Origin: Nanobdellota archaeon | GTDB lineage: Archaea; Nanobdellota; Nanobdellia; Pacearchaeales; GW2011-AR1 | Assembly (NCBI GenBank): GCA_038046005.1 | Contig: JBBSXB010000005.1 | Span: 1 to 64,000 of the forward strand | Length of the DNA stretch: 64,000 nt | Direction of reading: 5' to 3' | Part shown: piece after piece, positions 1-64,000 of the stretch | Layout of the letters: each line of letters starts with the position of its first letter | Numbering within the stretch: position 1 is the stretch's first letter | Translations under genes and position numbers: made by a program | Notes under the pieces: model-generated | Seen by the model: the letters and a program-made list of their open reading frames with translations, nothing else | Database searches by the model: none | What the model was told of the DNA's origin: nothing

Positions 1-12
1 CTACCAACCAAA

Positions 13-951
13 ATGAAATCCAAAGATATAATTCAGCAGAAGTATAAAAATGTAATCTGTCCTAAATGTAATTCTAATCAGATTAAAAAAGATGGTAAAA
101 GAAAAACACAGAACAGAGGGAAGATACAGAGGTATAGATGTAACGAATGTAACTTCAGATTTGTTATTGATGATGGTTTTTATAGAATGAGGAATAACGA
201 GAACAAAATTACTGCCGGAATTGACTTATACTACAAAGGCGTTTCATTAAGAAAAGTGCAAGAACATTTCCAAGCTTTTTATCCTCACAATTCAAGCCAT
301 ATGTCAATTTACAGATGGATTGTAAAATATGCTGAAATGGTAGGAAACTTAGTTGATAATATTCCAATAAAATGTGGGAAAGAAATGCAAAGTGATGAAA
401 TGGAATATTACAGAAGAAAAAGTAAATATCAAAAAGGTAAAGAACAGAACTGGTTTGTGGATACTTTTGATGTTGAAACTAAATTTATGGTTACTGGTGA
501 GTATATGAAAAGCAGAACTAATGATAACTTAATCAAAGTTATGAAAAGAGCAAAATTCAAAACAGGAGAACAAGTTGAAATTGTAACAACAGACGGATTA
601 AGAGGTTATCCGAGAGTGTTAAGAAAAACTTTTAGCTTACAATCTCCTTATCATGCTTCTTCAAGAACCAAGAGCAAGATAGTACATAATGTTGTAATAG
701 CAGATGAAAGAGGATTTAATTATCCAATAGAAAGATTACATAATACTATAAGAGAAAGGACAAAAACCATGAGAGGTTTTCATGGTTGCATAGAGTCTGC
801 TCGTGCAATAATGAAGGGATTAGAGATAAATTATAACTTCAACAGAAAGCATATGTCTTTAGGAAAAATGACCCCAGCAGAAGTTGCTATACCCCAATTA
901 GAATTGGGAGTTAATAAGTGGTTGGATCTGATTAAGATGTCAAAGTTATGA
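13..951 (+). mobile_element. IS6/IS240-like DDE transposase with N-terminal Zn ribbon
   Basis: CPKC...CNEC Zn ribbon, HTH-like region (SLRKVQ...SIYRW), DDE residues in QSDEM / TTDG / NYPIERLH, C-terminal TPAE motif. Confidence 0.8.
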
Positions 952-1581
952 TTCTCTATCCCTAATATGTAATAAATTATATATATTTTTGATTGATTTA
1001 ACTTTAGCCTTTTTTATTGGCTTTCCAATTAAGACTGCTTTATATCCCTTATTTAATGCAGGAATTATATCGACTTCTAAATTATTACCTACAATAAGAA
1101 TTTGTCCTCTTTTCAGTCTATTCTGTTTTCTTATGTGTTCATAAACAAATAACTTAGATGTTTTCGGAAGAAAATCTATTGAATAATATGTTCTTTTAAT
1201 TAACTTGTGGATTCCTAATGTTTTTTGTAGAGCCTTTGAGTATTTCTTTGAAGAAAATGTAACTATAAATTTTTCTCTTTTAAGTTCCTTAATGGTGGAG
1301 ATAAGTTTTTTGTCTTTAGAAAGATATTTCTGAGGTTTTATAGTATCAAAAACATTTTTATGATAATCTTTTATAGATAAACCTAAAGATAGAAAACCTT
1401 CTAACGCATTAGGATATTTTTTTGGAAGTTTCCTATAGAGTTTTTCTACTTCTTTTTTATTCAATGAAAGTCTCTTCATTATCCATTTTTTTGTTTTCTT
1501 TCTTAAAGCATTTGTGAGTACACTTTCCTCTGGATAAAAAGTGCCGTCTTGATCAAATATAAAACATTTAATTTTGTTCAT
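946..1581 (-). CDS. HAD-superfamily hydrolase (nucleotidase-like)
   Basis: Motif I FDQDGT; degenerate motif IV GNNLEVDI. Confidence 0.8.
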   Translation of the reverse strand: MNKIKCFIFDQDGTFYPEESVLTNALRKKTKKWIMKRLSLNKKEVEKLYRKLPKKYPNALEGFLSLGLSIKDYHKNVFDTIKPQKYLSKDKKLISTIKELKREKFIVTFSSKKYSKALQKTLGIHKLIKRTYYSIDFLPKTSKLFVYEHIRKQNRLKRGQILIVGNNLEVDIIPALNKGYKAVLIGKPIKKAKVKSIKNIYNLLHIRDRES

Positions 1582-2576
1582 GGTTCAAAAACTAGTTTTA
1601 TAACTCCAGATTCTTTTTTATTTTTTATCAAATTTAATCCTTCTTTAAATTTTTTTAAAGGAACTACATGAGTTATAATTTTTGAAAGTCTTGTTTTTAA
1701 TCTTTCCAACAAGTTTATTGCCATATCAAATTCATCTTTCCCATTAAAAAAACCGTAAGAATTTGAACCAATAATTTTCCCTTCTTTATAAAAAAAATCC
1801 CTTAAAGGAATTTTGCCAAGAAAATTCTTTTCAAATACCCCAAGAACAATTATTTTGCCCCTTGGTTTTATTAACCTTATAGATTGTTGTAATGTTTTAT
1901 CTTGTTTTCTTCCAACAACTTCAAAGATAATATCATAATATTTTTTTGATTTTTCAATATCTTCATTTTTTAGGGTATTAATCCCAAAATCTGAGGCTAA
2001 TTTTAAATTTCTGTTGTTTTTTCCAATAATCGACACTTCATTTTTAAATTCAAGACAAATAAGACCTGTAATTAATGCAAGAGACCCGTCTCCAATTACT
2101 AACACATTCTTTTTAGTGGGAGATTCTGAAAGATTGTATCCATGTAGTGCTACTGCGATACTATCTGTTAATATAGCTTCTTCAAATTTTATAATCTTAG
2201 GAATTTTTCTTAAATTCTTACTAGGAACAAAAACAAATTCTGAAAATCCTCCTTGATAATTTTTACCTATTGATTTAACTTTGGTAATATCATCACCCCA
2301 TTTATTTCTAATTAATGGATTTATGACTACTCTATCATTTTTTTTAAAATCTCCAACACTTTCCCCCACTTCATGAACTATTCCAGCAATTTCATGACCC
2401 CAGATATCTGTTTCTACCGAACTTAATGCTTTTTTATCAGAAAATATTTTTTGGATATCGCTTCCACAAAGACCTGTTGCCTTTACTTTTATTTTCACGA
2501 AACCTTTCTTTATCTTAGGTTCTTTAACTTCTTGGTAATCTATTCTGCCTCTTTTTGAAATAGTAATAGCTTTCAT
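1578..2576 (-). CDS. Zn-dependent medium-chain dehydrogenase (threonine/sorbitol dehydrogenase-like)
   Basis: GLCGSD, GHE and Rossmann IGDGSLA motifs; the structural-Zn Cys cluster is absent. Confidence 0.85.
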   Translation of the reverse strand: MKAITISKRGRIDYQEVKEPKIKKGFVKIKVKATGLCGSDIQKIFSDKKALSSVETDIWGHEIAGIVHEVGESVGDFKKNDRVVINPLIRNKWGDDITKVKSIGKNYQGGFSEFVFVPSKNLRKIPKIIKFEEAILTDSIAVALHGYNLSESPTKKNVLVIGDGSLALITGLICLEFKNEVSIIGKNNRNLKLASDFGINTLKNEDIEKSKKYYDIIFEVVGRKQDKTLQQSIRLIKPRGKIIVLGVFEKNFLGKIPLRDFFYKEGKIIGSNSYGFFNGKDEFDMAINLLERLKTRLSKIITHVVPLKKFKEGLNLIKNKKESGVIKLVFEP

Positions 2577-2577
2577 T

Positions 2578-3690
2578 TCACAAATACCTCTTTATTTTCT
2601 TCTCATCTCCATTTGTTTCTTTGATTACTTCTAGCAATTTTTTAAATGGAATCCCTTTTTTAATGACCTTTTTAGAAATCATATACCCTTCCTTAAGATT
2701 TTTTGCTTTTTTAGCTAAATAAAGAATTGTTCCAGCATTGATGCAAATTACATCTTCTCTAGCTTTTTCTCCTTTGCCCCTTAAAACATCTATGGATAGC
2801 TTGATATTCTCTTTTTTATTTTTTCCCTCAGAAATATCTTTAGGTTTATACATGGGCAATTTCAATTCAATTAATGGGTTAAATGTTTTGGTATATCCTA
2901 TCTTACCATTTTGTATTCCTTTTATTTTAGTTATTCCATAAACACCCATTTCATCAATGTAATGGATCTTATCATTAGTTGTAGAAGCCACCATTACATT
3001 GTTAATTCCAAATTTTTTTAAAACTTTTACAGAAAGGTCTATATTGGGAAGAGCTAACCCATATAAGAAGTTGTCATACTTGATTGGACTTGCTAATGCA
3101 GCCAGACCAAAACTTAAGGCATGTGGAACATAAAATCTTTTCGCATAAATTGAGTTAAATCTGGGTAAGAGGCTTTCTATTGTAAATACTCCAAATCTTG
3201 TTTTTGTTATTATTTTTTCCATTTTTTTAACTGAAAGATTAAAATTTACTCCAACCTCTCGCAGAAAGTCTGCAGAGCCAGTTAGAGAACTTGTAGAAAT
3301 AGAGGCCACTTTTGCTGTAAATGCACCAGCACTCGCAGCAGTTAAAAGTGCAGGTGTAGAAATATTCATGGTTTTTACTCCTTTTTTTCCACTACCTATT
3401 GCACCTACCAACATTTCCCCTTTGGGAATTTTTATTTTGTATCTTTTTTTAGGATTAAATTTATCCAATTTAAAAACAGATTTTAATAGTGTTACAATCT
3501 CGTCTGTTGTTGGTCCTCTTGCCATTATCCCAGTTAAGATTGCCCCAAGTTGGATATCTCTTATGGATTGTTTAGAATTAGATAAGACAGAATCAAAAGC
3601 ATTTTCTAGAAGCTTAAGATCTATTTTGGATTGAACATTGAGTCTATACAAAACTTCACTAACCGCATTGTTTTTATCTATTCTTTCCAT
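2578..3690 (-). CDS. Divergent anthranilate phosphoribosyltransferase (TrpD)-like protein
   Basis: N-terminal helical domain (IQLGAILTG), NIST, SSLTGSAD, DE and INAG motifs; GTGGD is replaced by GSGKK and KHGN by KVAS. Confidence 0.8.
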   Translation of the reverse strand: MERIDKNNAVSEVLYRLNVQSKIDLKLLENAFDSVLSNSKQSIRDIQLGAILTGIMARGPTTDEIVTLLKSVFKLDKFNPKKRYKIKIPKGEMLVGAIGSGKKGVKTMNISTPALLTAASAGAFTAKVASISTSSLTGSADFLREVGVNFNLSVKKMEKIITKTRFGVFTIESLLPRFNSIYAKRFYVPHALSFGLAALASPIKYDNFLYGLALPNIDLSVKVLKKFGINNVMVASTTNDKIHYIDEMGVYGITKIKGIQNGKIGYTKTFNPLIELKLPMYKPKDISEGKNKKENIKLSIDVLRGKGEKAREDVICINAGTILYLAKKAKNLKEGYMISKKVIKKGIPFKKLLEVIKETNGDEKKIKRYL

Positions 3691-4748
3691 TTTGAGCAGA
3701 TTTTTATTAGAATATTAGCATAATCCCTCTTTGCTTCTTTCCAGTCTGAGCCTCCCTTTAAACATAAGTGATATAATTTCTTAATCTCTTCTGGAGTGTA
3801 ATAACTTACAGAAGCCATCATTTGATAAACAACATTATTCTCTGGTTTATTATATTTTCCTTCACCATTAATTATTTTATCCCTTATTTCTTCTGGTTTC
3901 ATATTGACATTAATACTTGATTTTGGGAAACTTTTTGACATCTTTGGATAATTATAAAATCCCTTTATCATTGGTGAGTAAATCGCAGAAAGAGTCATAT
4001 TAAAATTATTAAATTGTTTACTCTTTTTCATTCTTCTTATTGTTTCTCTTCCAAATCTGATATATTGATGTTCATCTATACCAAGCATGACTAGGACATT
4101 TTTATATTTTTTAGCCATATGAAGATGGATGAAATCTGCAACCATCAGATTTAAAGATAATTTTCTTCGGTAACTCATTCCTTTATCCACTTTGCCTCTT
4201 TTATGGTAAAAAGAATGAAGATCTTCTTCAGCATCATCAAACATTTTATCATCCATGAAGTGCCCCGTAATATAAGCGGTTCGTAAAATATCTAATTTAT
4301 CATATTGTGCCCTGAGTATAGAATCTTTTCTCTTATTAAACCCAAGAGATAATATGAGTTTTTCATATTTTTTTGCTAATTCTAATGTTCTTTTCAAATC
4401 TATATTTTTACCATTATAAGCATCTAAATCTCCCAATACTATTTGAACAGGGACGCCTGCTTTTTGTAATGCTATTGATCTCAAAATTTGTGAAAGAGTC
4501 CCTATATGTGGTTCTCCTGATAGTCCAAATCCTGTACTTACAATTACTTTTCTACCTTTTCTTAAATCTTTAGCAAAGTTTTTTCCATCGTGATGGCACA
4601 ACCACATTCTCTGAAGATCATATTTCTTTAGCTTCCCTAACGAAAAATTAATTTTTTCAAATTCTAAAGGATTATAACCAAATTCCTTCATAAGAGAATT
4701 ATAATATTTTTTATCAAAAACTACTCTTATTTCCCTCTTTTTTGCCAT
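3678..4748 (-). CDS. Divergent archaeal-type tryptophanyl-tRNA synthetase-like protein
   Basis: HIGT (HIGH-like), LGIDE (GxDQ-like), KMSKS; N-terminal LMKEFG resembles archaeal TrpRS. Confidence 0.7.
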   Translation of the reverse strand: MAKKREIRVVFDKKYYNSLMKEFGYNPLEFEKINFSLGKLKKYDLQRMWLCHHDGKNFAKDLRKGRKVIVSTGFGLSGEPHIGTLSQILRSIALQKAGVPVQIVLGDLDAYNGKNIDLKRTLELAKKYEKLILSLGFNKRKDSILRAQYDKLDILRTAYITGHFMDDKMFDDAEEDLHSFYHKRGKVDKGMSYRRKLSLNLMVADFIHLHMAKKYKNVLVMLGIDEHQYIRFGRETIRRMKKSKQFNNFNMTLSAIYSPMIKGFYNYPKMSKSFPKSSINVNMKPEEIRDKIINGEGKYNKPENNVVYQMMASVSYYTPEEIKKLYHLCLKGGSDWKEAKRDYANILIKICSKWKE

Positions 4749-4750
4749 TT

Positions 4751-5764
4751 TTACCCATAAGCGTTTTTATAAAGATTTAACAATTCTTTATCGTCTCTAA
4801 ATCTTTTTAATAAAAGATTTAATTCTTTAGCTACCGCATTCTTTAAATCCAACGGATGTAGTTTTTTGGATTTGAAGTCTTTTTCAATTTCTTCATAACT
4901 TCTATACTCAATATCCCCTCCAAACTTCTCAGGTCTTTCAACTGTGAAACTTCTTTTTGCATCTTCTTTCAGTATCATAATTAAATATTTTAAAAGAGAC
5001 ATTATTCCGTTATTAGGATCTCCTTCTATACAATCAGCCCCGTTTATCTTTTTCTTGAGATCATTTTCATTATCGAGTAAATCAATTTTTGTTGCCTCGA
5101 TACTAGAACTCATTTTTTCACCGACCAACCCCCTAATCATTGGAGACATTAATTCTATTCTTGGTTTATATCCAATCTTTGGAAGATATTCTCTGGAATA
5201 AACCATTATCTTTCTTTGGTCTAATCCGGCATATTGAATATCTACTTTAAGATATTCTTCATCTAATGCTTGCATTATAGGATAGACAAGATTTCCTAAA
5301 AGAGGATTATCTGTCATTTTAACTACTTCAGATGCTGCTTTATTGCAATTTCTAATGGTAGAAACCATACCTAATTTCAATACATCTTCGAAATATTTTC
5401 CATTTAATTGTAGATCGCTTCCCTTAACAAATTCCAGTTTTTTTATGTCTACTCCAATTGTTTTTAAGATAAGAACTATTGCTCTTTTATAATACTCTGT
5501 CCTTTTCTCCAATAATTCCCATGGAACTCCATCTAAAGCAGCATGTAAATCTGCTAATAGAATTTTAACTTTTAATCCGGCTTTTAAAAAATCAGCTATC
5601 TTTAACATAGGGAAAAAATATGCTATTGATATGCTCCCTGTCGGCATAGTCCCCCAATAAACAGAGATTTCTTTTTTCTTCTTTAACAATTCTTCTATGT
5701 CCTCTTTTGTGATTACCTCTTGCAAATTCCTCATTATTAAGCTGATTCTTTCTTTTAATTCCAT
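4751..5764 (-). CDS. tyrS: Tyrosyl-tRNA synthetase, archaeal/eukaryote type
   Basis: YWGT.PTG, KIADFLKAG, ADLHA, YPIMQALDEEYL, GLDQRKI, KMSSS, LHPLDLK; the HIGH motif reads SIAY. Confidence 0.88.
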   Translation of the reverse strand: MELKERISLIMRNLQEVITKEDIEELLKKKKEISVYWGTMPTGSISIAYFFPMLKIADFLKAGLKVKILLADLHAALDGVPWELLEKRTEYYKRAIVLILKTIGVDIKKLEFVKGSDLQLNGKYFEDVLKLGMVSTIRNCNKAASEVVKMTDNPLLGNLVYPIMQALDEEYLKVDIQYAGLDQRKIMVYSREYLPKIGYKPRIELMSPMIRGLVGEKMSSSIEATKIDLLDNENDLKKKINGADCIEGDPNNGIMSLLKYLIMILKEDAKRSFTVERPEKFGGDIEYRSYEEIEKDFKSKKLHPLDLKNAVAKELNLLLKRFRDDKELLNLYKNAYG

Positions 5765-5810
5765 CTTAATTTATTTAGATAAAACTTATTTATAAAGCTG
5801 TTTATTAGAC

Positions 5811-7022
5811 CTACTCTTTTTCATATTTTAGTTTTCTAAAATATCTTTTTCCAATTTGAACAACTTGGCCATCTTGAGGAGAAACCACATAGTTCATATC
5901 ATTGATAGTCTCGCCATCAAGTCTCACCCCACCTTGCTCTATAAGTCTTCTAGCCTCACTATTAGAATTTATCCTTCCCATTTGTCTAAGAACTTTCACA
6001 ATTGACAACTCTTCCTCACTTGTTGAATATTTTATAACTTGTTCTTCTAATTTCTCTGGAACATTCTTTCTTCTATGCACATAGTTGAATCTTTCTTCAG
6101 CAGATAGTGCAAGATTTTGCTCATGATATCTAGAAACAATTTCCCTTGCTAATCTTTGTTTGTATTCCATAGGATTCACACTTCCAGAAGAAATGGCTTC
6201 TCTAATCTTTTGAAATTCTTCTAAAGAAGTTTCAGATAGTAACTCATAATATTTTAACATCAGATCATCAGAAATAGACATTATCTTTCCATACATATCA
6301 TTCGGGTCATCGTTTACACCTATAGCATTTCCAAAACTTTTACTCATCTTCTTCACACCATCTACTCCCTCAAGTAAAGGAAGCGTTATAATTATTTCTG
6401 GTTCTTGCCCATATGCTTTTTGGATCTCTCTGCTTGCCATAAAATTAAATAATTGGTCTGTTCCTCCGATTTCTACATCACTTTTAAGGTGTACAGAGTC
6501 ATAGCCAACGAGAAGAGGATACAACAATTCGGTAACAGAAAGAGGTCTATTTTGTTTTATTCTCTCTCCAAAATCTCTTCTTTGCAAAAGCTGTTGAACT
6601 GTATATTTTGAACCTAGTTTAATTACATCTGTTCCAGAAAATTCCTCTAACCACTGGCTATTATATACCAAAGAAGTTTTATTAGAATCCAAAACTTTGA
6701 AGACTTGTTTTTGATAGGTTTCCATATTATCCTCTATTTCTTCTCGAGTTAATGTAGGTCTTGTTTCATTTCTTCCACTGGGATCACCTATCATTGCAGT
6801 ATAGTCCCCGATTATTAATTGTACATTATGTCCTAAATCCTGAAATTGTTTTAATTTTTGTAAAGGTACAGTATGGCCTAGATGAATATCTGGAGCTGTG
6901 GGATCCACTCCAAATTTAACATTAAGAGGCCTATTTTGTTTTAGTTTTCTAACTAATTCTTCTTCTGTGAGGATATCTACTGTTCCTCTTCTGAATTCAT
7001 TTAATTGGTCTTCAAGAGTCAT
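5811..7022 (-). CDS. tyrS: Tyrosyl-tRNA synthetase, bacterial type
   Basis: GVDPTAPDIHLGH, IGDPSGR, GGTDQLFN, KMSKS and a C-terminal S4 domain (SEARRLIEQGGV...GKR). Confidence 0.95.
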   Translation of the reverse strand: MTLEDQLNEFRRGTVDILTEEELVRKLKQNRPLNVKFGVDPTAPDIHLGHTVPLQKLKQFQDLGHNVQLIIGDYTAMIGDPSGRNETRPTLTREEIEDNMETYQKQVFKVLDSNKTSLVYNSQWLEEFSGTDVIKLGSKYTVQQLLQRRDFGERIKQNRPLSVTELLYPLLVGYDSVHLKSDVEIGGTDQLFNFMASREIQKAYGQEPEIIITLPLLEGVDGVKKMSKSFGNAIGVNDDPNDMYGKIMSISDDLMLKYYELLSETSLEEFQKIREAISSGSVNPMEYKQRLAREIVSRYHEQNLALSAEERFNYVHRRKNVPEKLEEQVIKYSTSEEELSIVKVLRQMGRINSNSEARRLIEQGGVRLDGETINDMNYVVSPQDGQVVQIGKRYFRKLKYEKE

Positions 7023-7243
7023 TGTGATGTTAATTATTTTTTTCTTAATATATTTTGAGGTAAGAACGGACTTTTAAAACTTTCTATTTTTCATCACTAT
7101 AAAGTTATTATAGTCTTTAGACTAGGAGATTATAACTCCCGTTAACGTTACAATGTACTGTTTGAGGAGAAATGAAAATTGGCTAGCTGTCGCCCAAGAT
7201 TGATAATTATTTTAATGTGAAAATTTTAGGTTGTGTTAAAAAA

Positions 7244-7591
7244 TTAAAGGTCCAAGCTTGTTTTGATTGCCATCTCAACTTTATTCATTAAGTCTATGTT
7301 CAGAAAGCTAATTTTTTTTATTAGTCTTGTTCTATCAATAGTTCTTAATTGGTTTAAGAGTATTGTGGAATCTTTTTCTAACTTTGAATCTTTTTTTTGG
7401 ACAAACACATTTGTAAGATATTCTTTATCAAAAACCTTTGAGGTGAGAGCAGCAATTATTGTTACGGGTGAGTTTTTATTAGAAATATCATTTTGAATTA
7501 TTAAGACTGGTCGAATTCCTCCTTGCTCACTTCCTATTACTGGCTCTAGATTTGCCAGAAAAATGTCTCCTCTTTTTATTTCCATTCCCAA
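7244..7591 (-). CDS. mazF: MazF/PemK family toxin
   Basis: RGDIFLANLEPVIGSEQGGIRPVLIIQND and QLRTIDRTRL. Confidence 0.92.
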   Translation of the reverse strand: MGMEIKRGDIFLANLEPVIGSEQGGIRPVLIIQNDISNKNSPVTIIAALTSKVFDKEYLTNVFVQKKDSKLEKDSTILLNQLRTIDRTRLIKKISFLNIDLMNKVEMAIKTSLDL

Positions 7592-7809
7592 TCTCTAAAG
7601 TCTTCTATTGCTTCAAATTCTTTAGTTATTTTTAAATTTTCTTCTGCCATAGCTTTGCATCCTTCAATCATTAGCTCAATATGCTTTCTTTTTTGTTCTT
7701 CGACAGTTCTCATTAGAGATAGTATAACTTCTTCATATGTTTCTTTTCCAACTTTCATTCTGTCCAATGCTTTTTTTACATTCTCATTAAGTTGTATTGT
7801 TGTTACCAT
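7576..7809 (-). CDS. Putative antitoxin (RHH-like) for MazF
   Basis: Small ORF overlapping the toxin start; TTIQL...ETYEEVI RHH-like N-terminus and acidic tail. Confidence 0.75.
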   Translation of the reverse strand: MVTTIQLNENVKKALDRMKVGKETYEEVILSLMRTVEEQKRKHIELMIEGCKAMAEENLKITKEFEAIEDFRDWEWK

Positions 7810-7997
7810 AAGACTATAGAACTACTATAGTTTATAAATTTTGCTGTTGAAAAGAAATGAAGTTTAGCTTGTCGATTGATTCGTTTCATGTCAGACTTCG
7901 TCAAGATATATTTTGTAAGATGATTTATTATAATATTTATTTTTTTAATTAAATCCTTAAATTTTTTACATTAAAATTATCTTTATACAAAAATTAT

Positions 7998-8252
7998 TTA
8001 ATCTCTATATTTATGATCAAAAACAATCTTTTCAGGATATAGTTCTTCTTTTTCTTGGCTATATGAAAAAATTACTCTATGTTTGCCTAATCTTAATCTA
8101 CAGCTTCCAGCTAAATCATAATGTAAATGTTTGTATCTTAAAGGATTTTGTGAAACTTCATCTATTTTCTTTTTGATTCTTTTTTGTGAGAATTCATCTA
8201 ATTTTTTGAAATCTTTTTCAAACTCTTTTGTAGGAAGAATTTTATAGGGCAT
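7998..8252 (-). CDS. RelE/ParE family toxin
   Basis: FEKDFKKLD...RLRLGKHRVIF; likely start MPYK at 8252. Confidence 0.85.
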   Translation of the reverse strand: MPYKILPTKEFEKDFKKLDEFSQKRIKKKIDEVSQNPLRYKHLHYDLAGSCRLRLGKHRVIFSYSQEKEELYPEKIVFDHKYRD

Positions 8253-8418
8253 TCCAATCAGCAAAATCCCTCTCTTTCACCTGTTTTTTTGATTTTTTGT
8301 AAGAGTTCATAAATTCTTTATTGCTCATCAATTCTATGGATTCTATTACAGAATTGAATTCTTCTTTAATTCTTAATAAATCTTCTATTGCCTTTTTATT
8401 TATTGATATTTCTTCCAT
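8242..8418 (-). CDS. Putative antitoxin of RelE (58 aa, not in ORF track)
   Basis: Manual translation MEEISINKKAIEDLLRIKEEFNSVIESIELMSNKEFMNSYKKSKKQVKERDFADWNAL; overlaps the toxin start; TATA-like box upstream. Confidence 0.75.
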   Translation of the reverse strand: MEEISINKKAIEDLLRIKEEFNSVIESIELMSNKEFMNSYKKSKKQVKERDFADWNAL

Positions 8419-8492
8419 TTTTAGAATAGGTGTGGTATCTATATAAATTTTCCTGTCATGGAAAACAGTGTTGGATTTTGAGGAAATAAAAA

Positions 8493-10229
8493 TTATTTAA
8501 TCAGAGTAGTTGCAGAACTGCAAACTTGTATCCAGTGCCCATTGACTTTTTCCCATGTGCAGCCAGATTGAAGTGTTCCAAATATCAGGTTTGCTGTTGC
8601 TGCATTGTTTGCTTCATCTTTTTCCAATTTTATGTTTGCAGGATCAGCTGAAACAACAATAGCATATGCTGAATTTGTGGAGCTTGTCATACTTACGGAA
8701 ATATTAACATTACTTCCTGCAGGAATATTTACTGTTTGGTTTTTCAAAATTACCCTTGTGGTTTCTTCTTTATCATAGTAAATTTTTACAGAAACATTAT
8801 TCAGGTTTGTTTGTCCGTCGTTGTATATTGTTGCATTTATATTCACTTGCTGTCCTGGCTGAGGATTTGGATTTGATATTGTCATCGTCGTTCTTAAATC
8901 TCCATAGAATGTTATTGGAACCCATTGTCTTACACCCCAACCTGGCCCGTTAGGACCGTCATATCTGAATATTGGTTTTGTTTGATTATCAAAACTTGTA
9001 TGGCTAAGTGTTCTTCCAAATAAATCGATGACTGCCATGTCATCTGAGATTTGCCAGTTTGTTTGCCCATCTGATTTGTCTAAAGTTTCAAGATTATTAT
9101 TAGTCAAATAATAAAATCTGCTCCAATTTAATCCATAATCATCTCTTAGCATTGTAAACATCCAGGCAGTTATGTCGTAGCCAGGACTTTGCTGTATTTC
9201 ATAATCATTTCCAGTTGTATCTTTATAGTCATTATTCACATATCCTTGCCAATTCCATCCTGCCTTTCCTTGGTATAAATAAGTATCACCTGTTTCTTGA
9301 TTTATGTCTCCATAATTTGTTAAGATGTTATACATATTGTATTCGGAAAACCCTTCTGTCAACCATAATCTATTATAAATCGGTAAAGGGTTTATAGAGT
9401 GCATAGATTCATGTAACCCCCCTGAAAAATATATCCAATTATCCTCCAATTCTCCTGTATTTCCGTAATATTGTTGCCCATTAAAGTAGTAAGGTAATCG
9501 ACAGGATTGTTGGTATAATGGATTAGACAATAAAACATGAGCTTCTCCAGGCATTGCATAACCTCCCCAACATCCAGCAGTATCAATATACAAATTCAAT
9601 TTATGGCCGTAGAATTTTTCAGAACTCCATCCTGTTGTCTGTTCCATTAAGACAAGTCTTGGCTGTAATTTGTTTAGGAAATCAGTTATGTTTGCTGTGT
9701 TGTTATTATAATAGTTTTGCTCAACAAAAGCATTGAATCTTGTGTATGGGATTTGCTGCCAGGTCACAGGCGAGGCTGTTGCTGAAGCTCCAGCGTCATA
9801 GTAATCATTTTGAGAAGGATTTACATTGCCATCAATAATTATTGGAGTAGTCTTTCCGTCTGGGAAAGTTATTGTGTCCGTATCATAGTTTACTGTGTAG
9901 ATTACTCTGCCATTATCATCTTTTACTATTCTCACTGATGACCTTAAAGCTGTTGGTGTTGGCTCTGGTTTGATTATTCTTGTTGAAGTTGACCTTGTTG
10001 TTGATTTTGAAGTTGAAGAAGCTGTTTTTTTTGCCAAGCTTGATTCTAAAACTGGCTTGCTAAATATTTCCAACTGGTCGTATCCCGATAAAACATTTCC
10101 TATAGTTTCTCCAACATAAACCATTTTGTTTGAGCTACTTTTGCTTCCTTGGATTATGACTATGAACGTTGTATTTACAATAAGCAGTACGCTGACCAGA
10201 ACAGCCAAAAATAATACATTTTTATCCAT
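8493..10229 (-). CDS. Membrane-anchored gluzincin metallopeptidase-like protein with CARDB-like domain
   Basis: N-terminal TM segment, S/T-rich linker, HESMH followed by WLTEGFSEY, C-terminal Ig-like domain ending DPAN..LEKDEANN. Confidence 0.7.
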   Translation of the reverse strand: MDKNVLFLAVLVSVLLIVNTTFIVIIQGSKSSSNKMVYVGETIGNVLSGYDQLEIFSKPVLESSLAKKTASSTSKSTTRSTSTRIIKPEPTPTALRSSVRIVKDDNGRVIYTVNYDTDTITFPDGKTTPIIIDGNVNPSQNDYYDAGASATASPVTWQQIPYTRFNAFVEQNYYNNNTANITDFLNKLQPRLVLMEQTTGWSSEKFYGHKLNLYIDTAGCWGGYAMPGEAHVLLSNPLYQQSCRLPYYFNGQQYYGNTGELEDNWIYFSGGLHESMHSINPLPIYNRLWLTEGFSEYNMYNILTNYGDINQETGDTYLYQGKAGWNWQGYVNNDYKDTTGNDYEIQQSPGYDITAWMFTMLRDDYGLNWSRFYYLTNNNLETLDKSDGQTNWQISDDMAVIDLFGRTLSHTSFDNQTKPIFRYDGPNGPGWGVRQWVPITFYGDLRTTMTISNPNPQPGQQVNINATIYNDGQTNLNNVSVKIYYDKEETTRVILKNQTVNIPAGSNVNISVSMTSSTNSAYAIVVSADPANIKLEKDEANNAATANLIFGTLQSGCTWEKVNGHWIQVCSSATTLIK

Positions 10230-10364
10230 CAGTTTTTAAGCATTTTAGAATATTTAAGGTTTTTGGAGTGGTGGTAGGTTTAAAAACACTATAAAAAAAT
10301 TTGTGGTGTTGTTACTATTGCATAACGAAAGCTTTATAAATGTTTTCTATTTTTAGTTGTTAGG

Positions 10365-10874
10365 ATGGAAAAAGTCAATAATATGGAAGAAAATTTAAAT
10401 AAGAATGAAGAAGTTAATTTTGAGAATGATTGTACTTTTTGTAAAATAGCAAAGGGAGAAATTTCATGCCATAAAATTCATGAAAATGATGATTTTATTG
10501 CTTTTTTAGATATATTCCCAAATACTAAAGGTATGACTGTAGTTTCCACAAAAAAACATTTTAATTCTGATGTTTTAAATATGGATCAGGAGGAATATAA
10601 TAAATTTTTATTGTTTGCTAGAAAAGTTTCCCATCTTTTAGAAAAGAAATTAGATGTTAAAAGAGTTGCTTTAGTAATAGAAGGATTGGGTGTAAACCAT
10701 GCTCATATAAAACTATATCCAATGCATGGGCTAACTAACAAATTTAAGTCAATGCAAAACCCCCAACGAATATTTTTAGAGAAATATGAGGGATATGTTA
10801 CAACATTAATGGGTGAAAAAGCAAATGATGAAGAATTAAAAAAGTTAGCAAGTAAAATAAGAGGTGATTTATGA
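10365..10874 (+). CDS. HIT family nucleotide hydrolase
   Basis: DCTFCKI, AFLDIFP...G, and a variant triad HAHIK. Confidence 0.88.
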   Translation: MEKVNNMEENLNKNEEVNFENDCTFCKIAKGEISCHKIHENDDFIAFLDIFPNTKGMTVVSTKKHFNSDVLNMDQEEYNKFLLFARKVSHLLEKKLDVKRVALVIEGLGVNHAHIKLYPMHGLTNKFKSMQNPQRIFLEKYEGYVTTLMGEKANDEELKKLASKIRGDL

Positions 10875-12001
10875 TAGGCCCGTATAAGGCAGGCAAAGAA
10901 GGAAGAATAACTTATAAAGGAAATAAAATATTTTCACCTTTAAATGATATTAGGGTTATGAGAATTAATCCACACACTATAGGGGATAGAGTTAATTCTA
11001 TTCATGATGATGATATGTACTCCCATATTTCTAAGATTAATGACACAATAAATTCTTCTACAGTTAACTATTTCAGCGAGTTAGGTGCTTTGTTTATTCC
11101 CCTTCCTTTAACAACAAGAATGATTTCGCCACCAGGAGCAGTTTATGGGAGAGGAAAAATAAATTGTACTACAGACACTTGCCCTATAACTTTAGACTGG
11201 TTTGATTTGTCGAAAAAAGCATTTTTATCTGAATCATCACAGATTTATCTAGAATTAGCCCTTCTTCAAACTAATATTAATCATGTTTTTGCTAATTATA
11301 ATTCTTTTAGAAAAGAAAAAGCAGATGCAACACATTTATCTGAATTTCATCATATAGAATATGAGGGAAAAGTGAATCAAAATAGGAATCTAGAAATTGC
11401 TGGAGGATTATTAAAAAGAATAGTCAAGGATTTAACTAGCAGAAATGTTTCTGATTTAATGTATTTTGTTAATGAAAAAAGTGTGGCTGAATTAAATTCT
11501 ATGTTAGGAAAAACAATTCCTATAGTTACTTTAAAAGATGCTTTAGATTTGTTGTATAAATCAACACACGATGAAAAATACAAAGAATTTACACTAAAAA
11601 ATTTTAATGCGTGGGAAGAAATTAAATTAACTGAATTAGTTGGTGGGATAGTCGGTGTTTCTGAAATGCCTCTTTTAGAGGTTCCATTTTATCACGCTAA
11701 AAAAGATGGAAGTGAGGTATTAGCTGCAGATAATTGTGATATTATATTGCCAGGATATAGAGAAACTATCGGCAGTGGCCATAGAGTAAGATCTACAAGC
11801 GAACTAGAAGAAAAAGCAGTTTTATTTAATCTACCAAGAGAAGATTACGAACCTTATTTACAATCTAGAAGATTTGCAGACTATGAAGAAACTTCTGGTT
11901 TTGGTTTAGGGTGGGAAAGGTTTCTCCAAGGATTATTAGAAATGCCTTTTGTTTATTCTGCATCACTATTCCCAAGAATTGATTCAATTCTTAAACCTTA
12001 A
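10871..12001 (+). CDS. Class IIb aaRS catalytic-domain paralog (AsnRS2/asparagine synthetase A-like), no anticodon-binding domain
   Basis: SSQIYLE, motif 2 FRKE...HLSEF, motif 3 GFGLGWER, FPR; no OB-fold; GAGGTGA SD upstream. Confidence 0.8.
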   Translation: MIGPYKAGKEGRITYKGNKIFSPLNDIRVMRINPHTIGDRVNSIHDDDMYSHISKINDTINSSTVNYFSELGALFIPLPLTTRMISPPGAVYGRGKINCTTDTCPITLDWFDLSKKAFLSESSQIYLELALLQTNINHVFANYNSFRKEKADATHLSEFHHIEYEGKVNQNRNLEIAGGLLKRIVKDLTSRNVSDLMYFVNEKSVAELNSMLGKTIPIVTLKDALDLLYKSTHDEKYKEFTLKNFNAWEEIKLTELVGGIVGVSEMPLLEVPFYHAKKDGSEVLAADNCDIILPGYRETIGSGHRVRSTSELEEKAVLFNLPREDYEPYLQSRRFADYEETSGFGLGWERFLQGLLEMPFVYSASLFPRIDSILKP

Positions 12002-12003
12002 AA

Positions 12004-12846
12004 ATGGTATCCTACAATCCATCACCTACAGAAATAGAAAGTTTGGACTATTCTAGATTTGTCTCTCTGATAGATGAAAGAAATAGATGTTCTGGAGGAA
12101 TAAGGTCAGTTAATGAAGTTATAATTAACAGTAGATTAAATAATAAGAGTAATGTTTTAGAGATAGGATGTAATACTGGATTTACCTCTATTAATCTTGC
12201 TTATCTTTCTGGATGCAAAGTTGTTGGTGTAGACATTAATGGAGAATCTTTAGAGTTAGCAAGACAATATGCTAAAAGAAATGGGTTAGAAGACCAAGTT
12301 AATTTTCAATTTGGCAATGCTGAAAATTTAAGTTTTCCAGATGAAACATTTGATTTAGTGTGGGCAAGTAACGTTACTTCCTTTATGAAAAACGGAGAAG
12401 TTGCAATATCTGAATATTTAAGAGTTCTAAAGTTTGGCGGTACCTTTTCTTCAATTCCTATTTATTACAGAAGAAATCCACCAAAAGAGTTAGTATCGGA
12501 AGTTTCGAAAGCTATTGGAAACAGAATAGAAATTTACACAAAAAATTCTTGGGAAAAGTTGTTTGAAAGAACCTCAAAAAATTTAGGTATGCCCATTGAA
12601 CTTTATTACGTGAGAGATTTTGAATATGAAGATGTTGATGATAAAATTGATAATTTTATTAAATTGGTTCTAGACAAACCAAATTTAAGGAGAATGGATA
12701 ATACCCAAAAAGAAGCAATAAACAAGAAGGCTAAGTATTTTTACAATTTATTTAACAAAAATCTTCAATATTGTGGTTATAGCATTCTTTTATATCAAAA
12801 AAGAAGAGAACAAGATGAAGTAGAACTTTTTTTGACTAGCCTGTAA
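12004..12846 (+). CDS. Class I SAM-dependent methyltransferase
   Basis: VLEIGCNTG, GVDIN, FDLV, RVLKFGG. Confidence 0.88.
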   Translation: MVSYNPSPTEIESLDYSRFVSLIDERNRCSGGIRSVNEVIINSRLNNKSNVLEIGCNTGFTSINLAYLSGCKVVGVDINGESLELARQYAKRNGLEDQVNFQFGNAENLSFPDETFDLVWASNVTSFMKNGEVAISEYLRVLKFGGTFSSIPIYYRRNPPKELVSEVSKAIGNRIEIYTKNSWEKLFERTSKNLGMPIELYYVRDFEYEDVDDKIDNFIKLVLDKPNLRRMDNTQKEAINKKAKYFYNLFNKNLQYCGYSILLYQKRREQDEVELFLTSL

Positions 12847-12849
12847 AAA

Positions 12850-13833
12850 ATGACTAAAATTTTTGATTCACAAATGAACTTAGGTAGAAATGTATTTGGT
12901 CCTGATTCTACTATAGAAGATTATTTGGATAATGCACACGCCGAGGGAGTTATCAAAACGATAGCGATTCCCACAGGAACCCATGAACTAAGACTTCCTA
13001 GTGGGATTATTGAAAGGTCATGTCTATGGTCTAAAGACTATAAAGGAATTGTTTTTAGAAGAATTCTATTAAATGAAAATGGTGACATTTTAGAAGAACA
13101 AACAAACCCAACAAATCCCTATTCTTTAATGAATGCGTTTTGTTATGCCAACATCAGTGAACTAAATAACAAACAAAATAAAATAATGTTTTATTTTTGT
13201 CCAAAACTACATCCAACTCTAGACACAGAAGATGAAGTAAGTAAATACTTGCCTCTCAAAGAAGTTGTCGCTTTTAAGATTCAAGGACTTTCTTCTTATA
13301 CTACTACTAAAGATGTTCCTTACTGGTTGATTAGGCTTCTTAAAACAAGTCACAAACCTCTTATGATACATACTGACTATAGAGCCAAGAAGAGAGCAGA
13401 TGGGCTGGATGAAATAGTAAAAGGTAATAGGGCATCAGCGTGGGCTAATTGGGCTGTTCAAAATAATTTGAAATGCTATTTGGCTCATGGATTATGCTTA
13501 GACGCGAAAGCAATCGATATAGTGAATAATTCAGAATTGTTTATGGTTGGACTTGGACCAGATCTTATGCTTAATCAAGAGAAAAACAGTCTTGCTATCT
13601 ACAATGTAGATTATCTAACTTTTTTGTTTAGCAAGGTCAAACCTGAAAAAATTTGTTTTAACTATGATTATCGTTGGAACGTTCTTAAAAGAGGAGAGTG
13701 GAACAGTCTTGATTGGGATTCTCCCCATAGGATAAAAGAATGTGCTATAAAATTAGGGCGCACAGAAAGCTTTTTAAGAAACATCCTTTTTAATAATGCT
13801 ATGGGATTTTTTAATATAGGAGAAGAAAAATGA
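12850..13833 (+). CDS. Amidohydrolase-like TIM-barrel protein
   Basis: FK, IHTD, LAHG, NYDY and final NNA..FF pattern; the first metal motif is degenerate (DSQMN). Confidence 0.6.
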   Translation: MTKIFDSQMNLGRNVFGPDSTIEDYLDNAHAEGVIKTIAIPTGTHELRLPSGIIERSCLWSKDYKGIVFRRILLNENGDILEEQTNPTNPYSLMNAFCYANISELNNKQNKIMFYFCPKLHPTLDTEDEVSKYLPLKEVVAFKIQGLSSYTTTKDVPYWLIRLLKTSHKPLMIHTDYRAKKRADGLDEIVKGNRASAWANWAVQNNLKCYLAHGLCLDAKAIDIVNNSELFMVGLGPDLMLNQEKNSLAIYNVDYLTFLFSKVKPEKICFNYDYRWNVLKRGEWNSLDWDSPHRIKECAIKLGRTESFLRNILFNNAMGFFNIGEEK

Positions 13834-14597
13834 GCTGGCAAGAGTGGTATACTCGATATGCTAAATATTATCATATACTAGATGGTGCTAGTGTTGACTA
13901 TTTCCAGTTTGCCAAAAAGTTAGATATGATTTTTAAAAAACATAAAATTAAGAAAATCTTAGATTTTGCTTGTGGGATTGGTAATTTAAGCATTGAATTA
14001 AAAAAGTTAGGTTATGATGTTATTGGTGTTGATTTAAACAAGGCTATGATTAATGAAGCCTTATTAAATTCAAAGAAAGAAAAAGTTTCTTTTGAGATTA
14101 TAGAAAGGGATCTTAGAAAAGATTTTATTGGTAAATTTGATGCTATTATTTGTACATACAATTATGTAGGTCATTTTTCTAAAGAAGAATTTATTAAAAT
14201 TATTGATAATTTTAAAAGAAATCTGAATAAGGGGGGATTAATCTTTTTTGATATATTCAATTTTAGATTTATGGACAAGAAATTTAAAGATGATCTATTT
14301 ATTGATGCTTCTCGTACTATTAATGAAATATCTGCAACAAGATTTAATCAGAATAAATTAGATAAAAAAAACAAAGTCATGAAAATAAATCAGATAACTT
14401 TCATAGAGGATAGAACATTAAAGATGTATAATGATTCTTGGGATTTAAAGATATACACATTAGAAGAAATCAATAAGATATTAGAAGATAATTTTGAAAT
14501 AATAGAAATCTATGGGAGTATTTTTGGAGATTCTATGCTTTGTCCGTATTCAGATGATAAGGAATGTATTGTAATTTTAGGTAAACTTAAGAATTAA
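13830..14597 (+). CDS. Class I SAM-dependent methyltransferase
   Basis: ILDFACGIG, GVDLN, FDAI, LNKGG. Confidence 0.88.
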   Translation: MSWQEWYTRYAKYYHILDGASVDYFQFAKKLDMIFKKHKIKKILDFACGIGNLSIELKKLGYDVIGVDLNKAMINEALLNSKKEKVSFEIIERDLRKDFIGKFDAIICTYNYVGHFSKEEFIKIIDNFKRNLNKGGLIFFDIFNFRFMDKKFKDDLFIDASRTINEISATRFNQNKLDKKNKVMKINQITFIEDRTLKMYNDSWDLKIYTLEEINKILEDNFEIIEIYGSIFGDSMLCPYSDDKECIVILGKLKN

Positions 14598-14692
14598 AAA
14601 ATAGTAGTCTTCATGTTAAATCATTAACGGATTTAGTTGCCCATCTTCAATCGAAAAGATTAAATATTTATTATGTTGATATAACTGTATCA

Positions 14693-15274
14693 ATGACATT
14701 AATGCAAACAAATTTAGAGGATTTTGAAGATGTAGTTAAAACCGCAATAAAAACAGGAGCAAAAAAGGTTGGTTTTAAAACTTATGTTCCAGACAGAAAA
14801 TTAGGAGTAGAAGATCCTGAATATGTTGGGGCTGCAGATGCTCTTCTAGTATTTAGAAGAACTGGAGAATTAATGGAACAATACGGAGATAAAATAATGA
14901 TTTTAAATTCAGATGTTTTATGGCAAATTATTGAACCTACAAATCCAAAAATAGATGAGGCAAAAACATGTAATAAATATTTGACTGGATGTTCTGCTGG
15001 TTATATGGCTCTTTCAGTTTTGTCAGATGGTACAGTTTACCCTTGCAGAAGATTACCTATCTCTATTGGAAATATTAGGGAGGGAATTAGCAGTTTAATT
15101 ATAGAGAGTGAAGTTATGCAAGAACTAAGAGATTTAGATAAGATAAGGAGAAATACACTCTGTGATAAAGTTGTTCATTGCAGAGGTTGTAGAGCTGTTG
15201 CCTATGCAGTAACTGGAGATTACATGGCTAAAGATCCAATGTGTTTTAAACACCTTCTAGGGGAAAAGAAATGA
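14693..15274 (+). pseudogene. 5'-truncated radical SAM/SPASM protein
   Basis: SPASM Cys pattern (CSAG...DGTVYPC...CDKVVHCRGCR...DPMC) but no CxxxCxxC; the ORF begins mid-barrel. Confidence 0.75.
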
Positions 15275-15813
15275 TCAATGTTAAAGAAATAAAAAAAGAA
15301 TTTTTAATACATCTGTTGGAAAAACCAATAAACAAAATATTAGATCTCGGATGTGGAAATGGATTTATGTCTAAATTTTTTCATAAAAAAGGAGCAAAGG
15401 CTGTAGGAATAGACATCCAAGAAATTTCGGAAGATTCTGAAAATTTTAAATTTGTAAAAGGAGATATTAAAAAAGAAGACTTTGGAACAGAAAATAATTT
15501 AATTATTGCTTCATTGATTTTACATTTTTTGGGTAAAGAGGATGCTTTAAAAGTAATTAATGAAATGAAAGAAGCAACTTCTAAAGAAGGTTATAATCTT
15601 TTAGTTTGTATGTCTGATGAAGATGATCTTGCAAAGAAAAAATCAGAAAAATTTTATCCCAGTTTTAAAGAATTAACTGAAACCTATAATGATTGGCATT
15701 TAGTAAAAGAGGTTAGAGGCATAACAGAAATAGAAGACCACGATGACCTTGGCTCTCACCAACATAACCTAATCTTTTTATTATTTCAAAAAGGAAAAAC
15801 AAAGAAGAAGTAA
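15271..15813 (+). CDS. SAM-dependent methyltransferase (TehB-like)
   Basis: ILDLGCGNG, ILHFL, GYNL. Confidence 0.8.
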   Translation: MINVKEIKKEFLIHLLEKPINKILDLGCGNGFMSKFFHKKGAKAVGIDIQEISEDSENFKFVKGDIKKEDFGTENNLIIASLILHFLGKEDALKVINEMKEATSKEGYNLLVCMSDEDDLAKKKSEKFYPSFKELTETYNDWHLVKEVRGITEIEDHDDLGSHQHNLIFLLFQKGKTKKK

Positions 15814-15815
15814 AA

Positions 15816-16487
15816 ATGCCAACAGTTACATTTAAACTAGACAAGGATAGAGATATTCGTAATGTTTGGGAATTATGCAATATGACATTACCTTGGACAG
15901 AATCTACAGAAAAAAAGCCCTTGGAAAGGGATTATCAAGATTTGTTTAGAAATAGGAGTTTTGAAGAATGTAGAGAAGAAATTTGGAATTCTATAAAAGG
16001 ATTATATTCTTTAGGAATTGTTGATGCATTTACTGCTAGTGCCAAAAAATCATGGGAGGGATTAAATCAAGAATATTTTTTAAGGCTTGAAAGGGTTACC
16101 GGTAGGGCAGTATATACACAGAATTTTGTAGCATATACCACTACAGTTGGGAGATGCCCTTATAATATCCAAGATAATTCTTTTATGCTTTCTATCAGAA
16201 GACCTCTTTTGCAATGTCTGCGTACTTCCGGACACGAATTAATGCATTTACAATTTAGCCATTATTTTTTGGACAAAATGGTAGCACAAATTGGAAATGC
16301 AAAAACAGCTGATTTAAATGAATCATTAACTGTTTTATTAAATCTAGAATTTGAAGATTTGTGGTTAGTTGAAGATAGAGGTTATCCTAGTCATGAAAAA
16401 CTTCGAGAGTTTATTGCACTGGAGTGGAAAAAAGAAAAAGATTTTGATGTTCTTTTAGAAAAATGTGTTGGGTATTTGAAAGGATAG
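15816..16487 (+). CDS. Hypothetical protein with HExxH motif
   Basis: HELMH followed by a downstream LNE; possible zincin. Confidence 0.55.
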   Translation: MPTVTFKLDKDRDIRNVWELCNMTLPWTESTEKKPLERDYQDLFRNRSFEECREEIWNSIKGLYSLGIVDAFTASAKKSWEGLNQEYFLRLERVTGRAVYTQNFVAYTTTVGRCPYNIQDNSFMLSIRRPLLQCLRTSGHELMHLQFSHYFLDKMVAQIGNAKTADLNESLTVLLNLEFEDLWLVEDRGYPSHEKLREFIALEWKKEKDFDVLLEKCVGYLKG

Positions 16488-16532
16488 ATTTCTAATCATC
16501 AAATTTAAATAAATCAAAAAGAACAGTATAAC

Positions 16533-17267
16533 ATGAAACTAAAGATTTTGACTCTCAATATCTGGAGATATTATGATTGGGAAAAGAGAAAAAAGAAAGT
16601 TATCAACTTTTTGAAAGAACAAAATGCAGATATAGTTTTTATTCAGGAAGCTGCCTTTGATGAAAGGCTTAAAGAAAAATATGAAAATCAAGTGGATGAA
16701 ATAAATAAAGAGTTAAATTATGGGTCATTTAATTTTCTAAAAATGAGAAGGATGACTAAATGGCACGAAAAGCCTATTGACTGGGAAATGTGGTATGGGC
16801 TAGGCATTTTGTCTAAATTTCCAATAAAAAAATCAGAATTAGTGATTCTTCCACATGTAAAGAAAGACAAAAATTCCGGATTTTTGCATACTAAAGCAGA
16901 AATTTCTCACGGAGATTTGGACTTAATAAATGTCCATTTTGAAAATACGGATGAAGGATCTAAAGAGCATTTAAAATATGTTTTAGAATGGTGCAAAAAA
17001 AGAAACATAAAACCAATAATTGCAGGAGACTTTAATATGCGGAAGACAGGAACATTAATTGAACTTTCTGACAAAGAATATGGCATTTCATATAAATTGA
17101 AGCCATATTTTTCTTTTATGCCGACTGATTTTTCCAACAACAAGGAGCCAATTACATTAGACTATATATTAGCACATAAGGAGAAATTTAAAGTATTGGA
17201 TGTAAAATGCACACAGAATAACATATCCGATCATAATCCCGTTATAGCTTTTTTAGAATTAATCTAA
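16533..17267 (+). CDS. Endonuclease/exonuclease/phosphatase (EEP) family protein
   Basis: LTLNI, IQE, NVHF, AGDFN, LDYI, SDH. Confidence 0.9.
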   Translation: MKLKILTLNIWRYYDWEKRKKKVINFLKEQNADIVFIQEAAFDERLKEKYENQVDEINKELNYGSFNFLKMRRMTKWHEKPIDWEMWYGLGILSKFPIKKSELVILPHVKKDKNSGFLHTKAEISHGDLDLINVHFENTDEGSKEHLKYVLEWCKKRNIKPIIAGDFNMRKTGTLIELSDKEYGISYKLKPYFSFMPTDFSNNKEPITLDYILAHKEKFKVLDVKCTQNNISDHNPVIAFLELI

Positions 17268-17272
17268 TAAAC

Positions 17273-18457
17273 TCACTCACTCTTCTTATCTCTAGCCAAA
17301 AATCCCCACCAGGAAGATTTTGTCTTTGTTATTTCTCCTGTTTCAGGGTCAATTTCTGTTACAACTCTTTCCCTGACTGGAACAGTCCAAAGAAGTCTTG
17401 CGTTCTTTTTTCCTTTGTATTCGTAGAATCCATCATCTTTCAATTCTATTTCTTCATCTTCTAACTCAATTTTTTCTTTTTCCCTGAATTTTATCTTTAA
17501 TTGGTCAGGGGTTATTTTTATTATTTTAATGTCTCCATTTCCAAATTCTCCTATCAATGTTCCATTTTCGCTGTATATTGATATGTTTGTTGTTACATTG
17601 ACTCCTTGTATTTGTATTATTATGTTTCCTGATTTTCCTGCAAATATTGTCATTTGCCTACCTCCTCCTTCAAGAGGGCATTTCATTACAACTCCAGTAC
17701 ATGTGCAATTTTCAGGACATGTTTGGCCTGTTCTATCTTCGAACTTTATTCTTTGCTTTTCTTTTACTTCAAATTTTCCTCTGCATAAAGAGGTGTCATT
17801 CATTATTTCTTTGGTGAATATTTTGTCTTTCTTATTTTCTCTTGATGTGCAGGAATCTCTATCTATCCATAAATATTTTGTTCTTTCTTCAAACCCATTT
17901 TTTATTTCCTGTTTCATATATAGTTTGCAGCAAACTTTGTCATTGAAATCATCATTATCTCCATCAGTTTCGTTTTCATCATCGTCTTCTGTTTCATTGT
18001 CATCATCATCATCTATAACACATCTTCCATCTTCACATTCTTTTCCAGAAGGGCAATCAGAGTCCTCATCACATGTTGTTGTAGTTACGTTTGCCTTGCA
18101 TCTTCCATCTAAGCATATTTCTGGGCAAGTGTAGTTTATGAATGAAGTTGTATTTTCTGAGCAATAGCCCTCTGATAAAATTTTGTCAGTTAAGCAAATG
18201 TCATATGTCTTATCTGATGTTACATTAGTGCAGTCATTTCCTGTGCATCCTGTTCCAGTGTACACTCTTCCTTTTTCTCCATAGTCTTTTCCGCCATCTG
18301 TGTCTATGCAACTTGTAATTAATGTGTTGTTTGTTTCATTGTTTGTAGAATTCGTTTCATTCTCAGGTGCAGGAACAAAAGCTATCAAAAAAAGTACTGT
18401 TAAAAGTCCTAACCCAACTAGCACAACTTCTCTCCCCATTTTAAACTCTTTTTGCAT
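17273..18457 (-). CDS. Secreted Cys-rich surface protein
   Basis: Signal peptide, CIDTDGG Cys-rich module, acidic tract, many NxT/S sequons. Confidence 0.7.
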   Translation of the reverse strand: MQKEFKMGREVVLVGLGLLTVLFLIAFVPAPENETNSTNNETNNTLITSCIDTDGGKDYGEKGRVYTGTGCTGNDCTNVTSDKTYDICLTDKILSEGYCSENTTSFINYTCPEICLDGRCKANVTTTTCDEDSDCPSGKECEDGRCVIDDDDDNETEDDDENETDGDNDDFNDKVCCKLYMKQEIKNGFEERTKYLWIDRDSCTSRENKKDKIFTKEIMNDTSLCRGKFEVKEKQRIKFEDRTGQTCPENCTCTGVVMKCPLEGGGRQMTIFAGKSGNIIIQIQGVNVTTNISIYSENGTLIGEFGNGDIKIIKITPDQLKIKFREKEKIELEDEEIELKDDGFYEYKGKKNARLLWTVPVRERVVTEIDPETGEITKTKSSWWGFLARDKKSE

Positions 18458-18619
18458 TTAAGGATTAGAAATCTAGAGTTTAAATATGTTTTTGTTGTGA
18501 AATACAAGTGTTGGCTATTAATATAATGGGAATTTTGTTTATTATCGCGAACAATTGATGTGATTTTAATGATAAAAAGTGAGCAATTAGCTGTATTGGG
18601 CTTATAGTGGTGATATATT

Positions 18620-19825
18620 CTAAATCACTATTTCTCCAAATCCTATCAATCTCCAGTGACCATCAATGTTTCTCGCAATTCCCAAATTATCTTCTTTTAT
18701 TGCAACTATTGGGATGTTCAATAAGAGTTCAATGTCATTTTTTGATATTTTTTCTACGCTCCCGACTGTTATTGTCGTGTTGACACTTAGCATAAGCATT
18801 TCTTTTGTTTTTATCGGGTCAACTGGCTTATGAGCTTCAATTCCCAGGACTTCTTTGAACAATGTTGGCTTTATTTTTACCTTATAAGATATCTCTGGCA
18901 GAGTCCCTTTTCTAGATACTAGACAGCCAACCAAAGAATCCGCTTTTGTTAAAATAGGATCTAAAGATGTTTCAATTGAAATGCTTGCTCCAGGATGAAC
19001 TTCATCCACGCTTTTATTTCCCTTATGCAAAGATAAAATTTTTGAGTTTAAGGTTTCGTAATTTTTTTGATTTGCCTTTTTCACGACTCTTCCAGGTTTT
19101 ATTTCAATTTCATCTCCAACATTTAATGTTCCATGTTTTAAAATTCCTCCCAAAATTCCACCGCTAAGATTTTTTATCTCTGTCCCGGGTTTGTTAATAT
19201 CAAAACTTCTTGCAATTAAAAAACATGGAGGTTTTGAGGAGTCGTGATCTGGAATTTTAATTGAGCATAAAGCCTCAAAAATTTTGTCAATATTTAGTTC
19301 CTGCTGGGCCGAGACAGGGATTATGGGAGAGTTTTCAGCAATTGTTCCTTTAACAAATTCTTTTATCTCTTTGTAATTCTTAACTGCCTGTTCTTTGTCA
19401 ACAAGATCTATTTTATTTTGGATTATGATTATGTCTTTTATTTTTTTTGCCTGGAGAGCTACAAAATGCTCTCGTGTTTGGGGTTTTATCCCTTCATTTG
19501 CAGCGATTACGAGAATTGCAGCGTCGATGATTGCTGCTCCAGAAAGCATTGTCGCCATTAACATTTCATGCCCCGGTGCATCTATAAAACTAACATATCT
19601 TTGAGGAATGCCTTTTCCTTTGTTATTAAATCCATCTTTGTCTTTGCAGATTATTGTTTCAGCATATCCTAACTTTATTGTTATTCCTCTCTTTAACTCT
19701 TCAGAGTGTGTGTCTGTGAATTTTCCAGTGAGCTTGCTAAGCAAAGTTGTTTTTCCGTGGTCAATGTGGCCTACAACTCCAACATTAATTTCTGGAATTT
19801 CATCATTTGTATTTGGTTTTGCCAT
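18620..19825 (-). CDS. eif2g: Translation initiation factor 2 subunit gamma
   Basis: GHIDHGKT, RGITIKLGY, DAPGHE, QNKID, WRLIGFG; start placed at MAKPN. Confidence 0.95.
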   Translation of the reverse strand: MAKPNTNDEIPEINVGVVGHIDHGKTTLLSKLTGKFTDTHSEELKRGITIKLGYAETIICKDKDGFNNKGKGIPQRYVSFIDAPGHEMLMATMLSGAAIIDAAILVIAANEGIKPQTREHFVALQAKKIKDIIIIQNKIDLVDKEQAVKNYKEIKEFVKGTIAENSPIIPVSAQQELNIDKIFEALCSIKIPDHDSSKPPCFLIARSFDINKPGTEIKNLSGGILGGILKHGTLNVGDEIEIKPGRVVKKANQKNYETLNSKILSLHKGNKSVDEVHPGASISIETSLDPILTKADSLVGCLVSRKGTLPEISYKVKIKPTLFKEVLGIEAHKPVDPIKTKEMLMLSVNTTITVGSVEKISKNDIELLLNIPIVAIKEDNLGIARNIDGHWRLIGFGEIVI

Positions 19826-19918
19826 AAAATAAGACAATAGAAGAAGTTTTTAAAGGTTGTTAATGGGGTAGAATTTAAATATATCTTTTTCTTTTTATGC
19901 AATGAAAAAGAGGGGTAA

Positions 19919-22501
19919 ATGGATATTTTAAAAGATAAGGAAATTAGCAGCGACTTGCACGCTAAGTACTCTGGGTTGGATGTTAGTGAAACGCTGAAAG
20001 ATTTGAACACCTCTCTTAACGGAATTTCAGAGCGAGAAGCTGAAGACAGACTCGAGAAATTTGGATTTAACGAGCCTGCGAAGAAAAAAAGATATCACAT
20101 TGTGGTTAAATTTCTCATGAACTTCCTTAATCCTCTGATAATAATACTAATGGTCATAGATGTTTTATCTTTATTTTTTGGAGAAAAAATAAGCGCCATC
20201 TTCATTTCAGCGATGATTTTAATAAGTGTTTCGTTAAGTTTCATACAAGAAAATGGTTCTCAAAAAGCGATAGAAAAATTAAGGAATTTAGTAAAGACAA
20301 GAATTTTAGTTACGAGATCTGGGAAGCAAAGAGAGATTGACATTAAAGACGTTGTCCCTGGAGATATAGTCCATCTATATGTTGGAGATGTTGTTCCAGC
20401 AGATTTGAGAATAATATCTTCACAGAGCCTTTTTGTGAACCAGTCAACATTGACTGGAGAGTCCATCCCTTCAGAAAAAATTTCTTTTGCAATTAAGCTA
20501 AACGGAAATTCCATCACTGACTTGAACAACATTGCTTTTATGGGGTCAAGCATTGTATCTGGAAGCGGTGTTGGAGTTGTTGTTTCAACAGGATTATCGA
20601 CGGCTTTTGGCGAGATATCAAAAACCTTAGTCAAAGACAAAGAAAAAACAAGCTTTGATATCGGCATAAAAAAATTCACGCTTCTTCTGATAAGGTTCAC
20701 TATAATCCTTGTTATTGCAATATTCTTCATTAACTTTGTTTTTAAAAGCGGTACATTCAGAGAGGCCCTGCTTTTTTCTCTTGCTGTTGCTGTGGGGTTA
20801 ACACCTGAAATGTTGCCGACTATTGTCACTATAAATCTTTCAAAAGGGGCTAGGGCAATGGCACAAAAAAAAGTGATTGTCAAACATCTGGATTCAATCC
20901 AAAATTTTGGAGCCATGGATGTTTTGTGCACAGACAAGACCGGAACTTTGACTGAGAATAAAATAACTCTTGAGAGGTATTGTGATGTTAACGGAAAAGA
21001 AAGCGAACGTGTTTTTAACTATACCTACCTAAACAGCTATCATCAAACCGGAATAAAAAATCTGATTGAAAAGGCCATATTAGACAGAAAAAAAATATCC
21101 GTTTCTCAATACAAAAAAATTGGAGAGATTCCTTATGATTATTCAAGAAAAATTATCTCAATCGCCGTAGAAGACAAGAATACAAACCGGAAAATTGTGA
21201 TTTCCAAGGGGGCTCCAGAAGAGATATTCAAAAGGTGCGGCGAGTATGAAACTTCCGGAAGAGTCATGAAAATTAATGAAAGCGTCTTTGTGAAATTGAA
21301 AAAAGAATATGAAAAACTGAGCAATGAAGGATTTATTGTTATCGCTGTTGCGTATAAAGAACTAGGGAAAGGAAAGTCTAAAATTTCTAAAGAAGATGAA
21401 AAAAATCTCGTTTTGATAGGTTACCTTGCTTTTCTTGATCCTCCGAAACATTCTGTCAGAGAAATCATAACCAGTTTAAAAAATCTGGGAATTGAAATGA
21501 AAGTACTCACTGGAGATAATGATGTGATAACTAGAAGAATCTGCCAAGATGTTGGGTTTGAAATCAAGGGCGTTCTTACAGGAGATGAAATTGATAGGCT
21601 TAGTGAATCTGAGATTAAAGAGGCTGTCGAAAAAATAAATATTTTTACAAGACTTAGCCCTATTCAAAAAAAGAGAGTTATCGATGCGCTAAGATTGAAC
21701 AAGCATGTTGTTGGGTATCTTGGAGATGGGATGAATGATGCCCCTGCCTTGAGAGCTGCTGACGTCGGTATTTCTGTGAATAATGCTGTTGAGATTGCAA
21801 GAGAATCGGCTGATGTTATTCTGCTCGAGAAAAATCTGTTAGTTCTTAAAGAGGGAATCCTCGAGGGAAGAATGACTTTTGGCAATATTGTGAAATACTT
21901 AAAAATGGGTTCCAGCTCTAATTTTGGAAATATGCTTTCTTTTAGCGGTGCAGTTATTTTTGTTCCGTTTTTGCCTATGCTTCCAATACAGATTTTGTTT
22001 AATAATTTCCTTTATGATCTTTCTCAGATTTCTCTTCCTGTTGACAGGGTTGACAAGGAATATCTAACTAAACCAAGGACGTGGAATATTAAGTTCCTTG
22101 AGAAATTCATGCTTTTTATAGGGCCGCTAAGTTCTATTTTTGATTTCATAATTTTTGGAATTATGTTCTTTGTTTTTAATGCTACGACTGCGGCTAGCGC
22201 CTCTATTTTTCAAACAGGATGGTTTATCGAGTCTATGGTCACTCAGATTCTTGTGATGTTTGTTATAAGAACGAATAAAATTCCATTCTTAGAGAGCAAG
22301 CCCCATAAATTATTTGTATTAAGCTCAGTCTTGATTCTTATTGTAGCGATAGGAGCTACACTTTCATCATTTGGAAAATTCTTCGGATTTACTCCTCTTC
22401 CCTTTGTTTATTTTGTGATATTATTCCTTATGACTATTGTCTACTTAGTATTGGTGCAAATTGTGAAATCCTGGGTCGTTAAGAAGTATGGATATCAGTG
22501 A
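19919..22501 (+). CDS. mgtA: Mg2+-translocating P-type ATPase
   Basis: TGES, PEMLP, DKTGTLT, GDGMND, SSNFGN, QTGWF. Confidence 0.9.
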   Translation: MDILKDKEISSDLHAKYSGLDVSETLKDLNTSLNGISEREAEDRLEKFGFNEPAKKKRYHIVVKFLMNFLNPLIIILMVIDVLSLFFGEKISAIFISAMILISVSLSFIQENGSQKAIEKLRNLVKTRILVTRSGKQREIDIKDVVPGDIVHLYVGDVVPADLRIISSQSLFVNQSTLTGESIPSEKISFAIKLNGNSITDLNNIAFMGSSIVSGSGVGVVVSTGLSTAFGEISKTLVKDKEKTSFDIGIKKFTLLLIRFTIILVIAIFFINFVFKSGTFREALLFSLAVAVGLTPEMLPTIVTINLSKGARAMAQKKVIVKHLDSIQNFGAMDVLCTDKTGTLTENKITLERYCDVNGKESERVFNYTYLNSYHQTGIKNLIEKAILDRKKISVSQYKKIGEIPYDYSRKIISIAVEDKNTNRKIVISKGAPEEIFKRCGEYETSGRVMKINESVFVKLKKEYEKLSNEGFIVIAVAYKELGKGKSKISKEDEKNLVLIGYLAFLDPPKHSVREIITSLKNLGIEMKVLTGDNDVITRRICQDVGFEIKGVLTGDEIDRLSESEIKEAVEKINIFTRLSPIQKKRVIDALRLNKHVVGYLGDGMNDAPALRAADVGISVNNAVEIARESADVILLEKNLLVLKEGILEGRMTFGNIVKYLKMGSSSNFGNMLSFSGAVIFVPFLPMLPIQILFNNFLYDLSQISLPVDRVDKEYLTKPRTWNIKFLEKFMLFIGPLSSIFDFIIFGIMFFVFNATTAASASIFQTGWFIESMVTQILVMFVIRTNKIPFLESKPHKLFVLSSVLILIVAIGATLSSFGKFFGFTPLPFVYFVILFLMTIVYLVLVQIVKSWVVKKYGYQ

Positions 22502-23131
22502 TTAGACATATCTTATCCCTAAGGAAGTGAGGTCTGGGAAATTATTTCTGAACTCTTGTGGAGAAAGGGTTAGTCTACGCATTCTTTCTTCAGCAAGTAA
22601 GGGGTAAAGATCTTCCATTTCATTTGGGTTGATTGTTGATATGCCTCCAATTCCTATTTCCTCCTTCTTTGTTGATTTCACTAGAAAAGGATTTGCTGTT
22701 GCTCTTCCTTCTTCGTCAGATTTTTCAAAAGGGAAGTATACAATATCTCTATCTATTTTTGTGTTTTTGGGATTACTTTTGCTCCAATCTTTTCCTTTGA
22801 CAAAACCTAATAGATGAAGTAATGGCTCTCTTGTTTCTTCTTTTCTTTCGCCATAGACTACAAAACCCTGGAGTTTTGCAGACCTTTTTACAAAATGTTC
22901 AACAGCTTTTTCCAGGCTTCCATAAGCTTCTTCAAGACAAATATTAAAAATATAACCTCTTGTTATAACTCCATTTGGGTTGTCTGGAAAGTTTACAACT
23001 GCTAAAATGTTTGGAGAATAAGATGTTAATCTTTCAACTCTTTTAAAATATTTTGAGATGTCTGATATTGTGTATTCTTCAACTTTTTTGATTACGTTTG
23101 CCCTATCAGCTATCTGGATTAGTTGAGGCAT
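22502..23131 (-). CDS. Hypothetical protein
   Basis: 209-aa ORF with a TATA-like box about 25 nt upstream. Confidence 0.6.
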   Translation of the reverse strand: MPQLIQIADRANVIKKVEEYTISDISKYFKRVERLTSYSPNILAVVNFPDNPNGVITRGYIFNICLEEAYGSLEKAVEHFVKRSAKLQGFVVYGERKEETREPLLHLLGFVKGKDWSKSNPKNTKIDRDIVYFPFEKSDEEGRATANPFLVKSTKKEEIGIGGISTINPNEMEDLYPLLAEERMRRLTLSPQEFRNNFPDLTSLGIRYV

Positions 23132-23175
23132 TAGAAGAAAACTTAAGTCTGTTTTAAAAGAGTTATGGAGTTCAA

Positions 23176-24183
23176 TTAGTTATTTGAAACTGCTTTATTT
23201 GAATTTATTCCATTAATCTCATCTCTGAGCCATGCAGCATGTTCATAATCTTCTTTTTCTATCGCTTTATCAAGTTCTCTTTTTAGTTTATCATCTCTGG
23301 AAAGCGCTTGAGGTTTTTCTTGTTCTGGTTTTTTCTCAACATAGGATGTTTTAGAAAGGTCTACGGATTTTGGTACAATATTTTGTGGAGAGGATATTGT
23401 TGGTTTGTTCATACCAAACGTATTCTTTTTTACTCCAAGTACTGCATATGATCCGCTAACCCGAGCACCATGAATTTTACACTCTCGATAGAAATCTTCG
23501 AACCAAATTTGTTCTGCACAAGGACCGAGAAGTTCAAGTCTTTCGCCATGCAAATCCATTTCTTGGGGATTTATTGGCATGTTTTTTATTCCAACATCGT
23601 CTAAAAGCAACCCAAAATTTTCAGCATATTTTCCAAAAATAAAGTTGGTTATTCCATTTTCTTTGAAACTTCTTGTTGGTATGAAAATTTTTTTATTTGG
23701 AATTTGCACTGCGTTTTGTCTTGCGGATTCTACTTCGTCAATACTTAAAGCGTAAGATTCATCTTGAGCTTCTGCCTCTATTGCTTTTCCTAAATTATCC
23801 AATATTGGCGAATTTTTTGTTATATAAAATCCATCATAAGGAACATACAAAAATGCTTCTTTCGCCCAATGTCCATGCTTGGGCAATTTGCTTGTTTTTC
23901 CTCTTTCGATCATGAACAAAGCGCTTTCTTCAAGAGAAGGAATTCTGTAGCCTAGTTTTTCTAAATAAGATTTTCCTTCGCCCAGCTGTGCATCTATGCA
24001 AAGTCCATCAAGTGTCCTTTTTCCTGAAGGGTTAAAATTTCTTGATCCGGGATAATTTGGGGTTGTCTGATATAGTATTTTCATTTTTCTGAATGTTATC
24101 TTGTTATCTCGTTCATCCTTATTCTCTCCTTGGAGTCCTGTACCTTTGCATTGCTTCAAAAGAATCCTCGTCATTACCTTCAT
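23176..24183 (-). CDS. Hypothetical protein with C-terminal UVR (UvrB/C) motif
   Basis: LDKAIEKEDYEHAAWLRDEI; true start possibly 24084. Confidence 0.6.
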   Translation of the reverse strand: MKVMTRILLKQCKGTGLQGENKDERDNKITFRKMKILYQTTPNYPGSRNFNPSGKRTLDGLCIDAQLGEGKSYLEKLGYRIPSLEESALFMIERGKTSKLPKHGHWAKEAFLYVPYDGFYITKNSPILDNLGKAIEAEAQDESYALSIDEVESARQNAVQIPNKKIFIPTRSFKENGITNFIFGKYAENFGLLLDDVGIKNMPINPQEMDLHGERLELLGPCAEQIWFEDFYRECKIHGARVSGSYAVLGVKKNTFGMNKPTISSPQNIVPKSVDLSKTSYVEKKPEQEKPQALSRDDKLKRELDKAIEKEDYEHAAWLRDEINGINSNKAVSNN

Positions 24184-24304
24184 CTAAACTTGCCAAATAT
24201 AACCTGCTAGTTTGAGATTCATCGAGATCAGTTTTTCCTGGTCTTAATGAAGTTCCTTCTAAAATACAAATTTCATATGCTTCACAAAAAGTATTGTTTG
24301 TCAT
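24119..24304 (-). CDS. Small hypothetical protein
   Basis: 61-aa ORF; TTTATAAAA box about 25 nt upstream. Confidence 0.4.
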   Translation of the reverse strand: MTNNTFCEAYEICILEGTSLRPGKTDLDESQTSRLYLASLDEGNDEDSFEAMQRYRTPRRE

Positions 24305-24375
24305 TTTTTCTTGAGAAATCCAGGTTTTATAAAACTTTCTATTTGTTACTACTTTTAAGAAACAGGAAAATTAAG

Positions 24376-25638
24376 CTAGGCTGCACGTTTCATTTCTTTT
24401 AATTCCTCTACAACTTTTTGTATTCTTTCTGTCCCCTCTTTTATGAGTTCTGCAGGAATCATAGAGTATGAGATTCTAGCCCAGCCTTCATATTTTTTCC
24501 CAAATCCAGAACCTGGTGCTACCAAAACCCCTTCTTTGACCAGGCTTTCTAAAAGAATTTTCTCTTTGTTTGGAACATCTGGCAGGTAGGGGTTGAAATC
24601 TACAAAAAAGTAAAATGCTCCTTTTGGTTTTTCCAAATTTGGAAAGATTGGCTTAAGTCCATCATAAGCTGCATTTCTTCTTTCGTCTAATGTCGACTTC
24701 AATGTTTCAATCCAGGCTTTTCTTTCAGCTTTCTTGTTTAATGCCTGTGAAAATGCATACTGATTTGCAGTCACAACTCCTGCGGTTTGAGTGTAATCCC
24801 CCAAAGTCATTAATTCGATTATTTTTTTATTTCTTGAAACAGTGAATCCTACTCTAAATCCAGTTGCTGCAAAAGATTTTGAAAAAGTAAAGACAGAGGC
24901 GGAATTAGGATTGCTTGTTTTCAATGTTGAATAATGGTGTTCTCCATCAAAAACAACATCATTGTATGCTTCATCAGAAACAAGAAGAACATTGTTTTTT
25001 CTGCATAGATAGTCTATTTCTTCCACTTCTGGTCTTGTGAACACTTTTCCAGTAGGATTATGTGGGTTATTAAAATAAAACATGTCACTTTTTTTCAACA
25101 CTTTTTCTAATTCTCCAGGGTCGTAATTTCCTTCTCTTAGAGGAACCATCTTGAAGTCAACTCCTGAATATGGGACCATGTTGTCAAGGACGCAACTCCA
25201 ACAAGGACCAAATCCTGCTGCTCTTTTATTTCTGAACATATTGAAGAATCTTGATAAAAGATGAGGAGTTTTTTTGCCAAATAAACCGAACAATAATTCT
25301 AAACCCTGCTGTCCGCCATATGTGGCTGCTATGTTTTCAAATGTTAATCCATGGATTTCCTGCTCTCTTGAATATTCTAAAACTGCATCTTTGAAAAATG
25401 CCTCTCCACCAGATTTAGGATAATTAGTATAACCTAGCTTTGTTGTTCCTTCGTGTAAAGCATCTAGAACATATGATGGAGTTTTAAGATCTAAATCCCC
25501 TCTTTGAAAATAAACGAATTTTTTTCCTGTCCTTGATACAAATGCCTTTGCTGCTCCTCTGTACTCTTCGCTAGTTTTTACAATTGTGGAGAGTTCTATA
25601 TTCTCAAAATTTCTGTCAAAGTTTAGAATGTGCACCAT
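24376..25638 (-). CDS. PLP-dependent aminotransferase class I/II
   Basis: NNPHNPTG, SDEAY, SKSFAATGFRVG, GAFY. Confidence 0.92.
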   Translation of the reverse strand: MVHILNFDRNFENIELSTIVKTSEEYRGAAKAFVSRTGKKFVYFQRGDLDLKTPSYVLDALHEGTTKLGYTNYPKSGGEAFFKDAVLEYSREQEIHGLTFENIAATYGGQQGLELLFGLFGKKTPHLLSRFFNMFRNKRAAGFGPCWSCVLDNMVPYSGVDFKMVPLREGNYDPGELEKVLKKSDMFYFNNPHNPTGKVFTRPEVEEIDYLCRKNNVLLVSDEAYNDVVFDGEHHYSTLKTSNPNSASVFTFSKSFAATGFRVGFTVSRNKKIIELMTLGDYTQTAGVVTANQYAFSQALNKKAERKAWIETLKSTLDERRNAAYDGLKPIFPNLEKPKGAFYFFVDFNPYLPDVPNKEKILLESLVKEGVLVAPGSGFGKKYEGWARISYSMIPAELIKEGTERIQKVVEELKEMKRAA

Positions 25639-25717
25639 GTTTTTTATTTTACCCTAAAAGTTTTGTTAATCAGTATTTTTAAACTTTGTCGGGATATAGT
25701 GTATAGTCAAGAATAAA

Positions 25718-26170
25718 TTAAGCAGCCACTTCAACTTTCTTTTTTTCTTTTGGTTGGTTTTGATCTGGGAATATTTCTTTTAGCGTTGTGTTGCCGTGCT
25801 TTGCGATTTTTAGATTTATCTGAACAATATCTGTAGAAATAATTTTTCCTCTTTGTGTTTTTCTAAGTCTTAATCCTTTAGGCCTGTTTTTTGTCCATGC
25901 TCTTTTTCCTTCGTGTTTTGGCCTTTTATTCATTCCTTTTCCAAAAGTTAAAAGAACTCTTTTTAATCCAACACCTTCAACAGTTTCAAAGGCTGGAAAT
26001 CCTGCTTTGTCGCTTGCTCCTGTTATCTGAAACTCATAACCATCTAAAGTCGGAAGCAATTCTTTTCCCTCTATTTGTTGACCGATTTCTTTTCCAATAA
26101 GCTCCTCGCTTTCTAGCTCAAACTTGTATGTTTTTCCGTCTTTATCTGCAATGTTTATTTTGAATGGCAT
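25718..26170 (-). CDS. rps6e: 30S ribosomal protein S6e
   Basis: MPFKINI, ITGASDKAGFP, GLRLRKTQRG, QINLKI. Confidence 0.93.
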   Translation of the reverse strand: MPFKINIADKDGKTYKFELESEELIGKEIGQQIEGKELLPTLDGYEFQITGASDKAGFPAFETVEGVGLKRVLLTFGKGMNKRPKHEGKRAWTKNRPKGLRLRKTQRGKIISTDIVQINLKIAKHGNTTLKEIFPDQNQPKEKKKVEVAA

Positions 26171-26207
26171 GATTATAGAATAAAAAATGAGCTTAAAAAG
26201 GTTTTGA

Positions 26208-26924
26208 TTATGATTTTGCAGTTTTCCATAAATACTCAAAATAGCTTTTATAGGATTCATAGACTGATTTATGCTCTATGATTATTCCTATTGGGCTTTC
26301 AACCCACATAACTAATGCAACTTTTCCATCAAAAATGTAAGTAGAAACTTTGGAATTAAACTCTGATGGAATGAACTTTATTGTTGTTAGAGGTATTTTT
26401 ACGGGCTTTATTTTCTCGTTTGCTACTATTCTCATTTTAATTTTCTTCTTTACTCTTTCTTTGTCCCACTTGGAGTAATCGTAAGGCAAAAAATCTTTTA
26501 TTTTATATTCTGCTCCAAAATCAAGTATCTCTGTTTTTGAATTTAACATTTCACCAAATATTGTTTTAATTCCGGCTAAATTTTTGAAACTGTGGACTTC
26601 CTGCTTTTCTTTTGCGGATTTGAACATTTCTACTAGTTCGGGAATTATGTTCTTTGTTTCTTTAATCTGATTTTCTTTTGCTTCAATTAAATCACTTATT
26701 TTTTCAGGATTAGCTGCTTCAAACAACAATTTGCTTGATTTTGTTATCTGACTAACAAGTCCCTTTTCATGCAAACCCCTCAACGCGTCATAAACAGAAA
26801 CCCTATGAATCCCTGATTTTCTAGAGATTTCATTTGCTGATGCAGAACCAATTTTTAGAAGAGTTAAGTAGCATTTTGATTCATTTGGGCTTAAGCCAAT
26901 TTTTTCTAGGATTTCTATATTCAT
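26208..26924 (-). CDS. TrmB family transcriptional regulator
   Basis: LEKIGLSPNESKCYLTLL...VYDALRGLHEKGLV wHTH; start placed at MNIE. Confidence 0.88.
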   Translation of the reverse strand: MNIEILEKIGLSPNESKCYLTLLKIGSASANEISRKSGIHRVSVYDALRGLHEKGLVSQITKSSKLLFEAANPEKISDLIEAKENQIKETKNIIPELVEMFKSAKEKQEVHSFKNLAGIKTIFGEMLNSKTEILDFGAEYKIKDFLPYDYSKWDKERVKKKIKMRIVANEKIKPVKIPLTTIKFIPSEFNSKVSTYIFDGKVALVMWVESPIGIIIEHKSVYESYKSYFEYLWKTAKS

Positions 26925-27017
26925 ATTCCTTTTAGGATTTAGCAATTTATAATACTTTCTAGTGTTGTAATCCCCCTTACTACAATTGTTTATATAACCA
27001 TACATCGACGCCATTTT

Positions 27018-27947
27018 ATGGTAGACACAATTAATAGGAGGCAAATTGAAAAAACAAAAAGTTTAGCTGAAGCCGTAAAACTTGTATATGGAATTAACTT
27101 AAAAGGAAGATTGTGTGTTTTGGATAATGAAGCTATGGTGGGAGAAGTTGCAGACTCTTATAATGAATTAGGATTAAATGCTAGGAGAGAAACTTATAGA
27201 AAACTTGCTCAAGATTTTAAATTTAGAACAGATTATTTTGAAGGAAAGGGAATTCATAAACATATACTTGATGTTGGTTGTGGTTCTGGATTACTTTCTT
27301 ACGAAATTGCTGAGCAAACTGATGCCTTTGTTGTTGGATTAGATGTATCTCAAGAAATGATTGAGTTGGCTAACAAGAATAAAGAAAAAATATCTGAGGA
27401 AAAAGTGAAAAAAATAATTAGCGACTACGAAGGAGAGTATAATTTATCCAAATCTCTTCCAGCTTCTTGTGACCCTATGCCTGAAATAGTTGATGTTGGA
27501 TATAATCCTTCTAGAAGAACAACATTTGTTCAAGGAAGTGTCTATGATTTAAGCGAACTTGTTGGAAAAAATCAACATATAGATTATATTGTTTGTAGAA
27601 ATGTGTTACACAGATTCCAAAATTCTGAAGAGGCAATAAGACAAATGTTTTATGTATTGGGAAATCAGGGAAAACTTTACATCAGAGATTTAAGAAGAGA
27701 TACTGATTGGAAAACGGTTGTAGAGAGAATTGGTGACGAAAGGTGGAAACATCCAGAACTAGTAATAGATTATATTGGGGCTATGGCTGCAATGTTCACT
27801 TCAGAGGAATTGTCTAATATGTTAAATAAAATAGGGGTCAATAAGTTTGAAATTAGTGATGGAAGTTATAGAACTAGCGGACCAAATAACCTTAGATTTA
27901 AAGAATTTGAAAAAGAAACTGAATATGTTTGTGTTATTGAAAAATAA
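27018..27947 (+). CDS. Class I SAM-dependent methyltransferase
   Basis: ILDVGCGSG, GLDVS, NVLH. Confidence 0.82.
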   Translation: MVDTINRRQIEKTKSLAEAVKLVYGINLKGRLCVLDNEAMVGEVADSYNELGLNARRETYRKLAQDFKFRTDYFEGKGIHKHILDVGCGSGLLSYEIAEQTDAFVVGLDVSQEMIELANKNKEKISEEKVKKIISDYEGEYNLSKSLPASCDPMPEIVDVGYNPSRRTTFVQGSVYDLSELVGKNQHIDYIVCRNVLHRFQNSEEAIRQMFYVLGNQGKLYIRDLRRDTDWKTVVERIGDERWKHPELVIDYIGAMAAMFTSEELSNMLNKIGVNKFEISDGSYRTSGPNNLRFKEFEKETEYVCVIEK

Positions 27948-29687
27948 CTACCCGCCCCAATCTGCTCTTTGTTTTTTCTTTAACTCTTGTAACTCTTGGA
28001 GTAGTCTTATCTCGTTTGATGATAAAAGATCTTTGTTTTTCTTGAAAGTCTTGAATTGGGGTTCGTTTAGGTCTGAATAAAGAAAATCCTTATCTTTTAG
28101 CTCTCTTTCAAAGTTTGCTCCAGGAATTGATATTGCAACTTCCATACCTTCTGTTGCTTCTTGCACTGATTTGTTTTCAGACTGAATTGCTTTTACACGT
28201 CCGACTTTTTCATTTTCTTTGTTAATAAGAGGTAGATTTGAAATTAATTTTCCAACTTCAATTTTTACTCCAAAAATTGCTGGTTTTGTATTCCTAAAAA
28301 CAAATTGTGGTAAAATTCTTAGTTTGCACAATGTTGCTAATGCCATTAGTCTTCTTTTTTCAATCTCATTTGCTTTTTCCTGCCTAAACTCCACTGTTTT
28401 TTCTATTAATTTATATATTACTTTTTCAGTCAGGACTTTTATTTTCCCTTGGATTTCTTTTGCTTCGCTGCCAATCTCAACATTAAATCCTACAATCAAC
28501 GAGTCTAACTCGTTTATCTCTAGATTTGCCTTTGCAGAAACTATATCTGTTTTGTTTATCTCTCCAATTCCCGCTTTTAATACTGGAATATTATTCTGGC
28601 TTAGTAAAGTCAAGAGTGCTTCCAAACTTCCAAGCGAATCAGCTTTGGCAATTATTCCCTCTTTACTTGTTTTTATATTTTCAGAAATTTCTTTTTTGAA
28701 TATTTTTTTTACCTCTTCTTCATTTCCCTTAAAAATCATGAACGGCATTCCCGGAAGAGCGTCAAATTTTTCTGTCAGCTGCATTCTAAATCCTGTTGAT
28801 GCGGTTATTTTTTCTTTTGGTTTGAATCTGGCACTTAATGGCTCTATTTCTTCCAAGACTCTTATTTTTGTTATTGTTGGATTGCCTTCTATATTTGCGA
28901 CTGCTATCTCATCATTTTTTGAAAGTTCACCGTCGTAAAGAATTGCTTCAGCGTAGCTTCCTGATTTTTCTTTTTTTACCTCAAGTATAACCCCTCTTGC
29001 TTCTTTCCCAAGTTTTAGTTTTTCAGAAAGATATTTTTGGCTTAGGCCGCAGAGCATCATTATCAATTCCTGAATCCCTTCTTTTGTCCTTGCTGAACAA
29101 GGGATTATCGCTACTTTTTTTGTGAAGTCTGTTATCTTGTCATAAAGGTCTGCTTCCAACCCATAGCTGCTTAATGCACCTACTAAAGTGTAAAATTTTT
29201 CATCGAAGTTTAGTTTTGTTGACTGTGGTTGAAGTTCTAAATTTTTTTCAAAGTCTTTGTTGTTTATTTTCCAGCCTTGAATTTTGTCAATTTTGTTTAA
29301 AGCGATTAAGAAAGGAACTTTGTTGTGCTTTAGGATTTGAATTACTTCTGAAGTCTGAGGTTTGATTCCTTCGTTTATATCTATGACAAGAATTGCTATA
29401 TCTGCCAACGCTCCGCCTCTTTTTCTTAGGTTTGTGAAGGCAGCGTGGCCGGGTGTGTCGATAAATAAAAATCCTGGAATCTGCAATTTTATGCCTCTTT
29501 CTTCTATAAGCGGACAGGATTTTTTAAGCTGGCTGGAAGGATATAATGTGAAAGAAATTTTTTGTGTTATTCCTCCCGCCTCTAAATCTTGAACAGAGCT
29601 TTCTCTAAGACAATCCAAAATGCTTGTTTTTCCGTGGTCTACATGGCCGACTACTGTGATAATTGGCTGCCGTATTTTTGCTTCCAT
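27948..29687 (-). CDS. infB: Translation initiation factor aIF5B (IF-2)
   Basis: RQPIITVVGHVDHGKT, GGITQ, DTPGH, NKID, GSLEAL. Confidence 0.95.
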   Translation of the reverse strand: MEAKIRQPIITVVGHVDHGKTSILDCLRESSVQDLEAGGITQKISFTLYPSSQLKKSCPLIEERGIKLQIPGFLFIDTPGHAAFTNLRKRGGALADIAILVIDINEGIKPQTSEVIQILKHNKVPFLIALNKIDKIQGWKINNKDFEKNLELQPQSTKLNFDEKFYTLVGALSSYGLEADLYDKITDFTKKVAIIPCSARTKEGIQELIMMLCGLSQKYLSEKLKLGKEARGVILEVKKEKSGSYAEAILYDGELSKNDEIAVANIEGNPTITKIRVLEEIEPLSARFKPKEKITASTGFRMQLTEKFDALPGMPFMIFKGNEEEVKKIFKKEISENIKTSKEGIIAKADSLGSLEALLTLLSQNNIPVLKAGIGEINKTDIVSAKANLEINELDSLIVGFNVEIGSEAKEIQGKIKVLTEKVIYKLIEKTVEFRQEKANEIEKRRLMALATLCKLRILPQFVFRNTKPAIFGVKIEVGKLISNLPLINKENEKVGRVKAIQSENKSVQEATEGMEVAISIPGANFERELKDKDFLYSDLNEPQFKTFKKNKDLLSSNEIRLLQELQELKKKQRADWGG

Positions 29688-29884
29688 GTCTATTCTAGAA
29701 ATGGTTGATTTTTAAAACTTGGGAAACGATTAGGGTTTATTGCAATAATCTTTAAATATAGAGATTTCATGATAATATCCTGCATCAGTGTAGGAGAAAT
29801 CCGAACAACGAGGCGTAGGGTTTTAACATTAACTAGAGTCTTCGAACGCCTACAATCTTACGAAGAGACTGACATCGGAGCATT

Positions 29885-30157
29885 TTGTGTTTTTCAAAAC
29901 CACAAACTATTTATTCTTGTAGTCCTTGTTATACTATGGGGCAAGACATACAAAGCAAGATTGATGAAGAAACTCTTCGTGAGCTGAAAGAGAAATTAGT
30001 TCTCTTTGGGGGTGTTGGGGATCATATTATTTTTTCTTATTTTAGCCAGAAAGATGCTATTCAAACTGTTCAAGAACTTAATGCTGAAGTAGGTTACATC
30101 AGGACCATTTACGTCAAAATCCAAAATTTTATTGAGGAGAAAAAGAGGGCTTGTTAA
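29885..30157 (+). CDS. Hypothetical protein (start uncertain)
   Basis: ORF fills an intergenic gap; no motif recognised. Confidence 0.35.
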   Translation: MCFSKPQTIYSCSPCYTMGQDIQSKIDEETLRELKEKLVLFGGVGDHIIFSYFSQKDAIQTVQELNAEVGYIRTIYVKIQNFIEEKKRAC

Positions 30158-30158
30158 T

Positions 30159-30494
30159 TCAACACCTAGTTATATTTCTTAAAATTTCAATGCTTTGAAC
30201 TCCTTCATATTTTTGTCCGTTTACCAACCAAGTAGGTGTTCCTTGGATATCAGCACATTTATCCCTTTCATAGAAACAATCGATTTTGTTTAGATAGACA
30301 GAGTTATTTCCAAACATATCCTCTTGTACTTTACAGTGAGAGCATCCAAGCTGGACGTACAAAATAGAATTCTCTCCTATACACTTTGCAACCTCTTCTG
30401 TTGTTACGGGAGTTGAAGGTCTTGTCATTATGAATATTCCAAATCCGACAACCACAAGAATTCCTGCGAGAGCTATCCAGTGTATTTCTTTCAT
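30159..30494 (-). CDS. Membrane-anchored thioredoxin-like protein
   Basis: TM helix, CSHC, GTPTW. Confidence 0.8.
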   Translation of the reverse strand: MKEIHWIALAGILVVVGFGIFIMTRPSTPVTTEEVAKCIGENSILYVQLGCSHCKVQEDMFGNNSVYLNKIDCFYERDKCADIQGTPTWLVNGQKYEGVQSIEILRNITRC

Positions 30495-30529
30495 AATATT
30501 ATAAACTAAGAGATTTTTTAAAAGTTTTC

Positions 30530-30931
30530 TTATTGAACAATCACTGTGGCTTTCATTGAAGTATGGAAAGCGCAATGATATTTGTATGTTCCGGCTGTGT
30601 TGAACGTGTGGGAATACACTCCACCATTGCTTATAGTTCCAGAGTTAAGTTCGCTTCCAGAGTCAGATGTTACTGTGTGCGGTGCAGAATCCACATTTGT
30701 CTAATTTATGCTGTCACCTTTTTTTATTGTGATTGTTAATGGGGAGAAAGCAAAATTTTGTATTTTTAAATGTAAAGTGGATGGGCCCTGAAATATTTTA
30801 TTTATTTCGTTTTGTGTGGCACTTGTTACTGGGTTAATTTTTTCTCCTTTCTTGAAAGTTGAATTAAAAACTAAAAAAGAGACAACTATCAGCACTAGCA
30901 TTATTCCAGAAATTATGAGTCCTTTTTTCAT
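30530..30931 (-). pseudogene. Plastocyanin/amicyanin-like cupredoxin interrupted by an in-frame TAG
   Basis: FAFSP...KGDSIN*TNVDSAPHTVT...GTYKYHCAFHTSMKATVIVQ; the stop at 30701-30703 sits at the conserved Trp position. Confidence 0.85.
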
Positions 30932-30981
30932 AAGTTGTTGAGGAGTATAGAATTTTTAAACTTTCAGAATTATAATAATTT

Positions 30982-31236
30982 CTGGAAAAAATTCTTCATT
31001 TAACTCTTAAGAAGAAATGGTTTGATCTTATTTTATTTGGGAAAAAGAAAATTGAGTACAGAGATATAAAGCCTTATTGGACTAAAAGGTTTTTTGAGAA
31101 TGGAGAGGCAAAGAAATTTGATTTTATAATTTTTAAAAATGGCTATGCTAAAAACTCACCAAAAATAAAAGTTGAGTTTTTAGGAATTATAAAAAATAAA
31201 ATGTATGAGATTATTCTGGGAAGAGTTGTTGGATAA
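30982..31236 (+). CDS. ASCH domain protein (CTG start or lost ATG; not in ORF track)
   Basis: LEKILHLTLKKKWFDLILFGKKKIEYRDIKPYW...FKNGY; GxKxxExR motif. Confidence 0.75.
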   Translation: MEKILHLTLKKKWFDLILFGKKKIEYRDIKPYWTKRFFENGEAKKFDFIIFKNGYAKNSPKIKVEFLGIIKNKMYEIILGRVVG

Positions 31237-31251
31237 AGAAATGAAATTTTA

Positions 31252-32859
31252 TTACATATTACCCATAATAACAGTGATATCGCTTATGTCTGTTCTGTTG
31301 TCATTGTTAACATCTAAATGTTTGTAGTTATTCCAATCAATATTCTCACTATTTCTTCCCTGCCATCTTATTACTAAGACTAAATCAATTATATTCACTT
31401 TGCCATCTGAGTTTACGTCTGGGGAGTTTGGGGCAACTCCAGAAACATATTCATACCTTCCAATATCTGGTGCTGAACCACTCCAGTGTCTGCAATCTGT
31501 TAAATTACTTCCACCATTGCTGTCTGATAATGCACAGTGGAAACCAGGAATGAATGTTCCGTTGTCTATAACAGGGCTGTTGTTTGCTAGCCTTAAAAAA
31601 TTTGGATTTGCTGGATCTGTCGAGATGAAAAGAGGATTTTCCTCAATGCTGCCGTCTCCGTTTGCAGGGTTGCCTCCAGCACCATCCCAATATGAACGCC
31701 AACCAATAAGTGTGTAAAGTACACCATTCCAGCAAAAATGCCTGTTGTCTGTAGGATGATACAGCAAGTTATTTCCTTCAAAAAAGTTGGTTGCAGTACC
31801 ACTTTCTCTGTTAGTTAATTCCCCTCCTTCACTGCCGGCGCTGCAAAGTCCTCTATTACCATAATAAAGAATGTTGTTGTAAACTTTAGATCCATTCGTA
31901 ACAACCTGATAAAAAGTATGGTGAAGGCCATCACCTAAGACAATATTATTGAAATATCTTATATTTTGGCCAGGGAGGTAAGTAGTTGATGAAGACTGTC
32001 TGCTGCCTAAAGCATTCTCGCTAAAACTATAGATGACATTATCAAAAATGTCTATATTAATAGGTTGGGCAAAATGATATATTCCCTCACCAACATCATG
32101 AATAGTATTATTGTAAATTTTCAAGTTGGAGTCATGGCTTTTAAGCCAAATACCTCCGTGTTCATTGTAAATATGATTGTTTCTTATTATTGAATTGTTC
32201 AGACCATAAAACTCGATTCCTGCTCCTGTCCCAGAAAAACAAGTTGGATCTTTGTTATCATGGATTTTATTATTTTCTATGAGGACATTATTGAACATGC
32301 CGTAATCTACTCCTCCAAAAATTCCTCCAAGTATTCCTCCATTGTTGTTGCCCCCTGTTGAGCCTGCAACATTGTGGATATGTGAATTTCTGATTGTGAT
32401 ATCACTTGATCCTGTTGCTGCGAGTGTGATGCCCCTATAGCCATTACTTACATCTAAAGAGTCAAGTGTTATGTATGAGGCTCCAATCACAACAGCGTAA
32501 GTCAATGAATTTCCAGTAATGTTTGGCATGGGATCGCTAGGATATTTTGTGTAAGTAATTGGGTTGCCTGGAGAGCCTCCCCTATTAATGTTTAAAGTCC
32601 CTCTATCCCCAGATCCGAGAGGAATTCCAGACAATTCGAAGTATGTTCCACTTCTAATATAAACAGTATCCCCCGGCATTGTTACGCTTTCCCCTTTATG
32701 AATAGTGCAAAAGGGAGATGATGCAGAAGTTCCAGCATTAGAATCACTACACACCCCACCAATAGAATCTTTGTCAACATAATAATTTGCAGCGCTAACA
32801 ATGCCAATTAAAACAAAAAGTAATATTATTGCAAAAAATACCTTCTCTTTTTTTATCAT
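31252..32859 (-). CDS. Secreted right-handed beta-helix protein with C-terminal dockerin-like domain
   Basis: Signal peptide, YYVD...PFCTI...PGDTVYIRSGTY, N-rich PbH1 repeats, APDIGRYE, paired DVNxDG motifs. Confidence 0.82.
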   Translation of the reverse strand: MIKKEKVFFAIILLFVLIGIVSAANYYVDKDSIGGVCSDSNAGTSASSPFCTIHKGESVTMPGDTVYIRSGTYFELSGIPLGSGDRGTLNINRGGSPGNPITYTKYPSDPMPNITGNSLTYAVVIGASYITLDSLDVSNGYRGITLAATGSSDITIRNSHIHNVAGSTGGNNNGGILGGIFGGVDYGMFNNVLIENNKIHDNKDPTCFSGTGAGIEFYGLNNSIIRNNHIYNEHGGIWLKSHDSNLKIYNNTIHDVGEGIYHFAQPINIDIFDNVIYSFSENALGSRQSSSTTYLPGQNIRYFNNIVLGDGLHHTFYQVVTNGSKVYNNILYYGNRGLCSAGSEGGELTNRESGTATNFFEGNNLLYHPTDNRHFCWNGVLYTLIGWRSYWDGAGGNPANGDGSIEENPLFISTDPANPNFLRLANNSPVIDNGTFIPGFHCALSDSNGGSNLTDCRHWSGSAPDIGRYEYVSGVAPNSPDVNSDGKVNIIDLVLVIRWQGRNSENIDWNNYKHLDVNNDNRTDISDITVIMGNM

Positions 32860-32904
32860 ACAAAATATAATAAATCTTGGTTAATAAATATTTTTGTTAT
32901 AGAA

Positions 32905-33207
32905 TTAATAATCAGGCAGCTCTTCTTCGTTCTTGAGAGTTTTTTGAGGCTTGCCTTTTGGCTTGTATTCGCCCTTAACACTTTCTGCAGGTGCTTCAAG
33001 TTCGCTTAAAGGAACAGAGTTTATCATCTCTCTGAATTTTACAAAATGCTCTGCGGGAACTCTTGTGCCTGCTTTTGTGAATCCTGTATATTTTTCAGAT
33101 GTAACGAACTCTCTTATAGTTACTCCCTTTCTTCCTCCAAAGTCATCTATTCTTACAAGAATATCTGTCGTTGCGTTTTTTTGGATTTTTCCTATGTCTT
33201 TGTCCAT
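32905..33207 (-). CDS. PC4/YdbC-like ssDNA-binding protein
   Basis: IREF...GFTKAG pattern. Confidence 0.7.
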   Translation of the reverse strand: MDKDIGKIQKNATTDILVRIDDFGGRKGVTIREFVTSEKYTGFTKAGTRVPAEHFVKFREMINSVPLSELEAPAESVKGEYKPKGKPQKTLKNEEELPDY

Positions 33208-33289
33208 TGATAATTGAGAAATGCTTTATTTTTAAATTGTTCTATTCAACTGCATATATGTTTTTATATTGGCTTTTGTGGATTAGCAA

Positions 33290-34147
33290 ATGGAAACAGG
33301 AAGGGTTACTTCTCCAGGGGCTGAAGAAGATTTAGGGAAGGAATTTAGAGTTTTAGACAGAGGATTTGTTAGGCTTGTTAATTATATGGGTGATGACTCT
33401 TCTATTGTACAGGCCGCTAGAGTTTCTTATGGTGCGGGAACCAAAAAAGCTCATGAAGATAGAGGTTTGATAAGATATTTGATGAGACACAGACACACGA
33501 CTCCGTTTGAAATGGTTGAGTTTCAGTGGCATGTTAAACTTCCTATTTTTGTTGCAAGGCAGTGGATAAGACACAGGACAGCCAATGTTAATGAATATTC
33601 AGGAAGATATTCTGTTATGAAAGAGGAATTTTATATTCCTAACGAAGATAGAGTTCAGCTACAAAGTCAGTCAAACAAACAGGGATCAGAAGGAGAGGTG
33701 TCTCCAGAATTAAGGGAGAGATTTCTTAGTGTTCTATTGGTTGATGCGCAGCTAAATTTTGATCACTATAAAGAATTTGAGCAATCAGATATTGCAAGAG
33801 AGCTGGTAAGAATTGGACTCCCACTTTCAACTTACACTGAATGGTATTGGAAAATTGACTTGCATAATTTGTTTCATTTTTTAAATTTAAGATTAGACAA
33901 ACATGCTCAGGAAGAAATTAGATTATATTCCGAGGTTATGGCTAATACTGTCAAGAAAGCTATGCCTGTTGCTTATGAGGCCTTTGAAGATTATGTTTTA
34001 AATTCAGTTAGTTTGTCTGGATTAGAAATAGAAGTTATTAAAGGTGTTTTGAATGGGAATCCATTTAATGCTGCTTTGGAAAATTCAGAGCTTTCAAAAA
34101 GAGAAAAAACCGAGTTTTTAGAAAAGTGGAGAAAATTAAGTGTATAA
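33290..34147 (+). CDS. thyX: FAD-dependent thymidylate synthase
   Basis: AARVSY, HTTPFE, RQWIRHRTANVNEYSGRY, HAQEEIR. Confidence 0.96.
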   Translation: METGRVTSPGAEEDLGKEFRVLDRGFVRLVNYMGDDSSIVQAARVSYGAGTKKAHEDRGLIRYLMRHRHTTPFEMVEFQWHVKLPIFVARQWIRHRTANVNEYSGRYSVMKEEFYIPNEDRVQLQSQSNKQGSEGEVSPELRERFLSVLLVDAQLNFDHYKEFEQSDIARELVRIGLPLSTYTEWYWKIDLHNLFHFLNLRLDKHAQEEIRLYSEVMANTVKKAMPVAYEAFEDYVLNSVSLSGLEIEVIKGVLNGNPFNAALENSELSKREKTEFLEKWRKLSV

Positions 34148-34741
34148 TTAAATCAAACTTGCTTTTATTATCTTGACTTCATTTACAGGCCTGTCATTTG
34201 AATCTGTTTCAACTTTTGATATTGCATCAATGACATCCATTCCTTGTATGACTTCTCCAAATGCGGGGTGTTTTGTGTCTAAGAAATTATTATTTACTGT
34301 GTTTATGAAGAATTGGCTTCCTCCTGTATTTGGACCGGAGTTTGCCATTGATATTGTTCCTCTGTTGTTTTTGTTTCCGCCTTCGTGGGTAAATTCATCT
34401 TTAATGCTGTATCCTGGACCGCCTGTTCCCCATAAATAAGATTTTGATTTGTCTTTTGTCAATGGATCTCCGGTTTGTAACATGAATCCATCAATTATTC
34501 TGTGGAATAAAACTCCGTCATAAAAACCCTGGCTCACAAGTTTTTCAAAATTTTCAGTTGTAATAGGCATGTCATCATAAAGCTGTATCACAAAATTTCC
34601 TTCTGATGTCTCAAATTTTATTTTTGTTGAATCATCCATTGTTGTTTTTCCCGTAGTGTTTCCTGTTATTTTTCCTTTTCCAAAAACAAAAAATGCAATT
34701 AACAACACTGCAACAATAACAAGTATTGCACTTATTTTCAT
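34148..34741 (-). CDS. Cyclophilin-type peptidyl-prolyl isomerase (membrane-anchored)
   Basis: FHRIIDGFMLQTGDP, SMANSGPNTGGSQFFI. Confidence 0.93.
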   Translation of the reverse strand: MKISAILVIVAVLLIAFFVFGKGKITGNTTGKTTMDDSTKIKFETSEGNFVIQLYDDMPITTENFEKLVSQGFYDGVLFHRIIDGFMLQTGDPLTKDKSKSYLWGTGGPGYSIKDEFTHEGGNKNNRGTISMANSGPNTGGSQFFINTVNNNFLDTKHPAFGEVIQGMDVIDAISKVETDSNDRPVNEVKIIKASLI

Positions 34742-34763
34742 AAGATATCTTATAAATTTATCT

Positions 34764-35024
34764 TTATAAGGATTTTGGATTTAGTTTTGATAATAAAGAA
34801 TTAACCTTATCCAGATTCTTATCCTCTGCAGCTCTTTCTAAAGAGGAGTAATAATCTTTAGATACATCAAATCTATCAAATGGGAAATCTAAGACCCCAC
34901 AGCTTTCATCATCAACCATTAAACATACTCCTTCTTGAGTCACACTTATTATCTCAATTCTCCCAACAACAGAATAGCAAGTTCCCCAAGTGCCTGTTTC
35001 ATATTTTCTTAATTCCATGAACAT
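34764..35024 (-). CDS. Hypothetical protein
   Basis: 86-aa ORF occupying an intergenic gap. Confidence 0.5.
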   Translation of the reverse strand: MFMELRKYETGTWGTCYSVVGRIEIISVTQEGVCLMVDDESCGVLDFPFDRFDVSKDYYSSLERAAEDKNLDKVNSLLSKLNPKSL

Positions 35025-35091
35025 TGAAGAAAAAAGAAGTTTAAATTAATTTATATTTAGGGTTTATAAGTTTTGGGAATTTAAATTTCAA

Positions 35092-36558
35092 TCACATATT
35101 ACCCATAACAATCTGCACGTCATTCCAATTAATTAAAGTATCATTGTTTAAATCCAAATGAGCATAATTTCCTGTTGATAGTCTTCCTTGATTAAAAATT
35201 ACAATTGACAAATCTTTGACATTGATTAATCCGTCGGAGTTTACATCGGGAGAGTTTTGCTGACTTTGTGTTTGGCCAGCATAGTATCCCATATTAACAC
35301 AAGGACTTCCGGTTGTAGGTTTTAGAAAGTCCAAACTCGAAGGATTGGTTGAAATCAATTGCGGGTCTGCAAATAATGAATTCACATCCAAATTAAATAA
35401 CTGTTGTGCTTGGGTGAACGAATATAAATTTCCGCCTGAGCCAAGATATTGCAGGAAAGTTCTCGTGCTTGGAGTATAATAGATGCAGTTGTTATCTGAA
35501 TGTATGCTTAAAATTGAAGCTTGCATTGGATCATACGGCGCATAATCTGCACAGTTAGTACCATATTTGCAGACATTATACATACCTTCAACACCAATGC
35601 ACTGGTAGAAAATATTTTCTTGTATTGTAAGATTTTTTCCCTCCCAATACAATAACGTCTGCCCGCAGGAAACAAAAGTATTGTATTCAATTGTTGAATT
35701 TTGATTATTATATGTAGCAGGATTTGCAAAATCCGCTGGTCCTCCATAAGAATCGATTGCATTTTGAGTGATGTTAAATAAGAGGTTATGATGAAAATGA
35801 GTATTCCTATTTCTTATTTTCGTGCCTTGATAGTTGTTGTAAATAGTATTATTGTAAATTTCTAAACCCCCCACTCCAGGATGTTTCTGGAAAATACCAG
35901 TAACCTGGCTGTCATGAATGATATTATTTCGAATAGTAATGTTTTGTGAATCATGGATGTAATCAGGAGAGTGAATCGTAATATCTCCACAATTGTCACC
36001 AAAAGAATCTGCATTATGGACATTGTTATTTTCTATTAGGGCATTATTGGTGTACCAAAATTGTATCTGTCCGTCAGTGCCATCACAGTTCATTGTGGTT
36101 CCATAAACTTCCAGATTGCGAACAACAATATCATTGCCATATTCTACCTTGAGTGAAGAAGCTCCAACTGTTCCAGTTTCTTGTCCATTTCTAATAACCA
36201 AATTCTCAACATTGACGAAGTTTGGAAAGCTAAGCCACATTGCAGGAAAAACATGATTACCATCTACTATTGCTGTTTCACCAGGATATCCTGTTATAAT
36301 AATATGATTCTGAGCATTCCCAGTAAGTGTATCTCTTCTTGTATTCTCAATATATGTTCCTCCTCGAATGTAAAGAACATCACCAGGAACACCAATTGCA
36401 TTTAATCCTCTTTGAACAGTTCTAAATGGAGATGCTAAAGTTCCAGGATTGGTGTCAAGCCCGGTTGTTGAAACATAATAATCTGTTGCAGAAATAAATG
36501 AGATAGTTGCAAACAAAAATAATCCTAAAATAACTAATTTTAACCTCTTATTCATCAT
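35092..36558 (-). CDS. Secreted right-handed beta-helix protein with C-terminal dockerin-like domain (paralog of 31252-32859)
   Basis: YYVST.G.D.NPGT..SPFRT, PGDVLYIRGGTY, PbH1 repeats, SPDVNSDG...HLDLNND...MGNM end. Confidence 0.82.
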   Translation of the reverse strand: MMNKRLKLVILGLFLFATISFISATDYYVSTTGLDTNPGTLASPFRTVQRGLNAIGVPGDVLYIRGGTYIENTRRDTLTGNAQNHIIITGYPGETAIVDGNHVFPAMWLSFPNFVNVENLVIRNGQETGTVGASSLKVEYGNDIVVRNLEVYGTTMNCDGTDGQIQFWYTNNALIENNNVHNADSFGDNCGDITIHSPDYIHDSQNITIRNNIIHDSQVTGIFQKHPGVGGLEIYNNTIYNNYQGTKIRNRNTHFHHNLLFNITQNAIDSYGGPADFANPATYNNQNSTIEYNTFVSCGQTLLYWEGKNLTIQENIFYQCIGVEGMYNVCKYGTNCADYAPYDPMQASILSIHSDNNCIYYTPSTRTFLQYLGSGGNLYSFTQAQQLFNLDVNSLFADPQLISTNPSSLDFLKPTTGSPCVNMGYYAGQTQSQQNSPDVNSDGLINVKDLSIVIFNQGRLSTGNYAHLDLNNDTLINWNDVQIVMGNM

Positions 36559-36611
36559 ACAAAATACAACAAATCTCTATTAATAAATATTCTCGTTGTT
36601 AATCTTGGGAA

Positions 36612-36932
36612 TTAATATTTGTAGAACTGGACACTGGCTATTCTAGTTTCTTTTCCAGCCTCATCTTCAAATTCTCCTTCTGTGTATCCATTTGCATCAG
36701 GACAATTAGACTCACGCAGTTTCCAAACCTCAAGATGTATCAAACCTTCTCCGTAGTTTCTATGTATTTTTACTGTCTTTGGTTCTCCGATTTTTTCTGG
36801 GTGGACAACTAAATTTGTTTTGGTCACTCTGAACACTTCCTCATCGTGTACGAGCTTGTTAAGATGTATCATAGATATTGCCGAAACTGAGAATATATAA
36901 ATATTATTGCAATTAATTTCACAACGCTTCAA
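36612..36932 (-). CDS. Hypothetical protein
   Basis: ORF in an intergenic gap; start uncertain. Confidence 0.5.
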   Translation of the reverse strand: MKRCEINCNNIYIFSVSAISMIHLNKLVHDEEVFRVTKTNLVVHPEKIGEPKTVKIHRNYGEGLIHLEVWKLRESNCPDANGYTEGEFEDEAGKETRIASVQFYKY

Positions 36933-37014
36933 ACCACATGCTTATATAAGCAAATAAATATCTAAAAATTGTTTGGAAAATCATTTTGTTTTTGCCTCTT
37001 GTTTTTGTTTTTAA

Positions 37015-37323
37015 TCAATCTTTCATCTCAATTTTTATGTTGATGTTTTTAGGGATTTTCATCCTCATTATGTGATGCAGAATTTTTTCATTTGCTGGAA
37101 GGTCAATAAGCCTTTTGTGGATTCTCATCTCAAATCTATCAAAAGTTGCTGTACCATTACCACACGGAGATTTTCTTGTAGTTATCTTAAGCTTCTGAGT
37201 TGGCAAAGGAACTGGTCCACTTACCATTATGCCTGATTTTTTTGCAATATCGCTGATAGATGTGCATATTTCGTTCAACATGCCTATATCTGTGCTATCA
37301 AGTTTTATTCTTACTTTACCCAT
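37015..37323 (-). CDS. rpsJ: 30S ribosomal protein uS10
   Basis: GPVPLPT, TRKSPCGNG, FEMRIHKRLID. Confidence 0.96.
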   Translation of the reverse strand: MGKVRIKLDSTDIGMLNEICTSISDIAKKSGIMVSGPVPLPTQKLKITTRKSPCGNGTATFDRFEMRIHKRLIDLPANEKILHHIMRMKIPKNINIKIEMKD

Positions 37324-37360
37324 ATCTTAAATCCTCGAAATTAGTTTAAAAACCTTTTTA

Positions 37361-40000
37361 TCAATCTGCATTTTCATTCCAGAAGTGTTTTTTGTTATTA
37401 AAGTGTTTAAGGGTGTCAAATAGCGCAAAAAATACAAATGCGGCGCTGAGAACAATAATCCAATCATTAATACCAATTGGAGCGGTTGCGAACAAGGAGC
37501 TTACTGGTGTATATATTATGACTAAAGTTGCCAGTATTGACACTGCTGAGGCATATGCCAAATATTTATTTACCAAAGGAGATCTTGTCAAAACCCCTTT
37601 TCTAAATGATCTAAAGTTAAATGCTCCTGCAACTTCCACAATTATCAAGGTTGCTAGGGCAGTTGTTCTAGCATAATCGAGGGGCTGGTGTAAAACACTA
37701 TAAGTTAGGAAAAAGACCGAAAGTGTAAGCAAGCACATTATCAATCCTGAAAAGGCTATTAACATATACAATTTACTGTTTAGCAAATTTGAGTTTTTTA
37801 GACCCCTACCTTCCATGATGTCATCAGATGAAGGGTTTAATCCAAGTGTCAATGATGGAAGATTATCCGTAACAAGATTCATGAATAAAATGTGCAATGC
37901 GAGTAGAAGCGGAATTGGCCAGCCTATTAATGGGGCGAGTAAAACTCCGAAAAAAAGAATTGCTAACTCGGCATGGTTGCAGGACAATTGGTAACTTACA
38001 AATTTTCTTATGTTATAAAAAATTGTCCTTCCTTCTTTTATTGCATCAACTATCGTTGCGAAATTATCATCTCTTAAAGTCAGATCAGCAACAGATCTTG
38101 AAACGTCTGTGCCATTTTTTCCCATTGCAACCCCAATGTGGGCTTCTTTGAGTGCAGGAGCGTCGTTGACTCCATCTCCAGTCATCGTTACGATTTCTCC
38201 ATTTTGTTTTAGAATTTTGACAATCCTCAACTTATGCTCTGGTTTGACTCTGGCAAATATTGTTATGTCTTTTATTATTTTTGCGAGATTTTCGTCGCTG
38301 ATTTCATCAATTTCCTGACCTGTAAAAACTCTCTTATATTCAAGGCCTATCTGTCTTGCGATGGATATCGCAGTTTCTTTGTTGTCTCCCGTAATCATCT
38401 TTACACTTATTCCAGCTCTTACACATATTGCAAGTGCATTTTTTATTTCTTCACGAGGAGGATCTTCCAATGCAATTATCCCAAGGAAAATTAATTCTTC
38501 TTCCATTTTTAAAAAACTATTTTTTTTGTATGCAATCCCTAGAGTTCTGTAAGTGTTTGAGGTTAGTCTATGATTGTTTTCAAGAATTCTTGCTTTTTCT
38601 TTTTCCAATAGCTTGTAAATTCCATCTTCTTTTTTTATTTGCGTGCATTTTGAAAGAATAATTTCTAAAGCCCCCTTTACATAGACTGTTTTTTCTTTTC
38701 CTTCTTTTGCGAGCACACTCATTATTTTTCTTTCAGAGCTGAATGGTATTTCTTCCTCAATGCTGAACTTCAAATCTTCTTTAAAAATTCCTGCTTTTAC
38801 AGCAGCAATCAAAAGTGCTGCTTCTGTTGAAGTGCCAATTGGCTTGAAAATCATATCATCGCCGGTTCTTGAAATTATGGCGTCATTGCAGATTGTTGAT
38901 GCTTTCAGAATTAAACTGAGATTTTCCTGTTTTGCTAAATCTACATTTTGCGAGTTGAGAGTAAATTTTCCATTTCCTTCATAACCAACGCCAGATACAT
39001 CATATTCTCTTTGTCCAGTCAAAATTTTTTTTACAGTCATTTCTCCTTTTGTTATTGTTCCAGTTTTGTCAGAACATATAACTGTTGTCTCTCCAAGTGT
39101 TTCTATTATTGAAATTCTGTTGACAATTGCATTTTTTTTCGCCATCCTGTAAGCTCCAATTGACAAAGTGGACATTAGGGCTACAGGCATCCCCTCAGGG
39201 ACAGCCGATACAGATATTGCAATAACCAAAATTAAAATTTCTATTACATTCTCTTTTGATACTGGATAAGTTTGAGCAAGAGTTATTAATCCTGTTAAAA
39301 CTGCAACAATAACTGCGACGAGTGCCATGTACTTAGATATTTTGTTTACTTTTCCTCTTAATGGGAGATCTTTTTCTGCTTTAGAGATCATGCTTGCTAT
39401 TTTCCCAAACTGAGTTGACATTCCTGTTTTTAAAACTTTGACCATACATTTTCCGCTTATTATATATGAACCCATTAAGAGGGTATTCTCATCAGAATAT
39501 TTTTCAGAGTTTTTTGCAGCGCTTTTTTTTATTTCCCTTGATTCTCCCGTTAAAACTGACTCATCAACAAGAAGGCTTTTTTCTCCCAAGATAACGCAGT
39601 CGGCAGGAATTCTTTCACCATTCCTTAATACCAAAACATCCCCTGGAACAATTTCATTAGAATAAATTTCTTTTTCTCTACCACCCCTTATTACAATTGT
39701 GGTAGGCATAATCATTTTTCTTAAAGCGTTGATTGCTTTTTCTGCTTTGTATTCCTGGATAAATCCCACAATTATTACTATTGCAATAACTGCAAGTATT
39801 ATGTAAGCTGTGACCATTTTTTCGACTATAAAAGAAATTATGAAGGCGGCTAGAAGAAGATAAATCATGAAGTTGCCCTTTATCTGCCTCAAAAGAATTT
39901 CAAAAACAGAAATTTTATTTACTTCTTCTATTTCATTCTTTCCATATTTTTCTAAAAGCGTTTTTGCCTCTTCTTCTTCCAACCCATTCTCTTTCAACAT
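37361..40000 (-). CDS. Cation-transporting P-type ATPase (type IIA, Ca2+-like)
   Basis: LTGES, VPEG, DKTGT, TGDGVNDAPALK, NLVTD; start placed at MLKENG. Confidence 0.9.
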   Translation of the reverse strand: MLKENGLEEEEAKTLLEKYGKNEIEEVNKISVFEILLRQIKGNFMIYLLLAAFIISFIVEKMVTAYIILAVIAIVIIVGFIQEYKAEKAINALRKMIMPTTIVIRGGREKEIYSNEIVPGDVLVLRNGERIPADCVILGEKSLLVDESVLTGESREIKKSAAKNSEKYSDENTLLMGSYIISGKCMVKVLKTGMSTQFGKIASMISKAEKDLPLRGKVNKISKYMALVAVIVAVLTGLITLAQTYPVSKENVIEILILVIAISVSAVPEGMPVALMSTLSIGAYRMAKKNAIVNRISIIETLGETTVICSDKTGTITKGEMTVKKILTGQREYDVSGVGYEGNGKFTLNSQNVDLAKQENLSLILKASTICNDAIISRTGDDMIFKPIGTSTEAALLIAAVKAGIFKEDLKFSIEEEIPFSSERKIMSVLAKEGKEKTVYVKGALEIILSKCTQIKKEDGIYKLLEKEKARILENNHRLTSNTYRTLGIAYKKNSFLKMEEELIFLGIIALEDPPREEIKNALAICVRAGISVKMITGDNKETAISIARQIGLEYKRVFTGQEIDEISDENLAKIIKDITIFARVKPEHKLRIVKILKQNGEIVTMTGDGVNDAPALKEAHIGVAMGKNGTDVSRSVADLTLRDDNFATIVDAIKEGRTIFYNIRKFVSYQLSCNHAELAILFFGVLLAPLIGWPIPLLLALHILFMNLVTDNLPSLTLGLNPSSDDIMEGRGLKNSNLLNSKLYMLIAFSGLIMCLLTLSVFFLTYSVLHQPLDYARTTALATLIIVEVAGAFNFRSFRKGVLTRSPLVNKYLAYASAVSILATLVIIYTPVSSLFATAPIGINDWIIVLSAAFVFFALFDTLKHFNNKKHFWNENAD

Positions 40001-40062
40001 TAGATTAATAAATATACCAAACTTATAAATTTTAGGTAAAACAAAAAGAGGCGCTGAAATCA

Positions 40063-41769
40063 ATGACAGAATTATTCACTAACTTGAGTTTGATCATTCT
40101 AATAGCTTTTCTAGTGTCTTTTATGATAAGGCTTTTAAAACAGCCTCTTTTAATCGGTTATATTATCACCGGAATCATCGCTGGTCCATACTTCTTTAAT
40201 TTGATTGAGGCTGACCAGACAATCGGAACATTTTCAAAGCTGGGTGTTGCTTTGCTTTTGTTCACCGTTGGTTTGCATTTAAATCCCAAAGTAATAAAGG
40301 AAGTGGGAAAAACTGCTCTTATCACAGGAGTTGGGCAGGTCATTTTCACTTCGGTAATTGGTTTTTTAATTGCTAAAGGGTTGGGTTTTGCAACCTTGAC
40401 ATCTGTCTATATTTCTGTTGCGTTTACGTTCAGTAGCACGATTATAATCCTGAAATTGCTTAGCGATAAGGGGGACCTTAACAGTGTGTATGGAAAAGTC
40501 TCGGTTGGACTTTTGATATTCCAAGATTTGATTGCTGTCTTTTTATTGATGATTATTTCTTCATCTTCTAATAATATTGTCACTCCGTTCTTGATTACAT
40601 TTACTGTCATTAAAGGTATCTTTATACTTGGCGCTTTATTTTTAATCAGTTTGTATTTGCTTCCACACATAACTAATTTTGTTGCAAAATCACAGGAATT
40701 TTTATTTTTGTTTTCTATTGCATGGTGTTTTGCACTTGCTAGCTTATTCCAATATTTTGGCTTTTCATTGGAAATAGGGGCGCTGCTTGCAGGAATCTCT
40801 CTTTCAACTTCCGTTTATGGTGCAGAAATAAGCTCGAAACTTAAACCCTTGAGAGATTTTTTCATCGTAATGTTTTTTGTCGTAATAGGTTCACAGATGA
40901 TTATTGGAGAAGTTGGCGCCAATGTAGTTCCAGTAATTATTTTCTCTCTCTTCATTTTGATTGGTCATCCTGTAATTATGATGATGCTAATGGGGGCATT
41001 GGGATACACAAAAAGAAACAGCTTTTTAGCAGGATTGACCGTTGCACAAATAAGTGAATTCTCGATAATCATGGTGGCTTTAGGAGTAAGTGTTGGTCAT
41101 ATAAGCAGAGAAATTTTGTCTTTGGTAACGATGGTCGGATTAATCACAATTGCAGGCTCTACTTATCTAATAATGTATTCAAACAAAATTTATCCTTTAA
41201 TCTCAAAATACCTTAATATTTTTGAAAAAAAGAATGTCAAGGAAAAGAAAGAGATTAAAGAAAAGTATGATGTAATCTTGTTTGGTTATAACAGGATTGG
41301 ATTCGGCATATTGAAATCACTTAAAGAGTCAAAGACAAAGTATCTTGTCGTTGATTATAATCCTGAGATAGTTTCTAATTTAAAAAAATTCAGAGTTCCT
41401 GTTTTGTATGGAGATGTTTATGACAAAGAATTCCTGGATTCGCTTCCGCTGAAAAATGTTAAAATAGTTGTGTCTACAATTCCTGATGTTGAAACTAGCA
41501 CCGTGCTGATAAAAACTGTAAAGGGTATTAATCCTCAAGTGATAGTCATTGTAAGAGCAAACCAGATTGATGACGCTTTGAAGCTTTACAAATCCGGAGC
41601 TGATTATGTTCTGACTCCTCATTTTTTAGGCGGAGAATATGTTGCAAACATGGTTAAGAATTTTGGAGATTCTTCATTGAACTACAAGCTAGAAAAAGAA
41701 AGGCATTTGAAAATGCTTCACGAGAGGAAAAATCTCGGGCAAGAGCATCCTGATGTGGATAAGAATTAA
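40063..41769 (+). CDS. CPA2/Kef-type cation:proton antiporter with TrkA-N domain
   Basis: FSSTIII, QDL, LRDFF, QISEF, FGYNRIG. Confidence 0.9.
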   Translation: MTELFTNLSLIILIAFLVSFMIRLLKQPLLIGYIITGIIAGPYFFNLIEADQTIGTFSKLGVALLLFTVGLHLNPKVIKEVGKTALITGVGQVIFTSVIGFLIAKGLGFATLTSVYISVAFTFSSTIIILKLLSDKGDLNSVYGKVSVGLLIFQDLIAVFLLMIISSSSNNIVTPFLITFTVIKGIFILGALFLISLYLLPHITNFVAKSQEFLFLFSIAWCFALASLFQYFGFSLEIGALLAGISLSTSVYGAEISSKLKPLRDFFIVMFFVVIGSQMIIGEVGANVVPVIIFSLFILIGHPVIMMMLMGALGYTKRNSFLAGLTVAQISEFSIIMVALGVSVGHISREILSLVTMVGLITIAGSTYLIMYSNKIYPLISKYLNIFEKKNVKEKKEIKEKYDVILFGYNRIGFGILKSLKESKTKYLVVDYNPEIVSNLKKFRVPVLYGDVYDKEFLDSLPLKNVKIVVSTIPDVETSTVLIKTVKGINPQVIVIVRANQIDDALKLYKSGADYVLTPHFLGGEYVANMVKNFGDSSLNYKLEKERHLKMLHERKNLGQEHPDVDKN

Positions 41770-41809
41770 TTTACCACAAAACATATAAATTTGCTATCTA
41801 TTAATTTTT

Positions 41810-42130
41810 ATGGTAACATTTGTGTCTCAGTATGATGTTTTTGTGCAGATGGTTCATTCTTCTGACAGTTATTTAAATGCAACAGAACAAGGGAGAAAAG
41901 AGATGGATGAATATTTAAAATCTCAAGAAGTTAGAAATCATTTTGGTAGTAGAATTATCCCCCAGTTCACACTTCATGAATCAATTGTTTTAGAATTTAC
42001 AAATTGTGGTGCTTTCCAGCAAAGAACACCCCAAGAGCAACAAAATATTGGAAGATATTTGTCCTCTAAAAAATTTAAAGGTGTTGTTGATAAATTAGAG
42101 AGTAGAGTTAATAATTTTTTTAATGTTTAA
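41810..42130 (+). CDS. Hypothetical protein
   Basis: 106-aa ORF with a TATA box upstream. Confidence 0.55.
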   Translation: MVTFVSQYDVFVQMVHSSDSYLNATEQGRKEMDEYLKSQEVRNHFGSRIIPQFTLHESIVLEFTNCGAFQQRTPQEQQNIGRYLSSKKFKGVVDKLESRVNNFFNV

Positions 42131-42206
42131 TGAGACAGGATTTTTTAGCCTTTTTTAACAATTTTCTTAAAGATAACTTTAAATATAATATCTTCTTTTG
42201 GGAAAT

Positions 42207-43499
42207 ATGATTGATATAAAACTGATAAGAGAGCATCCTGAGATTGTAAAAGAGAACATAAAAAAGAAGTTTCAAAATCAAAAGCTTATTTTAGTTGATA
42301 AGATTAGAGAGTTTGACGATGAGTGGAGGGCACTTAAATACAAAGAGGATAATTTAAGGTCGGAAAGAAATAAAATTTCTCAGGAAATAAATGAGCTTAA
42401 AAAAGCCGGGAAAAATGTCAAGAACGAGCTGAAAAAAGCAAAAGAAATTCCGGAAGAAATTGAAAAGGTTTTGATTCAAAGAAAGAAACTTGAGGATGAT
42501 GTTTACAATATTTCTCTGCAAATCCCGAACATTATTGATAAGAGTGTTCCGATAGGAAAAGATGCTTCTGAAAATAAAGTTGCGAAGGTTTTTGGAAAGC
42601 CTGCAAAATTAGGATTTGAAGCGAAGGGTCATGCTGAGCTTGGAGAAAAATTGGGAATCTTAGATTTTGATTCTTCTGCAAATATATCTGGAAAAGGATT
42701 TTATGTTTTGAAAAATGAACTTGCTTTGTTAAACATGGCTTTGATAAATTTTGCAAGAAATTTTATGATAAAAAAAGGATTTGAATATATCGAACCCCCT
42801 TTAATGCTAAGGGAAGAAATCTTGAGGGGAGTTTACTCCAAAAATGAAATTGATCAGATGTCTTACAAGATTGAAGGTGAGGATCTTTATCTGATTGCTA
42901 CATCAGAACATCCTTTAATCGGAATGTTCATAAACAAAACTTTAACGTCAAAAAATATTCCTGTAAAACAAACTGCTTATTCAATGTGTTTCAGAAAAGA
43001 AATAGGAAGCCACGGGATTGATGAAAAGGGAGTTTATAGGACTCACCAATTCAACAAACAGGAAATGATTGTCATATGTGAGCCTTCTGAGTCAAGCAAA
43101 TGGTATGATGAAATGATGAAGATGAGCGTTGAACTTTTCAAGGAGCTTGAGTTTCCATTCAGAATTTTGGAAATTTGTTCTGGAGATTTGGGAGATTTGA
43201 AAACTAAGCAATGTGACTTTGAAGCATGGAGTCCGAAAAGGAAAGAATATTTTGAGATTACATCTTTGTCAAATATGGGAGACGCACAGGCAAGAAGGCT
43301 TGGAATAAGGATTGACAATGGCAAGGAAAGATATTTTGCCCATACTTTAAACAATACAGTTATAGCAACTTCAAGAATTATGGTTGCAATCTTGGAAAAT
43401 TTCCAACAAAAAGACGGAAGCATAAAGATTCCAAAAGCATTGTGGCCTTATACTAAGTTTAAGGTAATCGGTTCTATTGAGAAAAAAAACAAAAAATAG
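42207..43499 (+). CDS. serS: Seryl-tRNA synthetase
   Basis: MIDIKLIRE, ATSEHP, FRKEIGSHG, HQFNKQE, HTLNNT. Confidence 0.96.
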   Translation: MIDIKLIREHPEIVKENIKKKFQNQKLILVDKIREFDDEWRALKYKEDNLRSERNKISQEINELKKAGKNVKNELKKAKEIPEEIEKVLIQRKKLEDDVYNISLQIPNIIDKSVPIGKDASENKVAKVFGKPAKLGFEAKGHAELGEKLGILDFDSSANISGKGFYVLKNELALLNMALINFARNFMIKKGFEYIEPPLMLREEILRGVYSKNEIDQMSYKIEGEDLYLIATSEHPLIGMFINKTLTSKNIPVKQTAYSMCFRKEIGSHGIDEKGVYRTHQFNKQEMIVICEPSESSKWYDEMMKMSVELFKELEFPFRILEICSGDLGDLKTKQCDFEAWSPKRKEYFEITSLSNMGDAQARRLGIRIDNGKERYFAHTLNNTVIATSRIMVAILENFQQKDGSIKIPKALWPYTKFKVIGSIEKKNKK

Positions 43500-43503
43500 A
43501 ATT

Positions 43504-43743
43504 ATGAAAAATAAAATAGCCGTTCTAATAATGGCTGGATTGTTTTGTGCAGTTTTAGGATACTTTTTGTATAATAATTTAAGCAGAAATGGTGATCGTA
43601 TTAACTCGGAATCTAATTTTAACAACAATAGTGGAAGTTCGGCTAGTTTTGGTTCTCAGGGCCAGACAACTGTTGACAGTAGTGAAGCCGTCAAAGTGGG
43701 AAAAAGACTTTCTAATGGGCATGTGAGGGTGAAGGCAGCATAA
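43504..43743 (+). CDS. Small membrane-anchored protein, possibly truncated
   Basis: N-terminal TM segment followed by an S/N-rich linker and an early stop. Confidence 0.4.
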   Translation: MKNKIAVLIMAGLFCAVLGYFLYNNLSRNGDRINSESNFNNNSGSSASFGSQGQTTVDSSEAVKVGKRLSNGHVRVKAA

Positions 43744-43848
43744 TCACAAACTTTAAAAACCGTGTTTGAGAGATATGGTTAAGTATATGCGGACTATTTC
43801 TGAAGAAGTAGAAAAGCAGAACGACTAAATACAGATGGAGGAAACGAA

Positions 43849-44208
43849 ATGAAAGTATACGTAGGGAATTTGTCTTTTGCTATCGACAACAACAAGCTTA
43901 ACGAACTTTTCTCTGAATTCGGAGGAATCGAAGAAGCTATTGTCATTGTTGACAAGTTTTCAGGCAGATCAAAGGGATTTGGGTTCGTGACTTTTAAGGA
44001 TGACGATTCAGCTAAGAAAGCCATTTCAGAAATGAATGACAAGGAAGTTGAAGGTAGAAAACTTAAGGTTAATGAAGCAAAACCAATGGATCCTGACAGA
44101 CCAAGACCCCCTAGAAGAGACTTTGGCGGCAGAGGCTTCGGTGGCGGTGGCGGTAGCGGTAGTGGTGGCGGCGGCAGAAGATTCGGCGGAAGCAGAGACA
44201 GATTCTAA
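43849..44208 (+). CDS. RRM RNA-binding protein with Gly/Arg-rich tail
   Basis: RNP2 VYVGNL and RNP1 KGFGFVTF. Confidence 0.93.
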   Translation: MKVYVGNLSFAIDNNKLNELFSEFGGIEEAIVIVDKFSGRSKGFGFVTFKDDDSAKKAISEMNDKEVEGRKLKVNEAKPMDPDRPRPPRRDFGGRGFGGGGGSGSGGGGRRFGGSRDRF

Positions 44209-44300
44209 ATATTTGTCTCAATAAATGAATTTTTCTTTTTTTCTTTTTTAAATTTAAGTTGATGTTTTAGTGCAATAATTTTTATAAGGGGTTAATTAGT

Positions 44301-44954
44301 GTGAGAAATATGGTAGGTAAAGTAAGAATAAGCTACGTTCTAAATGAGAACTATTTTGTGGTTCCAGGAGTTTCTTACAAGGGAGAGACTGGAACCTGGA
44401 ATGTTTTTGAAAATCTTACTGGACAAGTGACTCAAGATGAGCTTGTTGAATACTCTGAAAAAGAAAAACAAAAAGGAAATCCTTATTTGATGGATTTGCC
44501 TTTGCATTTTGCTGTTTTTCTTGCTGCCTACAAATTAAGAAATGGTCAAGATGCCAAGAGATTAAGGGCGTTTTTGCAAAATAGCCTTAGAAGACATTTA
44601 CATACTCTAACGAGAATTGCATATAATCCTGATGGAATAGATGAAGCAATGCACAATTATGGAACTTCTGAACAATATTCTTTAAAAGGAACTATCATTG
44701 GTCCTGACCAGTGGATTAAAGATATGGAAGACAAAAAAACTTTGGAAATTCTTTTAAGTACAGAAGATGTTGTACAAATAAATAATGTTTTTAAGTGGAT
44801 TAGCAAGAAAAATGGATATATTTGTAGAGTGAATTTGCCAACTAAAGAAGATGAGGAAGCTGTCAGGCTTTATGCTGGCGACGATAGGTTCTATTTAGAC
44901 TGTGGCAAGTTAGGTGGTGCGTGTCCTGCCATACGTGTTATGAGAGTTGATTGA
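44301..44954 (+). CDS. Hypothetical protein (possible C-type-lectin-fold family)
   Basis: 217-aa ORF; C-terminus AVRLYAGDDRFYLDC...IRV. Confidence 0.55.
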   Translation: MRNMVGKVRISYVLNENYFVVPGVSYKGETGTWNVFENLTGQVTQDELVEYSEKEKQKGNPYLMDLPLHFAVFLAAYKLRNGQDAKRLRAFLQNSLRRHLHTLTRIAYNPDGIDEAMHNYGTSEQYSLKGTIIGPDQWIKDMEDKKTLEILLSTEDVVQINNVFKWISKKNGYICRVNLPTKEDEEAVRLYAGDDRFYLDCGKLGGACPAIRVMRVD

Positions 44955-45004
44955 GGTTTTAAATCAGTAACTTTTAAAAGGGGATTTCTGCATTATATTT
45001 TCAT

Positions 45005-45117
45005 GCTCGCATGGTCTAGCGGTTATGACTCATCCCTGTCGTGACATCTTCTTTATGAAAAAGAAAGGGGAAAATCACAGAACGGATGCGATCCGGGTTC
45101 GACTCCCGGTGCGGGCG
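45005..45117 (+). tRNA. tRNA-Asp(GTC) with a 41-nt intron at 37/38 (45042-45082)
   Basis: Acceptor GCTCGCA/TGCGGGC, anticodon stem CATCC/GGATG, T arm CCGGG-TTCGACT-CCCGG; BHB with CTGT/ACAG helix and 3-nt bulges CGT and AAC; TTTTAAAA box at 44972-44979; CCA not encoded. Confidence 0.93.
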
Positions 45118-45169
45118 TAATACATATTAGACCAATTTGGTGAGACTCTTTTCCTAACGGATATATTGT

Positions 45170-45200
45170 ATCTCGACTGTCCATATAAAATCCCGAGATC
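45170..45200. promoter_or_regulatory. Palindromic P site copy 0, overlapping the integrase TATA box
   Basis: ATCTCGACTGTCCATATAAAATCCCGAGATC, ending 11 nt before the ATG. Confidence 0.65.
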
Positions 45201-45211
45201 AAGGAAAAGAT

Positions 45212-46363
45212 ATGAAAATCGATCCATATAAGCACAAGGAAAGATACCTTAATTGGAAAGAATCAGTAAAACAGGGAATTCCGAGCATAAGCAAAGAAAA
45301 CTCGGAAATTATACTGCAATATCTAAAAGATATGGAAATTGGAGTTAATATTTCTTCAGTTAGTGTGAAAGGCTCAAGAGGATATAATAGACTAAACACT
45401 TTAAAGGACAAACTTATATTCTTCTCCAAAAAGTTTAACACAAGCTTTAATTTGGGCTGTATAATGGAGATTAAAGAGGAACAGTTATTTCAATTCTTTT
45501 CAGAGATGGATAAAGGAATCATAAAAAGACAAGATGGAAATAACTTTATGGGAGTGCACACTTATGTTAAGATATTCAAAGCGTTTTGGCATTGGTATCA
45601 GAAAATCGCCAGAAAGCAGGGAATTGAGGTAAAAGATATTACTTTAGATTTAGATACTAAAGCAAATAAGCCAAAATGGGTTTATCTTACAGAAAAACAA
45701 GTTAAACAGCTTTATGATAGGGCAGGAAGTAGATACAAAGTCCTAATAATGTTCTTATTTGACACAGGAATAAGAGCGCCAACAGAGTTGATTAATATTA
45801 GAGTTAGCGATTTATTCAATAATTGCACTGAGTTGCAAATAAGAGATGAAATAAGTAAAACATTTGGAAGAAGAATTAAATTAATGCTTTGCTCAAACAT
45901 TCTTAAAGACTATATTCAAGAAAATAATCTTAAACCAGAAGATCAGTTATTTGCAATAAACCCAACTGTAGTAAACAGATATCTCAAAAATTTAGCAGTG
46001 AAGATTTTTGGCAAAGGCATGAGTGATGCAGGTGAATTATATTCTAGATTATCAATGTATGATTTCAGGCATTGTTCATGTTGTTATTGGCTTCCAAGAT
46101 ATAAATCTGAAAGTGCCTTGAAATATAGATTTGGATGGAAAAAATCAGATAAAATACATTATTATTCAGAATTATTAGGAATGAAGGACAAAATTTCTGA
46201 AGAAGACCTTTTGATTGATATAACTAAAACAGAAATTGAGAAAAGACTGACAAAAGCTGAAAGAGAAGTTGAATTTTTAACTGAAGATAATCAGCACATG
46301 AAAAATCAGATGAAGGAAATTCTAAAATTAATCTCCAATGCTAGAGAAATTGTAGCTAATTAA
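45212..46363 (+). CDS. Tyrosine recombinase/integrase 1
   Basis: DTGIR, KT, YDFRH, FGW, HYY catalytic pattern; C-terminal coiled coil. Confidence 0.88.
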   Translation: MKIDPYKHKERYLNWKESVKQGIPSISKENSEIILQYLKDMEIGVNISSVSVKGSRGYNRLNTLKDKLIFFSKKFNTSFNLGCIMEIKEEQLFQFFSEMDKGIIKRQDGNNFMGVHTYVKIFKAFWHWYQKIARKQGIEVKDITLDLDTKANKPKWVYLTEKQVKQLYDRAGSRYKVLIMFLFDTGIRAPTELINIRVSDLFNNCTELQIRDEISKTFGRRIKLMLCSNILKDYIQENNLKPEDQLFAINPTVVNRYLKNLAVKIFGKGMSDAGELYSRLSMYDFRHCSCCYWLPRYKSESALKYRFGWKKSDKIHYYSELLGMKDKISEEDLLIDITKTEIEKRLTKAEREVEFLTEDNQHMKNQMKEILKLISNAREIVAN

Positions 46364-46367
46364 AAAC

Positions 46368-46775
46368 AGCCACTCGGCATAATAGGACTCTTTTTGGTTG
46401 GTGGCTCTTTTTGAAGTGATTATTATACAAGAAACATTCAAATTAATGGTGACTCTCTAGACCTTAGATTTTTGAAAACCTATTTTTATTAAATCCGACG
46501 ACAAAATATGAAGAGTCACTCGGCATAATAGAACTCTTTCTTGGCAGTGACTCTTTTTTGAGATAATTCCTTTATGATAAACACTCAAACTAATTGTGGC
46601 TTTTAACTCCTAAAAAAAGGCCAAAGTGCGCACCCCCAATTTTGAGTGCTACAAAATAGATTCTCGTCGGCAAAATTACATAAAAATCATCAAGAGTCAG
46701 TCGACTTAATATGTATGAATGGGGGTGGTGACTCGCTTAAAAAACGCCACCCCCTATAATGGAACTCTTTCTTTA
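46368..46775. repeat. Non-coding region with degenerate direct repeats and hairpins
   Basis: CACTCGGCATAATAG.ACTCTTT at 46371 and 46517, partial copy near 46746; stems AGCCAC/GTGGCT, GAGTCAC/GTGACTC and GGGGGTGGTG/CGCCACCCCC. Confidence 0.75.
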
Positions 46776-46806
46776 CATGAGTTGATTTTTTTATTATAAG
46801 ATCTTC

Positions 46807-49416
46807 TTACTTAATTCCAAACAAATTCTTAACAAAACTAGTAATTACAGAACTAATTGTCTTTTTTTGAGTTGTCGTAGTTGTTTGTACTGAAGTTTTA
46901 GTAGTTGTTGTAATAGCTGCTTTTGGTTGAGTTGTAGTAGTCTTAGGAGTAGTGGTTGTAGTGATTGTTTTTGGAGGTGTTGTGGTAGTTGATGTTCCAA
47001 CTTTCATCGTTACTTTTGTGTTCTTGTAGCTTGCTCCTTCTTCAAGTGTAAATTTAAGTGCAGAAGTATCAAAGCCATTTGTTCCTGGCCCTACTCTTAA
47101 ATTTACTATTGGACCTTTTCCAGTCGGAATAACTGCAGATCCGTCTAACTTATATATTCCAATTATATCTTTATTGAAAGTCACACTGAGTAAGCTTGTT
47201 CTTGGTGTTGAAGTAACTCCCAATACTTTCATCTTAGTTGTATCATATGAAATTTTGAGTCTTACTCCTGAAAGATCATCAGTATTGTCAAGATTTATTG
47301 GAACTAACTTTTCAGTATTTGTTCCTGTTGCAGTCCCGAATGAAACTGTTGAAGTTGAATATCCTGAATAAGTTCTATTATTGCAACTTAGAGGGGTGAA
47401 TGAAATGTAAAGATAATCTATCATCCTCGACAAGTCAGAAATATCAATACCTCCATCAGGTGATCCATCAACATTTCCAACAGACATTGGTGCCTTAAAT
47501 GGTGTAAATGAAATAAACATGTAATCTATCATTGCACTAAGGTCAGCGATGTCTACATTGCCACTCATGTCAAGATTGCCACATATTGTATTTGTTTTGG
47601 TTTTACAAGCACCATCCTGACAAAAAAATCCAAGAGGTTTAATAGTAGAGCAATCGGAAACTCTTGTTCCAACAGATCCATTGTTATTACAGACATACTC
47701 ATAAACCCAACCCTCATATGTTCCATCTTACACACAATAATCAGTATATGAAACACCCTGATAAGTTACAATTCCCTTCATATTATAGTTATAACCTCCA
47801 TCACTGTCAGTGCAAGTTGGTTGTTTCGTGACTTCAATCAAAGCTCCTGAATCATTCATGTCAAGAACAGATATTGACATGTTGTTGAAACTGTCAAAGT
47901 ATGTTTCGTTTTTGAATATGAGCGGCCAAGGAGATTGAAAATGCTCCGAAAAACTAGAATGTGTATTAATAAGAAATGTCCCAATATTTTCAAAATTGTT
48001 AATCTCATTCTGCCCTAATCTTATTAATAATCCATGTTTAAATCTCTCTTCAGTGGGGGGTCGGTCCAGTAAATTTTTATTACTATAATTATTATAACCC
48101 CTATATTCAACATAATAATTTGACAAAAGGTTTAAGTTGTAGTCACCGCTATGAACTGGAGTTAGATTCATAATAGAGATATTATAATTTATGGGTATTT
48201 TAATTCCATGGATTTCTGAGGGATTTATTAATTTTTTTTCTAAAGGAGTGATAAAAAATATTCCTTCCTCAACTTCTGCTATATTATTATCATTCCAACC
48301 CAAAATCTTTTTGCTAAAAACACCATAATCACCATAAAAACTAGAAAATCCCATAACATCAAAAAAATCCCCATATTCATAATAAGTATGATATTTTTCA
48401 ATCACCAAAATTTCCTTTGCGTGCATAAGACCAAAATTATGTCCAAATTCGTGAACGAGAGTATTAAAACTATTGGGATATTCATTATCATAATAGTGTT
48501 GCCAGTAGTGATTAATCCATAAAGAATAGATATTAACTATTCCCTCATTTGTTAAATAAAAATTTTTTCCAATAGCGGCCATTCCAGAATACCATTTAAA
48601 GCAATCATTAGTTGATGAGTAAACAATAATTCCATCGTATTTACTAAAGTTTGTATCTTGGTCTGATTTATTTATTGCGATATTAACGTAGTCTGAATAA
48701 TCACAATTTGAGAAGTTATCATAGATGTAAGAACCTCCAAAATCTACATGTATGTTTGCTTTCCCATAAGAAGCATCCTTTATCCAATTATTTACTAATC
48801 CGAAAGTTATGTTGGTAAAATTTTCTGCATCAAAATTATTTTTATCTGCTTCATTTAATAAATAAACAACAACATATTTCTGCTCACCCAATGTTTTTGG
48901 CCAAGGTTCAACATTCGCGGAAGCAACAGAATAACTTGTTCCTCTTAAGTTTGAGTTTGTATCAGAAAAACTTATTTTATTATCTTTTAAATAACCAGTT
49001 ACTTTTATTTTGGATTTTACAGGTAAGTGTTTATCTGTACTTAGCTCGTATCTTTTTCCATTATCATTTAGATAATAAACTTCTTTGCTTAATTGAGGTT
49101 CCTTAAAATTATCAATAATCATTAATTCAACAACTCCTTCTTTTGTTACTAACTCTCCTAAAGAATTCTGCGTCTGTGGATTAACCCTTGTCGTTGTAGT
49201 TGGTGTCGTCGGAACAGTCGCTTTGGCCGTAGCCTGTGTCGAAGGACTAGGTGTTTGGAAATTAGAAGTTTTTGCTCCAATTATATCATCGGCAAACTTC
49301 TTCACAATATTTCCAGTAGAATTATAATTGAAACCCAAAAGAACCAACTCCAACACAATAATTAATGATAAAACTAGAATTAATGTTTTGTTAAACTTCA
49401 AACCTCTTTTCTTCAT
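46807..49416 (-). pseudogene. Surface metzincin peptidase-Cys module-dockerin-cohesin protein split by one in-frame TAA
   Basis: HEFGHNFGLMH + DVMG Met-turn; the frame continues past the TAA at 47728-47730 (DGTYEGWVYEYVC...CQDGAC...CGNLDMSGNVD) into the 46807-47568 ORF. Confidence 0.8.
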
Positions 49417-49488
49417 TTAATCATAAAGCAAAAGTAGTTTAAAATAATTTGGGTTGGTAGAAAGTTTATTACCCAATCCATAAATTTC

Positions 49489-49519
49489 ATCTCGACAAGA
49501 TTTATAAAGTCGAGAGATC
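49489..49519. repeat. P site copy 1
   Basis: ATCTCGACAAGATTTATAAAGTCGAGAGATC. Confidence 0.8.
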
Positions 49520-49676
49520 AACACAAATTGTAAAAAATCAAGGGCAAAAAAGAGTCCCATGATTTTGGTCCAATGTATCTCCGATTCGGTGCGGGCGTAG
49601 ACTCCTTTTGGAATAATTAAGTGATGTACTTTTTCTAAATGCAAAAATCTATATATTTCAAGGGATAGACTTTTGT

Positions 49677-50378
49677 ATGGAAAATACTATCTGGGTAAAT
49701 CTTAAGAGAGAGCTTAAAGAAGATTTTAAATTAAGAGAGACTAAACTTCTTTGTTTTGCGACTTTCTTGGTAGTGATTCCTTGGATTCTTTCTAGCTTGT
49801 TATTTTTTGTTTCAGAAAAGGGAATATACTGGGTCAGAATTATTACTTTGGCCATATTTATAATCACTGACATCTTTTACGTTTTAAGAAAAAAGAGAAG
49901 AGATAATTTTTTTACTTCTTGGGGAGACTGGTTGACTATTCTTATTTTAGTAGCAATGTTAGTATTATACCTTGTACTAAGCTTTAAGTCTCTGGAATTT
50001 AAAATATTATCTTTATTGGCTTTTGTCTTTGTTGTGCTTGCAGTATTAGTCATAAATGGCTTTGTCCTTTTAGTAAAAAGCGAAAGATCGTTTTGGATAA
50101 TTCTTCCGTATATTGCCCTCGTTAGTGCAACAATAGTTTTTTTCGGATTTACATTTACTTTTAGCCAAATTAATTATTCTAATGGGACTTTAGTCAAAAA
50201 TGCATGGGATTATATTTACTTTAGCTCGTCTACTTTTTATGCTTCTACATATGGAGACATAATCCCAACTGGAGCGTTGAGTAAATTTTTAACCCAGATA
50301 GAAATATTTTTTAGTTTTATTATACATATTTTCTTAGTTGGTTATATCCTTTCAAAACCTAGGAAAAGTGAAAAATAA
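49677..50378 (+). CDS. Membrane protein with ion-channel pore domain (Ion_trans_2-like)
   Basis: Multiple TM segments; DYIYFSSSTFYASTYGDIIP pore-loop motif. Confidence 0.75.
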   Translation: MENTIWVNLKRELKEDFKLRETKLLCFATFLVVIPWILSSLLFFVSEKGIYWVRIITLAIFIITDIFYVLRKKRRDNFFTSWGDWLTILILVAMLVLYLVLSFKSLEFKILSLLAFVFVVLAVLVINGFVLLVKSERSFWIILPYIALVSATIVFFGFTFTFSQINYSNGTLVKNAWDYIYFSSSTFYASTYGDIIPTGALSKFLTQIEIFFSFIIHIFLVGYILSKPRKSEK

Positions 50379-50379
50379 A

Positions 50380-50607
50380 ATGAAGAAAATACTACTCTCC
50401 ATTGAAAACGCATTGGCATTCCTTTTATCAGGTCTACTTTTACAAGTTAATATTTATTTGGGAATATTGTTTTTAATCGCTGGTTTTTTAGGAACATATT
50501 ATTTAACTAAAAGTACTCCAGAAATAATATCTGGACCAGAAGGATCTTCTCCTCCAGACCCTAAAAGAGTTCCAGAAGGAAGCATCTTTGTACAGTATAA
50601 GAAATAG
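50380..50607 (+). CDS. Small two-TM hypothetical protein
   Basis: Hydrophobic N-terminal half; directly follows the channel gene. Confidence 0.55.
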   Translation: MKKILLSIENALAFLLSGLLLQVNIYLGILFLIAGFLGTYYLTKSTPEIISGPEGSSPPDPKRVPEGSIFVQYKK

Positions 50608-50632
50608 GTTACACAATCGTGATGCATAATCC

Positions 50633-50658
50633 TTAAAAAGTCCAGAGATCGCACACAA
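50633..50658. repeat. P site copy 2 (right half only)
   Basis: TTAAAAAGTCCAGAGATCGCACACAA, identical to the right half of copy 4. Confidence 0.75.
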
Positions 50659-50668
50659 CCACAACAAA

Positions 50669-51610
50669 TTATTTTTCTTTCAAATCTTTTTCTAATTGGC
50701 GGTATTCTTTTATGTAGAGATCAATTGTTGGCTTGATATTATGGTTTTTTTCATATTCCTGCAGAGATTGATAATACTCTACATTATTTTTGAGATTTAT
50801 ATTTAATGGCGGAAGATTATGTTTGATTAAAATGTTATTTAAGAGTATCCTTCCAACCCTTCCATTTCCATCAGCAAATGGGTGGATGTTTTCAAATTGA
50901 TTATGCACCACAGCGGCCAATATGAATGCGGGATATTTTGTTTTATTTTTTTCATACCATCTTATTAACTCGCTTAACAGATAGTTTATTCTTGCTTGTG
51001 GAGCTCCTTCATGGACTACTCTTCCAGATTGATCCGTAACAACAACTTCTTCGCCCTTTTTTCTAAGCTGTCCAGCAAAGTGTTTTGAATTCTTGAAGAC
51101 AATTTTATGAATATCTTTTATTAATTCTATTGAGATATGCTCTTTGGTCTTTCTGATAAATCTAATAGCTTCGTCAACTCCATATGCTTCTGCAATATCT
51201 TCTTTAGATTTGTCTGGCCATTTGTCATGTTCCAAAATGTTAGACACCTCATTTTGGTTTAATTTACTTCCTTCAATAGCGTTTGTATTATATGAGAACA
51301 ACTTAGAAAACTTTTTCCAATCTCCTTCTGATAAGTGAGAAATTTTTAAGGGTATATCAGACTCAATTCTCTTGATTGAGTTTATTTCTTCCTTGGACAG
51401 TTCAATCTTTAATGGGTCTTGGATTATTTTGTATTTGTGTATCTCCTCCAGAATAAGTTTTTCAGCAATTGAAACTCTTTCTTTTAATTTTCCTTCGCTT
51501 AAGTCAGTTCCGAGATATTTCCTGAATTTATGGACTCTTGGGCCCTCGCGATAAGAATGAGCAAGATAGTACTTTATCTTACTCCCTGCTTTTCTTTTTT
51601 CAATGTTCAT
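50669..51610 (-). CDS. Fic family protein
   Basis: HPFADGNGRVGR; inhibitory motif TNAIEG; start placed at MNIEK. Confidence 0.92.
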   Translation of the reverse strand: MNIEKRKAGSKIKYYLAHSYREGPRVHKFRKYLGTDLSEGKLKERVSIAEKLILEEIHKYKIIQDPLKIELSKEEINSIKRIESDIPLKISHLSEGDWKKFSKLFSYNTNAIEGSKLNQNEVSNILEHDKWPDKSKEDIAEAYGVDEAIRFIRKTKEHISIELIKDIHKIVFKNSKHFAGQLRKKGEEVVVTDQSGRVVHEGAPQARINYLLSELIRWYEKNKTKYPAFILAAVVHNQFENIHPFADGNGRVGRILLNNILIKHNLPPLNINLKNNVEYYQSLQEYEKNHNIKPTIDLYIKEYRQLEKDLKEK

Positions 51611-51705
51611 AAATGTACATAGGTGACTACAATATTTAAACATTTCTATTTAGGTGTCTACAAATAACAAAAAATGTAGTCACCCACTGTTATCCATATA
51701 GCCTC

Positions 51706-51834
51706 ATCTCGACAATATTTAAAAAGTCCGGAGATCGCAACACAATCGTATCGAATAGTTTAGGCCGATAATAATCAAAAGAAAAAGACCATCCACCGAA
51801 TCAACCAAGAGGGTGAGGTCTACGGTGCGGGCGT
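51706..51834. repeat. Right end of unit 2 (P site copy 3 + arm + att core)
   Basis: Highly similar to 54881-55009. Confidence 0.88.
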
Positions 51835-51967
51835 AGACTCCTTTTGGAATAATTAAGTGATGTACTTTTTCTAGATTCGAGTGAGCCGATATATTTAAAA
51901 ATGTAAGATATGATAAATGCTAAAGAGTGTGTTTAGGCGCTCGGATCAAATTCTGAGATAATTTGAA

Positions 51968-52531
51968 ATGGTAGAAGAACAACAAATTTTGACGGAAGAT
52001 AGAACTAATACCTCATCTATTGAAGTCCTAGTAGGATACAATGGTCTTTATAATTTTCAAACATGTGGAGATGACCCAAGAACTCTTAGTGAAGTGCTTT
52101 CTACAACTGGGTGGGGTAAAAGCGACTTTTATCAAGCAGGACAGATGGTTGCTGACAGAATGTATAAACTTAATGTTGTAAATCCTGTTATTAATAATGG
52201 TCAGACTTATGAAATAGTATATGACATTCCAGAAGCGGAAGCTGATGCTTTAATCAGAATGCGTGCAGATGACCCTTTCTTTAGTGGAGAGAGACCAGCA
52301 CATCACTTCGAAAAAGTAAATTGTAGAGCACTATTACCTGAGCAATTAGAAGTGTTTAGAAATGGACTTGAATATCAACTTCAGGTTTTGCAAGGTAAGG
52401 TTTCAGAAGCACCTAAAAAAGAAAATCAGAGAGATTCCCTCACCCTCTATCTTAAAACTGCGAACTATGGGAGACAAGAGATAGCCAGGATAAGAAAAAG
52501 TTTTGGAAGGGCAGACAATTCCTGTCCATAA
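51968..52531 (+). CDS. Hypothetical protein
   Basis: 187-aa ORF; no motif recognised. Confidence 0.6.
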   Translation: MVEEQQILTEDRTNTSSIEVLVGYNGLYNFQTCGDDPRTLSEVLSTTGWGKSDFYQAGQMVADRMYKLNVVNPVINNGQTYEIVYDIPEAEADALIRMRADDPFFSGERPAHHFEKVNCRALLPEQLEVFRNGLEYQLQVLQGKVSEAPKKENQRDSLTLYLKTANYGRQEIARIRKSFGRADNSCP

Positions 52532-52620
52532 CCAAGAAATAATTCTAACTAATTTATTGTATTTTATCTTATATACAGATAGATTTATATCCATGTTCTA
52601 CTTAAAGTAATTAAGCTAAA

Positions 52621-52776
52621 ATGGAAGAAATGCCTGTTATCTGTATCAAGTGTGATAAGATGTTTAATTTTCTGGAAGAACTGAGAGGTAATGCTGACAT
52701 GAATAAAGCCGTTGGAGATATCCTATTTGAAAAATATGGCTCAACAGATATAATCTGTAAAGAGTGTAGAAATTAA
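52621..52776 (+). CDS. Small Zn-binding protein (51 aa, not in ORF track)
   Basis: MEEMPVICIKC...ICKECRN with two CxxC; TATA-like box upstream. Confidence 0.6.
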   Translation: MEEMPVICIKCDKMFNFLEELRGNADMNKAVGDILFEKYGSTDIICKECRN

Positions 52777-52777
52777 T

Positions 52778-53560
52778 TTATTTTTTAGTCATAACATATA
52801 TTTTCTTTACAATATTAAACTGAATATCCTCTCCTGAATCTTTATATTTCATTTCTTTCTTTAACTTCTCTGGAAAGACTTTTCTAATGAAATCATTGAG
52901 CTTATTTAATCTTTTAATATCTCCCTTCAATTCTTGATGCAGTCTCTTATTAGAAGAAAATCTATATGTTATCTTGCGATATTCCTTTATATGAGAAAAA
53001 CCGCCTTTTTTCATGGCATCAATAAATTCATCTTCCCTAAAGAAATATCTTTCTCTTGTTAATATATTGAAGCCAGCTAATTCATCTTTCTTTCTTAACA
53101 CATCTTGAAACAATTTCTGATTCTTTTTAGATAACATTATATCCCAAACAATAAACTTCCCATTTTTCTTTAAAACTCTATTTACTTCTTTCGCTACTTC
53201 ATATTGAATCTTTTTAGAAACTTCATGAATTCCCATCTTTATAACAATCTTATCAAAAAATTCTTGGGTAAACCCCGTTTTCGGAAATTTTGTCGATATA
53301 AATCTATTTTTTGGAATCTCTGTAATATTTTTTATGGCTCTTTTTAATTGAACCTCACTTTCGTCTTCAAAATATAAATTTGCTTTCTTCTCTTTTGCAA
53401 GAATCGTTTTTCCAACAGCACCATATCCACAAAAAGCGTCTAGAATATTTTCGTTAGGTTTAGGGTTTACGGCTTTAACAAGAGCTTTAAAATCACTTGG
53501 ATTTATACTATGAATATATTCATAGGAAACAATTCTAACATCAAAACCTTCTTTTTTCAT
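52778..53560 (-). CDS. Class I SAM-dependent methyltransferase
   Basis: ILDAFCGYG, FDKI, RVLKKNG. Confidence 0.82.
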   Translation of the reverse strand: MKKEGFDVRIVSYEYIHSINPSDFKALVKAVNPKPNENILDAFCGYGAVGKTILAKEKKANLYFEDESEVQLKRAIKNITEIPKNRFISTKFPKTGFTQEFFDKIVIKMGIHEVSKKIQYEVAKEVNRVLKKNGKFIVWDIMLSKKNQKLFQDVLRKKDELAGFNILTRERYFFREDEFIDAMKKGGFSHIKEYRKITYRFSSNKRLHQELKGDIKRLNKLNDFIRKVFPEKLKKEMKYKDSGEDIQFNIVKKIYVMTKK

Positions 53561-53641
53561 GAATATTTATTATTTTATAGATTTATATATTATTTTATTT
53601 CGTAAAAACAAAAAATAACTCTCTCTTAATCCATGCATTCC

Positions 53642-53672
53642 ATCTCGACAAGATTTAAAAAGTCCAGAGATC
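53642..53672. repeat. P site copy 4
   Basis: ATCTCGACAAGATTTAAAAAGTCCAGAGATC followed by GCACACAATCGTA. Confidence 0.82.
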
Positions 53673-53701
53673 GCACACAATCGTAAGTAAATCAATTAAG
53701 G

Positions 53702-54658
53702 TTAGTATTTCTGTAAAACCTTTAAGATATAATCATAAGATTTATCTGCCTGCTCCAGCATGAATTGATAATAACCTTTTGATCTTCTATTAATTGCCTG
53801 CTCAAGAGTATTAAAGTAAGCTAGTTTATTTTCCTTATACACCACCATAGGGTAATACCCTGCGCTCATTAAAATTTTGTTCATAATTAATCTGCCTGTT
53901 CTTCCATTGCCATCTCTGAATGGATGTATATTTTCATACATTTTATGAAATTCAAATGCTAAAACTAGGGGGTGAATTTTGTTTTTGTTAGTTCTATGCC
54001 AATTTAGTAAATCATTTAGTTCTTCTTCCACTTTTTCAGGGGGTGTTGTCTGCGAGTTTCCAACAATAACCTCTTCTTTTTTAAAACCCTTAGGATAGGG
54101 AATGTTTCCGATCATCAACAAATCTTTAGTAAGTATATGATATAGCCTTTTTATTGATATTAAATTAAATTTAAATGATTTTTGTAGATATTCAAATGCT
54201 AAAATTGAATTTTTTACTTCTTTTACTTCATTCCTGTCTTTATATTTTGTGTCTCCAGTATCGATAATTTCCCTCACTCTTTCAGGAGGTATTTTTGATC
54301 CTTCGATGTTATTAGAATTAAAAATAAACTCTTCAGCAAATTCTGTATCTACGTTTTTCTCGCATTTTTTTCCCTCTAGGAGATTGCTGATTTTTATAGA
54401 TTTTAATTCTATTTTTTCAGGGAGATTTTCATTATAAGACAACTCTTTCTTAATCTGATGTAGAAATTTGGATTTGAACTTTAGCTCTTCTTCAGATAAG
54501 GTCTCTAAATTATCCAGTATGTATTTTTCTTTGCTAAATGTCAAAGAATCTGTGCCTATGTATTTCTTAAGAACTAACAATTGATTCATAAATGAGATTT
54601 TTTTGACAAAATAAATGCTAGTTTTTCCATTGATATTCTTCTTTTCTATATAACTCAT
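53702..54658 (-). CDS. Fic family protein
   Basis: HPFRDGNGRTGR; inhibitory motif SNNIEG. Confidence 0.92.
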   Translation of the reverse strand: MSYIEKKNINGKTSIYFVKKISFMNQLLVLKKYIGTDSLTFSKEKYILDNLETLSEEELKFKSKFLHQIKKELSYNENLPEKIELKSIKISNLLEGKKCEKNVDTEFAEEFIFNSNNIEGSKIPPERVREIIDTGDTKYKDRNEVKEVKNSILAFEYLQKSFKFNLISIKRLYHILTKDLLMIGNIPYPKGFKKEEVIVGNSQTTPPEKVEEELNDLLNWHRTNKNKIHPLVLAFEFHKMYENIHPFRDGNGRTGRLIMNKILMSAGYYPMVVYKENKLAYFNTLEQAINRRSKGYYQFMLEQADKSYDYILKVLQKY

Positions 54659-54880
54659 AACTTATGCACTCCTTTATCCTTTATAAACCTTACCATTTGG
54701 GCAGTATAAAAATATTATATTTCCCCTATATAATTAAAAATAGTACTATTTTGGCAGTAAAAAAGTTAAATTTATGCACCATTTTGGCAGTATAATTTTG
54801 CTATCTTCCCCTATGGTTTTATAAATGTTTATATGAGTTTTTTTAGAACCATAGATGCTTTTATATAAAATTATTCCTTC

Positions 54881-55009
54881 CTCTCGACAATATTTAAAAA
54901 TCCCAGAGATCGTACACAACTATATCGGACGGTTTTAGGCCGATAATAATCAAAAGAAAAAGACCATCCACCGAATCAACCAAGATGGTAAGGTCTACGG
55001 TGCGGGCGT
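54881..55009. repeat. Right end of unit 3 (P site copy 5 + arm + att core)
   Basis: Highly similar to 51706-51834. Confidence 0.88.
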
Positions 55010-55101
55010 TCACGTATTTTGTGAGCCTGATGTGATGGACTTTTTCTTAACGGATGATTTTCATCCGATCCCTATATAAAAAACAAGGGCTTAGAAAAAA
55101 T

Positions 55102-56268
55102 ATGAAAATAGATCCATACAAACACAAAGAAAGATACCTTAAATGGAGGGAATCTGTAAAAGAGGGCATTTCAAGGATAAATTCTTACAATTCTGATTTA
55201 ATTTTAAAATACCTTGATGATATGGAAAACGGGATGAATGTTGCTAAAGGAAATGTTAAGGGTTCTAGGAGCTATATTCGACTTAATACGCTAAGAGAGA
55301 AAATGAGGTTTTTCTCTTTAAGATTCAAGGAAAGGTATAATCTTGATAAAATAACTGATGTTTCTGAAGAACAGTTATGCGTCTTTTTTTCTGAAATGAA
55401 AAGAGGGGTTATTAAAAGAAAAGACGGGAAGTCATATATTGCTATAGCGTATTCTGTCAAGTGCTTCAAGGCTTTTTGGCATTGGTATCAGAAAATAAGC
55501 AAAAAGAGTGGAAAGGAAATTTTAGATATTACTTCAGATCTTGATACGAGAGAGGACAAGCCTAAATGGGTTTATTTGACTGAAGAGCAGGTTAAGAAAT
55601 TATGTGAAAATGCAAAGTTCAATTATCGGGTTTTAATCACTTTTCTTTTTGATACTGGAATCAGGGCTCCAACAGAGCTGATGAACATAAAAGTTTCTGA
55701 TCTTTACAATGACTGCAAAGAGCTAAACATTAGAGAGGAAATCAGCAAAACATTTGGCAGAAGAATAAAACTTATGCTTTGTTCAAATTTCCTTAAAAGT
55801 TATATTGAACAAAACGAATTAAAAAAAGAAGATTATCTTTTTCAGATAAAGCCTTATGTTGTTAATCAATATCTTAAGAGATTATCAAAAAATCTCTTTG
55901 GAGATAAGGAAAGCCCAGCAGGGCAGAGATATTCTCAATTAACAATGTATGACTTCAGGCATATCTCTTGTTGCTATTGGCTTCCAAGATACAAATCAGA
56001 GTCTGCGTTAAAATTTAGATTTGGCTGGAAAAAATCTGATAAAATTCATTATTATTCCGAAATGCTTGGAATGAGGGATACAATTTCTGATGAAGATCTT
56101 TTAGTGGACATAACAAAGACAGAAATTGAAAAGAAGCTGTTAAAATCTGAGAATGAAAAGGAAATACTAAATGAACGAGTTCAGCATCTTGAGAAGCAGA
56201 TGAATGAGATTTTGAGATTAACAAATAAGGTGGAAGAATTCAGAGTTATAAGATTAAGCGATGACTAA
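55102..56268 (+). CDS. Tyrosine recombinase/integrase 2 (paralog of integrase 1)
   Basis: Same MKIDPYKHKERY start; DTGIR, YDFRH, FGW, HYY. Confidence 0.88.
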   Translation: MKIDPYKHKERYLKWRESVKEGISRINSYNSDLILKYLDDMENGMNVAKGNVKGSRSYIRLNTLREKMRFFSLRFKERYNLDKITDVSEEQLCVFFSEMKRGVIKRKDGKSYIAIAYSVKCFKAFWHWYQKISKKSGKEILDITSDLDTREDKPKWVYLTEEQVKKLCENAKFNYRVLITFLFDTGIRAPTELMNIKVSDLYNDCKELNIREEISKTFGRRIKLMLCSNFLKSYIEQNELKKEDYLFQIKPYVVNQYLKRLSKNLFGDKESPAGQRYSQLTMYDFRHISCCYWLPRYKSESALKFRFGWKKSDKIHYYSEMLGMRDTISDEDLLVDITKTEIEKKLLKSENEKEILNERVQHLEKQMNEILRLTNKVEEFRVIRLSDD

Positions 56269-56389
56269 CTACTTCTTTTTCTTTTTAGCTTTTTTCTTAG
56301 CCATGATGTACAAAAGAAATTAATGTTTAAAAGAGTTTTGGATTTTAGTAAACCCAAAAGATTTTATATTAACTTTTCCTTTTAAATAA

Positions 56390-59137
56390 ATGAAATTAAG
56401 TGAAGCAGAAACAAGGAAAAAGTTAATTGATCCAGTTTTAGATAGAGTTGGCTGGAAAATTAATGGGGGTTATGTTAAAGAAGAGATTAACCCCGTTAAA
56501 TCTAAATTTCAACTTAAAGAATATATTGGTCGTGAAGCTGGAATAGAAAGAAATGTGGATCGATTTATAGATTATTTACTCTTAGATGAAGATAGAAGCC
56601 CTCTAGCAATAATTGAATCCAAGAAAACATCAGTTGATGTAGAAAAAGGAGAAATTCAGGCAAGAACTTATAGGGATGATGTTGAAAAACAAATTGGAGT
56701 AAAAATACCCATTTTTCTTACAAATGGAAAAACTTGGTATTATGTTGATAATTTAGACAGAAGAAGACAAATATTACTTCCATTTAATCAAAAAGATCTT
56801 CACAGAATTGTTAGTTTGATGAAAAAAAAGAAAGATCCTGCAAATGTAAAGATTAATACAAAAATAGTGGATAGAAAAAGAGGAATAGAAGCTGTGAAGA
56901 TCGTCTTGGAACATTTTTCAAAAGGATATAGAGAGGCATTAATTAATATGGCGACAGGAACAGGAAAAACAAGAGTTGCCATGGCAATAATTGAAGGATT
57001 AATAAAAGCAGAATATGTGCAGAAAATATTATTTGTTGTTGATAGAATTTCTTTAGGAAATCAAGCTAAAGAAGAAGGGTTCAAAAAATTCTTTCCAGAT
57101 AGCCCAATTTGTGAATTAAACGAAGAAGGATATTCAGATACAGCAAGATTTTATGTTTCAACTGTTCAAACACTTATGTCTTCACAAAAACCTAGAGGTA
57201 AGTTTTACGAAAAATTTGGTTCTGGAGCATTTGATTTAATTATTTTTGATGAAGCCCATAGATCTTATTATGATAGAAATAATGACATATTCAAATATTT
57301 TGATGCCTTGAAAATAGGGTTAACTGCAACTCCTTCTTCAGAAGATTCAAAAGACACTTTTGAATTATTTAATTGTGAAAAGGGGAAACCAACTGTCAAG
57401 TATGATTATTGGGACGCAGTAAATGATAAAGTTCTTGTTCCTTATGTTGCTGATATTATCGAAACCAAAGTTTTATCTCTAGGGATAGAAGGGAAAAAAT
57501 TAAGTAAAGAGTTACAACAGGCATTAAAATTACAAGAAGAAGAACCAGAAAAGTTTCAAACTCCCGGCTCTAAATTTGAAAGGCATTTTACAGATGAGAA
57601 AACTAATGAATTAATAATCAGAGAGTTTGTGGATAGATGTTATAAATCAGATGATAATAGACCTTGCAAAAGTATTTTTTTCTGTGCAAGTGTTAAACAT
57701 GCAGAAGCATTAGAAATATTATTTCAAAAATTATATCCTCTTTTAGCAAAAGATGTTAAGGTTATTACCTCAGATAAATCCCGTTACACAGATGAGGTTA
57801 AGAGATTTATAAAAAGAGACAGTCCAAGAATTGCTTTATCTGTAGGAGTATTAGACACAGGAATAGATGTCCCAGAGATAATGAACTTAGTTTTTGTTAA
57901 GCCAGTCATATCTTCAATTAGATTTTGGCAGATGTTGGGGAGAGGAACTAGAAGTATTTCTGCTTGTGAAAATAAACAATGGCTTCCAACAAATAAGGAT
58001 GGACAACATATAAAAGAAGATTTTCTAATCTTGGACTTTAAATTTGGAGATTGGTCAAATGTTCTTCAACATAAGCTAAATGTTTCAAAGCAAAGATCAT
58101 CAGGAACAGACGCAAAAACAAGAATTTTCTTGGAGCAGGTAGATACTTTAGAAAAAAACCTAAATGAGAAAGAAAAGAAAATTGTAGAAAAACAAATAAG
58201 AGACACAATTAAAGAGATTGACATTGATTCTCCTTTAGTCATGGAGAAAAGAGAAATTATTAAGAAAATTGTCTCTTCTAAGTTTGATTTGAAGGAACAT
58301 GTGAAAGAATTGAGAGAAGAAATTGCCCCTCTTTTGATTTATTCTTCATCAGAAAATGCGAAAGTATACGGATTTATTTCTAGATGTATTAAGTTATTTG
58401 ACCACATTAAAACAAATAACAAAGAAAAAATTGCTAAGATAGAAGATTTTGTTGTTAAAAGAGCTGAAGCTATTTGGGACAAAAACTTAGATACAATAAA
58501 AGAAAAAAGAGATGATCTTATAAAAATCCAGAAAGAACCTTTTTGGGAAGAGATTACATTTGAAGATGTTGATTTTTTAGTTAGAGATATTGCTCCTTTA
58601 ATGATTTTTTATGAAGAGGAAAGAAAAAATATGCTGAAGATTAATGCTCCAGACATGGTTATGAAAGTAGATAAAGAAATTATGGAAATAAAAGAAGATA
58701 AAGACTTTAAGAAATTCATTGAAAATAATATTTTAATGAAAAGGATAAAAGATGGAGAAGGAGTTAATTCTAAAGAGCTTTTAGAGATAGAAAGTAAGCT
58801 TAAACAGCTTAATCCTGCCCTTACGATAGATAATATTCAGCAAAGCAAAGATTTTGTGTTATTTTTAAGGGAGCTAATTGAAGTAAAAGGATTGCCTGAC
58901 CCTCAAGAAATGATTAGGTGGGAATTTGATAAGTTTGTTAAAGACAGAAATGAACATTATAACTCAGAACAACTTAAATTCTTAAGACTTTTAGAGCAAG
59001 TTTTTATAAGGGCTAAACATATAGAATTAAAGAATTTCGCAGAACATCCTCTTGCAGATGCTCGTCCACTTGATATTTTCACAAAAGAACAACTCGAATT
59101 AATTGTTCAAAAATGCAACAAATTGAAATGGAAATAA
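56390..59137 (+). CDS. hsdR: Type I restriction enzyme R subunit
   Basis: IDY...IIESK nuclease motif, MATGTGKT, DEAH, TATP, LDTGIDVP, QMLGRGTR. Confidence 0.92.
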   Translation: MKLSEAETRKKLIDPVLDRVGWKINGGYVKEEINPVKSKFQLKEYIGREAGIERNVDRFIDYLLLDEDRSPLAIIESKKTSVDVEKGEIQARTYRDDVEKQIGVKIPIFLTNGKTWYYVDNLDRRRQILLPFNQKDLHRIVSLMKKKKDPANVKINTKIVDRKRGIEAVKIVLEHFSKGYREALINMATGTGKTRVAMAIIEGLIKAEYVQKILFVVDRISLGNQAKEEGFKKFFPDSPICELNEEGYSDTARFYVSTVQTLMSSQKPRGKFYEKFGSGAFDLIIFDEAHRSYYDRNNDIFKYFDALKIGLTATPSSEDSKDTFELFNCEKGKPTVKYDYWDAVNDKVLVPYVADIIETKVLSLGIEGKKLSKELQQALKLQEEEPEKFQTPGSKFERHFTDEKTNELIIREFVDRCYKSDDNRPCKSIFFCASVKHAEALEILFQKLYPLLAKDVKVITSDKSRYTDEVKRFIKRDSPRIALSVGVLDTGIDVPEIMNLVFVKPVISSIRFWQMLGRGTRSISACENKQWLPTNKDGQHIKEDFLILDFKFGDWSNVLQHKLNVSKQRSSGTDAKTRIFLEQVDTLEKNLNEKEKKIVEKQIRDTIKEIDIDSPLVMEKREIIKKIVSSKFDLKEHVKELREEIAPLLIYSSSENAKVYGFISRCIKLFDHIKTNNKEKIAKIEDFVVKRAEAIWDKNLDTIKEKRDDLIKIQKEPFWEEITFEDVDFLVRDIAPLMIFYEEERKNMLKINAPDMVMKVDKEIMEIKEDKDFKKFIENNILMKRIKDGEGVNSKELLEIESKLKQLNPALTIDNIQQSKDFVLFLRELIEVKGLPDPQEMIRWEFDKFVKDRNEHYNSEQLKFLRLLEQVFIRAKHIELKNFAEHPLADARPLDIFTKEQLELIVQKCNKLKWK

Positions 59138-59451
59138 AAAAATTACTGTCAAAATATTCAAGAGAAGATATAGGCTTTGGAAAAACTGAGAATTATATTC
59201 TGGAGAGGATAAATGCAACTAAAGAAGATGTAGCAACTGATTTGCTTTCTCTCGAAAATTTAGAATTGGTGGAAGAGCAGAAAAGAAATAATGAAATAAG
59301 ATATGTGTTATTTTTCGTTTATTCAAAAAAGAGCGGAAGGGTTTATGTAATAACTTTAAGAGAAAAATTGAGGATAATCACAGCTTATCCGCTTGGCAAG
59401 AAAACACTCTCTAAATACAATAAAAGAAGATTTATAAATTCCAAGAGGTAG
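59128..59451 (+). CDS. Putative toxin (DUF4258/BrnT-like fold)
   Basis: C-terminal LRIITAYP strand; paired with a DUF2283-like gene. Confidence 0.55.
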   Translation: MEIKKLLSKYSREDIGFGKTENYILERINATKEDVATDLLSLENLELVEEQKRNNEIRYVLFFVYSKKSGRVYVITLREKLRIITAYPLGKKTLSKYNKRRFINSKR

Positions 59452-59459
59452 TAAGTATT

Positions 59460-59813
59460 ATGTATAAATTTCATTATGATGAGGAGAATGATATCTTGTC
59501 TATATACGATTCTCCTAGAAAAGTAAAGGAAAGCTTAGAAGTGTCTGAAAACATAGTTATAGATTTGGATAAAAATGACAGAATTAACGGTATAGAGATA
59601 ATGGATGCAGGCGAGTTTTTCGGCTCTTTTAATCCAGAGATAGACAAGGATCTTTTATCGGAGCTTGACTCTGCAAAGATTGAATACAAGAGCTTTAGGA
59701 GTCAATGGATGCTTTTAGTTGTTTTAAGTGCTAAGGGCAGACAGTTTTCCCAGCCAATGCCTCCTCTGAGAAAAACAGAGTTTTCAAGCCCCATATTAGC
59801 TAATAATTGGTAA
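59460..59813 (+). CDS. DUF2283-like protein (putative antitoxin)
   Basis: YDEENDILSI...IDLDKNDRINGIEIMDA. Confidence 0.75.
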   Translation: MYKFHYDEENDILSIYDSPRKVKESLEVSENIVIDLDKNDRINGIEIMDAGEFFGSFNPEIDKDLLSELDSAKIEYKSFRSQWMLLVVLSAKGRQFSQPMPPLRKTEFSSPILANNW

Positions 59814-59832
59814 AAAGGTGTATACACCTTTT
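59813..59832. promoter_or_regulatory. Perfect 20-bp palindrome (candidate operator)
   Basis: AAAAGGTGTATACACCTTTT just upstream of a TTTAAATA box. Confidence 0.6.
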
Positions 59833-59869
59833 AGGAAAGATTTAAATAGTTCTTGATTTTATTTTTCTC

Positions 59870-60049
59870 ATGGTTTTGAAAGATCACGATCTAAGTGGGG
59901 AAGAAAGGAAAATTGTTTCTACGAGACTATACAAAAGTGAATTTCTTTTTTTCAAAAAGCTTTGTGAACAAGAAGGCAAAAAAATAAATACAAAACTCCG
60001 AGAGATGATAAGGAAGGAAACAGGCGTAGAGGAGAAAAATGAGATTTGA
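59870..60049 (+). CDS. Small RHH-like DNA-binding protein (59 aa, not in ORF track)
   Basis: KIVSTRL...FKKLCEQEGKKINTKLREMIR; overlaps the next start codon. Confidence 0.55.
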   Translation: MVLKDHDLSGEERKIVSTRLYKSEFLFFKKLCEQEGKKINTKLREMIRKETGVEEKNEI

Positions 60050-60941
60050 AAAGTTTATTATCGGATTAGATGATAATGGGAAAGAGATTAAATTCACCTG
60101 CGATGAATCAAAATTGGCTAATAACTTTGGAAAAAACCCTGAAGCTCCAAATTTTCTAACAAGAGTTTTTTTCAAGAAAGATGTTTTAGATAAGTACTAT
60201 GGTAAACCTTCAAAATATTCTGTTAGAGATGGGTATTTGTTTTATACTAGAGAAGATGGTATTAATGAATGGGGGATGCCCATAGACAATAATGTCCGAG
60301 GTTGTATTATGGCTTATTTAGGAGACCTAGCTAAACTACCATCTGATGAGCAAAAACACTGGAAAATTTACAATATCGTAGAAGGCAGTTTTAGTTCAGT
60401 TTCAGTTATGAGAGACTTTAAAGCTGAACCCTGTTCTCCAACTGACGCTGCTTTATATTTTAAGGGAGAATTTGAGTCTCTCAACGAAAATTGGAAGAAG
60501 AAAAATGGATGGAATATATTCAAACCGTTGAACTTAGCTGATGAACATCACGTTAAGACCTTAAGAGTGCCAAACGATGAGCAGAAAGAGTTTGATGAGG
60601 TGGTACTCTCTTTGAATAAAATACTAATTGACTCTTTAAATGTTGAAAAAATGAAAGATAAAATAATATTTGATAAGGATGACAAGTCTATTTCCATACT
60701 ACAAAAATATCTTGAACAAAAATATAAAATTAGATTTTCCCAAATGATTGAATTTCTAAAAAACTTGCAAAACTTAAGATCGAGCGGTAGTGCCCATAGG
60801 AAAGGAGATAATTACGAAAAAGCGTACAAAAAATTTGATAAAGGAAGTTTATCAAAAACGTTTGAAAGCATTTTAATTGAAGCAATAACTACTCTGAATA
60901 CCCTTCAAAATAGAATTGGGGGAGATAAAAATGTCAGTTGA
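60039..60941 (+). CDS. Hypothetical protein with HEPN-like motif
   Basis: Helical C-terminal half with LRSSGSAH (Rx5H). Confidence 0.55.
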   Translation: MRFEKFIIGLDDNGKEIKFTCDESKLANNFGKNPEAPNFLTRVFFKKDVLDKYYGKPSKYSVRDGYLFYTREDGINEWGMPIDNNVRGCIMAYLGDLAKLPSDEQKHWKIYNIVEGSFSSVSVMRDFKAEPCSPTDAALYFKGEFESLNENWKKKNGWNIFKPLNLADEHHVKTLRVPNDEQKEFDEVVLSLNKILIDSLNVEKMKDKIIFDKDDKSISILQKYLEQKYKIRFSQMIEFLKNLQNLRSSGSAHRKGDNYEKAYKKFDKGSLSKTFESILIEAITTLNTLQNRIGGDKNVS

Positions 60942-61506
60942 ATGGTGGGCTTTAGGTATTTCAATAGTTGCCTTGTTAGGGACGCTAACTAAGGATTTTT
61001 TTATTCCTATTTTTTTTAAACCTACATTAAAAATAGAAGGAATTGATGACGGCGAGTGTATTCAGGATGCCAGTGATAATTTGAATAACATTACAAGGTG
61101 GATAAGATTAAGATTGATTAACAAAGACGGATTCTTTTCAAGGACTGCAAAAGATTGTTATGTTAAGTTATTGTGGGTTAAAAATAGTAATGGGACAAAA
61201 ATAACGCCTTTTGAATCCTTGCCTTTAACGTGGGTTAGTTATGATGATTTCTCTGGTGGAAAGTATGATCTTGCTAGAGGAGAATATCACATGATAGACT
61301 TAGTCCATGAGTTTCCTCAGCGAAGATTTCTAAGATTTAAGCTTGCAGGCATACCTCTCGAACTAATAAAAGAGTCCGAGTCTAAACTCTCGCCCGGCAT
61401 ATATTCTTTTGGGATAGCCGTTTATGGAGGCAATTTCAAACCAATTAGAAAGATATTCAAAGCAAGAATAACAAATAAATTTGGAGAATTAAATTTTGTA
61501 AAATGA
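60931..61506 (+). CDS. Membrane-anchored hypothetical protein
   Basis: N-terminal TM segment and beta-rich remainder. Confidence 0.6.
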   Translation: MSVEWWALGISIVALLGTLTKDFFIPIFFKPTLKIEGIDDGECIQDASDNLNNITRWIRLRLINKDGFFSRTAKDCYVKLLWVKNSNGTKITPFESLPLTWVSYDDFSGGKYDLARGEYHMIDLVHEFPQRRFLRFKLAGIPLELIKESESKLSPGIYSFGIAVYGGNFKPIRKIFKARITNKFGELNFVK

Positions 61507-62594
61507 ATCAAGAAATTAAACTAAAAGACTTATTTGAATTGAAATACGGTTCATCCCTTCCAGAAAAAACTAGAATAAATGGCTCAGTGTTGGTTTTTGG
61601 ATCAAATGGCATTGTTGGATCTCACAATCAAGCAATAACTAAAGGAAAAACCATTATTGTTGGTAGAAAAGGATCAATAGGGAAAATAAATTTCTCAGAG
61701 AAATCTTGTTTTCCAATAGATACCACATATTATATAGATGAGACTAAAGAACCCTGCAATCTAAAATGGCTTTATTTTATCTTGAAAAAACTAAATCTAG
61801 AGTCTTTGAACAGAGCTGCTGCTGTTCCGGGTTTAAACAGAAATGATGTTTATCAAAAGAAGATAATTCTGCCATCAATTGAAAAGCAAAACAAAACAGT
61901 TGAAATTTTGGAAAAATCAAAAAAACTCAAAGAAAGAAGCAATAATGCTAATGACTTACTTGATGAATATCTTAAAGCTATTTTTAATGAGATGTTTTTG
62001 AAGGAAAAGAATAAGTTTGAAAAAGTAACTTTAAAAGATATCGGAAAATTATCTATGGGTGGAACACCTTCAAAGAGTATAAAAGAATATTGGGAAAATG
62101 GAACAATAAACTGGATGAAATCAGGAGATATTAAAGGAGATTTTATTACATCTATCTCTAATAAAATAACACAGAAAGGTTTTGATAAATCAAATACTAC
62201 TCTCTATCCGAAAGATACTGTAGTAATAGCATTAAATGGACAAGGAAAAACAAGAGGAACTACTGCAATTTTAAAAATCGAAACTACTAGTAATCAGTCA
62301 GTTGTTGGAATTATGCCTGATAACAAAAAAATACTCTCGGAATATTTGCATTATAATTTAAAATTAAGATATAATGAATTAAGAAGATTAACGGGGGATA
62401 ATGAAAGAAGTGGACTAAACTTATCTATTCTTAGAGGTTTTAAGATGCTATTGCCTCCTATCCAACTTCAACAAAAATTTGCTGAGATAGTTGAACAAGT
62501 AGAAAAAATGAAGAAAAATATTAATAAAACTGAACAAAACGGAGATGAATTATTTAATTCTTTAATGCAGAAAGCATTTAGGGGGGAGTTATAA
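61503..62594 (+). CDS. hsdS: Type I restriction enzyme specificity subunit
   Basis: Two TRDs, each closed by LP(S/P)I..Q; GGTPSK; ends LMQKAFRGEL. Confidence 0.93.
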   Translation: MNQEIKLKDLFELKYGSSLPEKTRINGSVLVFGSNGIVGSHNQAITKGKTIIVGRKGSIGKINFSEKSCFPIDTTYYIDETKEPCNLKWLYFILKKLNLESLNRAAAVPGLNRNDVYQKKIILPSIEKQNKTVEILEKSKKLKERSNNANDLLDEYLKAIFNEMFLKEKNKFEKVTLKDIGKLSMGGTPSKSIKEYWENGTINWMKSGDIKGDFITSISNKITQKGFDKSNTTLYPKDTVVIALNGQGKTRGTTAILKIETTSNQSVVGIMPDNKKILSEYLHYNLKLRYNELRRLTGDNERSGLNLSILRGFKMLLPPIQLQQKFAEIVEQVEKMKKNINKTEQNGDELFNSLMQKAFRGEL

Positions 62595-62595
62595 A

Positions 62596-63603
62596 ATGAT
62601 ATTCATAAAATTTATTATAGAAAAATTAGCCAATATCTGTTTAAGCATTTCTAATGTGTTTAATCTTTTTAGTATAAAATTGATTGATAAGCTCAATATT
62701 AATATCTATAAACCAAAATATGAAGAAAAGATATTCCAAAATACAGAAAGTATAAATAAAGATACTCAGCAGATATTAAAAAATGATGAAGATATAAAAA
62801 GATATAAAGAAAAAGAAAAACTAATCAAGGAGTTGATAAATAGAAAAATTATTAATGTGAACAATCTAAATAAAGTTTCTAATTCGGAACATTTTATTGT
62901 AATCCCAAAAATACACTTAAACATAAATGATAAAAAGGTAAGAAAAATTTTGTTTGGAGAAGAAGGTTCTTTTAAAAATTCCATATTTAGTTATTTTGAT
63001 CAAGGAGATTTTGTTAATTTGGGTAAAAAATTCTCACCAATTTACTTAAAAGATAAGTACAGCATAAAACAACCATATAGAAATATATCTATTTTTAAGA
63101 AGATATTGGATAATAAACTAAAAGATTTAATCTACAAAGATAATAAAGAGATAGTGAGATTAATTCAAAGACATAAAAATAGAAAAGAAATAAAGGTCTT
63201 TTTTGAAGGAGAAGACGTGTCTAATAAGAAGTTTTTATTTTTAGATTATATGATTATTTCCTCTTTAAATTTAAATAAAGAAAACATAACTCTTGAAGAA
63301 GGTGTTCACAAACAATTTCTTTTTAAGATTTTGACAAAAGAAGCCCAAAATATAAAAATTAAAGAAGTGATATTGGAAAGTGGATTAAAATTATTTCTTA
63401 ATGAAGAGTACTTAAATTTTATTAAAGACAAACTACTAAAAAACGAATCAACGATAAAACAAAAATTGAAAATAGACAATTTTTTTGAAGATATTAACAA
63501 AAATGAATTTGAGAAAGTATTAAAACAACTTTTAGAAAATGATTATCAACAAATTTATTCAGACAATTTTTTTAAACTTCAAAGTCTTATTAAAGAATTA
63601 TAA
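62596..63603 (+). CDS. Hypothetical protein, very AT-rich
   Basis: 335-aa K/I/N-rich ORF between hsdS and hsdM. Confidence 0.55.
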   Translation: MIFIKFIIEKLANICLSISNVFNLFSIKLIDKLNINIYKPKYEEKIFQNTESINKDTQQILKNDEDIKRYKEKEKLIKELINRKIINVNNLNKVSNSEHFIVIPKIHLNINDKKVRKILFGEEGSFKNSIFSYFDQGDFVNLGKKFSPIYLKDKYSIKQPYRNISIFKKILDNKLKDLIYKDNKEIVRLIQRHKNRKEIKVFFEGEDVSNKKFLFLDYMIISSLNLNKENITLEEGVHKQFLFKILTKEAQNIKIKEVILESGLKLFLNEEYLNFIKDKLLKNESTIKQKLKIDNFFEDINKNEFEKVLKQLLENDYQQIYSDNFFKLQSLIKEL

Positions 63604-63651
63604 AATGAACACAAAAAAGAAATAAATAAACTGGAAGTAAAACCAATAAAC

Positions 63652-64000
63652 ATGTTACACACAGAATTAAAATCAAAAATAAGAAAATTATGGGATAAAT
63701 TTTGGAGCGGAGGAATTAGCAATCCTCTTCAGGCAATAGAGCAAATATCCTATCTTATTTTTATGAAGAAACTTGAGGACAAAGATATTCTTGATGAACA
63801 GAATGCAACCTTGAAGGGAATTAAATTTAAATCAATCTTTGAAAAACACGAAAATTGCAGATGGTCAGAATGGAGCGAATATCCTTCTGACAAGATTCTA
63901 CCCCATGTTCGAGATGTTGTCTTTCCATTTATGAGAACTCTGGGAGCAGAAAACTCCCATTATAACAACTATATGAAAGACGCTTCATTTTCTTTGCCTA
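63652..64000 (+). CDS. hsdM: Type I restriction-modification methyltransferase, N-terminal part
   Basis: MLHTELKSKIRKLWDKFWSGGISNPLQAIEQISYLIFMKKL; runs off the window. Confidence 0.9.
   Translation, partial: MLHTELKSKIRKLWDKFWSGGISNPLQAIEQISYLIFMKKLEDKDILDEQNATLKGIKFKSIFEKHENCRWSEWSEYPSDKILPHVRDVVFPFMRTLGAENSHYNNYMKDASFSLP

What the first reader, a model, noticed from the sequence alone, without database searches (positions are those of the whole stretch)
946..7022. Operon of three class Ic aaRS genes plus TrpD-like, dehydrogenase and HAD enzymes
Six co-directional genes, five of them abutting or overlapping: bacterial TyrRS, archaeal TyrRS, divergent TrpRS, divergent TrpD, Zn-MDR and HAD. 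No other trp genes are present in the window. The enzymes suggest a route: PRPP transfer to an amine or base, dephosphorylation, redox tailoring, then aminoacylation or self-resistance by the aaRS paralogs. Known precedent: extra aaRS copies give immunity in the indolmycin, albomycin and agrocin 84 systems. A nucleoside/amino-acid-analog pathway in a probably reduced archaeon would be unexpected (inference).
Basis: partly seen in the sequence, partly recalled or inferred. Interest (0 to 1): 0.78.

Follow-up and report, generated by a model that had tools for sequence, protein, structure and literature searches.

The report
Mobile tRNA-synthetase cassette, probable antimetabolite pathway
A tight six-gene operon in a tiny archaeal genome is one copy of a cassette that moves between archaea and bacteria, and it most likely makes a small tyrosine-linked ribose compound while carrying spare, altered tyrosyl-tRNA synthetases as protection.

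Summary
Six co-directional, abutting genes lie on the minus strand at 946-7022: bacterial TyrRS, a second TyrRS, a divergent TrpRS-like protein (WRSl), a TrpD-like protein, a Zn-MDR dehydrogenase and a HAD phosphatase. The 875-kb archaeal genome has its own canonical TyrRS and TrpRS on other contigs, so all three cluster synthetases are extra.

The cluster is a conserved mobile cassette. Among 74 distinct WRSl loci:
- 48 of 53 assessable loci have the TrpD-like gene nearby.
- 43 of 48 have the MDR.
- 24 of 26 have a bacterial-type TyrRS.

It carries DPANN, Asgard, CPR and Bacteroidota MAG labels. On a Bacillus thuringiensis plasmid it reads WRSl-TrpDl-ADH-HAD-MFS transporter-tyrS between IS elements. 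It was found in only 3 of 401 genomes sampled from the host phylum.

All 46 distinct cassette-linked bacterial-type TyrRSs carry rare substitutions at near-invariant active-site positions.

Best reading (about 0.5): a small biosynthetic cassette for a TyrRS-directed aminoacyl-ribosyl antimetabolite, with target-copy immunity. The product, the WRSl substrate and drug insensitivity are all inferred.

One puzzle remains: the bacterial-type TyrRS is under purifying selection in archaeal hosts. I found no description of the cassette in the papers searched.

The parts
5811..7022 (-). Bacterial TyrZ/Thermus-type TyrRS (P0003). HLGH, GGTDQ, KMSKS and the C-terminal S4 domain are intact, but Val replaces the near-invariant Gln of the YPxxQxYD substrate-binding motif (class A).
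   Evidence: best solved relatives 6bqy (4e-115), 6byq and 1h3e all have Gln. Gln in 143 of 150 nearest 50%-cluster representatives..
4751..5764 (-). Eukaryote-like (DPANN-type) TyrRS (P0002). It reads S-I-A-Y where human TyrRS reads H-V-A-Y, and KMSSS is kept. It is extra to the genome's native TyrRS on contig C1.
   Evidence: 5thh 8e-100; all matched sequences among the 120 listed (117; the pattern failed on 3) carry Ser; sole TyrRS hit in nine relatives, while same-genus G001 has only the other type.
3678..4748 (-). WRSl (P0001), a divergent TrpRS-like protein. It has the full archaeal/eukaryotic TrpRS fold, a PHxGT motif in place of HIGH, KMSKS kept, and GIDEH where this genome's canonical TrpRS has GIDQD. 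Proposed to be an ATP-dependent amino-acid ligase.
   Evidence: best PDB sequence match is TrpRS 3a04 at only 1e-9; family invariants; pLDDT 87, TM 0.71 to 3a04; 278 relatives.
2578..3690 (-). TrpD-like glycosyl-transferase-family-3 protein (P0004). It has the TrpD fold and keeps the Asp-Glu pair, but GTGGD is GSGKK and KHGN is KVAS. Proposed to be a PRPP-dependent ribosyl-phosphate transferase with a non-anthranilate acceptor.
   Evidence: alignment to 9ucw/1vqu. GSGKKGxK..NIS, K127, SS..GS and D246-E247 are invariant in 17 family members; pLDDT 90, TM 0.75-0.85 to TrpD structures.
1578..2576 (-). Zn-dependent medium-chain dehydrogenase (P0005). Its nearest solved relative is galactitol-1-phosphate 5-dehydrogenase.
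   Evidence: 4a2c 3e-24.
946..1581 (-). HAD-family phosphatase (P0006) with the DxDGT motif. Its nearest families are nucleotide 5'-phosphatases.
   Evidence: (TIGR01993 67.6 bits, below cut-off). XMP phosphatase 7ef6 6e-10.
13..951 (+). IS-type DDE transposase, convergent with the cassette and overlapping its 3' end by 6 nt. The same transposase sits at the same end of the cassette in other loci.
   Evidence: L020 91%, L025 87-93%, L022 56%.
7023..7243 (-). A 221-nt AT-rich spacer upstream of the first gene, presumed to hold the operon promoter. Not tested.
   Evidence: sequence read. No Rfam family in the window.

Best explanation
The six genes are one copy of a horizontally mobile cassette whose conserved core is WRSl + TrpD-like + Zn-MDR (+HAD), always travelling with a TyrRS. 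The most likely function is biosynthesis of a small TyrRS-directed antimetabolite, with built-in target-copy immunity.

Inferred route:
1. The TrpD-like enzyme couples PRPP to a non-anthranilate nucleophile, giving a nucleotide-like riboside 5'-phosphate.
2. The MDR oxidises or reduces the phosphorylated sugar chain.
3. The HAD removes the 5'-phosphate.
4. WRSl, which keeps the adenylate-forming motifs, activates an aromatic amino acid (probably Tyr or a close analogue) and ligates it to that ribose-derived acceptor, giving an aminoacyl-adenylate mimic.
5. The linked TyrRS copies, with altered active sites, keep Tyr-tRNA synthesis going in the producer. The bacterial type would serve bacterial hosts, and an added archaeal/eukaryotic type would serve archaeal hosts.

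Shown: gene identities, extra-copy status, conserved synteny, mobility, family-specific active-site changes and purifying selection.

Inferred: every chemical step, the target and the immunity.
For: (1) All three cluster synthetases are extra. The genome has a canonical archaeal TyrRS on C1 (NF006330 413.5 bits) and a canonical TrpRS on C8 (NF008925 408.3 bits).

(2) Synteny. I examined 92 loci, which gave 74 distinct WRSl sequences after dropping 18 exact duplicates. The TrpD-like gene lies within +-6 genes in 48 of 53 loci that have >=1.2 kb downstream, and is the next gene in 41 of 53. The MDR is present in 43 of 48. A bacterial-type TyrRS is present in 24 of 26 loci with enough flank; the exceptions are L070 and L079.

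(3) B. thuringiensis plasmid pBMB172 carries WRSl-TrpDl-ADH-HAD-MFS transporter-tyrS between IS6, recombinase and IS4 genes. That is the classic layout of biosynthesis + exporter + target copy.

(4) All 46 distinct cassette-linked bacterial-type TyrRSs have rare residues at near-invariant positions. Class A (n=20) has Gln->Val. Class B (n=9) has Pro->Ala plus Gln->Met. Class C (n=17) has DPT->DV/IT, GG->I/VG and KMSKS->KQSKS (KQSKI in L098). Among the 150 nearest representatives the usual residues are Gln 143, Met 149, Gly 147 and Pro 142.

(5) At least two TyrRS lineages are linked to the cassette. Class C does not group with A+B: the smallest clade holding all three contains 120 of 171 sequences. 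In archaeal hosts three different archaeal/eukaryotic TyrRS types occur. This suggests that TyrRS activity itself is what is needed.

(6) The accessory genes vary between loci: HIT, HD, B12-radical SAM, GTP cyclohydrolase III, phosphodiesterase, P-loop and APH kinases, and glycosyltransferases. That is the pattern of tailoring enzymes around a fixed core.

(7) The nearest solved relatives fit nucleotide-like and sugar-phosphate substrates: galactitol-1-phosphate dehydrogenase and XMP phosphatase.

(8) The distribution is patchy and the flanks are mobile. WRSl occurs in 3 of 401 phylum genomes and in 0 of 40 relatives. Flanks carry transposases, resolvases and integrases.

(9) All six genes are under purifying selection, with median dN/dS of 0.07-0.21.
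Against: No product, substrate or inhibition has been shown.

- An exporter is adjacent only in the Bacillus plasmid. No transporter family recurred among 124 flanking ORFs.
- The bacterial-type TyrRS is kept under purifying selection in archaeal cassettes (dN/dS 0.11). By textbook identity rules (recalled) it should not charge archaeal tRNA-Tyr. One locus appears to be the contig of a WRSl hit labelled Heimdallarchaeaceae (L047; inferred from matching contig length 10053). There the bacterial type is the only cassette TyrRS.
- The Ser-for-His change in the eukaryote-like TyrRS is not cassette-specific, so it carries no visible resistance mark.
- WRSl keeps the whole TrpRS architecture including the C-terminal helical domain, so a tRNA substrate is not excluded.
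- No aminotransferase is present to make a stable amide-linked mimic.
- MAG taxon labels may be wrong for mobile DNA.
Confidence: 0.5

Rival explanations
1. The cassette makes a small molecule, but the TyrRS is a biosynthetic enzyme rather than an immunity gene. The altered TyrRS would supply Tyr-AMP or Tyr-tRNA, or itself aminoacylate the ribose-derived acceptor. WRSl would add or activate a second aromatic residue. The target of the product would then be unknown.
For: The bacterial-type TyrRS is conserved and under purifying selection in archaeal hosts, where it should not serve translation (identity rules recalled). In classes A and B, the Gln that by recall binds the substrate's alpha-amino group is replaced, which could mean an altered substrate. 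TyrRS is nearly as tightly linked as the core enzymes (24 of 26).
Against: The TyrRS keeps every catalytic motif and the tRNA-binding S4 domain. At least two unrelated TyrRS lineages, and three archaeal/eukaryotic types, fill the slot. That is unusual for a specialised biosynthetic enzyme. Two well-flanked loci lack any TyrRS (L070, L079).
Confidence: 0.17
2. The cassette is a resistance or stress island rather than a producer. It would supply back-up class Ic synthetases (TyrRS, and WRSl as an odd TrpRS) plus enzymes that degrade or modify an external nucleoside-type synthetase inhibitor or a toxic amino-acid analogue. The TrpD-like protein would act as a glycosidic-bond phosphorylase. HAD, HIT and HD would act as hydrolases and the MDR as a modifier.
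For: HIT and HD hydrolases recur (HIT in 7 of 26). The TrpD fold family also holds nucleoside phosphorylases, which give weak NCBIfam hits. There is an MFS pump on the plasmid. Spare synthetases are known to cope with analogues such as D-Tyr (TyrZ; PMC9437257, passages read).
Against: A four-enzyme core with family-specific, invariant active sites and tight translational coupling is more than known resistance determinants need. WRSl is the same protein family in bacterial and archaeal hosts (52-90% identity). By recalled identity rules it therefore cannot be a working TrpRS for both.
Confidence: 0.15
3. The cassette acts on tRNA or on the code. It would either build a ribosyl/aminoacyl hypermodification on tRNA-Tyr, read by a matching TyrRS, or make and charge a non-canonical aromatic amino acid (a pyrrolysine-like cassette).
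For: WRSl and the TyrRSs keep full tRNA-synthetase architecture. The cassette moves as a unit between domains, as pyl genes do (recalled). No tRNA-Tyr gene could be found in this genome.
Against: No tRNA gene lies in the window. None lies inside the cassette in 10 related loci scanned with ARAGORN, nor in 8 loci (one of them also in the ARAGORN set) scanned with Rfam, where tRNAs appear only in the flanks. No known tRNA-modifying family was detected. There is no sign of stop-codon reassignment in the ORFs.
Confidence: 0.08
4. An anti-virus defence system that makes an aminoacyl- or ribosyl-nucleotide signal or a chain terminator.
For: The distribution is patchy and mobile, and a MazF toxin gene lies next door. 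The accessory HIT protein resembles the ThsC HIT family model in PADLOC (1e-15). Radical SAM and HD partners occur.
Against: None of the six proteins has a meaningful PADLOC match; the only hit is P0006 to Cas12f at E 0.003, taken as chance. There is no sensor or effector domain. No copy was found in viral contigs or phage records. The invariable link to TyrRS is unexplained by this reading.
Confidence: 0.06
5. Ordinary housekeeping genes that happen to be neighbours.
For: Two of the six genes pass the curated TyrRS cut-offs.
Against: Canonical copies exist elsewhere. The same gene set recurs in unrelated genomic contexts and on a plasmid. It was not found in 40 relatives.
Confidence: 0.02

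Closest known systems
Synthetase-inhibitor gene clusters with a resistant target copy (indolmycin/TrpRS, mupirocin/IleRS, albomycin/SerRS; PMC9437257, passages read; agrocin 84/LeuRS recalled)
   Same: A second, divergent copy of one aminoacyl-tRNA synthetase sits inside a small-molecule enzyme cluster, while a housekeeping copy lies elsewhere. One version is on a plasmid with an exporter. The extra copy has an altered active site.
   Different: The target would be TyrRS, for which I found no described producer cluster (0 papers; none of the 10 listed SB-219383 titles is on its biosynthesis). The enzymes are a TrpRS-like ligase and a TrpD-like transferase. The hosts include CPR and DPANN genomes. 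Archaeal versions carry two TyrRS of different domain types. Nothing has been shown biochemically.
Synthetase paralogues used as amino-acid ligases (MshC, YadB/GluQRS, recalled; AS-A and aa:carrier-protein ligases, PMC9437257 passages; alanyl-tRNA-synthetase-like enzymes of ascamycin, PMC12945691, abstract seen)
   Same: WRSl keeps the adenylate-forming motifs, is far from its parent family, and is fixed next to enzymes that could make an acceptor.
   Different: Several of those paralogues (AS-A, aa:carrier-protein ligases and, by recall, YadB) have lost the tRNA-binding domain, whereas WRSl keeps the whole TrpRS fold. No class Ic example with a TrpD-like partner was found.
TrpRS-A / TrpRS-A-like / ORF1 loci of CPR and DPANN (Mukai et al. 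2017, PMC5370408; passages read)
   Same: Extra archaeal-type TrpRS homologues occur in CPR bacteria and DPANN archaea alongside the canonical TrpRS, and they are laterally transferred. The same paper documents TyrRS transfer among DPANN, CPR, eukaryotes and giant viruses, which explains the eukaryote-like P0002.
   Different: Those loci carry a tRNA-Trp(A73) gene and an unknown ORF1. The word 'phosphoribosyl' does not occur in the main text held, and only 12 instances were reported. Here there is no tRNA, the partners are TrpD-like/MDR/HAD/TyrRS, and hundreds of relatives exist. I could not compare sequences, so overlap of WRSl with their 'TrpRS-A-like' group is not excluded.
Anthranilate phosphoribosyltransferase TrpD
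   Same: Same fold (TM 0.75-0.85). The Asp-Glu pair and the NIST and SS..GSAD segments are kept.
   Different: GTGGD is GSGKK and KHGN is KVAS (of KVAS only the Lys is invariant, while GSGKKG is invariant across the 17 family members). It scores below the TIGR01245 cut-off. No other trp genes were seen in the window (no dedicated search run).
TyrZ, the second TyrRS of Bacillus (PMC9437257 passages)
   Same: An extra TyrRS of the same structural type as P0003, used under stress.
   Different: TyrZ is chromosomal and is described as more selective for L-Tyr. The cassette copies carry rare substitutions and are fixed to the WRSl/TrpD-like genes.

Membership tests
Synthetase-inhibitor biosynthetic cluster with target-copy self-resistance | An extra copy of the target synthetase lies in the cluster, with a housekeeping copy elsewhere in the genome | tested here: met
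   canonical TyrRS on C1; plasmid tyrS; 24 of 26 loci.
Synthetase-inhibitor biosynthetic cluster with target-copy self-resistance | The extra copy is insensitive to the product | not testable with these tools
   Indirect only: rare active-site substitutions in 46 of 46 cassette-linked bacterial-type TyrRSs.
Synthetase-inhibitor biosynthetic cluster with target-copy self-resistance | The cluster enzymes make a compound that inhibits that synthetase | not testable with these tools
   The enzyme families fit a ribose-derived aminoacyl compound, but no chemistry is shown.
Synthetase-inhibitor biosynthetic cluster with target-copy self-resistance | A dedicated exporter | tested here: inconclusive
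   An MFS transporter is present only in the Bacillus plasmid. No transporter family is among the 25 commonest listed for 124 flanking ORFs.
Tryptophan--tRNA ligase (for P0001) | Score above the curated NCBIfam equivalog cut-offs | tested here: not met
   NF008925 92.9 vs 451; TIGR00233 77.2 vs 176.75.
Tryptophan--tRNA ligase (for P0001) | Class I signature motifs HIGH, GxDQ and KMSKS | tested here: inconclusive
   PHxGT (last His lost) and KMSKS kept. GIDEH stands where this genome's own TrpRS has GIDQD.
Tryptophan--tRNA ligase (for P0001) | Full TrpRS fold including the C-terminal helical domain | tested here: met
   (TM 0.71 to 3a04, 0.69 to 2azx and 3jxe).
Tryptophan--tRNA ligase (for P0001) | Charges tRNA-Trp | not testable with these tools
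   The same family occurs in bacterial and archaeal hosts, which argues against a host tRNA-Trp substrate under recalled identity rules.
Anthranilate phosphoribosyltransferase TrpD (for P0004) | Score above the TIGR01245 cut-off | tested here: not met
   149.8 vs 199.05.
Anthranilate phosphoribosyltransferase TrpD (for P0004) | GTGGD loop and KHGN segment as in solved TrpDs | tested here: not met
   GSGKK and KVAS. GSGKKG is invariant in 17 of 17 family members.
Anthranilate phosphoribosyltransferase TrpD (for P0004) | TrpD fold and Asp-Glu metal pair | tested here: met
   D246-E247 are invariant.
Bacterial tyrosine--tRNA ligase (for P0003) | Curated cut-off, HIGH, KMSKS and the S4-like C-terminal domain | tested here: met
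   (381.2 vs 113.8).
Bacterial tyrosine--tRNA ligase (for P0003) | Conserved Gln of the YPxxQxYD motif | tested here: not met
   Val at position 172. Gln occurs in 143 of 150 nearest representatives, and Val in all 20 class A cassette copies.
Archaeal/eukaryotic tyrosine--tRNA ligase (for P0002) | Curated cut-off and KMSSS; HIGH-equivalent | tested here: met
   (295.6 vs 220). S-I-A-Y instead of H-V-A-Y is shared by all matched sequences among the 120 listed (117; pattern failed on 3).
TrpRS-A/ORF1 system (Mukai et al. 2017) | A tRNA-Trp(A73) gene in the operon | tested here: not met
   No tRNA in the window by Rfam. None inside the cassette in 10 loci or 8 loci.
TrpRS-A/ORF1 system (Mukai et al. 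2017) | An adjacent ORF1 of no known family | not tested
   No ORF1 sequence was at hand. All conserved neighbours here have Pfam families.
Known anti-phage defence systems (PADLOC) | A match of a core protein to a defence model | tested here: not met
   no meaningful match for the six proteins (only P0006 to Cas12f at E 0.003, taken as chance). The accessory HIT protein of L028 matches ThsC.

The most novel reading that the evidence does not exclude
A minimal four-enzyme pathway makes a natural tyrosyl-adenylate mimic. Its enzymes are a TrpRS-derived ligase, a TrpD-derived ribosyl-phosphate transferase, a dehydrogenase and a phosphatase. The pathway travels as a broad-host-range cassette between Bacteria and Archaea, including CPR and DPANN episymbionts, and brings its own drug-insensitive TyrRS of bacterial and, in archaea, eukaryote-like type. 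That would give ultra-small symbionts a chemical weapon, or a means of host control, aimed at translation.
Probability: 0.3. Interest if true: 0.85.

Novelty: new variant of a known kind. Interest (0 to 1): 0.72.

Why it matters
If the reading holds, this would be, as far as my searches show, the first described gene cluster for a natural TyrRS-directed compound. It would add a new use of a class Ic synthetase scaffold and a new acceptor specificity in the TrpD family. It would also be a rare case of specialised metabolism in CPR and DPANN organisms, which have about 1-Mb genomes and are thought to carry few such pathways.

The cassette is small (4-6 genes) and has a version on a plasmid record from a Bacillus thuringiensis strain, so it is directly testable. 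The altered TyrRS classes are ready-made natural variants at positions that enzymologists treat as invariant. A bacterial TyrRS kept in archaea also bears on how strict the domain barrier in tRNA-Tyr identity really is.

Tried and rejected
- **Complex prediction.** WRSl with the TrpD-like protein (collected) gave 'no answer' (score 0.00). It is not used as evidence either way.
- **Public sequencing runs**: no RNA holder was listed, so expression was not examined and read laying was not used.
- **Rfam.** No family reached threshold in the window. No T-box or riboswitch was found in eight related loci, only flank tRNAs.
- **tRNA-Tyr in the genome.** ARAGORN with and without introns and Rfam tRNA at E<=0.01 and E<=10 found none. 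The odd 141-nt tRNA at C6:15743-15883 reads by eye as an intron-bearing Arg(GCG), not Tyr. I therefore could not test whether a bacterial-style tRNA-Tyr exists.
- **Viral origin.** There was no relative in viral contigs or phage records.
- **Plasmids.** Only one plasmid record holds WRSl or the TrpD-like protein.
- **The Ser-for-His change in P0002 as a resistance mark.** Rejected, because all matched sequences among the 120 listed (117 of 120; the pattern failed on 3) share it and the type is the sole TyrRS hit in nine relatives.
- **A single origin for the cassette TyrRSs.** Not supported by the FastTree tree. The tree is unrooted, has long branches, and excluded 26 of 197 sequences outside 330-520 aa.
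- **Protein Atlas**. The nearest clusters are commonest in Actinomycetota. This is a lead only, and I could not fetch the genomic context of the Streptomyces homologue P0214.
- **Literature.** Searches found no paper describing this gene set. Supplementary files were not opened, and subscription journals are not covered.
- **Pocket modelling of WRSl.** Not possible, because model coordinates are not exposed. Sequence alone did not decide between Tyr and Trp.

Full report
**What is there**

The window is the first 64 kb of contig C5 of an 875-kb, 15-contig genome rated 98% complete. The genome is archaeal: it has intron-bearing tRNAs, and the closest related loci come from MAGs labelled Woesearchaeota and Nanoarchaeota.

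Six ORFs lie head to tail on the minus strand between 946 and 7022. Their spacing is +46, +2, -13, +1 and -4 nt. By Pfam and NCBIfam they are:

| Coordinates | Id | Identity |
|---|---|---|
| 5811-7022 | P0003 | Bacterial TyrRS with S4 domain (TIGR00234 381 bits, cut-off 113.8) |
| 4751-5764 | P0002 | TyrRS of archaeal/eukaryotic type (NF006330 295.6, cut-off 220) |
| 3678-4748 | P0001, here WRSl | Class Ic synthetase nearest to TrpRS but far below every cut-off (92.9 vs 451) |
| 2578-3690 | P0004 | TrpD-like protein below cut-off (149.8 vs 199.05) |
| 1578-2576 | P0005 | Zn-MDR dehydrogenase |
| 946-1581 | P0006 | HAD phosphatase |

A DDE transposase (13-951, plus strand) abuts the 3' end. 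A MazF-like gene (7244-7591) lies upstream.

**The three synthetases are extra**

PF00579 finds five genes in the genome. The two outside the cluster are a canonical archaeal TyrRS on C1 (413.5 bits) and a canonical TrpRS on C8 (408.3 bits). The only other PF00591 gene is a 510-aa frame on C1.

**The cluster is a conserved, mobile cassette**

- WRSl has no close homologue in 40 relatives; only the canonical TrpRS matches, at about 28% identity.
- It occurs in 3 of 401 genomes sampled from the phylum, this one included.
- The 5.8-billion-protein search nevertheless returns 278 relatives, the best 120 at 52-90% identity. Source names include Woesearchaeota, Nanoarchaeia, Heimdallarchaeaceae, Thorarchaeota, Magasanikbacteria, Vogelbacteria and Bacillus pseudomycoides.
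- The TrpD-like family mirrors this and adds Clostridium beijerinckii and, at 32% identity, a Streptomyces protein.

I fetched 11 genome loci, 80 metagenome loci and one plasmid locus. I called ORFs and compared them with the window's proteins. After dropping 18 loci with an identical WRSl, 74 remained:

| Gene near WRSl | Loci with it | Loci assessable |
|---|---|---|
| TrpD-like, within six genes | 48 | 53 (>=1.2 kb downstream) |
| TrpD-like, immediately next | 41 | 53 |
| MDR | 43 | 48 |
| Bacterial-type TyrRS | 24 | 26 (enough flank on both sides) |
| HAD recognisable by BLAST | 13 | 26 |
| HIT protein | 7 | 26 |
| Second TyrRS of archaeal/eukaryotic type | 11 | 26 |

The two loci without a bacterial-type TyrRS are L070 and L079. 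The HAD count is a minimum, because Pfam found more divergent HADs. L033 is the window's own sequence and is not independent.

The flanks differ from locus to locus and include ribosomal protein, translation factor and restriction-modification genes. No family recurs among 124 flanking ORFs except further HADs and mobile-element genes. Transposases, a resolvase and integrases border the cassette in several loci. The window's own transposase recurs at the same end in L020 (91%) and L025 (87-93%).

No copy was found in viral contigs or phage records.

**The most telling version**

B. thuringiensis plasmid pBMB172 carries, between IS6, recombinase and IS4 genes: hypothetical (WRSl), hypothetical (TrpD-like), alcohol dehydrogenase, HAD, MFS transporter, tyrS.

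A longer version occurs in MAGs labelled Bacteroidota (L026) and Methanosarcinales (L028). It inserts GTP cyclohydrolase III, a B12-binding radical SAM enzyme, HIT, a second HAD and a type I phosphodiesterase between the TyrRS and WRSl. In L028 it is flanked by a resolvase and two integrases.

Other versions add:
- an HD hydrolase and an NHL-like protein;
- a P-loop kinase fused to the HAD;
- an APH-type kinase, a metallophosphoesterase or glycosyltransferases.

A fixed core with changing tailoring genes is the pattern of a small-molecule pathway family.

**The proteins**

*WRSl.* The model is confident (pLDDT 87). It is a full-length archaeal/eukaryotic TrpRS fold (TM 0.71 to 3a04), although sequence similarity to any solved TrpRS is only 1e-9. 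The family has its own invariant set: TGFGLSGxPHxGT, LGDLDAYNGK, a strongly conserved SYRRKLSLNLMxADF block, GIDEH where this genome's TrpRS has GIDQD, YPKMSKSF, and three invariant Cys. The adenylate-forming motifs are thus largely kept, while the nucleotide and substrate region has changed.

*TrpD-like protein.* It has the TrpD fold (pLDDT 90; TM 0.75-0.85). Where solved TrpDs read GTGGD and KHGN, it reads GSGKK and KVAS, and it keeps the Asp-Glu pair. GSGKKG, K127, the SS..GS segment and D246-E247 are invariant in 17 members, including the Clostridium and Streptomyces proteins. An acceptor other than anthranilate is the natural inference.

*MDR and HAD.* The MDR's nearest solved relative is galactitol-1-phosphate 5-dehydrogenase. 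The HAD's is an XMP phosphatase. Both fit a phosphorylated, nucleotide-like sugar substrate.

**The TyrRSs**

P0003 is a TyrZ/Thermus-type enzyme (6bqy 4e-115) with all motifs present. However, it has Val in the YPxxQxYD motif. By my recollection of the Bacillus stearothermophilus work, that Gln (Gln173) binds the substrate's alpha-amino group.

Among the 150 nearest 50%-cluster representatives, Gln is present in 143. Val is present in 5, four of which are P0003's closest relatives.

All 46 distinct bacterial-type TyrRSs lying within six genes of a WRSl fall into three classes:

| Class | n | Substitutions |
|---|---|---|
| A | 20 | Gln->Val |
| B | 9 | Pro->Ala plus Gln->Met |
| C (includes the Bacillus plasmid tyrS) | 17 | DPT->DV/IT, GG->I/VG, KMSKS->KQSKS (KQSKI in L098) |

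The background frequencies of the usual residues are 142-149 of 150. In a FastTree tree of 171 sequences, A is monophyletic (0.97), A+B are sisters (0.83) and C lies apart. No rooting puts A+B+C in a clade smaller than 120 of 171. At least two TyrRS lineages have therefore been tied to the cassette.

P0002 scores best against human cytoplasmic TyrRS (8e-100) and reads S-I-A-Y where the human enzyme reads H-V-A-Y. This is not a cassette mark. All matched sequences among the 120 listed (117 of 120; the pattern failed on 3) share the Ser, and this type is the only TyrRS hit in nine relatives. The same-genus genome G001 has only the other, canonical type. P0002 therefore came in with the cassette from another Woesearchaeote lineage.

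Other archaeal cassettes hold a different 374-aa TyrRS type or a third type instead. Transfer of such TyrRSs among DPANN, CPR, eukaryotes and giant viruses has been described (PMC5370408, passages read).

**Selection**

Among the window and seven close DPANN loci, median dN/dS values are:

| Gene | Median dN/dS |
|---|---|
| Eukaryote-like TyrRS | 0.07 |
| WRSl | 0.09 |
| TrpD-like | 0.09 |
| Bacterial TyrRS | 0.11 |
| HAD | 0.19 |
| MDR | 0.21 |

All six genes are in use.

**Interpretation**

Several features match clusters that make a synthetase inhibitor and protect the producer with a resistant copy of the target:
- an extra target-type synthetase fixed to a set of small-molecule enzymes;
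- a location on mobile DNA;
- one version with an exporter;
- an altered active site in every linked bacterial-type TyrRS.

Such clusters are known for indolmycin, mupirocin and albomycin (PMC9437257, passages read). I therefore favour, at about 0.5, a pathway with these steps:
1. PRPP-dependent ribosylation by the TrpD-like enzyme.
2. A redox step on the sugar phosphate by the MDR.
3. Dephosphorylation by the HAD.
4. ATP-dependent aminoacylation by WRSl, giving a tyrosyl-adenylate mimic.

The TyrRS copies would act as immunity. HIT hydrolases, frequent in the family, are known by my recollection to detoxify aminoacyl-nucleotide antibiotics, which would fit. Every chemical step is inference.

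**What does not fit**

- The bacterial-type TyrRS is conserved in archaeal hosts, where by textbook identity rules (recalled) it should not charge tRNA-Tyr.
- I could not find any tRNA-Tyr gene in this genome to examine.
- Exporters are absent outside the plasmid.
- WRSl keeps a complete tRNA-synthetase architecture.

These points keep several rivals alive: the TyrRS as a second biosynthetic ligase (0.17), a resistance or stress island (0.15), a tRNA-directed or code-related function (0.08), and a defence system (0.06). Taxon labels of MAG contigs carrying mobile DNA should be read with care.

**Comparison and novelty**

The nearest described systems are:
- the self-resistance clusters named above;
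- synthetase paralogues used as ligases;
- the TrpRS-A/ORF1 loci of CPR and DPANN, which differ in carrying tRNA-Trp and ORF1 and in having no TrpD-like partner.

Five literature searches found no description of this gene set, and none of a producer cluster aimed at TyrRS. Supplements were not seen and subscription journals are not covered.

I rate it a new variant of a known kind. The logic is familiar. The enzyme families, the target and the cross-domain host range, which includes CPR and DPANN, are not.

Noticed in passing
window 7244-7809 (minus strand): A MazF/PemK-like toxin gene (7244-7591, PF02452 1.8e-31). A 77-aa ORF (7576-7809) overlaps its start and could be the antitoxin. The pair lies directly upstream of the cassette and is co-directional with it.
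   Followed up: partly
window 13-951; L020:11795-12733; L025:12650-13589; L022:11811-12074: The same DDE transposase (56-93% identical) sits at the HAD end of the cassette in several otherwise different loci. This suggests IS-mediated movement. The contig starts inside this element, so the far side is unknown.
   Followed up: partly
L028:958-14421 and L026:2220-11778: Two MAGs, labelled Methanosarcinales and Bacteroidota, carry the same extended layout: TyrRS, GTP cyclohydrolase III, B12-radical SAM, HIT, HAD, phosphodiesterase and then the core. L028 has a resolvase and two integrases. Either the transfer is recent or mobile DNA was mis-binned.
   Followed up: partly
G000 whole genome: No tRNA-Tyr gene was found by ARAGORN or Rfam. 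There were 34 tRNA matches at E<=0.01, and several other isoacceptors are also missing. Long introns, split genes or assembly gaps may be the cause.
   Followed up: partly
G000:C6:15743-15883: A 141-nt tRNA gene with a 69-nt intron. ARAGORN calls it Phe(aaa), but by eye it reads better as Arg(GCG) with the intron after position 37.
   Followed up: partly
window 45004-45118: ARAGORN in intron mode reports a tRNA-Ser(aga) with a 41-nt intron here. Rfam finds no tRNA anywhere in the window at gathering score, so this is probably a false call.
   Followed up: no
P0001 residues C51, H52, C329, C351 (window 3678-4748): Three Cys and an adjacent His are invariant across the 16-member WRSl alignment. 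They lie in the N-terminal extension and the C-terminal helical domain and may form a metal site. Their proximity in the model could not be checked.
   Followed up: no
window 8493-10229 (minus strand): A 578-aa protein with a C-terminal CARDB domain and no NCBIfam match. It is probably a surface protein.
   Followed up: no
relatives G014, G017, G006, G011, G032, G013, G007, G024, G018: These related DPANN genomes show a eukaryote-like TyrRS (52-86% identical to P0002) as their only TyrRS hit. Others in the same family have the canonical archaeal type, so the housekeeping TyrRS has been replaced within one family.
   Followed up: partly
L056:4160-6052, L061, L066, L069: Some class C cassette TyrRS genes appear as 620-630-aa frames, about 220 aa longer than usual. 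These may be a fusion or an upstream start artefact.
   Followed up: no

Follow-up and report, generated by a model that had tools for sequence, protein, structure and literature searches.

The tRNA-Asp gene in the window (the whole 64,000-nt stretch of DNA analysed) is probably, at roughly 0.7, the target of site-specific integrative elements stacked in tandem at its 3′ end, among which a short repeated sequence, P, is a promoter-type module and not a recombination site. As far as sequence comparison can indicate, tandem site-specific accretion at the tRNA is well supported, because each unit carries its own arms, a genome of the same genus (G001) has the tRNA with no island, and the integrase family lies beside the tRNA genes of relatives; on the same grounds, the claim of an earlier sequence-only reading that whole units integrate at the tRNA holds up. 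Movement of any unit is suggested by the same comparisons. One family of archaeal tyrosine integrases would have integrated repeatedly at the tRNA-Asp 3′ end, each event duplicating an 11-nt core, so that every unit would be bounded by cores with one arm at each end.

The target gene and the array

The tRNA-Asp(GTC) gene is on the forward strand at 45005–45117, with exons at 45005–45041 and 45083–45117 and a 41-nt intron at 45042–45082. No tRNA is found at the site by ARAGORN in default mode or by an Rfam gathering search. With introns allowed, ARAGORN returns a tRNA at 45004–45118 with a 41-nt intron, miscalled as Ser; tRNA-Asp(GTC) results when the 41 nt past position 37 are taken out, and the exon borders (45041/45083) are confirmed by the intron-less G001 orthologue.

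The 3′ end of this gene plus one base, CGGTGCGGGCGT, whose 12th base is outside the gene, recurs on the forward strand at 45107, 49587, 51823, and 54998. These four matches in the window, against 0.00 expected from 100 dinucleotide shuffles, confirm the reported spacings of 4480, 2236, and 3175 bp. The 11-mer core, CGGTGCGGGCG, corresponds to tRNA positions 63–73 (numbered by hand parse) in its first copy (45107–45117), and is matched exactly in copies 2 (49587–49597), 3 (51823–51833), and 4 (54998–55008), all in forward orientation. A fifth copy is at C11:31113–31124(-), on the contig adjoining C5; no others were found genome-wide at up to one mismatch.

The array thus runs from the tRNA through units 1 (4480 bp), 2 (2236 bp), 3 (3175 bp), 4 (~30.4 kb), and 5 (~4.2 kb). 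Unit 1 carries an integrase (Int1) and secreted proteins, with arms designated type A; units 2 and 3 have no integrase but keep complete ends, with type B arms; unit 4, also with type B arms, contains a second integrase (Int2), a type I restriction-modification system, and conjugation-like genes, and runs past the window to the fifth core copy, which closes it at C11:31124. Unit 5 has a distant integrase (Int3) and an eroded right end, for which no right-hand repeat was found at up to one mismatch. The end of C5 overlaps the start of C11(-) by 55 nt, and synteny in G001 passes from the tRNA-Asp neighborhood directly to C11:26892; together these indicate that the array is one locus of ~44.5 kb.

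Each unit has its own matched, imperfect inverted-repeat arms of ~45 nt around the 11-nt core, and homology surrounding core copies 2–5 extends over ~114 nt, which the first reading had missed. The left-end arm of unit 1 (45118–45165) is the inverted-repeat partner of 49540–49586, with a pairing energy of −13.1 kcal/mol for its own right end compared to −5.3 to −10.2 kcal/mol with the left arms of other units; its type A right-end arm (49520–49586) shares 89% identity with the right end of a tRNA-Glu element on contig C8. Sequence comparison and folding place the left-end arms of units 2, 3, and 4 at 49598–49645, 51834–51881, and 55009–55056. Core copy 2 and the first 43 nt of the unit 2 left arm (49587–49640) are 98% identical to 51823–51876. 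The type B right-end arms of units 2 (51737–51822, also by junction fold) and 3 (54912–54997) were located by sequence comparison. All of these arms are given on the forward strand.

Where like arms meet, the junctions are long palindromes: att3 (51776–51881) is an imperfect one of 106 nt (−18.0 kcal/mol, z −4.2), and att4 (54951–55056) is similar (−20.2 kcal/mol, z −3.75), whereas no such palindrome forms at att2 and att5, where unlike arms are joined (z +1.07 and +0.91). When the ends of each element were rejoined in silico, z was −4.7 for unit 2, −3.4 for unit 3, −4.8 for unit 4, −1.9 for unit 1, and −2.0 for an element on C4. For the C8 element, the rejoined site (z +0.06) is not palindromic; this and the missing right-hand repeat of unit 5 are points against the accretion model.

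At its tRNA-Asp gene, G001 has a single core and 3.3 kb of unrelated DNA without an island, and no integrase match was found in that genome. Among the 61 genomes searched (the host genome, G000, and 60 relatives), 19 have members of the integrase family. At all eight relative loci parsed, the tRNA adjoins the integrase in the same direction; the tRNAs are Asp (two), Ser, Gln, Glu, Leu, Cys, and one called Ala by ARAGORN. Two or more core copies are present at six of ten tRNA-anchored relative loci examined (four in G020; three in G088; two each in G021:C18, G021:C9, G039, and G374), and there are three at metagenome locus L169.

Integrases and cargo

Int1 (45212–46363, +; Pfam Phage_integrase, 9.6e-9) has the conserved residues R188, K216, Y283-x-x-R286, W309, and Y317/318, the catalytic ones being invariant in all six integrases aligned. 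Int2 (55099–56268, +) is 66% identical to it; a longer Int2 ORF (55054–56268) gave no Pfam match. The two are intact paralogues opening units 1 and 4, and no integrase match lies within units 2 or 3, just as originally described. The sole curated match is the XerA model, at 38–42 bits, far below its cut-off of 220. Units 2 and 3 are related to unit 4 but have no integrase of their own; they could be dead remnants, or elements that Int2 can move in trans.

In unit 1, Int1 is followed by four hairpin-plus-T-run repeats of ~55 nt between convergent genes (46358–46789, +), partly kept in metagenome loci L027 and L200. Next are a secreted protein (46807–47568, −) with a weak dockerin-like match below the Pfam cut-off and a 71%-identical paralogue on C6, and a candidate zinc metallopeptidase (47728–49416, −). 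The latter has five Pfam matches, two just above cut-off (Reprolysin_3, 23.0/22.4; Peptidase_M11, 21.3/21) and the top-scoring one (Reprolysin_5, 25.7/27) slightly under it. Unit 2 encodes a membrane protein with an Ion_trans_2 match (49677–50378, +), an 89-aa ORF with no family match (50338–50607, +), and a Fic/DOC-domain protein, Fic1 (50669–51643, −). Unit 3 encodes a 187-aa protein (51968–52531, +) and a 51-aa ORF with two Cys-x-x-Cys pairs (52621–52776, +), neither with a family match; a SAM-dependent methyltransferase (52778–53560, −); and Fic2 (53702–54658, −), which also has a Fic/DOC domain and shares 30% identity with Fic1. Units 1–3 showed no replication module. The unit 4 cargo inside the window (56390–64000, +) consists of the type I restriction-modification system, with HsdR (56390–59137), HsdS (61503–62594), and a putative HsdM (from 63652) named by gene order alone, along with a DUF2283 protein and unknowns.

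The P module

P was first described as a ~31-bp palindromic site subdividing the units. It does exist, in six copies in the span and 12–13 genome-wide, as a ~55-bp module made up of a TATA-like box and conserved flanks, but it is palindromic in only a few: as single-stranded DNA, one of 12 genome copies folds at z < −2, and seven of 12 fold at −1 kcal/mol or weaker. Subdivision applies to two of the six, the internal copies at 50621–50650 (unit 2, with a variant left half) and 53643–53672 (unit 3), where type B right-end homology ends 9 and 13 nt after GAGATC, respectively. The others are at unit ends: three within the right ends of units 1 (49490–49519), 2 (51707–51736), and 3 (54882–54911), and one (45171–45200) as the P-like int1 promoter, whose TATA-like box starts 27 nt ahead of the ATG. 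All six are on the forward strand.

Judging by sequence, P looks like an archaeal promoter. Its conservation spans −14 to about +38 (82 non-redundant copies), ending 27–28 nt past the TATA start. Because TATA hexamer starts of leaderless genes in the host genome cluster at −30 to −27 from the ATG, the conserved block stops at the predicted transcription start. In unit 1, L082/L204, and L117/L200, P-type sequence also lies 27–35 nt ahead of the integrase start codon. A 22-nt P pattern matched at least 114 metagenome and 57 genome stretches, 25 of the latter labelled Woese-, Nano- or Pacearchaeota or “archaeon”. The module is probably a component of the element ends in this family. Beside the left arm it probably serves as, or precedes, the integrase promoter; the right-end P, ~90–120 bp before the core, is directed outward across the att site, and in a circle or tandem array would read into the left-end genes that come next. 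Over the 400 nt that follow P, the dominant ORF runs in the sense direction in 32 cases and antisense in 29, and 16 cases have none; neighboring genes such as MNT on C4 have their own TATA, there 28 nt ahead of the ATG. Both findings speak against P being a plain promoter.

The two internal copies are most likely the right ends of former units, in which loss of the arm-core-arm palindrome would have joined a small Fic unit with the one beside it. Internal P copies of the C4 element keep 45–75 nt of right-arm homology without a core. The order P-related copy, Fic(−), P, arm, core occurs three times in the host genome (unit 2, unit 3, and C8, where the first P-related copy is degenerate). Identity between paired P copies is 84–93% (BLAST; 67–100% to one reference copy), far above the 30% of the Fic proteins they enclose. 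Both internal copies stop close to the border seen for the module in general, as would be expected of a discrete functional site. This border, the threefold P/Fic/P order, the likeness of P relative to Fic, and the L233 contig, whose two P copies are inverted relative to each other, are points against the relic reading.

Alternatively, P could be a binding site for an architectural or accessory protein, a bent AT-rich element aiding the recombination complex and not a working promoter. This seems rather unlikely, although in the C8 element and G021 a P copy stands on either side of the core, both pointing the same way, P is oriented like the integrase in 15 of 16 loci with both (some near-duplicates), downstream ORFs show no sense bias, and hairpins or palindromes are commoner after P than before it (22/80 vs. 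9/76 windows at ≤ −15 kcal/mol; Mann-Whitney p 7.5e-5). Against it are the variable P-to-core spacing (89–121 nt on the right side; 6 nt in L175, ~30 nt in L189, and ~90 nt in C8 on the left), related right ends in G020 without P, the block ending exactly at the expected transcription start, the placement of P-type sequence as an integrase promoter in several elements, and the integrase itself, in which family scans found no separate arm-binding domain.

Less probable still, indeed quite doubtful, is the originally proposed two-tier, integron-like system, with units entering at the tRNA and single genes swapped at P sites. P is directly oriented in all islands of the host genome and in six of seven other contigs with two P-like copies; the segments between P copies carry one or two genes each (Fic; MNT/HepT toxin-antitoxin pairs) of kinds common in integron cassettes; the conservation of P far exceeds that of the flanking genes; its internal copies stop near the module border; and genes upstream of P tend to run in its direction and end at it (45 vs. 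18). However, P has no conserved hairpin, and its half-sites would be 12–13 bp apart, compared to the 6–8 bp used by tyrosine recombinases. No attC-type R boxes were found at P or the cores, R″..R′ pairs being at chance level (2 observed, 2.1 expected) and none of them at either. Replacement of the left half of P in three of 12 copies, beside a constant TATA box, and the variable distance to the core also count against exchange at P, as do Fic genes in both orientations relative to it and the L133 Fic1 orthologue, which directly follows an att arm, in opposite orientation to P and with no P behind it. Nor are the integrases IntI: Int1 and Int2 score 19.9 and 20.9 bits against an integron-integrase model with a cut-off of 265. 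Neither single-gene exchange at P nor the integron analogy is supported by these results.

That the repeats are segmental duplications or metagenome assembly errors and not integration scars is highly improbable: the array does span a contig break in a 15-contig assembly, and units 2 and 3 are nearly identical over the 54 nt noted above, but the units hold unrelated genes with common stretches of just 12–114 nt, the same architecture is found at other tRNAs here and in other genomes, G001 synteny independently backs the C5–C11 join, and six runs from two studies, possibly the source data, contain 99–100% of sampled words of the 10-kb stretch.

Comparison with known systems

Units flanked by att sites but lacking a recombinase are reportedly covered by the CIME concept from Streptococcus ICEs. 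The tRNA-Asp array resembles such tRNA-gene accretion in its successive insertions into a single tRNA 3′ end, the tRNA-end direct repeat between units, the integrase beside the tRNA, the presence of units that lack an integrase but keep both ends, and the erosion of older units. It differs in its Woesearchaeota-type host, with a genome of 0.87 Mb, in the 11-nt core between long inverted-repeat arms, and in the promoter-type module at the ends. Archaeal integrases that stay intact on integration are labelled the pNOB8 type. By layout, the array is like this type in that the integrase is whole when integrated and a tRNA-derived repeat bounds the element; one account contrasts intact archaeal integrases with “suicidal” SSV-type ones (PMC7253208). 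A 2021 review mentions archaeal mobile elements integrated in tandem; a word search of it found no occurrence of DPANN, Woesearchaeota, or Nanoarchaeota (PMC8371274).

Archaeal integrons have been reported (10.1101/2022.02.06.479319). Integrons, bacterial and archaeal, share with the array a tyrosine recombinase adjoining a growing array of small gene units, repeated sites bounding the units, and toxin-antitoxin-type cargo. The array differs from integrons in having no IntI-type integrase, attC sites, or attI/Pc layout; its genes are in both orientations with their own promoters, and what recurs at its junctions is a duplicated tRNA end with arms specific to each element. Similar in layout are the Prochlorococcus tycheposons, as outlined in 10.1101/2020.12.28.424599: tRNA-targeting tyrosine-recombinase elements, with a partial tRNA copy alone between neighbors, that grow by successive integration and leave integrase fragments and partial tRNAs as remnants, although those are bacterial, and units 1–3 here lack any replication module seen. 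Not an integron, the array appears to represent a known kind of island growth, here in a tiny-genome archaeon of a little-studied lineage.

The tRNA-Asp gene, its integrases and the stacked units

The core sequence CGGTGCGGGCGT, for which 0 occurrences are expected by chance, is found at 45107, 49587, 51823 and 54998, always on the forward strand, so that the number of copies in the window and their spacings (4480, 2236, and 3175 bp) are just as the sequence-only reading had them. Copy 1 is the end of a tRNA gene (45004-45118), which was called neither by ARAGORN in default mode nor by an Rfam search at the gathering threshold, because of an intron. With introns allowed, ARAGORN reports a tRNA with a 41-nt intron, named Ser; removal of 41 nt after position 37 yields a tRNA-Asp(GTC). 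The exon borders (45041/45083) are set by an intron-less but otherwise 98–100% identical counterpart in a genome of the same genus (G001); the extra segment (45042-45082) is a case of intron gain or loss within the genus. By a hand parse, the repeated 11-mer covers the final three bases of the T-stem, then the 3′ acceptor strand and the discriminator base, with the twelfth base of CGGTGCGGGCGT falling outside the gene. The tRNA 3′ end is directly repeated at both borders, as it is at tRNA-Glu and tRNA-Gly in the same genome.

The genome (874,611 bp in 15 contigs, 33% G+C) has a fifth core copy on a second contig, C11 (31113-31124, reverse strand), and the end of the contig under study, C5, overlaps the start of C11, read in reverse, by 55 nt. 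In G001, a seryl-tRNA synthetase gene (named in the flank from its translation), an RNA-binding-protein gene, and tRNA-Asp are followed by the equivalent of C11:26892 downward, with only 3.3 kb of unrelated DNA between the tRNA and that point. From the overlap and the synteny, the island therefore comprises C5:45119-83731 and C11:32787-26893, ~44.5 kb or ~5% of the genome. The sequence-only reading had proposed that the locus be compared across related genomes: at this site G001 has the tRNA and a single core, no integrase match, and no island, with synteny resuming past the array.

The fourth unit, thought to be open, does exist but is closed at ~30.4 kb by the core on C11. It encodes an integrase (Int2) and a type I restriction-modification system, along with a DNA methylase, a type IV secretion pilin-like protein, and an ATPase of the PrgI/TraG type. 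The latter two lie past the window (L068:2548-6403, part of C5), the ATPase having 1013 aa with PrgI and TraG P-loop matches; together they form a conjugation-like module in a small-genome archaeon. Unit 5, after the fifth core, has a further integrase (Int3), then a MazE/PIN pair and a pirin; neither a sixth core repeat nor a degenerate core was found at its right end. Genes lie on both strands inside the units. In unit 1, four ~55-nt repeats, each a hairpin plus T-run, separate int1 from the next gene (46358-46789), with parts 72–78% identical to sequence near integrases in two other loci (L027 and L200); they could be terminators, small RNAs, or iterons. The gene that follows (46807-47568), for a dockerin-like secreted protein, has on contig C6 a paralogue at 71% identity, and ORFs on C7 and C6 have the same N-terminus as the unit 1 peptidase.

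Int1 (unit 1) and Int2 are paralogous, as had been noted (66% identical), and Int3 is 30% identical to Int1. All are whole ORFs beginning 50–100 nt past a core, and are tyrosine recombinases by their Phage_integrase matches (4.4e-9 for Int3). Residues R188, K216, Y283, R286, W309, and Y317/318, invariant in all six aligned family members, are presumably the catalytic Arg, Lys, His/Tyr-x-x-Arg, His/Trp, and Tyr of these enzymes. The best curated match for Int1 and Int2, the XerA model, falls far short (38–42 bits against a cut-off of 220), and no solved structure matches Int1 at E 0.01 or better. The family is large, comprising 2369 protein clusters (E 1e-20 or better), none of them named more closely than “integrase”, and is present in 19 of 61 genomes searched (this one and 60 relatives). 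In all eight relative loci parsed, a tRNA adjoins the integrase in the same direction: Asp (twice), Ser, Gln, Glu, Leu, Cys, and one called Ala by ARAGORN. In the present genome, N-terminal integrase fragments lie beside tRNA-Gly (on contig C4) and tRNA-Glu (C8), and another integrase is near tRNA-His. The C4 and C8 elements have right ends of the same layout, with cores matching their own tRNA instead: the family retargets to many tRNAs through change of the 11-nt core.

Short N-terminal integrase fragments (32–136 aa) beside tRNAs are found at C4:1449-1709 and C8:88131-88268, and also in G018, G019, G030, G032, G035, and G036; the simplest reading of their persistence is that decay is unable to proceed into the adjoining tRNA gene. 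The C4 element also encodes a 521-aa protein (L070:1732-3297) matching Sigma70 region 2 (4.3e-7) and region 4 (8.7e-8), bacterial matches that are odd for an archaeal element.

Such arrays are common. Four core copies in G020 define units of 5413, 1267, and 9535 bp; there are three copies each in G088 and in metagenome locus L169, and two each in G021 (on both C18 and C9), G039, and G374. These multi-core loci have the signature of site-specific integrations that came one after another and then decayed. In L175 and L189 two cores are only 79–81 nt apart, right after the tRNA, making “empty” units with little besides two arms.

Attachment-site arms and units without an integrase

Around copies 2–5, similarity extends well past 12 nt. 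An arm of ~45 nt precedes the core, of one type (A) at copy 2 and another (B) at copies 3, 4, and 5, the arm on C11 being the same as at copies 3 and 4; the downstream arm is an imperfect reverse complement of the same unit's upstream arm. Where type B meets type B, at the third and fourth sites, the result is a 106-nt palindrome (-18.0 and -20.2 kcal/mol, z -4.2 and -3.75); where unlike arms meet, at the second and fifth, there is none (z +1.07 and +0.91). Sites were also rejoined by script, each unit's own right arm being set before the core and its own left arm, and then folded. The z-scores are -4.7 for unit 2, -3.4 for unit 3, -4.8 for unit 4, and -1.9 for unit 1, with -2.0 for the C4 tRNA-Gly element and +0.06 for the C8 tRNA-Glu element. 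Each unit is an element with its own ends.

In units 2 and 3 both arms are found and, as the sequence-only reading had it, no integrase match; in this respect they are integrase-less, att-flanked (CIME-like) elements. Their cores plus the first 43 nt of left arm (54 nt in all) are 98% identical, and they share type B arms with unit 4. It may be that the units are mobile, and that units 2 and 3 would be mobilized in trans by the integrase of a neighbor. No circular form of any element was recognized among the contigs examined.

The P site

The second repeated site, P (TCTCGAC-N-GAGATC, with a TATA-like box), had been described as a ~31-bp palindrome subdividing the units at gene boundaries. Six copies are indeed present in the span, but only two of the six are internal, and the palindrome is not conserved: with 12 copies folded as single-stranded DNA there is no conserved hairpin, z being below -2 in just one and the energy -1 kcal/mol or weaker in seven. 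Three copies have the left half replaced, keeping the TATA box and right half. The copies at 49490, 51707, and 54882 lie 97–116 nt before a core and are parts of unit right ends; the TATA-like box of the one at 45171 is 27 nt before the int1 start codon; and those at 50621 and 53643 are internal and lie immediately beyond the 3′ ends of Fic genes (Fic1 in unit 2, Fic2 in unit 3). The full motif occurs six times in the genome (five on C5, one on C8), and relaxed copies bring the total to 12–13, all in tRNA-linked islands and all oriented as the integrase. Three 34-nt direct repeats (54692-54811) lie between the Fic2 start and the right-end P.

A search of 401 genomes with the 18-mer TTAAAAAGTCCAGAGATC from the right half of P, allowing up to two mismatches, found matches in 44, nearly all of those outside the present genome being inside conserved coding sequence; among 29 loci viewed, only L038 (G088) and L059 (G374) resemble true right ends. 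Later searches used a 22-nt pattern, the left half plus TATA box, which is found in at least 114 metagenome stretches and 57 genome stretches, 25 of the latter labeled Woese-, Nano-, or Pacearchaeota or “archaeon”. Six stretches of viral contigs match it, of which five contain one and the same repeated sequence, apparently coding; the remaining one is unrelated. None has the P flank consensus, and neither integrase nor Fic matches were found in them. The P-like sites and integrase of a contig filed under a Methanosarcinales MAG, and of a near-duplicate filed under Saccharibacteria (L233, also L206/L207), probably reflect binning errors; the two P copies in L233 are inverted.

Among the matches listed, a filter for “true” P kept 107 of 179, dropping at least three that look genuine (L117, L200, and L233); this filtered set underlies the counts of conservation, neighboring ORFs, integrase and Fic neighbors, and palindromes. 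The 82 non-redundant copies among the matches listed are conserved from -14 to about +38 relative to TCTCGAC, beyond which similarity vanishes. The TATA box begins at +11, and the conserved block ends 27–28 nt after its start. In the genome as a whole, the starts of TATA-like hexamers cluster at -30 to -27 relative to the start codons of long ORFs (251, vs. a background of ~6–29 per 2-nt bin further upstream), and most genes therefore look leaderless; with this layout, the conserved block ends at the predicted transcription start. In L082/L204 and L117/L200, too, the start codon of the integrase follows P-type sequence, at a distance of 33–35 nt.

P is not a general promoter of this genome, all six full motifs being within tRNA-linked islands (C5 and C8), and an ordinary mRNA promoter cannot be the whole story either, since downstream ORFs have no sense bias: among the matches listed, 32 are sense and 29 antisense, with none present in 16 cases; upstream, the ORF runs with P in 45 cases and against it in 18. 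Genes near P have their own TATA boxes, some ~28 nt before the ATG. What P does track, among the matches listed, is element polarity (the integrase runs in its direction at 15 of 16 loci, and contigs with two copies have them in direct orientation in six of seven), and palindromes are commoner after it than before (22 of 80 vs. 9 of 76 windows, p 7.5e-5). The best reading is that P would be a promoter-type module but not an ordinary gene promoter; transcription would proceed from it.

In the C4 island, the two internal copies of P have no core but still show 45–75 nt of terminal-arm homology, as an eroded boundary between units would. The homology in units 2 and 3 ends 9 and 13 nt past GAGATC, and C8 has, behind a third Fic gene (Fic3), the left half of P alone. 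A small Fic unit may once have stood behind another unit, the unstable arm-core-arm palindrome between them having been deleted. Counting against such a deletion, the internal P/Fic arrangement recurs three times in this genome, and the two C5 breakpoints fall near where the P module generally ends; recombination at P therefore may lie behind these copies instead. The sequence-only reading had single genes exchanged at P, which found no support: in L133 the orthologue of Fic1 (70% nucleotide identity) is the first gene of a unit, immediately behind an att arm; it is turned the other way relative to P, and no P follows it. Fic genes adjoin P in 16 of 100 loci among the matches listed, in both orientations. 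Fic1 (start 51610), Fic2 (start 54658), and the C4 nucleotidyltransferase MNT (L070:5674) have in common a ~40-aa N-terminal stretch rich in Lys, Gly, and Tyr, for which no Pfam match was found; similar starts appear after P in L094, L135, L161, and L224.

Implications and comparison with known systems

Such archaea, whose genomes are very small, are probably host-dependent, and to our knowledge there is little in print on how they gain genes. Here a single tRNA-anchored stack makes up ~5% of an 875-kb genome, with restriction-modification, Fic, toxin-antitoxin, and conjugation-like cargo. The att layout (a short core with long inverted arms) and the ~55-bp P site offer concrete means of detecting these elements in metagenomes and setting their limits, as well as starting points for bench tests of archaeal integration. 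The integrase-less units have one to three genes (Fic, MNT/HepT, methyltransferase, or channel) between complete palindromic att ends. That they are live mini-elements moved in trans by resident integrases, and the tRNA arrays an integron-analogous gene-capture platform in Woesearchaeota-type archaea, is a speculative reading, with perhaps one chance in five of being right. If it is, entry would be at the tRNA 3′ end, the ~100-bp palindromic att would act as cassette site, and P would serve as a control module or portable promoter.

The closer analogy to integrons drawn from sequence alone fails in every feature tested. The integron integrase model TIGR02249 scores 19.9 bits for Int1 and 20.9 for Int2 against a cut-off of 265, with no match for Int3. 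The imperfect attC hairpins with R″/R′ boxes (RYYYAAC…GTTRRRY) at cassette ends are lacking: two R-box pairs were found vs. 2.1 expected, both from one locus inside a gene read on both strands, and none at P or at any core. Integron cassettes are mostly promoterless and co-oriented, under one Pc beside intI/attI, whereas here genes are on both strands and some have their own TATA box. One account (10.1101/2022.02.06.479319), in its accessible part, reports attC-bearing integrons from archaea. SSV-type integrases, which have attP inside the gene and are split upon integration, differ as well: Int1, Int2, and Int3 are whole.

In its features the locus instead agrees with a tRNA-targeting integrative island. 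That archaeal elements integrate in tandem, and that elements so placed exchange modules, is known from the accessible text of a 2021 review of archaeal tyrosine recombinases (PMC8371274), and successive tRNA integration, with partial tRNA copies and integrase fragments as remnants, from that of a study of tycheposons (10.1101/2020.12.28.424599). Neither that review, so far as its accessible text goes, nor the literature searched, in which journals and supplements are incompletely covered, describes such elements in these archaea. The lineage, the layout of the att sites, and the P module, with its wide occurrence, seem to be new.

Follow-up and report, generated by a model that had tools for sequence, protein, structure and literature searches.

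The motif P, which recurs around the two fic genes of this archaeal contig, is most likely a promoter module of the integrase type that occurs at either end of mobile elements stacked at a tRNA gene; the fic genes would lie between two P copies because decayed elements have kept them as their last cargo. With slightly better than even confidence, we favor a reading in which P is a promoter/operator module of attachment-site (att) arms and its internal copies are vestiges of fused elements.

Integrative elements stacked at a tRNA gene

The features of the window (the whole 64,000-nt stretch of DNA that was analysed) that bear on integration are as follows.

45005..45117, + strand: tRNA gene containing a ~41-nt intron and read as tRNA-Asp(GTC), the integration target (Rfam tRNA, 45.3 bits)
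45120..45152, + strand: IR-R, right arm of a 33-nt inverted repeat flanking the core, left end of element E1
45212..46363, + strand: int1, tyrosine integrase with the pNOB8-type R..YxxR..Y motif (Pfam PF00589, 9.6e-09)
49548..49578, + strand: IR-L, inverted partner of IR-R, inside the D2a leader
49588..49599, + strand: core 1, tRNA 3'-end repeat at the E1/E2 junction
49600..49637, + strand: left arm (P' arm, type 2) of integrase-less E2, identical to the E3 left arm
51737..51835, + strand: D2b leader (repeat family D2) and core 2 (51824-51835)
51836..51873, + strand: left arm (type 2) of integrase-less E3
54912..55009, + strand: D2b leader and core 3 (54999-55009, GGTGCGGGCGT then T)
55102..56268, + strand: int2, integrase of the ~30-kb E4, 65% identical to int1

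The tRNA 3' end is present in five copies: in the tRNA itself, where the last 12 nt of the gene entry form core 0 (45108-45119, GGTGCGGGCGTA), at 49588, 51824 and 54999, and on contig C11. This recurrence identifies the region as a tandem stack of integrative elements at tRNA-Asp, consisting of E1 (with int1), the integrase-less E2 and E3, and E4 (with int2). The stack measures ~44 kb, with contigs C5 and C11 joined via a 55-nt overlap. A sister genome of the same genus, G110, lacks the island; there, 3.3 kb separates the tRNA from the sequence that borders the island in G000, the genome of the window. The intronless orthologue in G110 is called tRNA-Asp(gtc), and the exons are 98-100% identical; a Ser(aga) call made in G000 by ARAGORN with introns was taken as a miscall. 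The tRNA gene and its repeated 3' end had been overlooked in the sequence-only reading in which P was first described.

IR-R, which contains the T-run ACTCTTTTCC, is identical to the reverse complement of 49548-49578 at 26 of 33 positions in a local alignment, a score reached in 0 of 500 shuffles. Conservation of the IR-L motif AGAGTCCCATGATTTTGGTCCA extends to the C8 copy and to metagenome loci L048, L050, and L055. No conserved RNA fold was found in the IR-L/P-to-core region, where conservation is at the DNA level. The E2 left arm is 98-100% identical to 51823-51876 across 51-54 nt. The alignment invariants of int1 are R188, Y283-D-F-R286, and Y317/318, and a sequence-based search for PDB relatives of the integrase found none. 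The true ATG of int2 was taken as 55102, where homology begins.

Copies of P and the promoters of integrase genes

Six copies of P are found in the window.

45170..45200, + strand: P0, promoter-like module of int1, TATA start at -29 from the ATG
49489..49519, + strand: P1, right (P) arm of E1
50621..50660, + strand: P2, diverged, with the TATA, right arm and CACACAA tail kept and the left arm altered (PWM score, 12.9 bits)
51706..51736, + strand: P3, right arm of E2
53642..53672, + strand: P4, internal copy in the methyltransferase/fic2 interval
54881..54911, + strand: P5, right arm of E3

The motif described at P1, P3, P4, and P5 was confirmed by sequence reading and by a repeat finder (families D3 and D6), and the degenerate pattern, with at most 3 mismatches, gave 4 matches in the window versus 0.00 expected (100 shuffles). 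The right half-only copy at 50633-50660 also exists as listed; a diverged left part is still present there and resembles the left-arm variants at C4:8659 and on C11, so that the proposed break in the spacer is not required. All copies share one orientation and lie between long ORFs, as stated, and ATCCAT does precede P1, P3, and P4, a box that also recurs in relatives. The consensus tail,.(C/T)ACACAA, is exact in three of the five copies originally listed, with P1 and P3 deviating, and P5 is missing the GAC/GTC arm. The sixth copy, P0, lies 11 nt upstream of the int1 ATG and had been overlooked, as had a 114-nt repeat to the right of P1, P3, and P5.

PWM scores are 44 to 46 bits for P1, P3, P4, and P5 and 32.5 bits for P0. 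At a threshold of at least 12 bits, the 875-kb genome contains 12 copies, all within four tRNA-linked islands (contigs C4, C5, C8, and C11) beside tRNA-Gly, tRNA-Asp, and tRNA-Glu and their repeated 3' ends; this confinement (12/12 matches) shows that P is no genome-wide promoter or transcription factor site. The exact pattern occurs at 6 sites genome-wide, versus 0 for a reversed control. Among 301 genomes of the order, P is present in 8, in an integrase/tRNA context every time.

Of the 477 long ORFs of the genome, 78 have a TTTAWAW that starts exactly at -29 relative to the ATG, versus a background of ~2, and the P0 TATA thus lies at the genome's leaderless-promoter distance from the int1 ATG. 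The P centre matches the host TATA consensus and tRNA promoter boxes, e.g., upstream of tRNA-Val on C4, and int2 is preceded by a degenerate P-like promoter with the TATA at -28. In 30 related integrase loci, read by eye and unscored, a TATA-like box lies shortly upstream of the start in all 30, and a P-like module ends 11 to 22 nt before the start codon in 8 and 73 to 99 nt before it in 2; loci L002, L007, and L008 have the layout of those with the P-like module before the start. The exact promoter geometry at int1, together with these 8 loci, argues against the earlier assignment of P as a recombination site.

We propose that P is a module of promoter/operator type, ~55 to 60 nt long. Its parts are the ATCCAT box, CGACAA as a BRE-like element, a TATA box of consensus sequence, an arm that varies and ends with either GAGATC or CCATC, and a CACACA start region. 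The module would belong to the attachment-site arms of a family of elements that insert into tRNA gene 3' ends in this small-genome archaeon and its relatives. The left-arm P would serve as the integrase gene promoter, with the integrase read from a leaderless mRNA, and the right arm would carry a twin P 68 to 87 nt from the crossover core, so that the reconstituted attP would run P, inverted repeat, core, inverted repeat, P, int. P probably fires as a promoter, and its arms may be bound by a protein (Int or a regulator), by analogy with autoregulated tRNA-linked integrases. Conservation extends beyond the basal promoter to the ATCCAT box and the GAGATC arm, which argues against a promoter-only reading, and copies are similar inside one genome and different between genomes; this pattern requires a binding factor, recent duplication, or gene conversion.

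The promoter reading is weakened by the finding that none of P1 to P5 has a start codon at the leaderless distance. These copies would produce noncoding RNA or long leaders or would be inactive, and transcription from P2 and P4 would run antisense into fic. The same finding is compatible with the idea that copies away from integrase genes are inert relics of duplicated arms, now decaying and functionless, and that only P0-type copies work, as int promoters. Several copies are indeed diverged or halved (P2, C4:8659, C11, and C8:91625), and the integrases in C4 and C8 are remnants. We nevertheless regard this idea as very unlikely: the right-arm copies are as well kept as P0 (44 to 46 versus 32.5 bits), and this preservation, with the same placement in unrelated contigs, argues for selection.

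The position of P relative to the cores bears on a second alternative, in which P is mainly an architectural or arm-type site of the recombination complex, bound putatively by the integrase N-terminal domain, by a directionality factor, or by TBP/TFB bending DNA instead of bacterial IHF. The overlap of the int promoter with the arm would then make the promoter likeness of P a secondary feature. P1 and P0 sit just outside the inverted repeat surrounding the core at the E1 ends, giving one directly oriented P per arm, and the distance from P to the core is fairly constant, at 68, 87, and 87 nt left of cores 1, 2, and 3, with comparable spacing, by eye, in C8, C4, C11, L004, L011, L047, L048, and L055. 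The preservation of the P-to-core region as DNA and not as an RNA fold, the element- or genome-specific right arm of P, and bacterial arm sites overlapping int promoters, as described in the accessible part of PMC2951348, also fit. However, P4 and C4:5501 are far from any core, P is absent, by reading, from two of four foreign D2a-core junctions and so is not obligatory in the right arm, and for 20 of the 30 related integrase loci, inspection by eye of the 150 nt preceding the start codon showed no P-like module. An architectural role as the main function is therefore unlikely in our judgment.

fic genes and the units between P copies

The cargo between successive copies of P is listed below; that of E2 spans 49677..50607 (+) in total.

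49677-50378, + strand: E2 ion-channel-like ORF
50338-50607, + strand: E2 ORF, listed as 89 aa from TTG
50669..51643, - strand: fic1, Fic-domain protein with an HPFADGNGR motif (Pfam Fic, 1.5e-20)
51968..53560: E3 cargo, ORF187 (+), ORF51 (+), and a methyltransferase (52778-53560, -)
53702..54658, - strand: fic2, Fic-domain protein (Pfam Fic), own TATA at -28

As the sequence-only reading claimed, both fic genes sit between two P copies, and P marks the boundaries of cargo units, as it implied. Translation of fic1 probably begins at Met12 (51610), and the gene has its own TATA at -29; fic2 is 30% identical to fic1. Each of the array's genes is preceded by a TATA of its own (-28 to -30), and the cassettes can therefore do without P.

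P could, alternatively, be a dedicated recombination site, at which an integrase or XerA recombines P with P and thereby inserts, excises and swaps fic and toxin-antitoxin cassettes, in the manner of integron attC sites. Units of one or two genes do lie between successive copies in several genomes, with MNT-HepT pairs at C4 5501/6668/8659 and further cases at L006, L009, L011, and L050, and fic1, fic2, and fic3 occupy the same slot despite only 28 to 37% identity. In G374, of another genus, a 93%-identical fic gene is enclosed by two copies of the local P variant, which match each other at 100% over 55 nt. The fic1 unit has 86% nucleotide identity between G000 and G374, similarity falls at the module edges, and the flanking P modules are each of their own genome's type. 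A conserved fic1 unit with genome-specific flanks, like the homogenization of P copies within genomes, would also fit cassette exchange at P, but the identity drop outside the unit may reflect the ordinary faster drift of noncoding DNA.

Several observations make such exchange quite unlikely. Integrase crossover sites can be demonstrated at the cores, which are repeats of the tRNA 3' end, and not at P. A spacing of 17 nt around a TATA box, instead of 6 to 8 nt, sets the arms of P apart from a tyrosine recombinase core site, and integron R''/R' motifs were found in 0 of 6 P modules. The P-fic-P arrangement recurs in only 1 of 29 foreign fic loci, and the fic element at G374:C15 has no left P. 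A check for "empty" alleles found none at the cassette level; only the whole island is absent, from the sister genome. Finally, the duplicated segment differs by locus (P only, P plus D2a, or D2a only), which the decay of att junctions fits better than a single crossover point does.

Under the att-arm promoter reading, P2 and P4 would have been left behind from earlier element ends or junctions when deletions fused neighbors. Each fic gene would be the last, self-promoted cargo gene adjoining the right arm and would thereby come to lie between a vestigial left P and the right-arm P. This vestige reading is supported by the 1.35-kb fic element of C8, which runs core, left arm, left half of P, fic3, P, D2a, core; by L050 and C4:6668, where P is followed by a coreless D2 remnant; and by the lack of a left P at G374:C15.

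Comparison with known systems

CIMEs are integrase-less, att-flanked elements that lie beside a functional element and are known, along with accretion, from the Streptococcus thermophilus ICESt1/ICESt3 literature. E2, E3, and the C8 fic element are similarly integrase-less, core-bounded, and in tandem with integrase-bearing elements; they differ in domain of life and integrase family, and their mobilization in trans is putative.

Among archaeal systems, the stack resembles Type II (pNOB8-type, lambda-paradigm) elements as set out in the part of a review available to us (PMC8371274), in which an intact tyrosine integrase gene with the R..YxxR..Y motif adjoins the tRNA, direct repeats of the tRNA 3' end bound the element, and several elements may be stacked at one tRNA. 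Tandemly integrated elements exchange modules by recombination, according to the same excerpts. Our elements differ from those described there in their very short att identity (~11 to 12 nt), in the repetition of a promoter-like module in both arms, and in small integrase-less derivatives that carry Fic or MNT-HepT genes. The host is also of DPANN type, and neither DPANN nor Woesearchaeota is mentioned in the available portion of the review.

In many tRNA-linked prophages, attL overlaps an autoregulated integrase promoter; in KplE1/IntS-type modules, Int and a directionality factor autoregulate the promoter that attL overlaps (PMC2951348, available in part). As there, the integrase gene here abuts the tRNA-side att arm, and the predicted promoter is inside the arm, within ~90 nt of the core. 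Unlike this bacterial, sigma-70 system, the element has a predicted archaeal TATA promoter driving a leaderless mRNA and a second module copy in the other arm; comparable autoregulation of the archaeal element is putative.

Integrons (IntI, attI, and attC cassette arrays) are reported in Archaea as well (10.1101/2022.02.06.479319). The array shares with them a location next to a tyrosine recombinase gene and small cargo units, many toxin-antitoxin-like, with an element of ~55 nt recurring between them. It differs from integrons in that R''/R' motifs are absent, the integration repeats are tRNA cores, the recurrent element is TATA centred, and the units are self-promoted and located on both strands.

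Copies and distribution of P

Reading of the sequence from 48800 to 55600, together with a repeat finder, placed the TATA-centered module P (~55 to 60 nt) at 49489, 51706, 53642, and 54881, with a right half at 50633, where the sequence-only reading had reported them. As that reading also held, all copies share one orientation and are intergenic (plus strand, between long ORFs), and the Fic-domain genes fic1 and fic2 each lie between two of them. The repeat finder added a sixth copy, P0 (family D3), that had been overlooked, and a 114-nt repeat (family D2) that directly adjoins copies 1, 3, and 5 on their right. A degenerate P pattern with up to three mismatches matched the window four times, against 0.00 matches expected from 100 shuffles.

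Copies of P and fic genes in the window
45156-45200, plus strand: P0, before the integrase gene int1
49489, plus strand: P1
50621, plus strand: P2
51706, plus strand: P3
53642, plus strand: P4
54881, plus strand: P5
50669-51643, minus strand: fic1
53702-54658, minus strand: fic2

Across the 875-kb genome, the pattern TCTCGAC-N17-GAGATC with at most one mismatch occurs six times on the forward strand, never on the reverse strand, and never in a reversed control. A scan of the whole genome with a weight matrix derived from 18 sites, the check proposed in the sequence-only reading, yielded 12 P matches of at least 12 bits, all in four places (the island on contigs C5/C11, C8 adjoining tRNA-Glu(TTC), and C4 adjoining tRNA-Gly(GCC)), and every P-bearing place has repeats of its own tRNA's 3' end. 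This restriction to tRNA-linked islands rules out P as a general host promoter. The P pattern was found in 8 of 301 genomes of the order (this one included), with no control matches, and a scan of metagenome contigs supplied 11 further P loci. Inspected by eye, these loci are of two kinds, with L054 as the one exception, where the tRNA that P faces is complete and on the opposite strand. A viral origin was set aside, since IMG/VR yielded neither a match to the P pattern (0 matches) nor an integrase relative.

Loci with P, by eye
P shortly before an integrase start codon, directly after a tRNA: L002, L007, L008, L049, L051, L052
P ~50 to 220 nt before a tRNA 3' fragment: L004, L006, L009, L011, L047, L048, L053, L055

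Stacked elements at tRNA-Asp

A tRNA with an insertion of ~41 nt lies at 45005-45117, the only hit of an Rfam search of 44000-57000. Its final 12 nt, GGTGCGGGCGTA, are repeated at 49588 and 51824 and, with one change, at 54999 and C11:31123. The integrase genes int1 and int2 start at 45212 and 55102, and a third integrase sits after the C11 core. Fifty-five identical bases at the contig ends (C5:83677-83731 and C11:32788-32842, reverse strand) place the junction of C5 and C11 within the island. In G110, a genome of the same genus, the orthologous tRNA is an intronless tRNA-Asp(GTC) with exons 98 to 100% identical to ours; past this tRNA come 3.3 kb and, next, DNA in synteny with C11:26892 downwards, beyond the island. 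The ~44-kb island is thus missing in G110, which at the island level presents an unoccupied target. Taken together, the repeated tRNA 3' ends, the integrases, and the comparison with G110 identify the region as a ~44-kb stack of integrative elements at tRNA-Asp, an example of a 0.87-Mb genome that holds this much stacked DNA at one tRNA. The idea of a split tRNA was ruled out, because the repeated part is only the final 11 to 12 nt of the tRNA. Between the two same-genus genomes, the ~41-nt tRNA-Asp intron is present in ours only (window 45005-45117 versus locus L096).

Cores and elements of the stack
45108, 49588, 51824, 54999, and C11:31123: cores (tRNA 3' end)
45118-49599: E1, int1 and two secreted-protein genes
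ending at 51835: E2, a channel-like ORF, a small ORF, and fic1, without an integrase
ending at 55009: E3, ORF187, ORF51, a methyltransferase, and fic2, without an integrase
~30 kb, ending on C11: E4, int2 and type I restriction genes
beyond E4: a further element with its own integrase

The left ends of E2 and E3 have 51 to 54 nt in common, 98 to 100% identical. Directly past int1, at 46358-46789, a ~55-nt repeat whose ends look like hairpins (GCCACTCGG...GGTGGCTC) occurs four times, and a related stretch lies at C5:70410-70509.

Int1 matches PF00589 (9.6e-09; 35.7 bits, cutoff 27.1), as does the C11 integrase (4.4e-09); int2 has no Pfam match at 0.01, yet is 65% identical to int1. A sequence search at E 0.01 found no relatives of int1 among solved structures. 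R188, Y283-D-F-R286-H287, and Y317/Y318 are invariant in all five aligned integrases, and these residues are presumably catalytic. R...YxxR...Y is the catalytic motif given for pNOB8-type integrases (PMC8371274). The recombinase domain, this motif, an intact integrase gene beside the tRNA attachment site, and the tRNA 3'-end repeats are all found here, as in the type II (pNOB8-type) class. Among 30 related integrase loci, 14 have a co-oriented tRNA no more than 700 nt upstream (ARAGORN).

Attachment arms and promoter-like features of P

Cores 1 to 3 begin 68, 87, and 87 nt past the end of P. The intervening leader is of two types: D2a, which is conserved in sequence, after P1 and in C8, L048, L050, and L055, and D2b after P3 and P5 and in C11. 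No structured RNA was evident between P and the core (consensus fold of -2.2 kcal/mol and 0 compensatory pairs in six sequences). An inverted repeat of 33 nt (26 of 33 positions match) links the D2a part on the left side of core 1 to the DNA on the right side of core 0, and none of 500 shuffles reached its score; with its arms, IR-L and IR-R, around the core, the reconstituted attP of E1 would read P1, IR-L, core, IR-R, P0, int1. In two other genomes, a HepT reading frame ends within the conserved D2a motif (L133 1172-1534; L134 2054-2395).

The heptamer TTTAWAW begins at exactly -29 relative to the ATG in 78 of 477 long ORFs and at -27 in 21, over a background of ~2 per position; most mRNAs of this genome are therefore probably leaderless. 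TTTAWAW is also found 26 to 42 nt before 18 of 38 tRNA genes, and the center of P (AAGATTTAAAAAG) matches host tRNA promoter boxes. P0 has its TATA at -29 relative to the ATG of int1. Held against the archaeal BRE/TATA arrangement, a host-consensus TATA at leaderless distance was found for the integrase-proximal P copies only. In the 30 related integrase loci, judged by eye and unscored, all 30 have a TATA-like box a short distance ahead of the start, and a P-like module (read as xCGACAA, TATA, CCATC or GAGATC, and CACACA) ends 11 to 22 nt before the start in 8 and lies 73 to 99 nt before it in 2.

From these sequence features we lean toward P being an integrase-type promoter/operator module of the attachment arms. 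The nearest two precedents are tRNA-linked prophages in which attL overlaps an autoregulated integrase promoter (PMC2951348) and archaeal elements in tandem that swap modules through recombination (PMC8371274). Some observations speak against this reading or leave it in doubt: conservation of P reaches past a basal promoter, its copies are homogenized within genomes, and a fic unit common to our genome and genome G374 is embedded in different P types. A search for RNA runs that cover 45150-55100 gave none. As an alternative, an arm-type or architectural site is rather unlikely. P1 to P5 have no start codon at leaderless distance, so that their firing would yield noncoding RNA or long leaders, and P2 and P4 are directed into fic genes at their 3' ends. 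That the copies not next to an integrase gene are inert relics is the least probable reading that we considered.

To our knowledge, few descriptions exist of the mobile elements that DPANN archaea carry. The locus offers a clean anatomy for one such family, with a tRNA core, flanking inverted repeats, and a promoter-like module in each arm; the integrase would be read as a leaderless mRNA, and small integrase-less derivatives appear to retain only toxin-type genes. For biochemical work on archaeal integrases, it also provides candidate cis sites. As the evidence stands, the element is informative but ordinary in kind.

Fic units and probably decayed junctions

The proposal that P marks fic-linked mobile units stood in part: P is confined to tRNA islands, but an inherent fic flank was ruled out, since a P-fic-P arrangement holds at only 1 of 29 foreign fic loci. 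Relatives of fic1 occur in 139 of 251 family genomes, and fic1, fic2, and fic3 (the fic gene on C8) are only 28 to 37% identical to one another. Within 1.5 kb of the 29 foreign genes (51 to 93% identical), no weight-matrix match of at least 12 bits was found; the single case, L018 of G374, emerged with a relaxed pattern. Its fic protein is 93% identical to that of fic1, and the gene is flanked on both sides by a diverged P variant in perfect 55-nt copies; past the right copy come a leader and a core of tRNA-Glu type. Nucleotide similarity between the two genomes is 86% over 50653-51684, the fic unit with its operator region, and falls in the P modules, each genome having its own P type. Among 27 loci with both flanks long enough, two other fic loci have flanking repeats of 35 to 41 nt unlike P.

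Empty fic alleles, which the sequence-only reading had anticipated, were not found at the cassette level; only the whole island is missing, in G110. Homologues of the methyltransferase were absent from 200 family genomes at 1e-40, and for the TrmB-like gene on the left side of the P-fic-P unit in G374, the two closest relatives (71% and 66% identical) lie in other contexts, with no empty allele. This result from both routes counts against P as a true cassette recombination site, and so does the layout of the junctions that have probably decayed.

Layouts of probably decayed junctions
C8, 1.35-kb unit: core, left arm, left half of P, fic3, P, D2a, core
L050 and C4:6668: P, then a leader remnant, without a core
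G374:C15: tRNA-Glu, core, short arm, fic, P, coreless D2a, MNT-HepT, D2a, core, with the left P absent
G375:C11 (another genome): MNT-HepT directly into D2a and core, without any P

What is duplicated differs among loci (P or D2a on its own, or the two together), unlike the product of one crossover point in P, and erosion and fusion of tandem attachment junctions fit better. The cargo between P modules consists of Fic or MNT-HepT-type pairs. We regard a true cassette site as improbable.

Known recombination sites differ from P as well. Integron attC sites fold R'' (RYYYAAC) and R' (GTTRRRY) into an imperfect hairpin, and their cassettes are promoterless, co-oriented, and served by a common promoter; R''/R' motifs occur in none of six P modules plus flanks. 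The genes for fic1, fic2, and the methyltransferase run on the minus strand and, like int2, each have their own TATA at -28 to -30 (for fic1, counted from Met12). Core sites of tyrosine recombinases (dif/XerA-like) have inverted binding arms around a 6- to 8-bp spacer; in P, TCTCGAC and GAGATC are 17 nt apart with a TATA box between them, and in several variants, those ending in CCATC, the two arms do not complement each other. A dual role, in which the integrase or XerA would swap self-promoted Fic or MNT-HepT units at P or at the P-D2 arm, is no easier to credit than the plain cassette site. If true, it would make the locus an archaeal integron-like cassette platform inside tRNA attachment-site arms, with a TATA-centered site replacing attC, and a second, unrelated route to cassette arrays.

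Several minor features accompany the fic genes. Three copies of a 34-nt repeat (ACCATTTGGGCAGTATAA...) at 54692-54811, between fic2 and P5, may be fic2 operators. Over their first ~40 residues, fic1 and fic3 are similar to MNT-type nucleotidyltransferases (xKKYYYxxxSxRxGKKVxKxRKYLG; window 51500-51643, L001 6688-6800, and L058 5674-5790), and GTCTAC/GTAGAC palindromes, conserved in many fic loci, lie upstream of fic1, fic3, and MNT-type genes; this N terminus may be a shared autoregulatory DNA-binding domain. On the C4 island, a 521-residue protein (L058 1732-3297) matches the Pfam models of bacterial sigma-70 regions 2 and 4 (4.3e-07 and 8.7e-08), an odd find in an archaeon.
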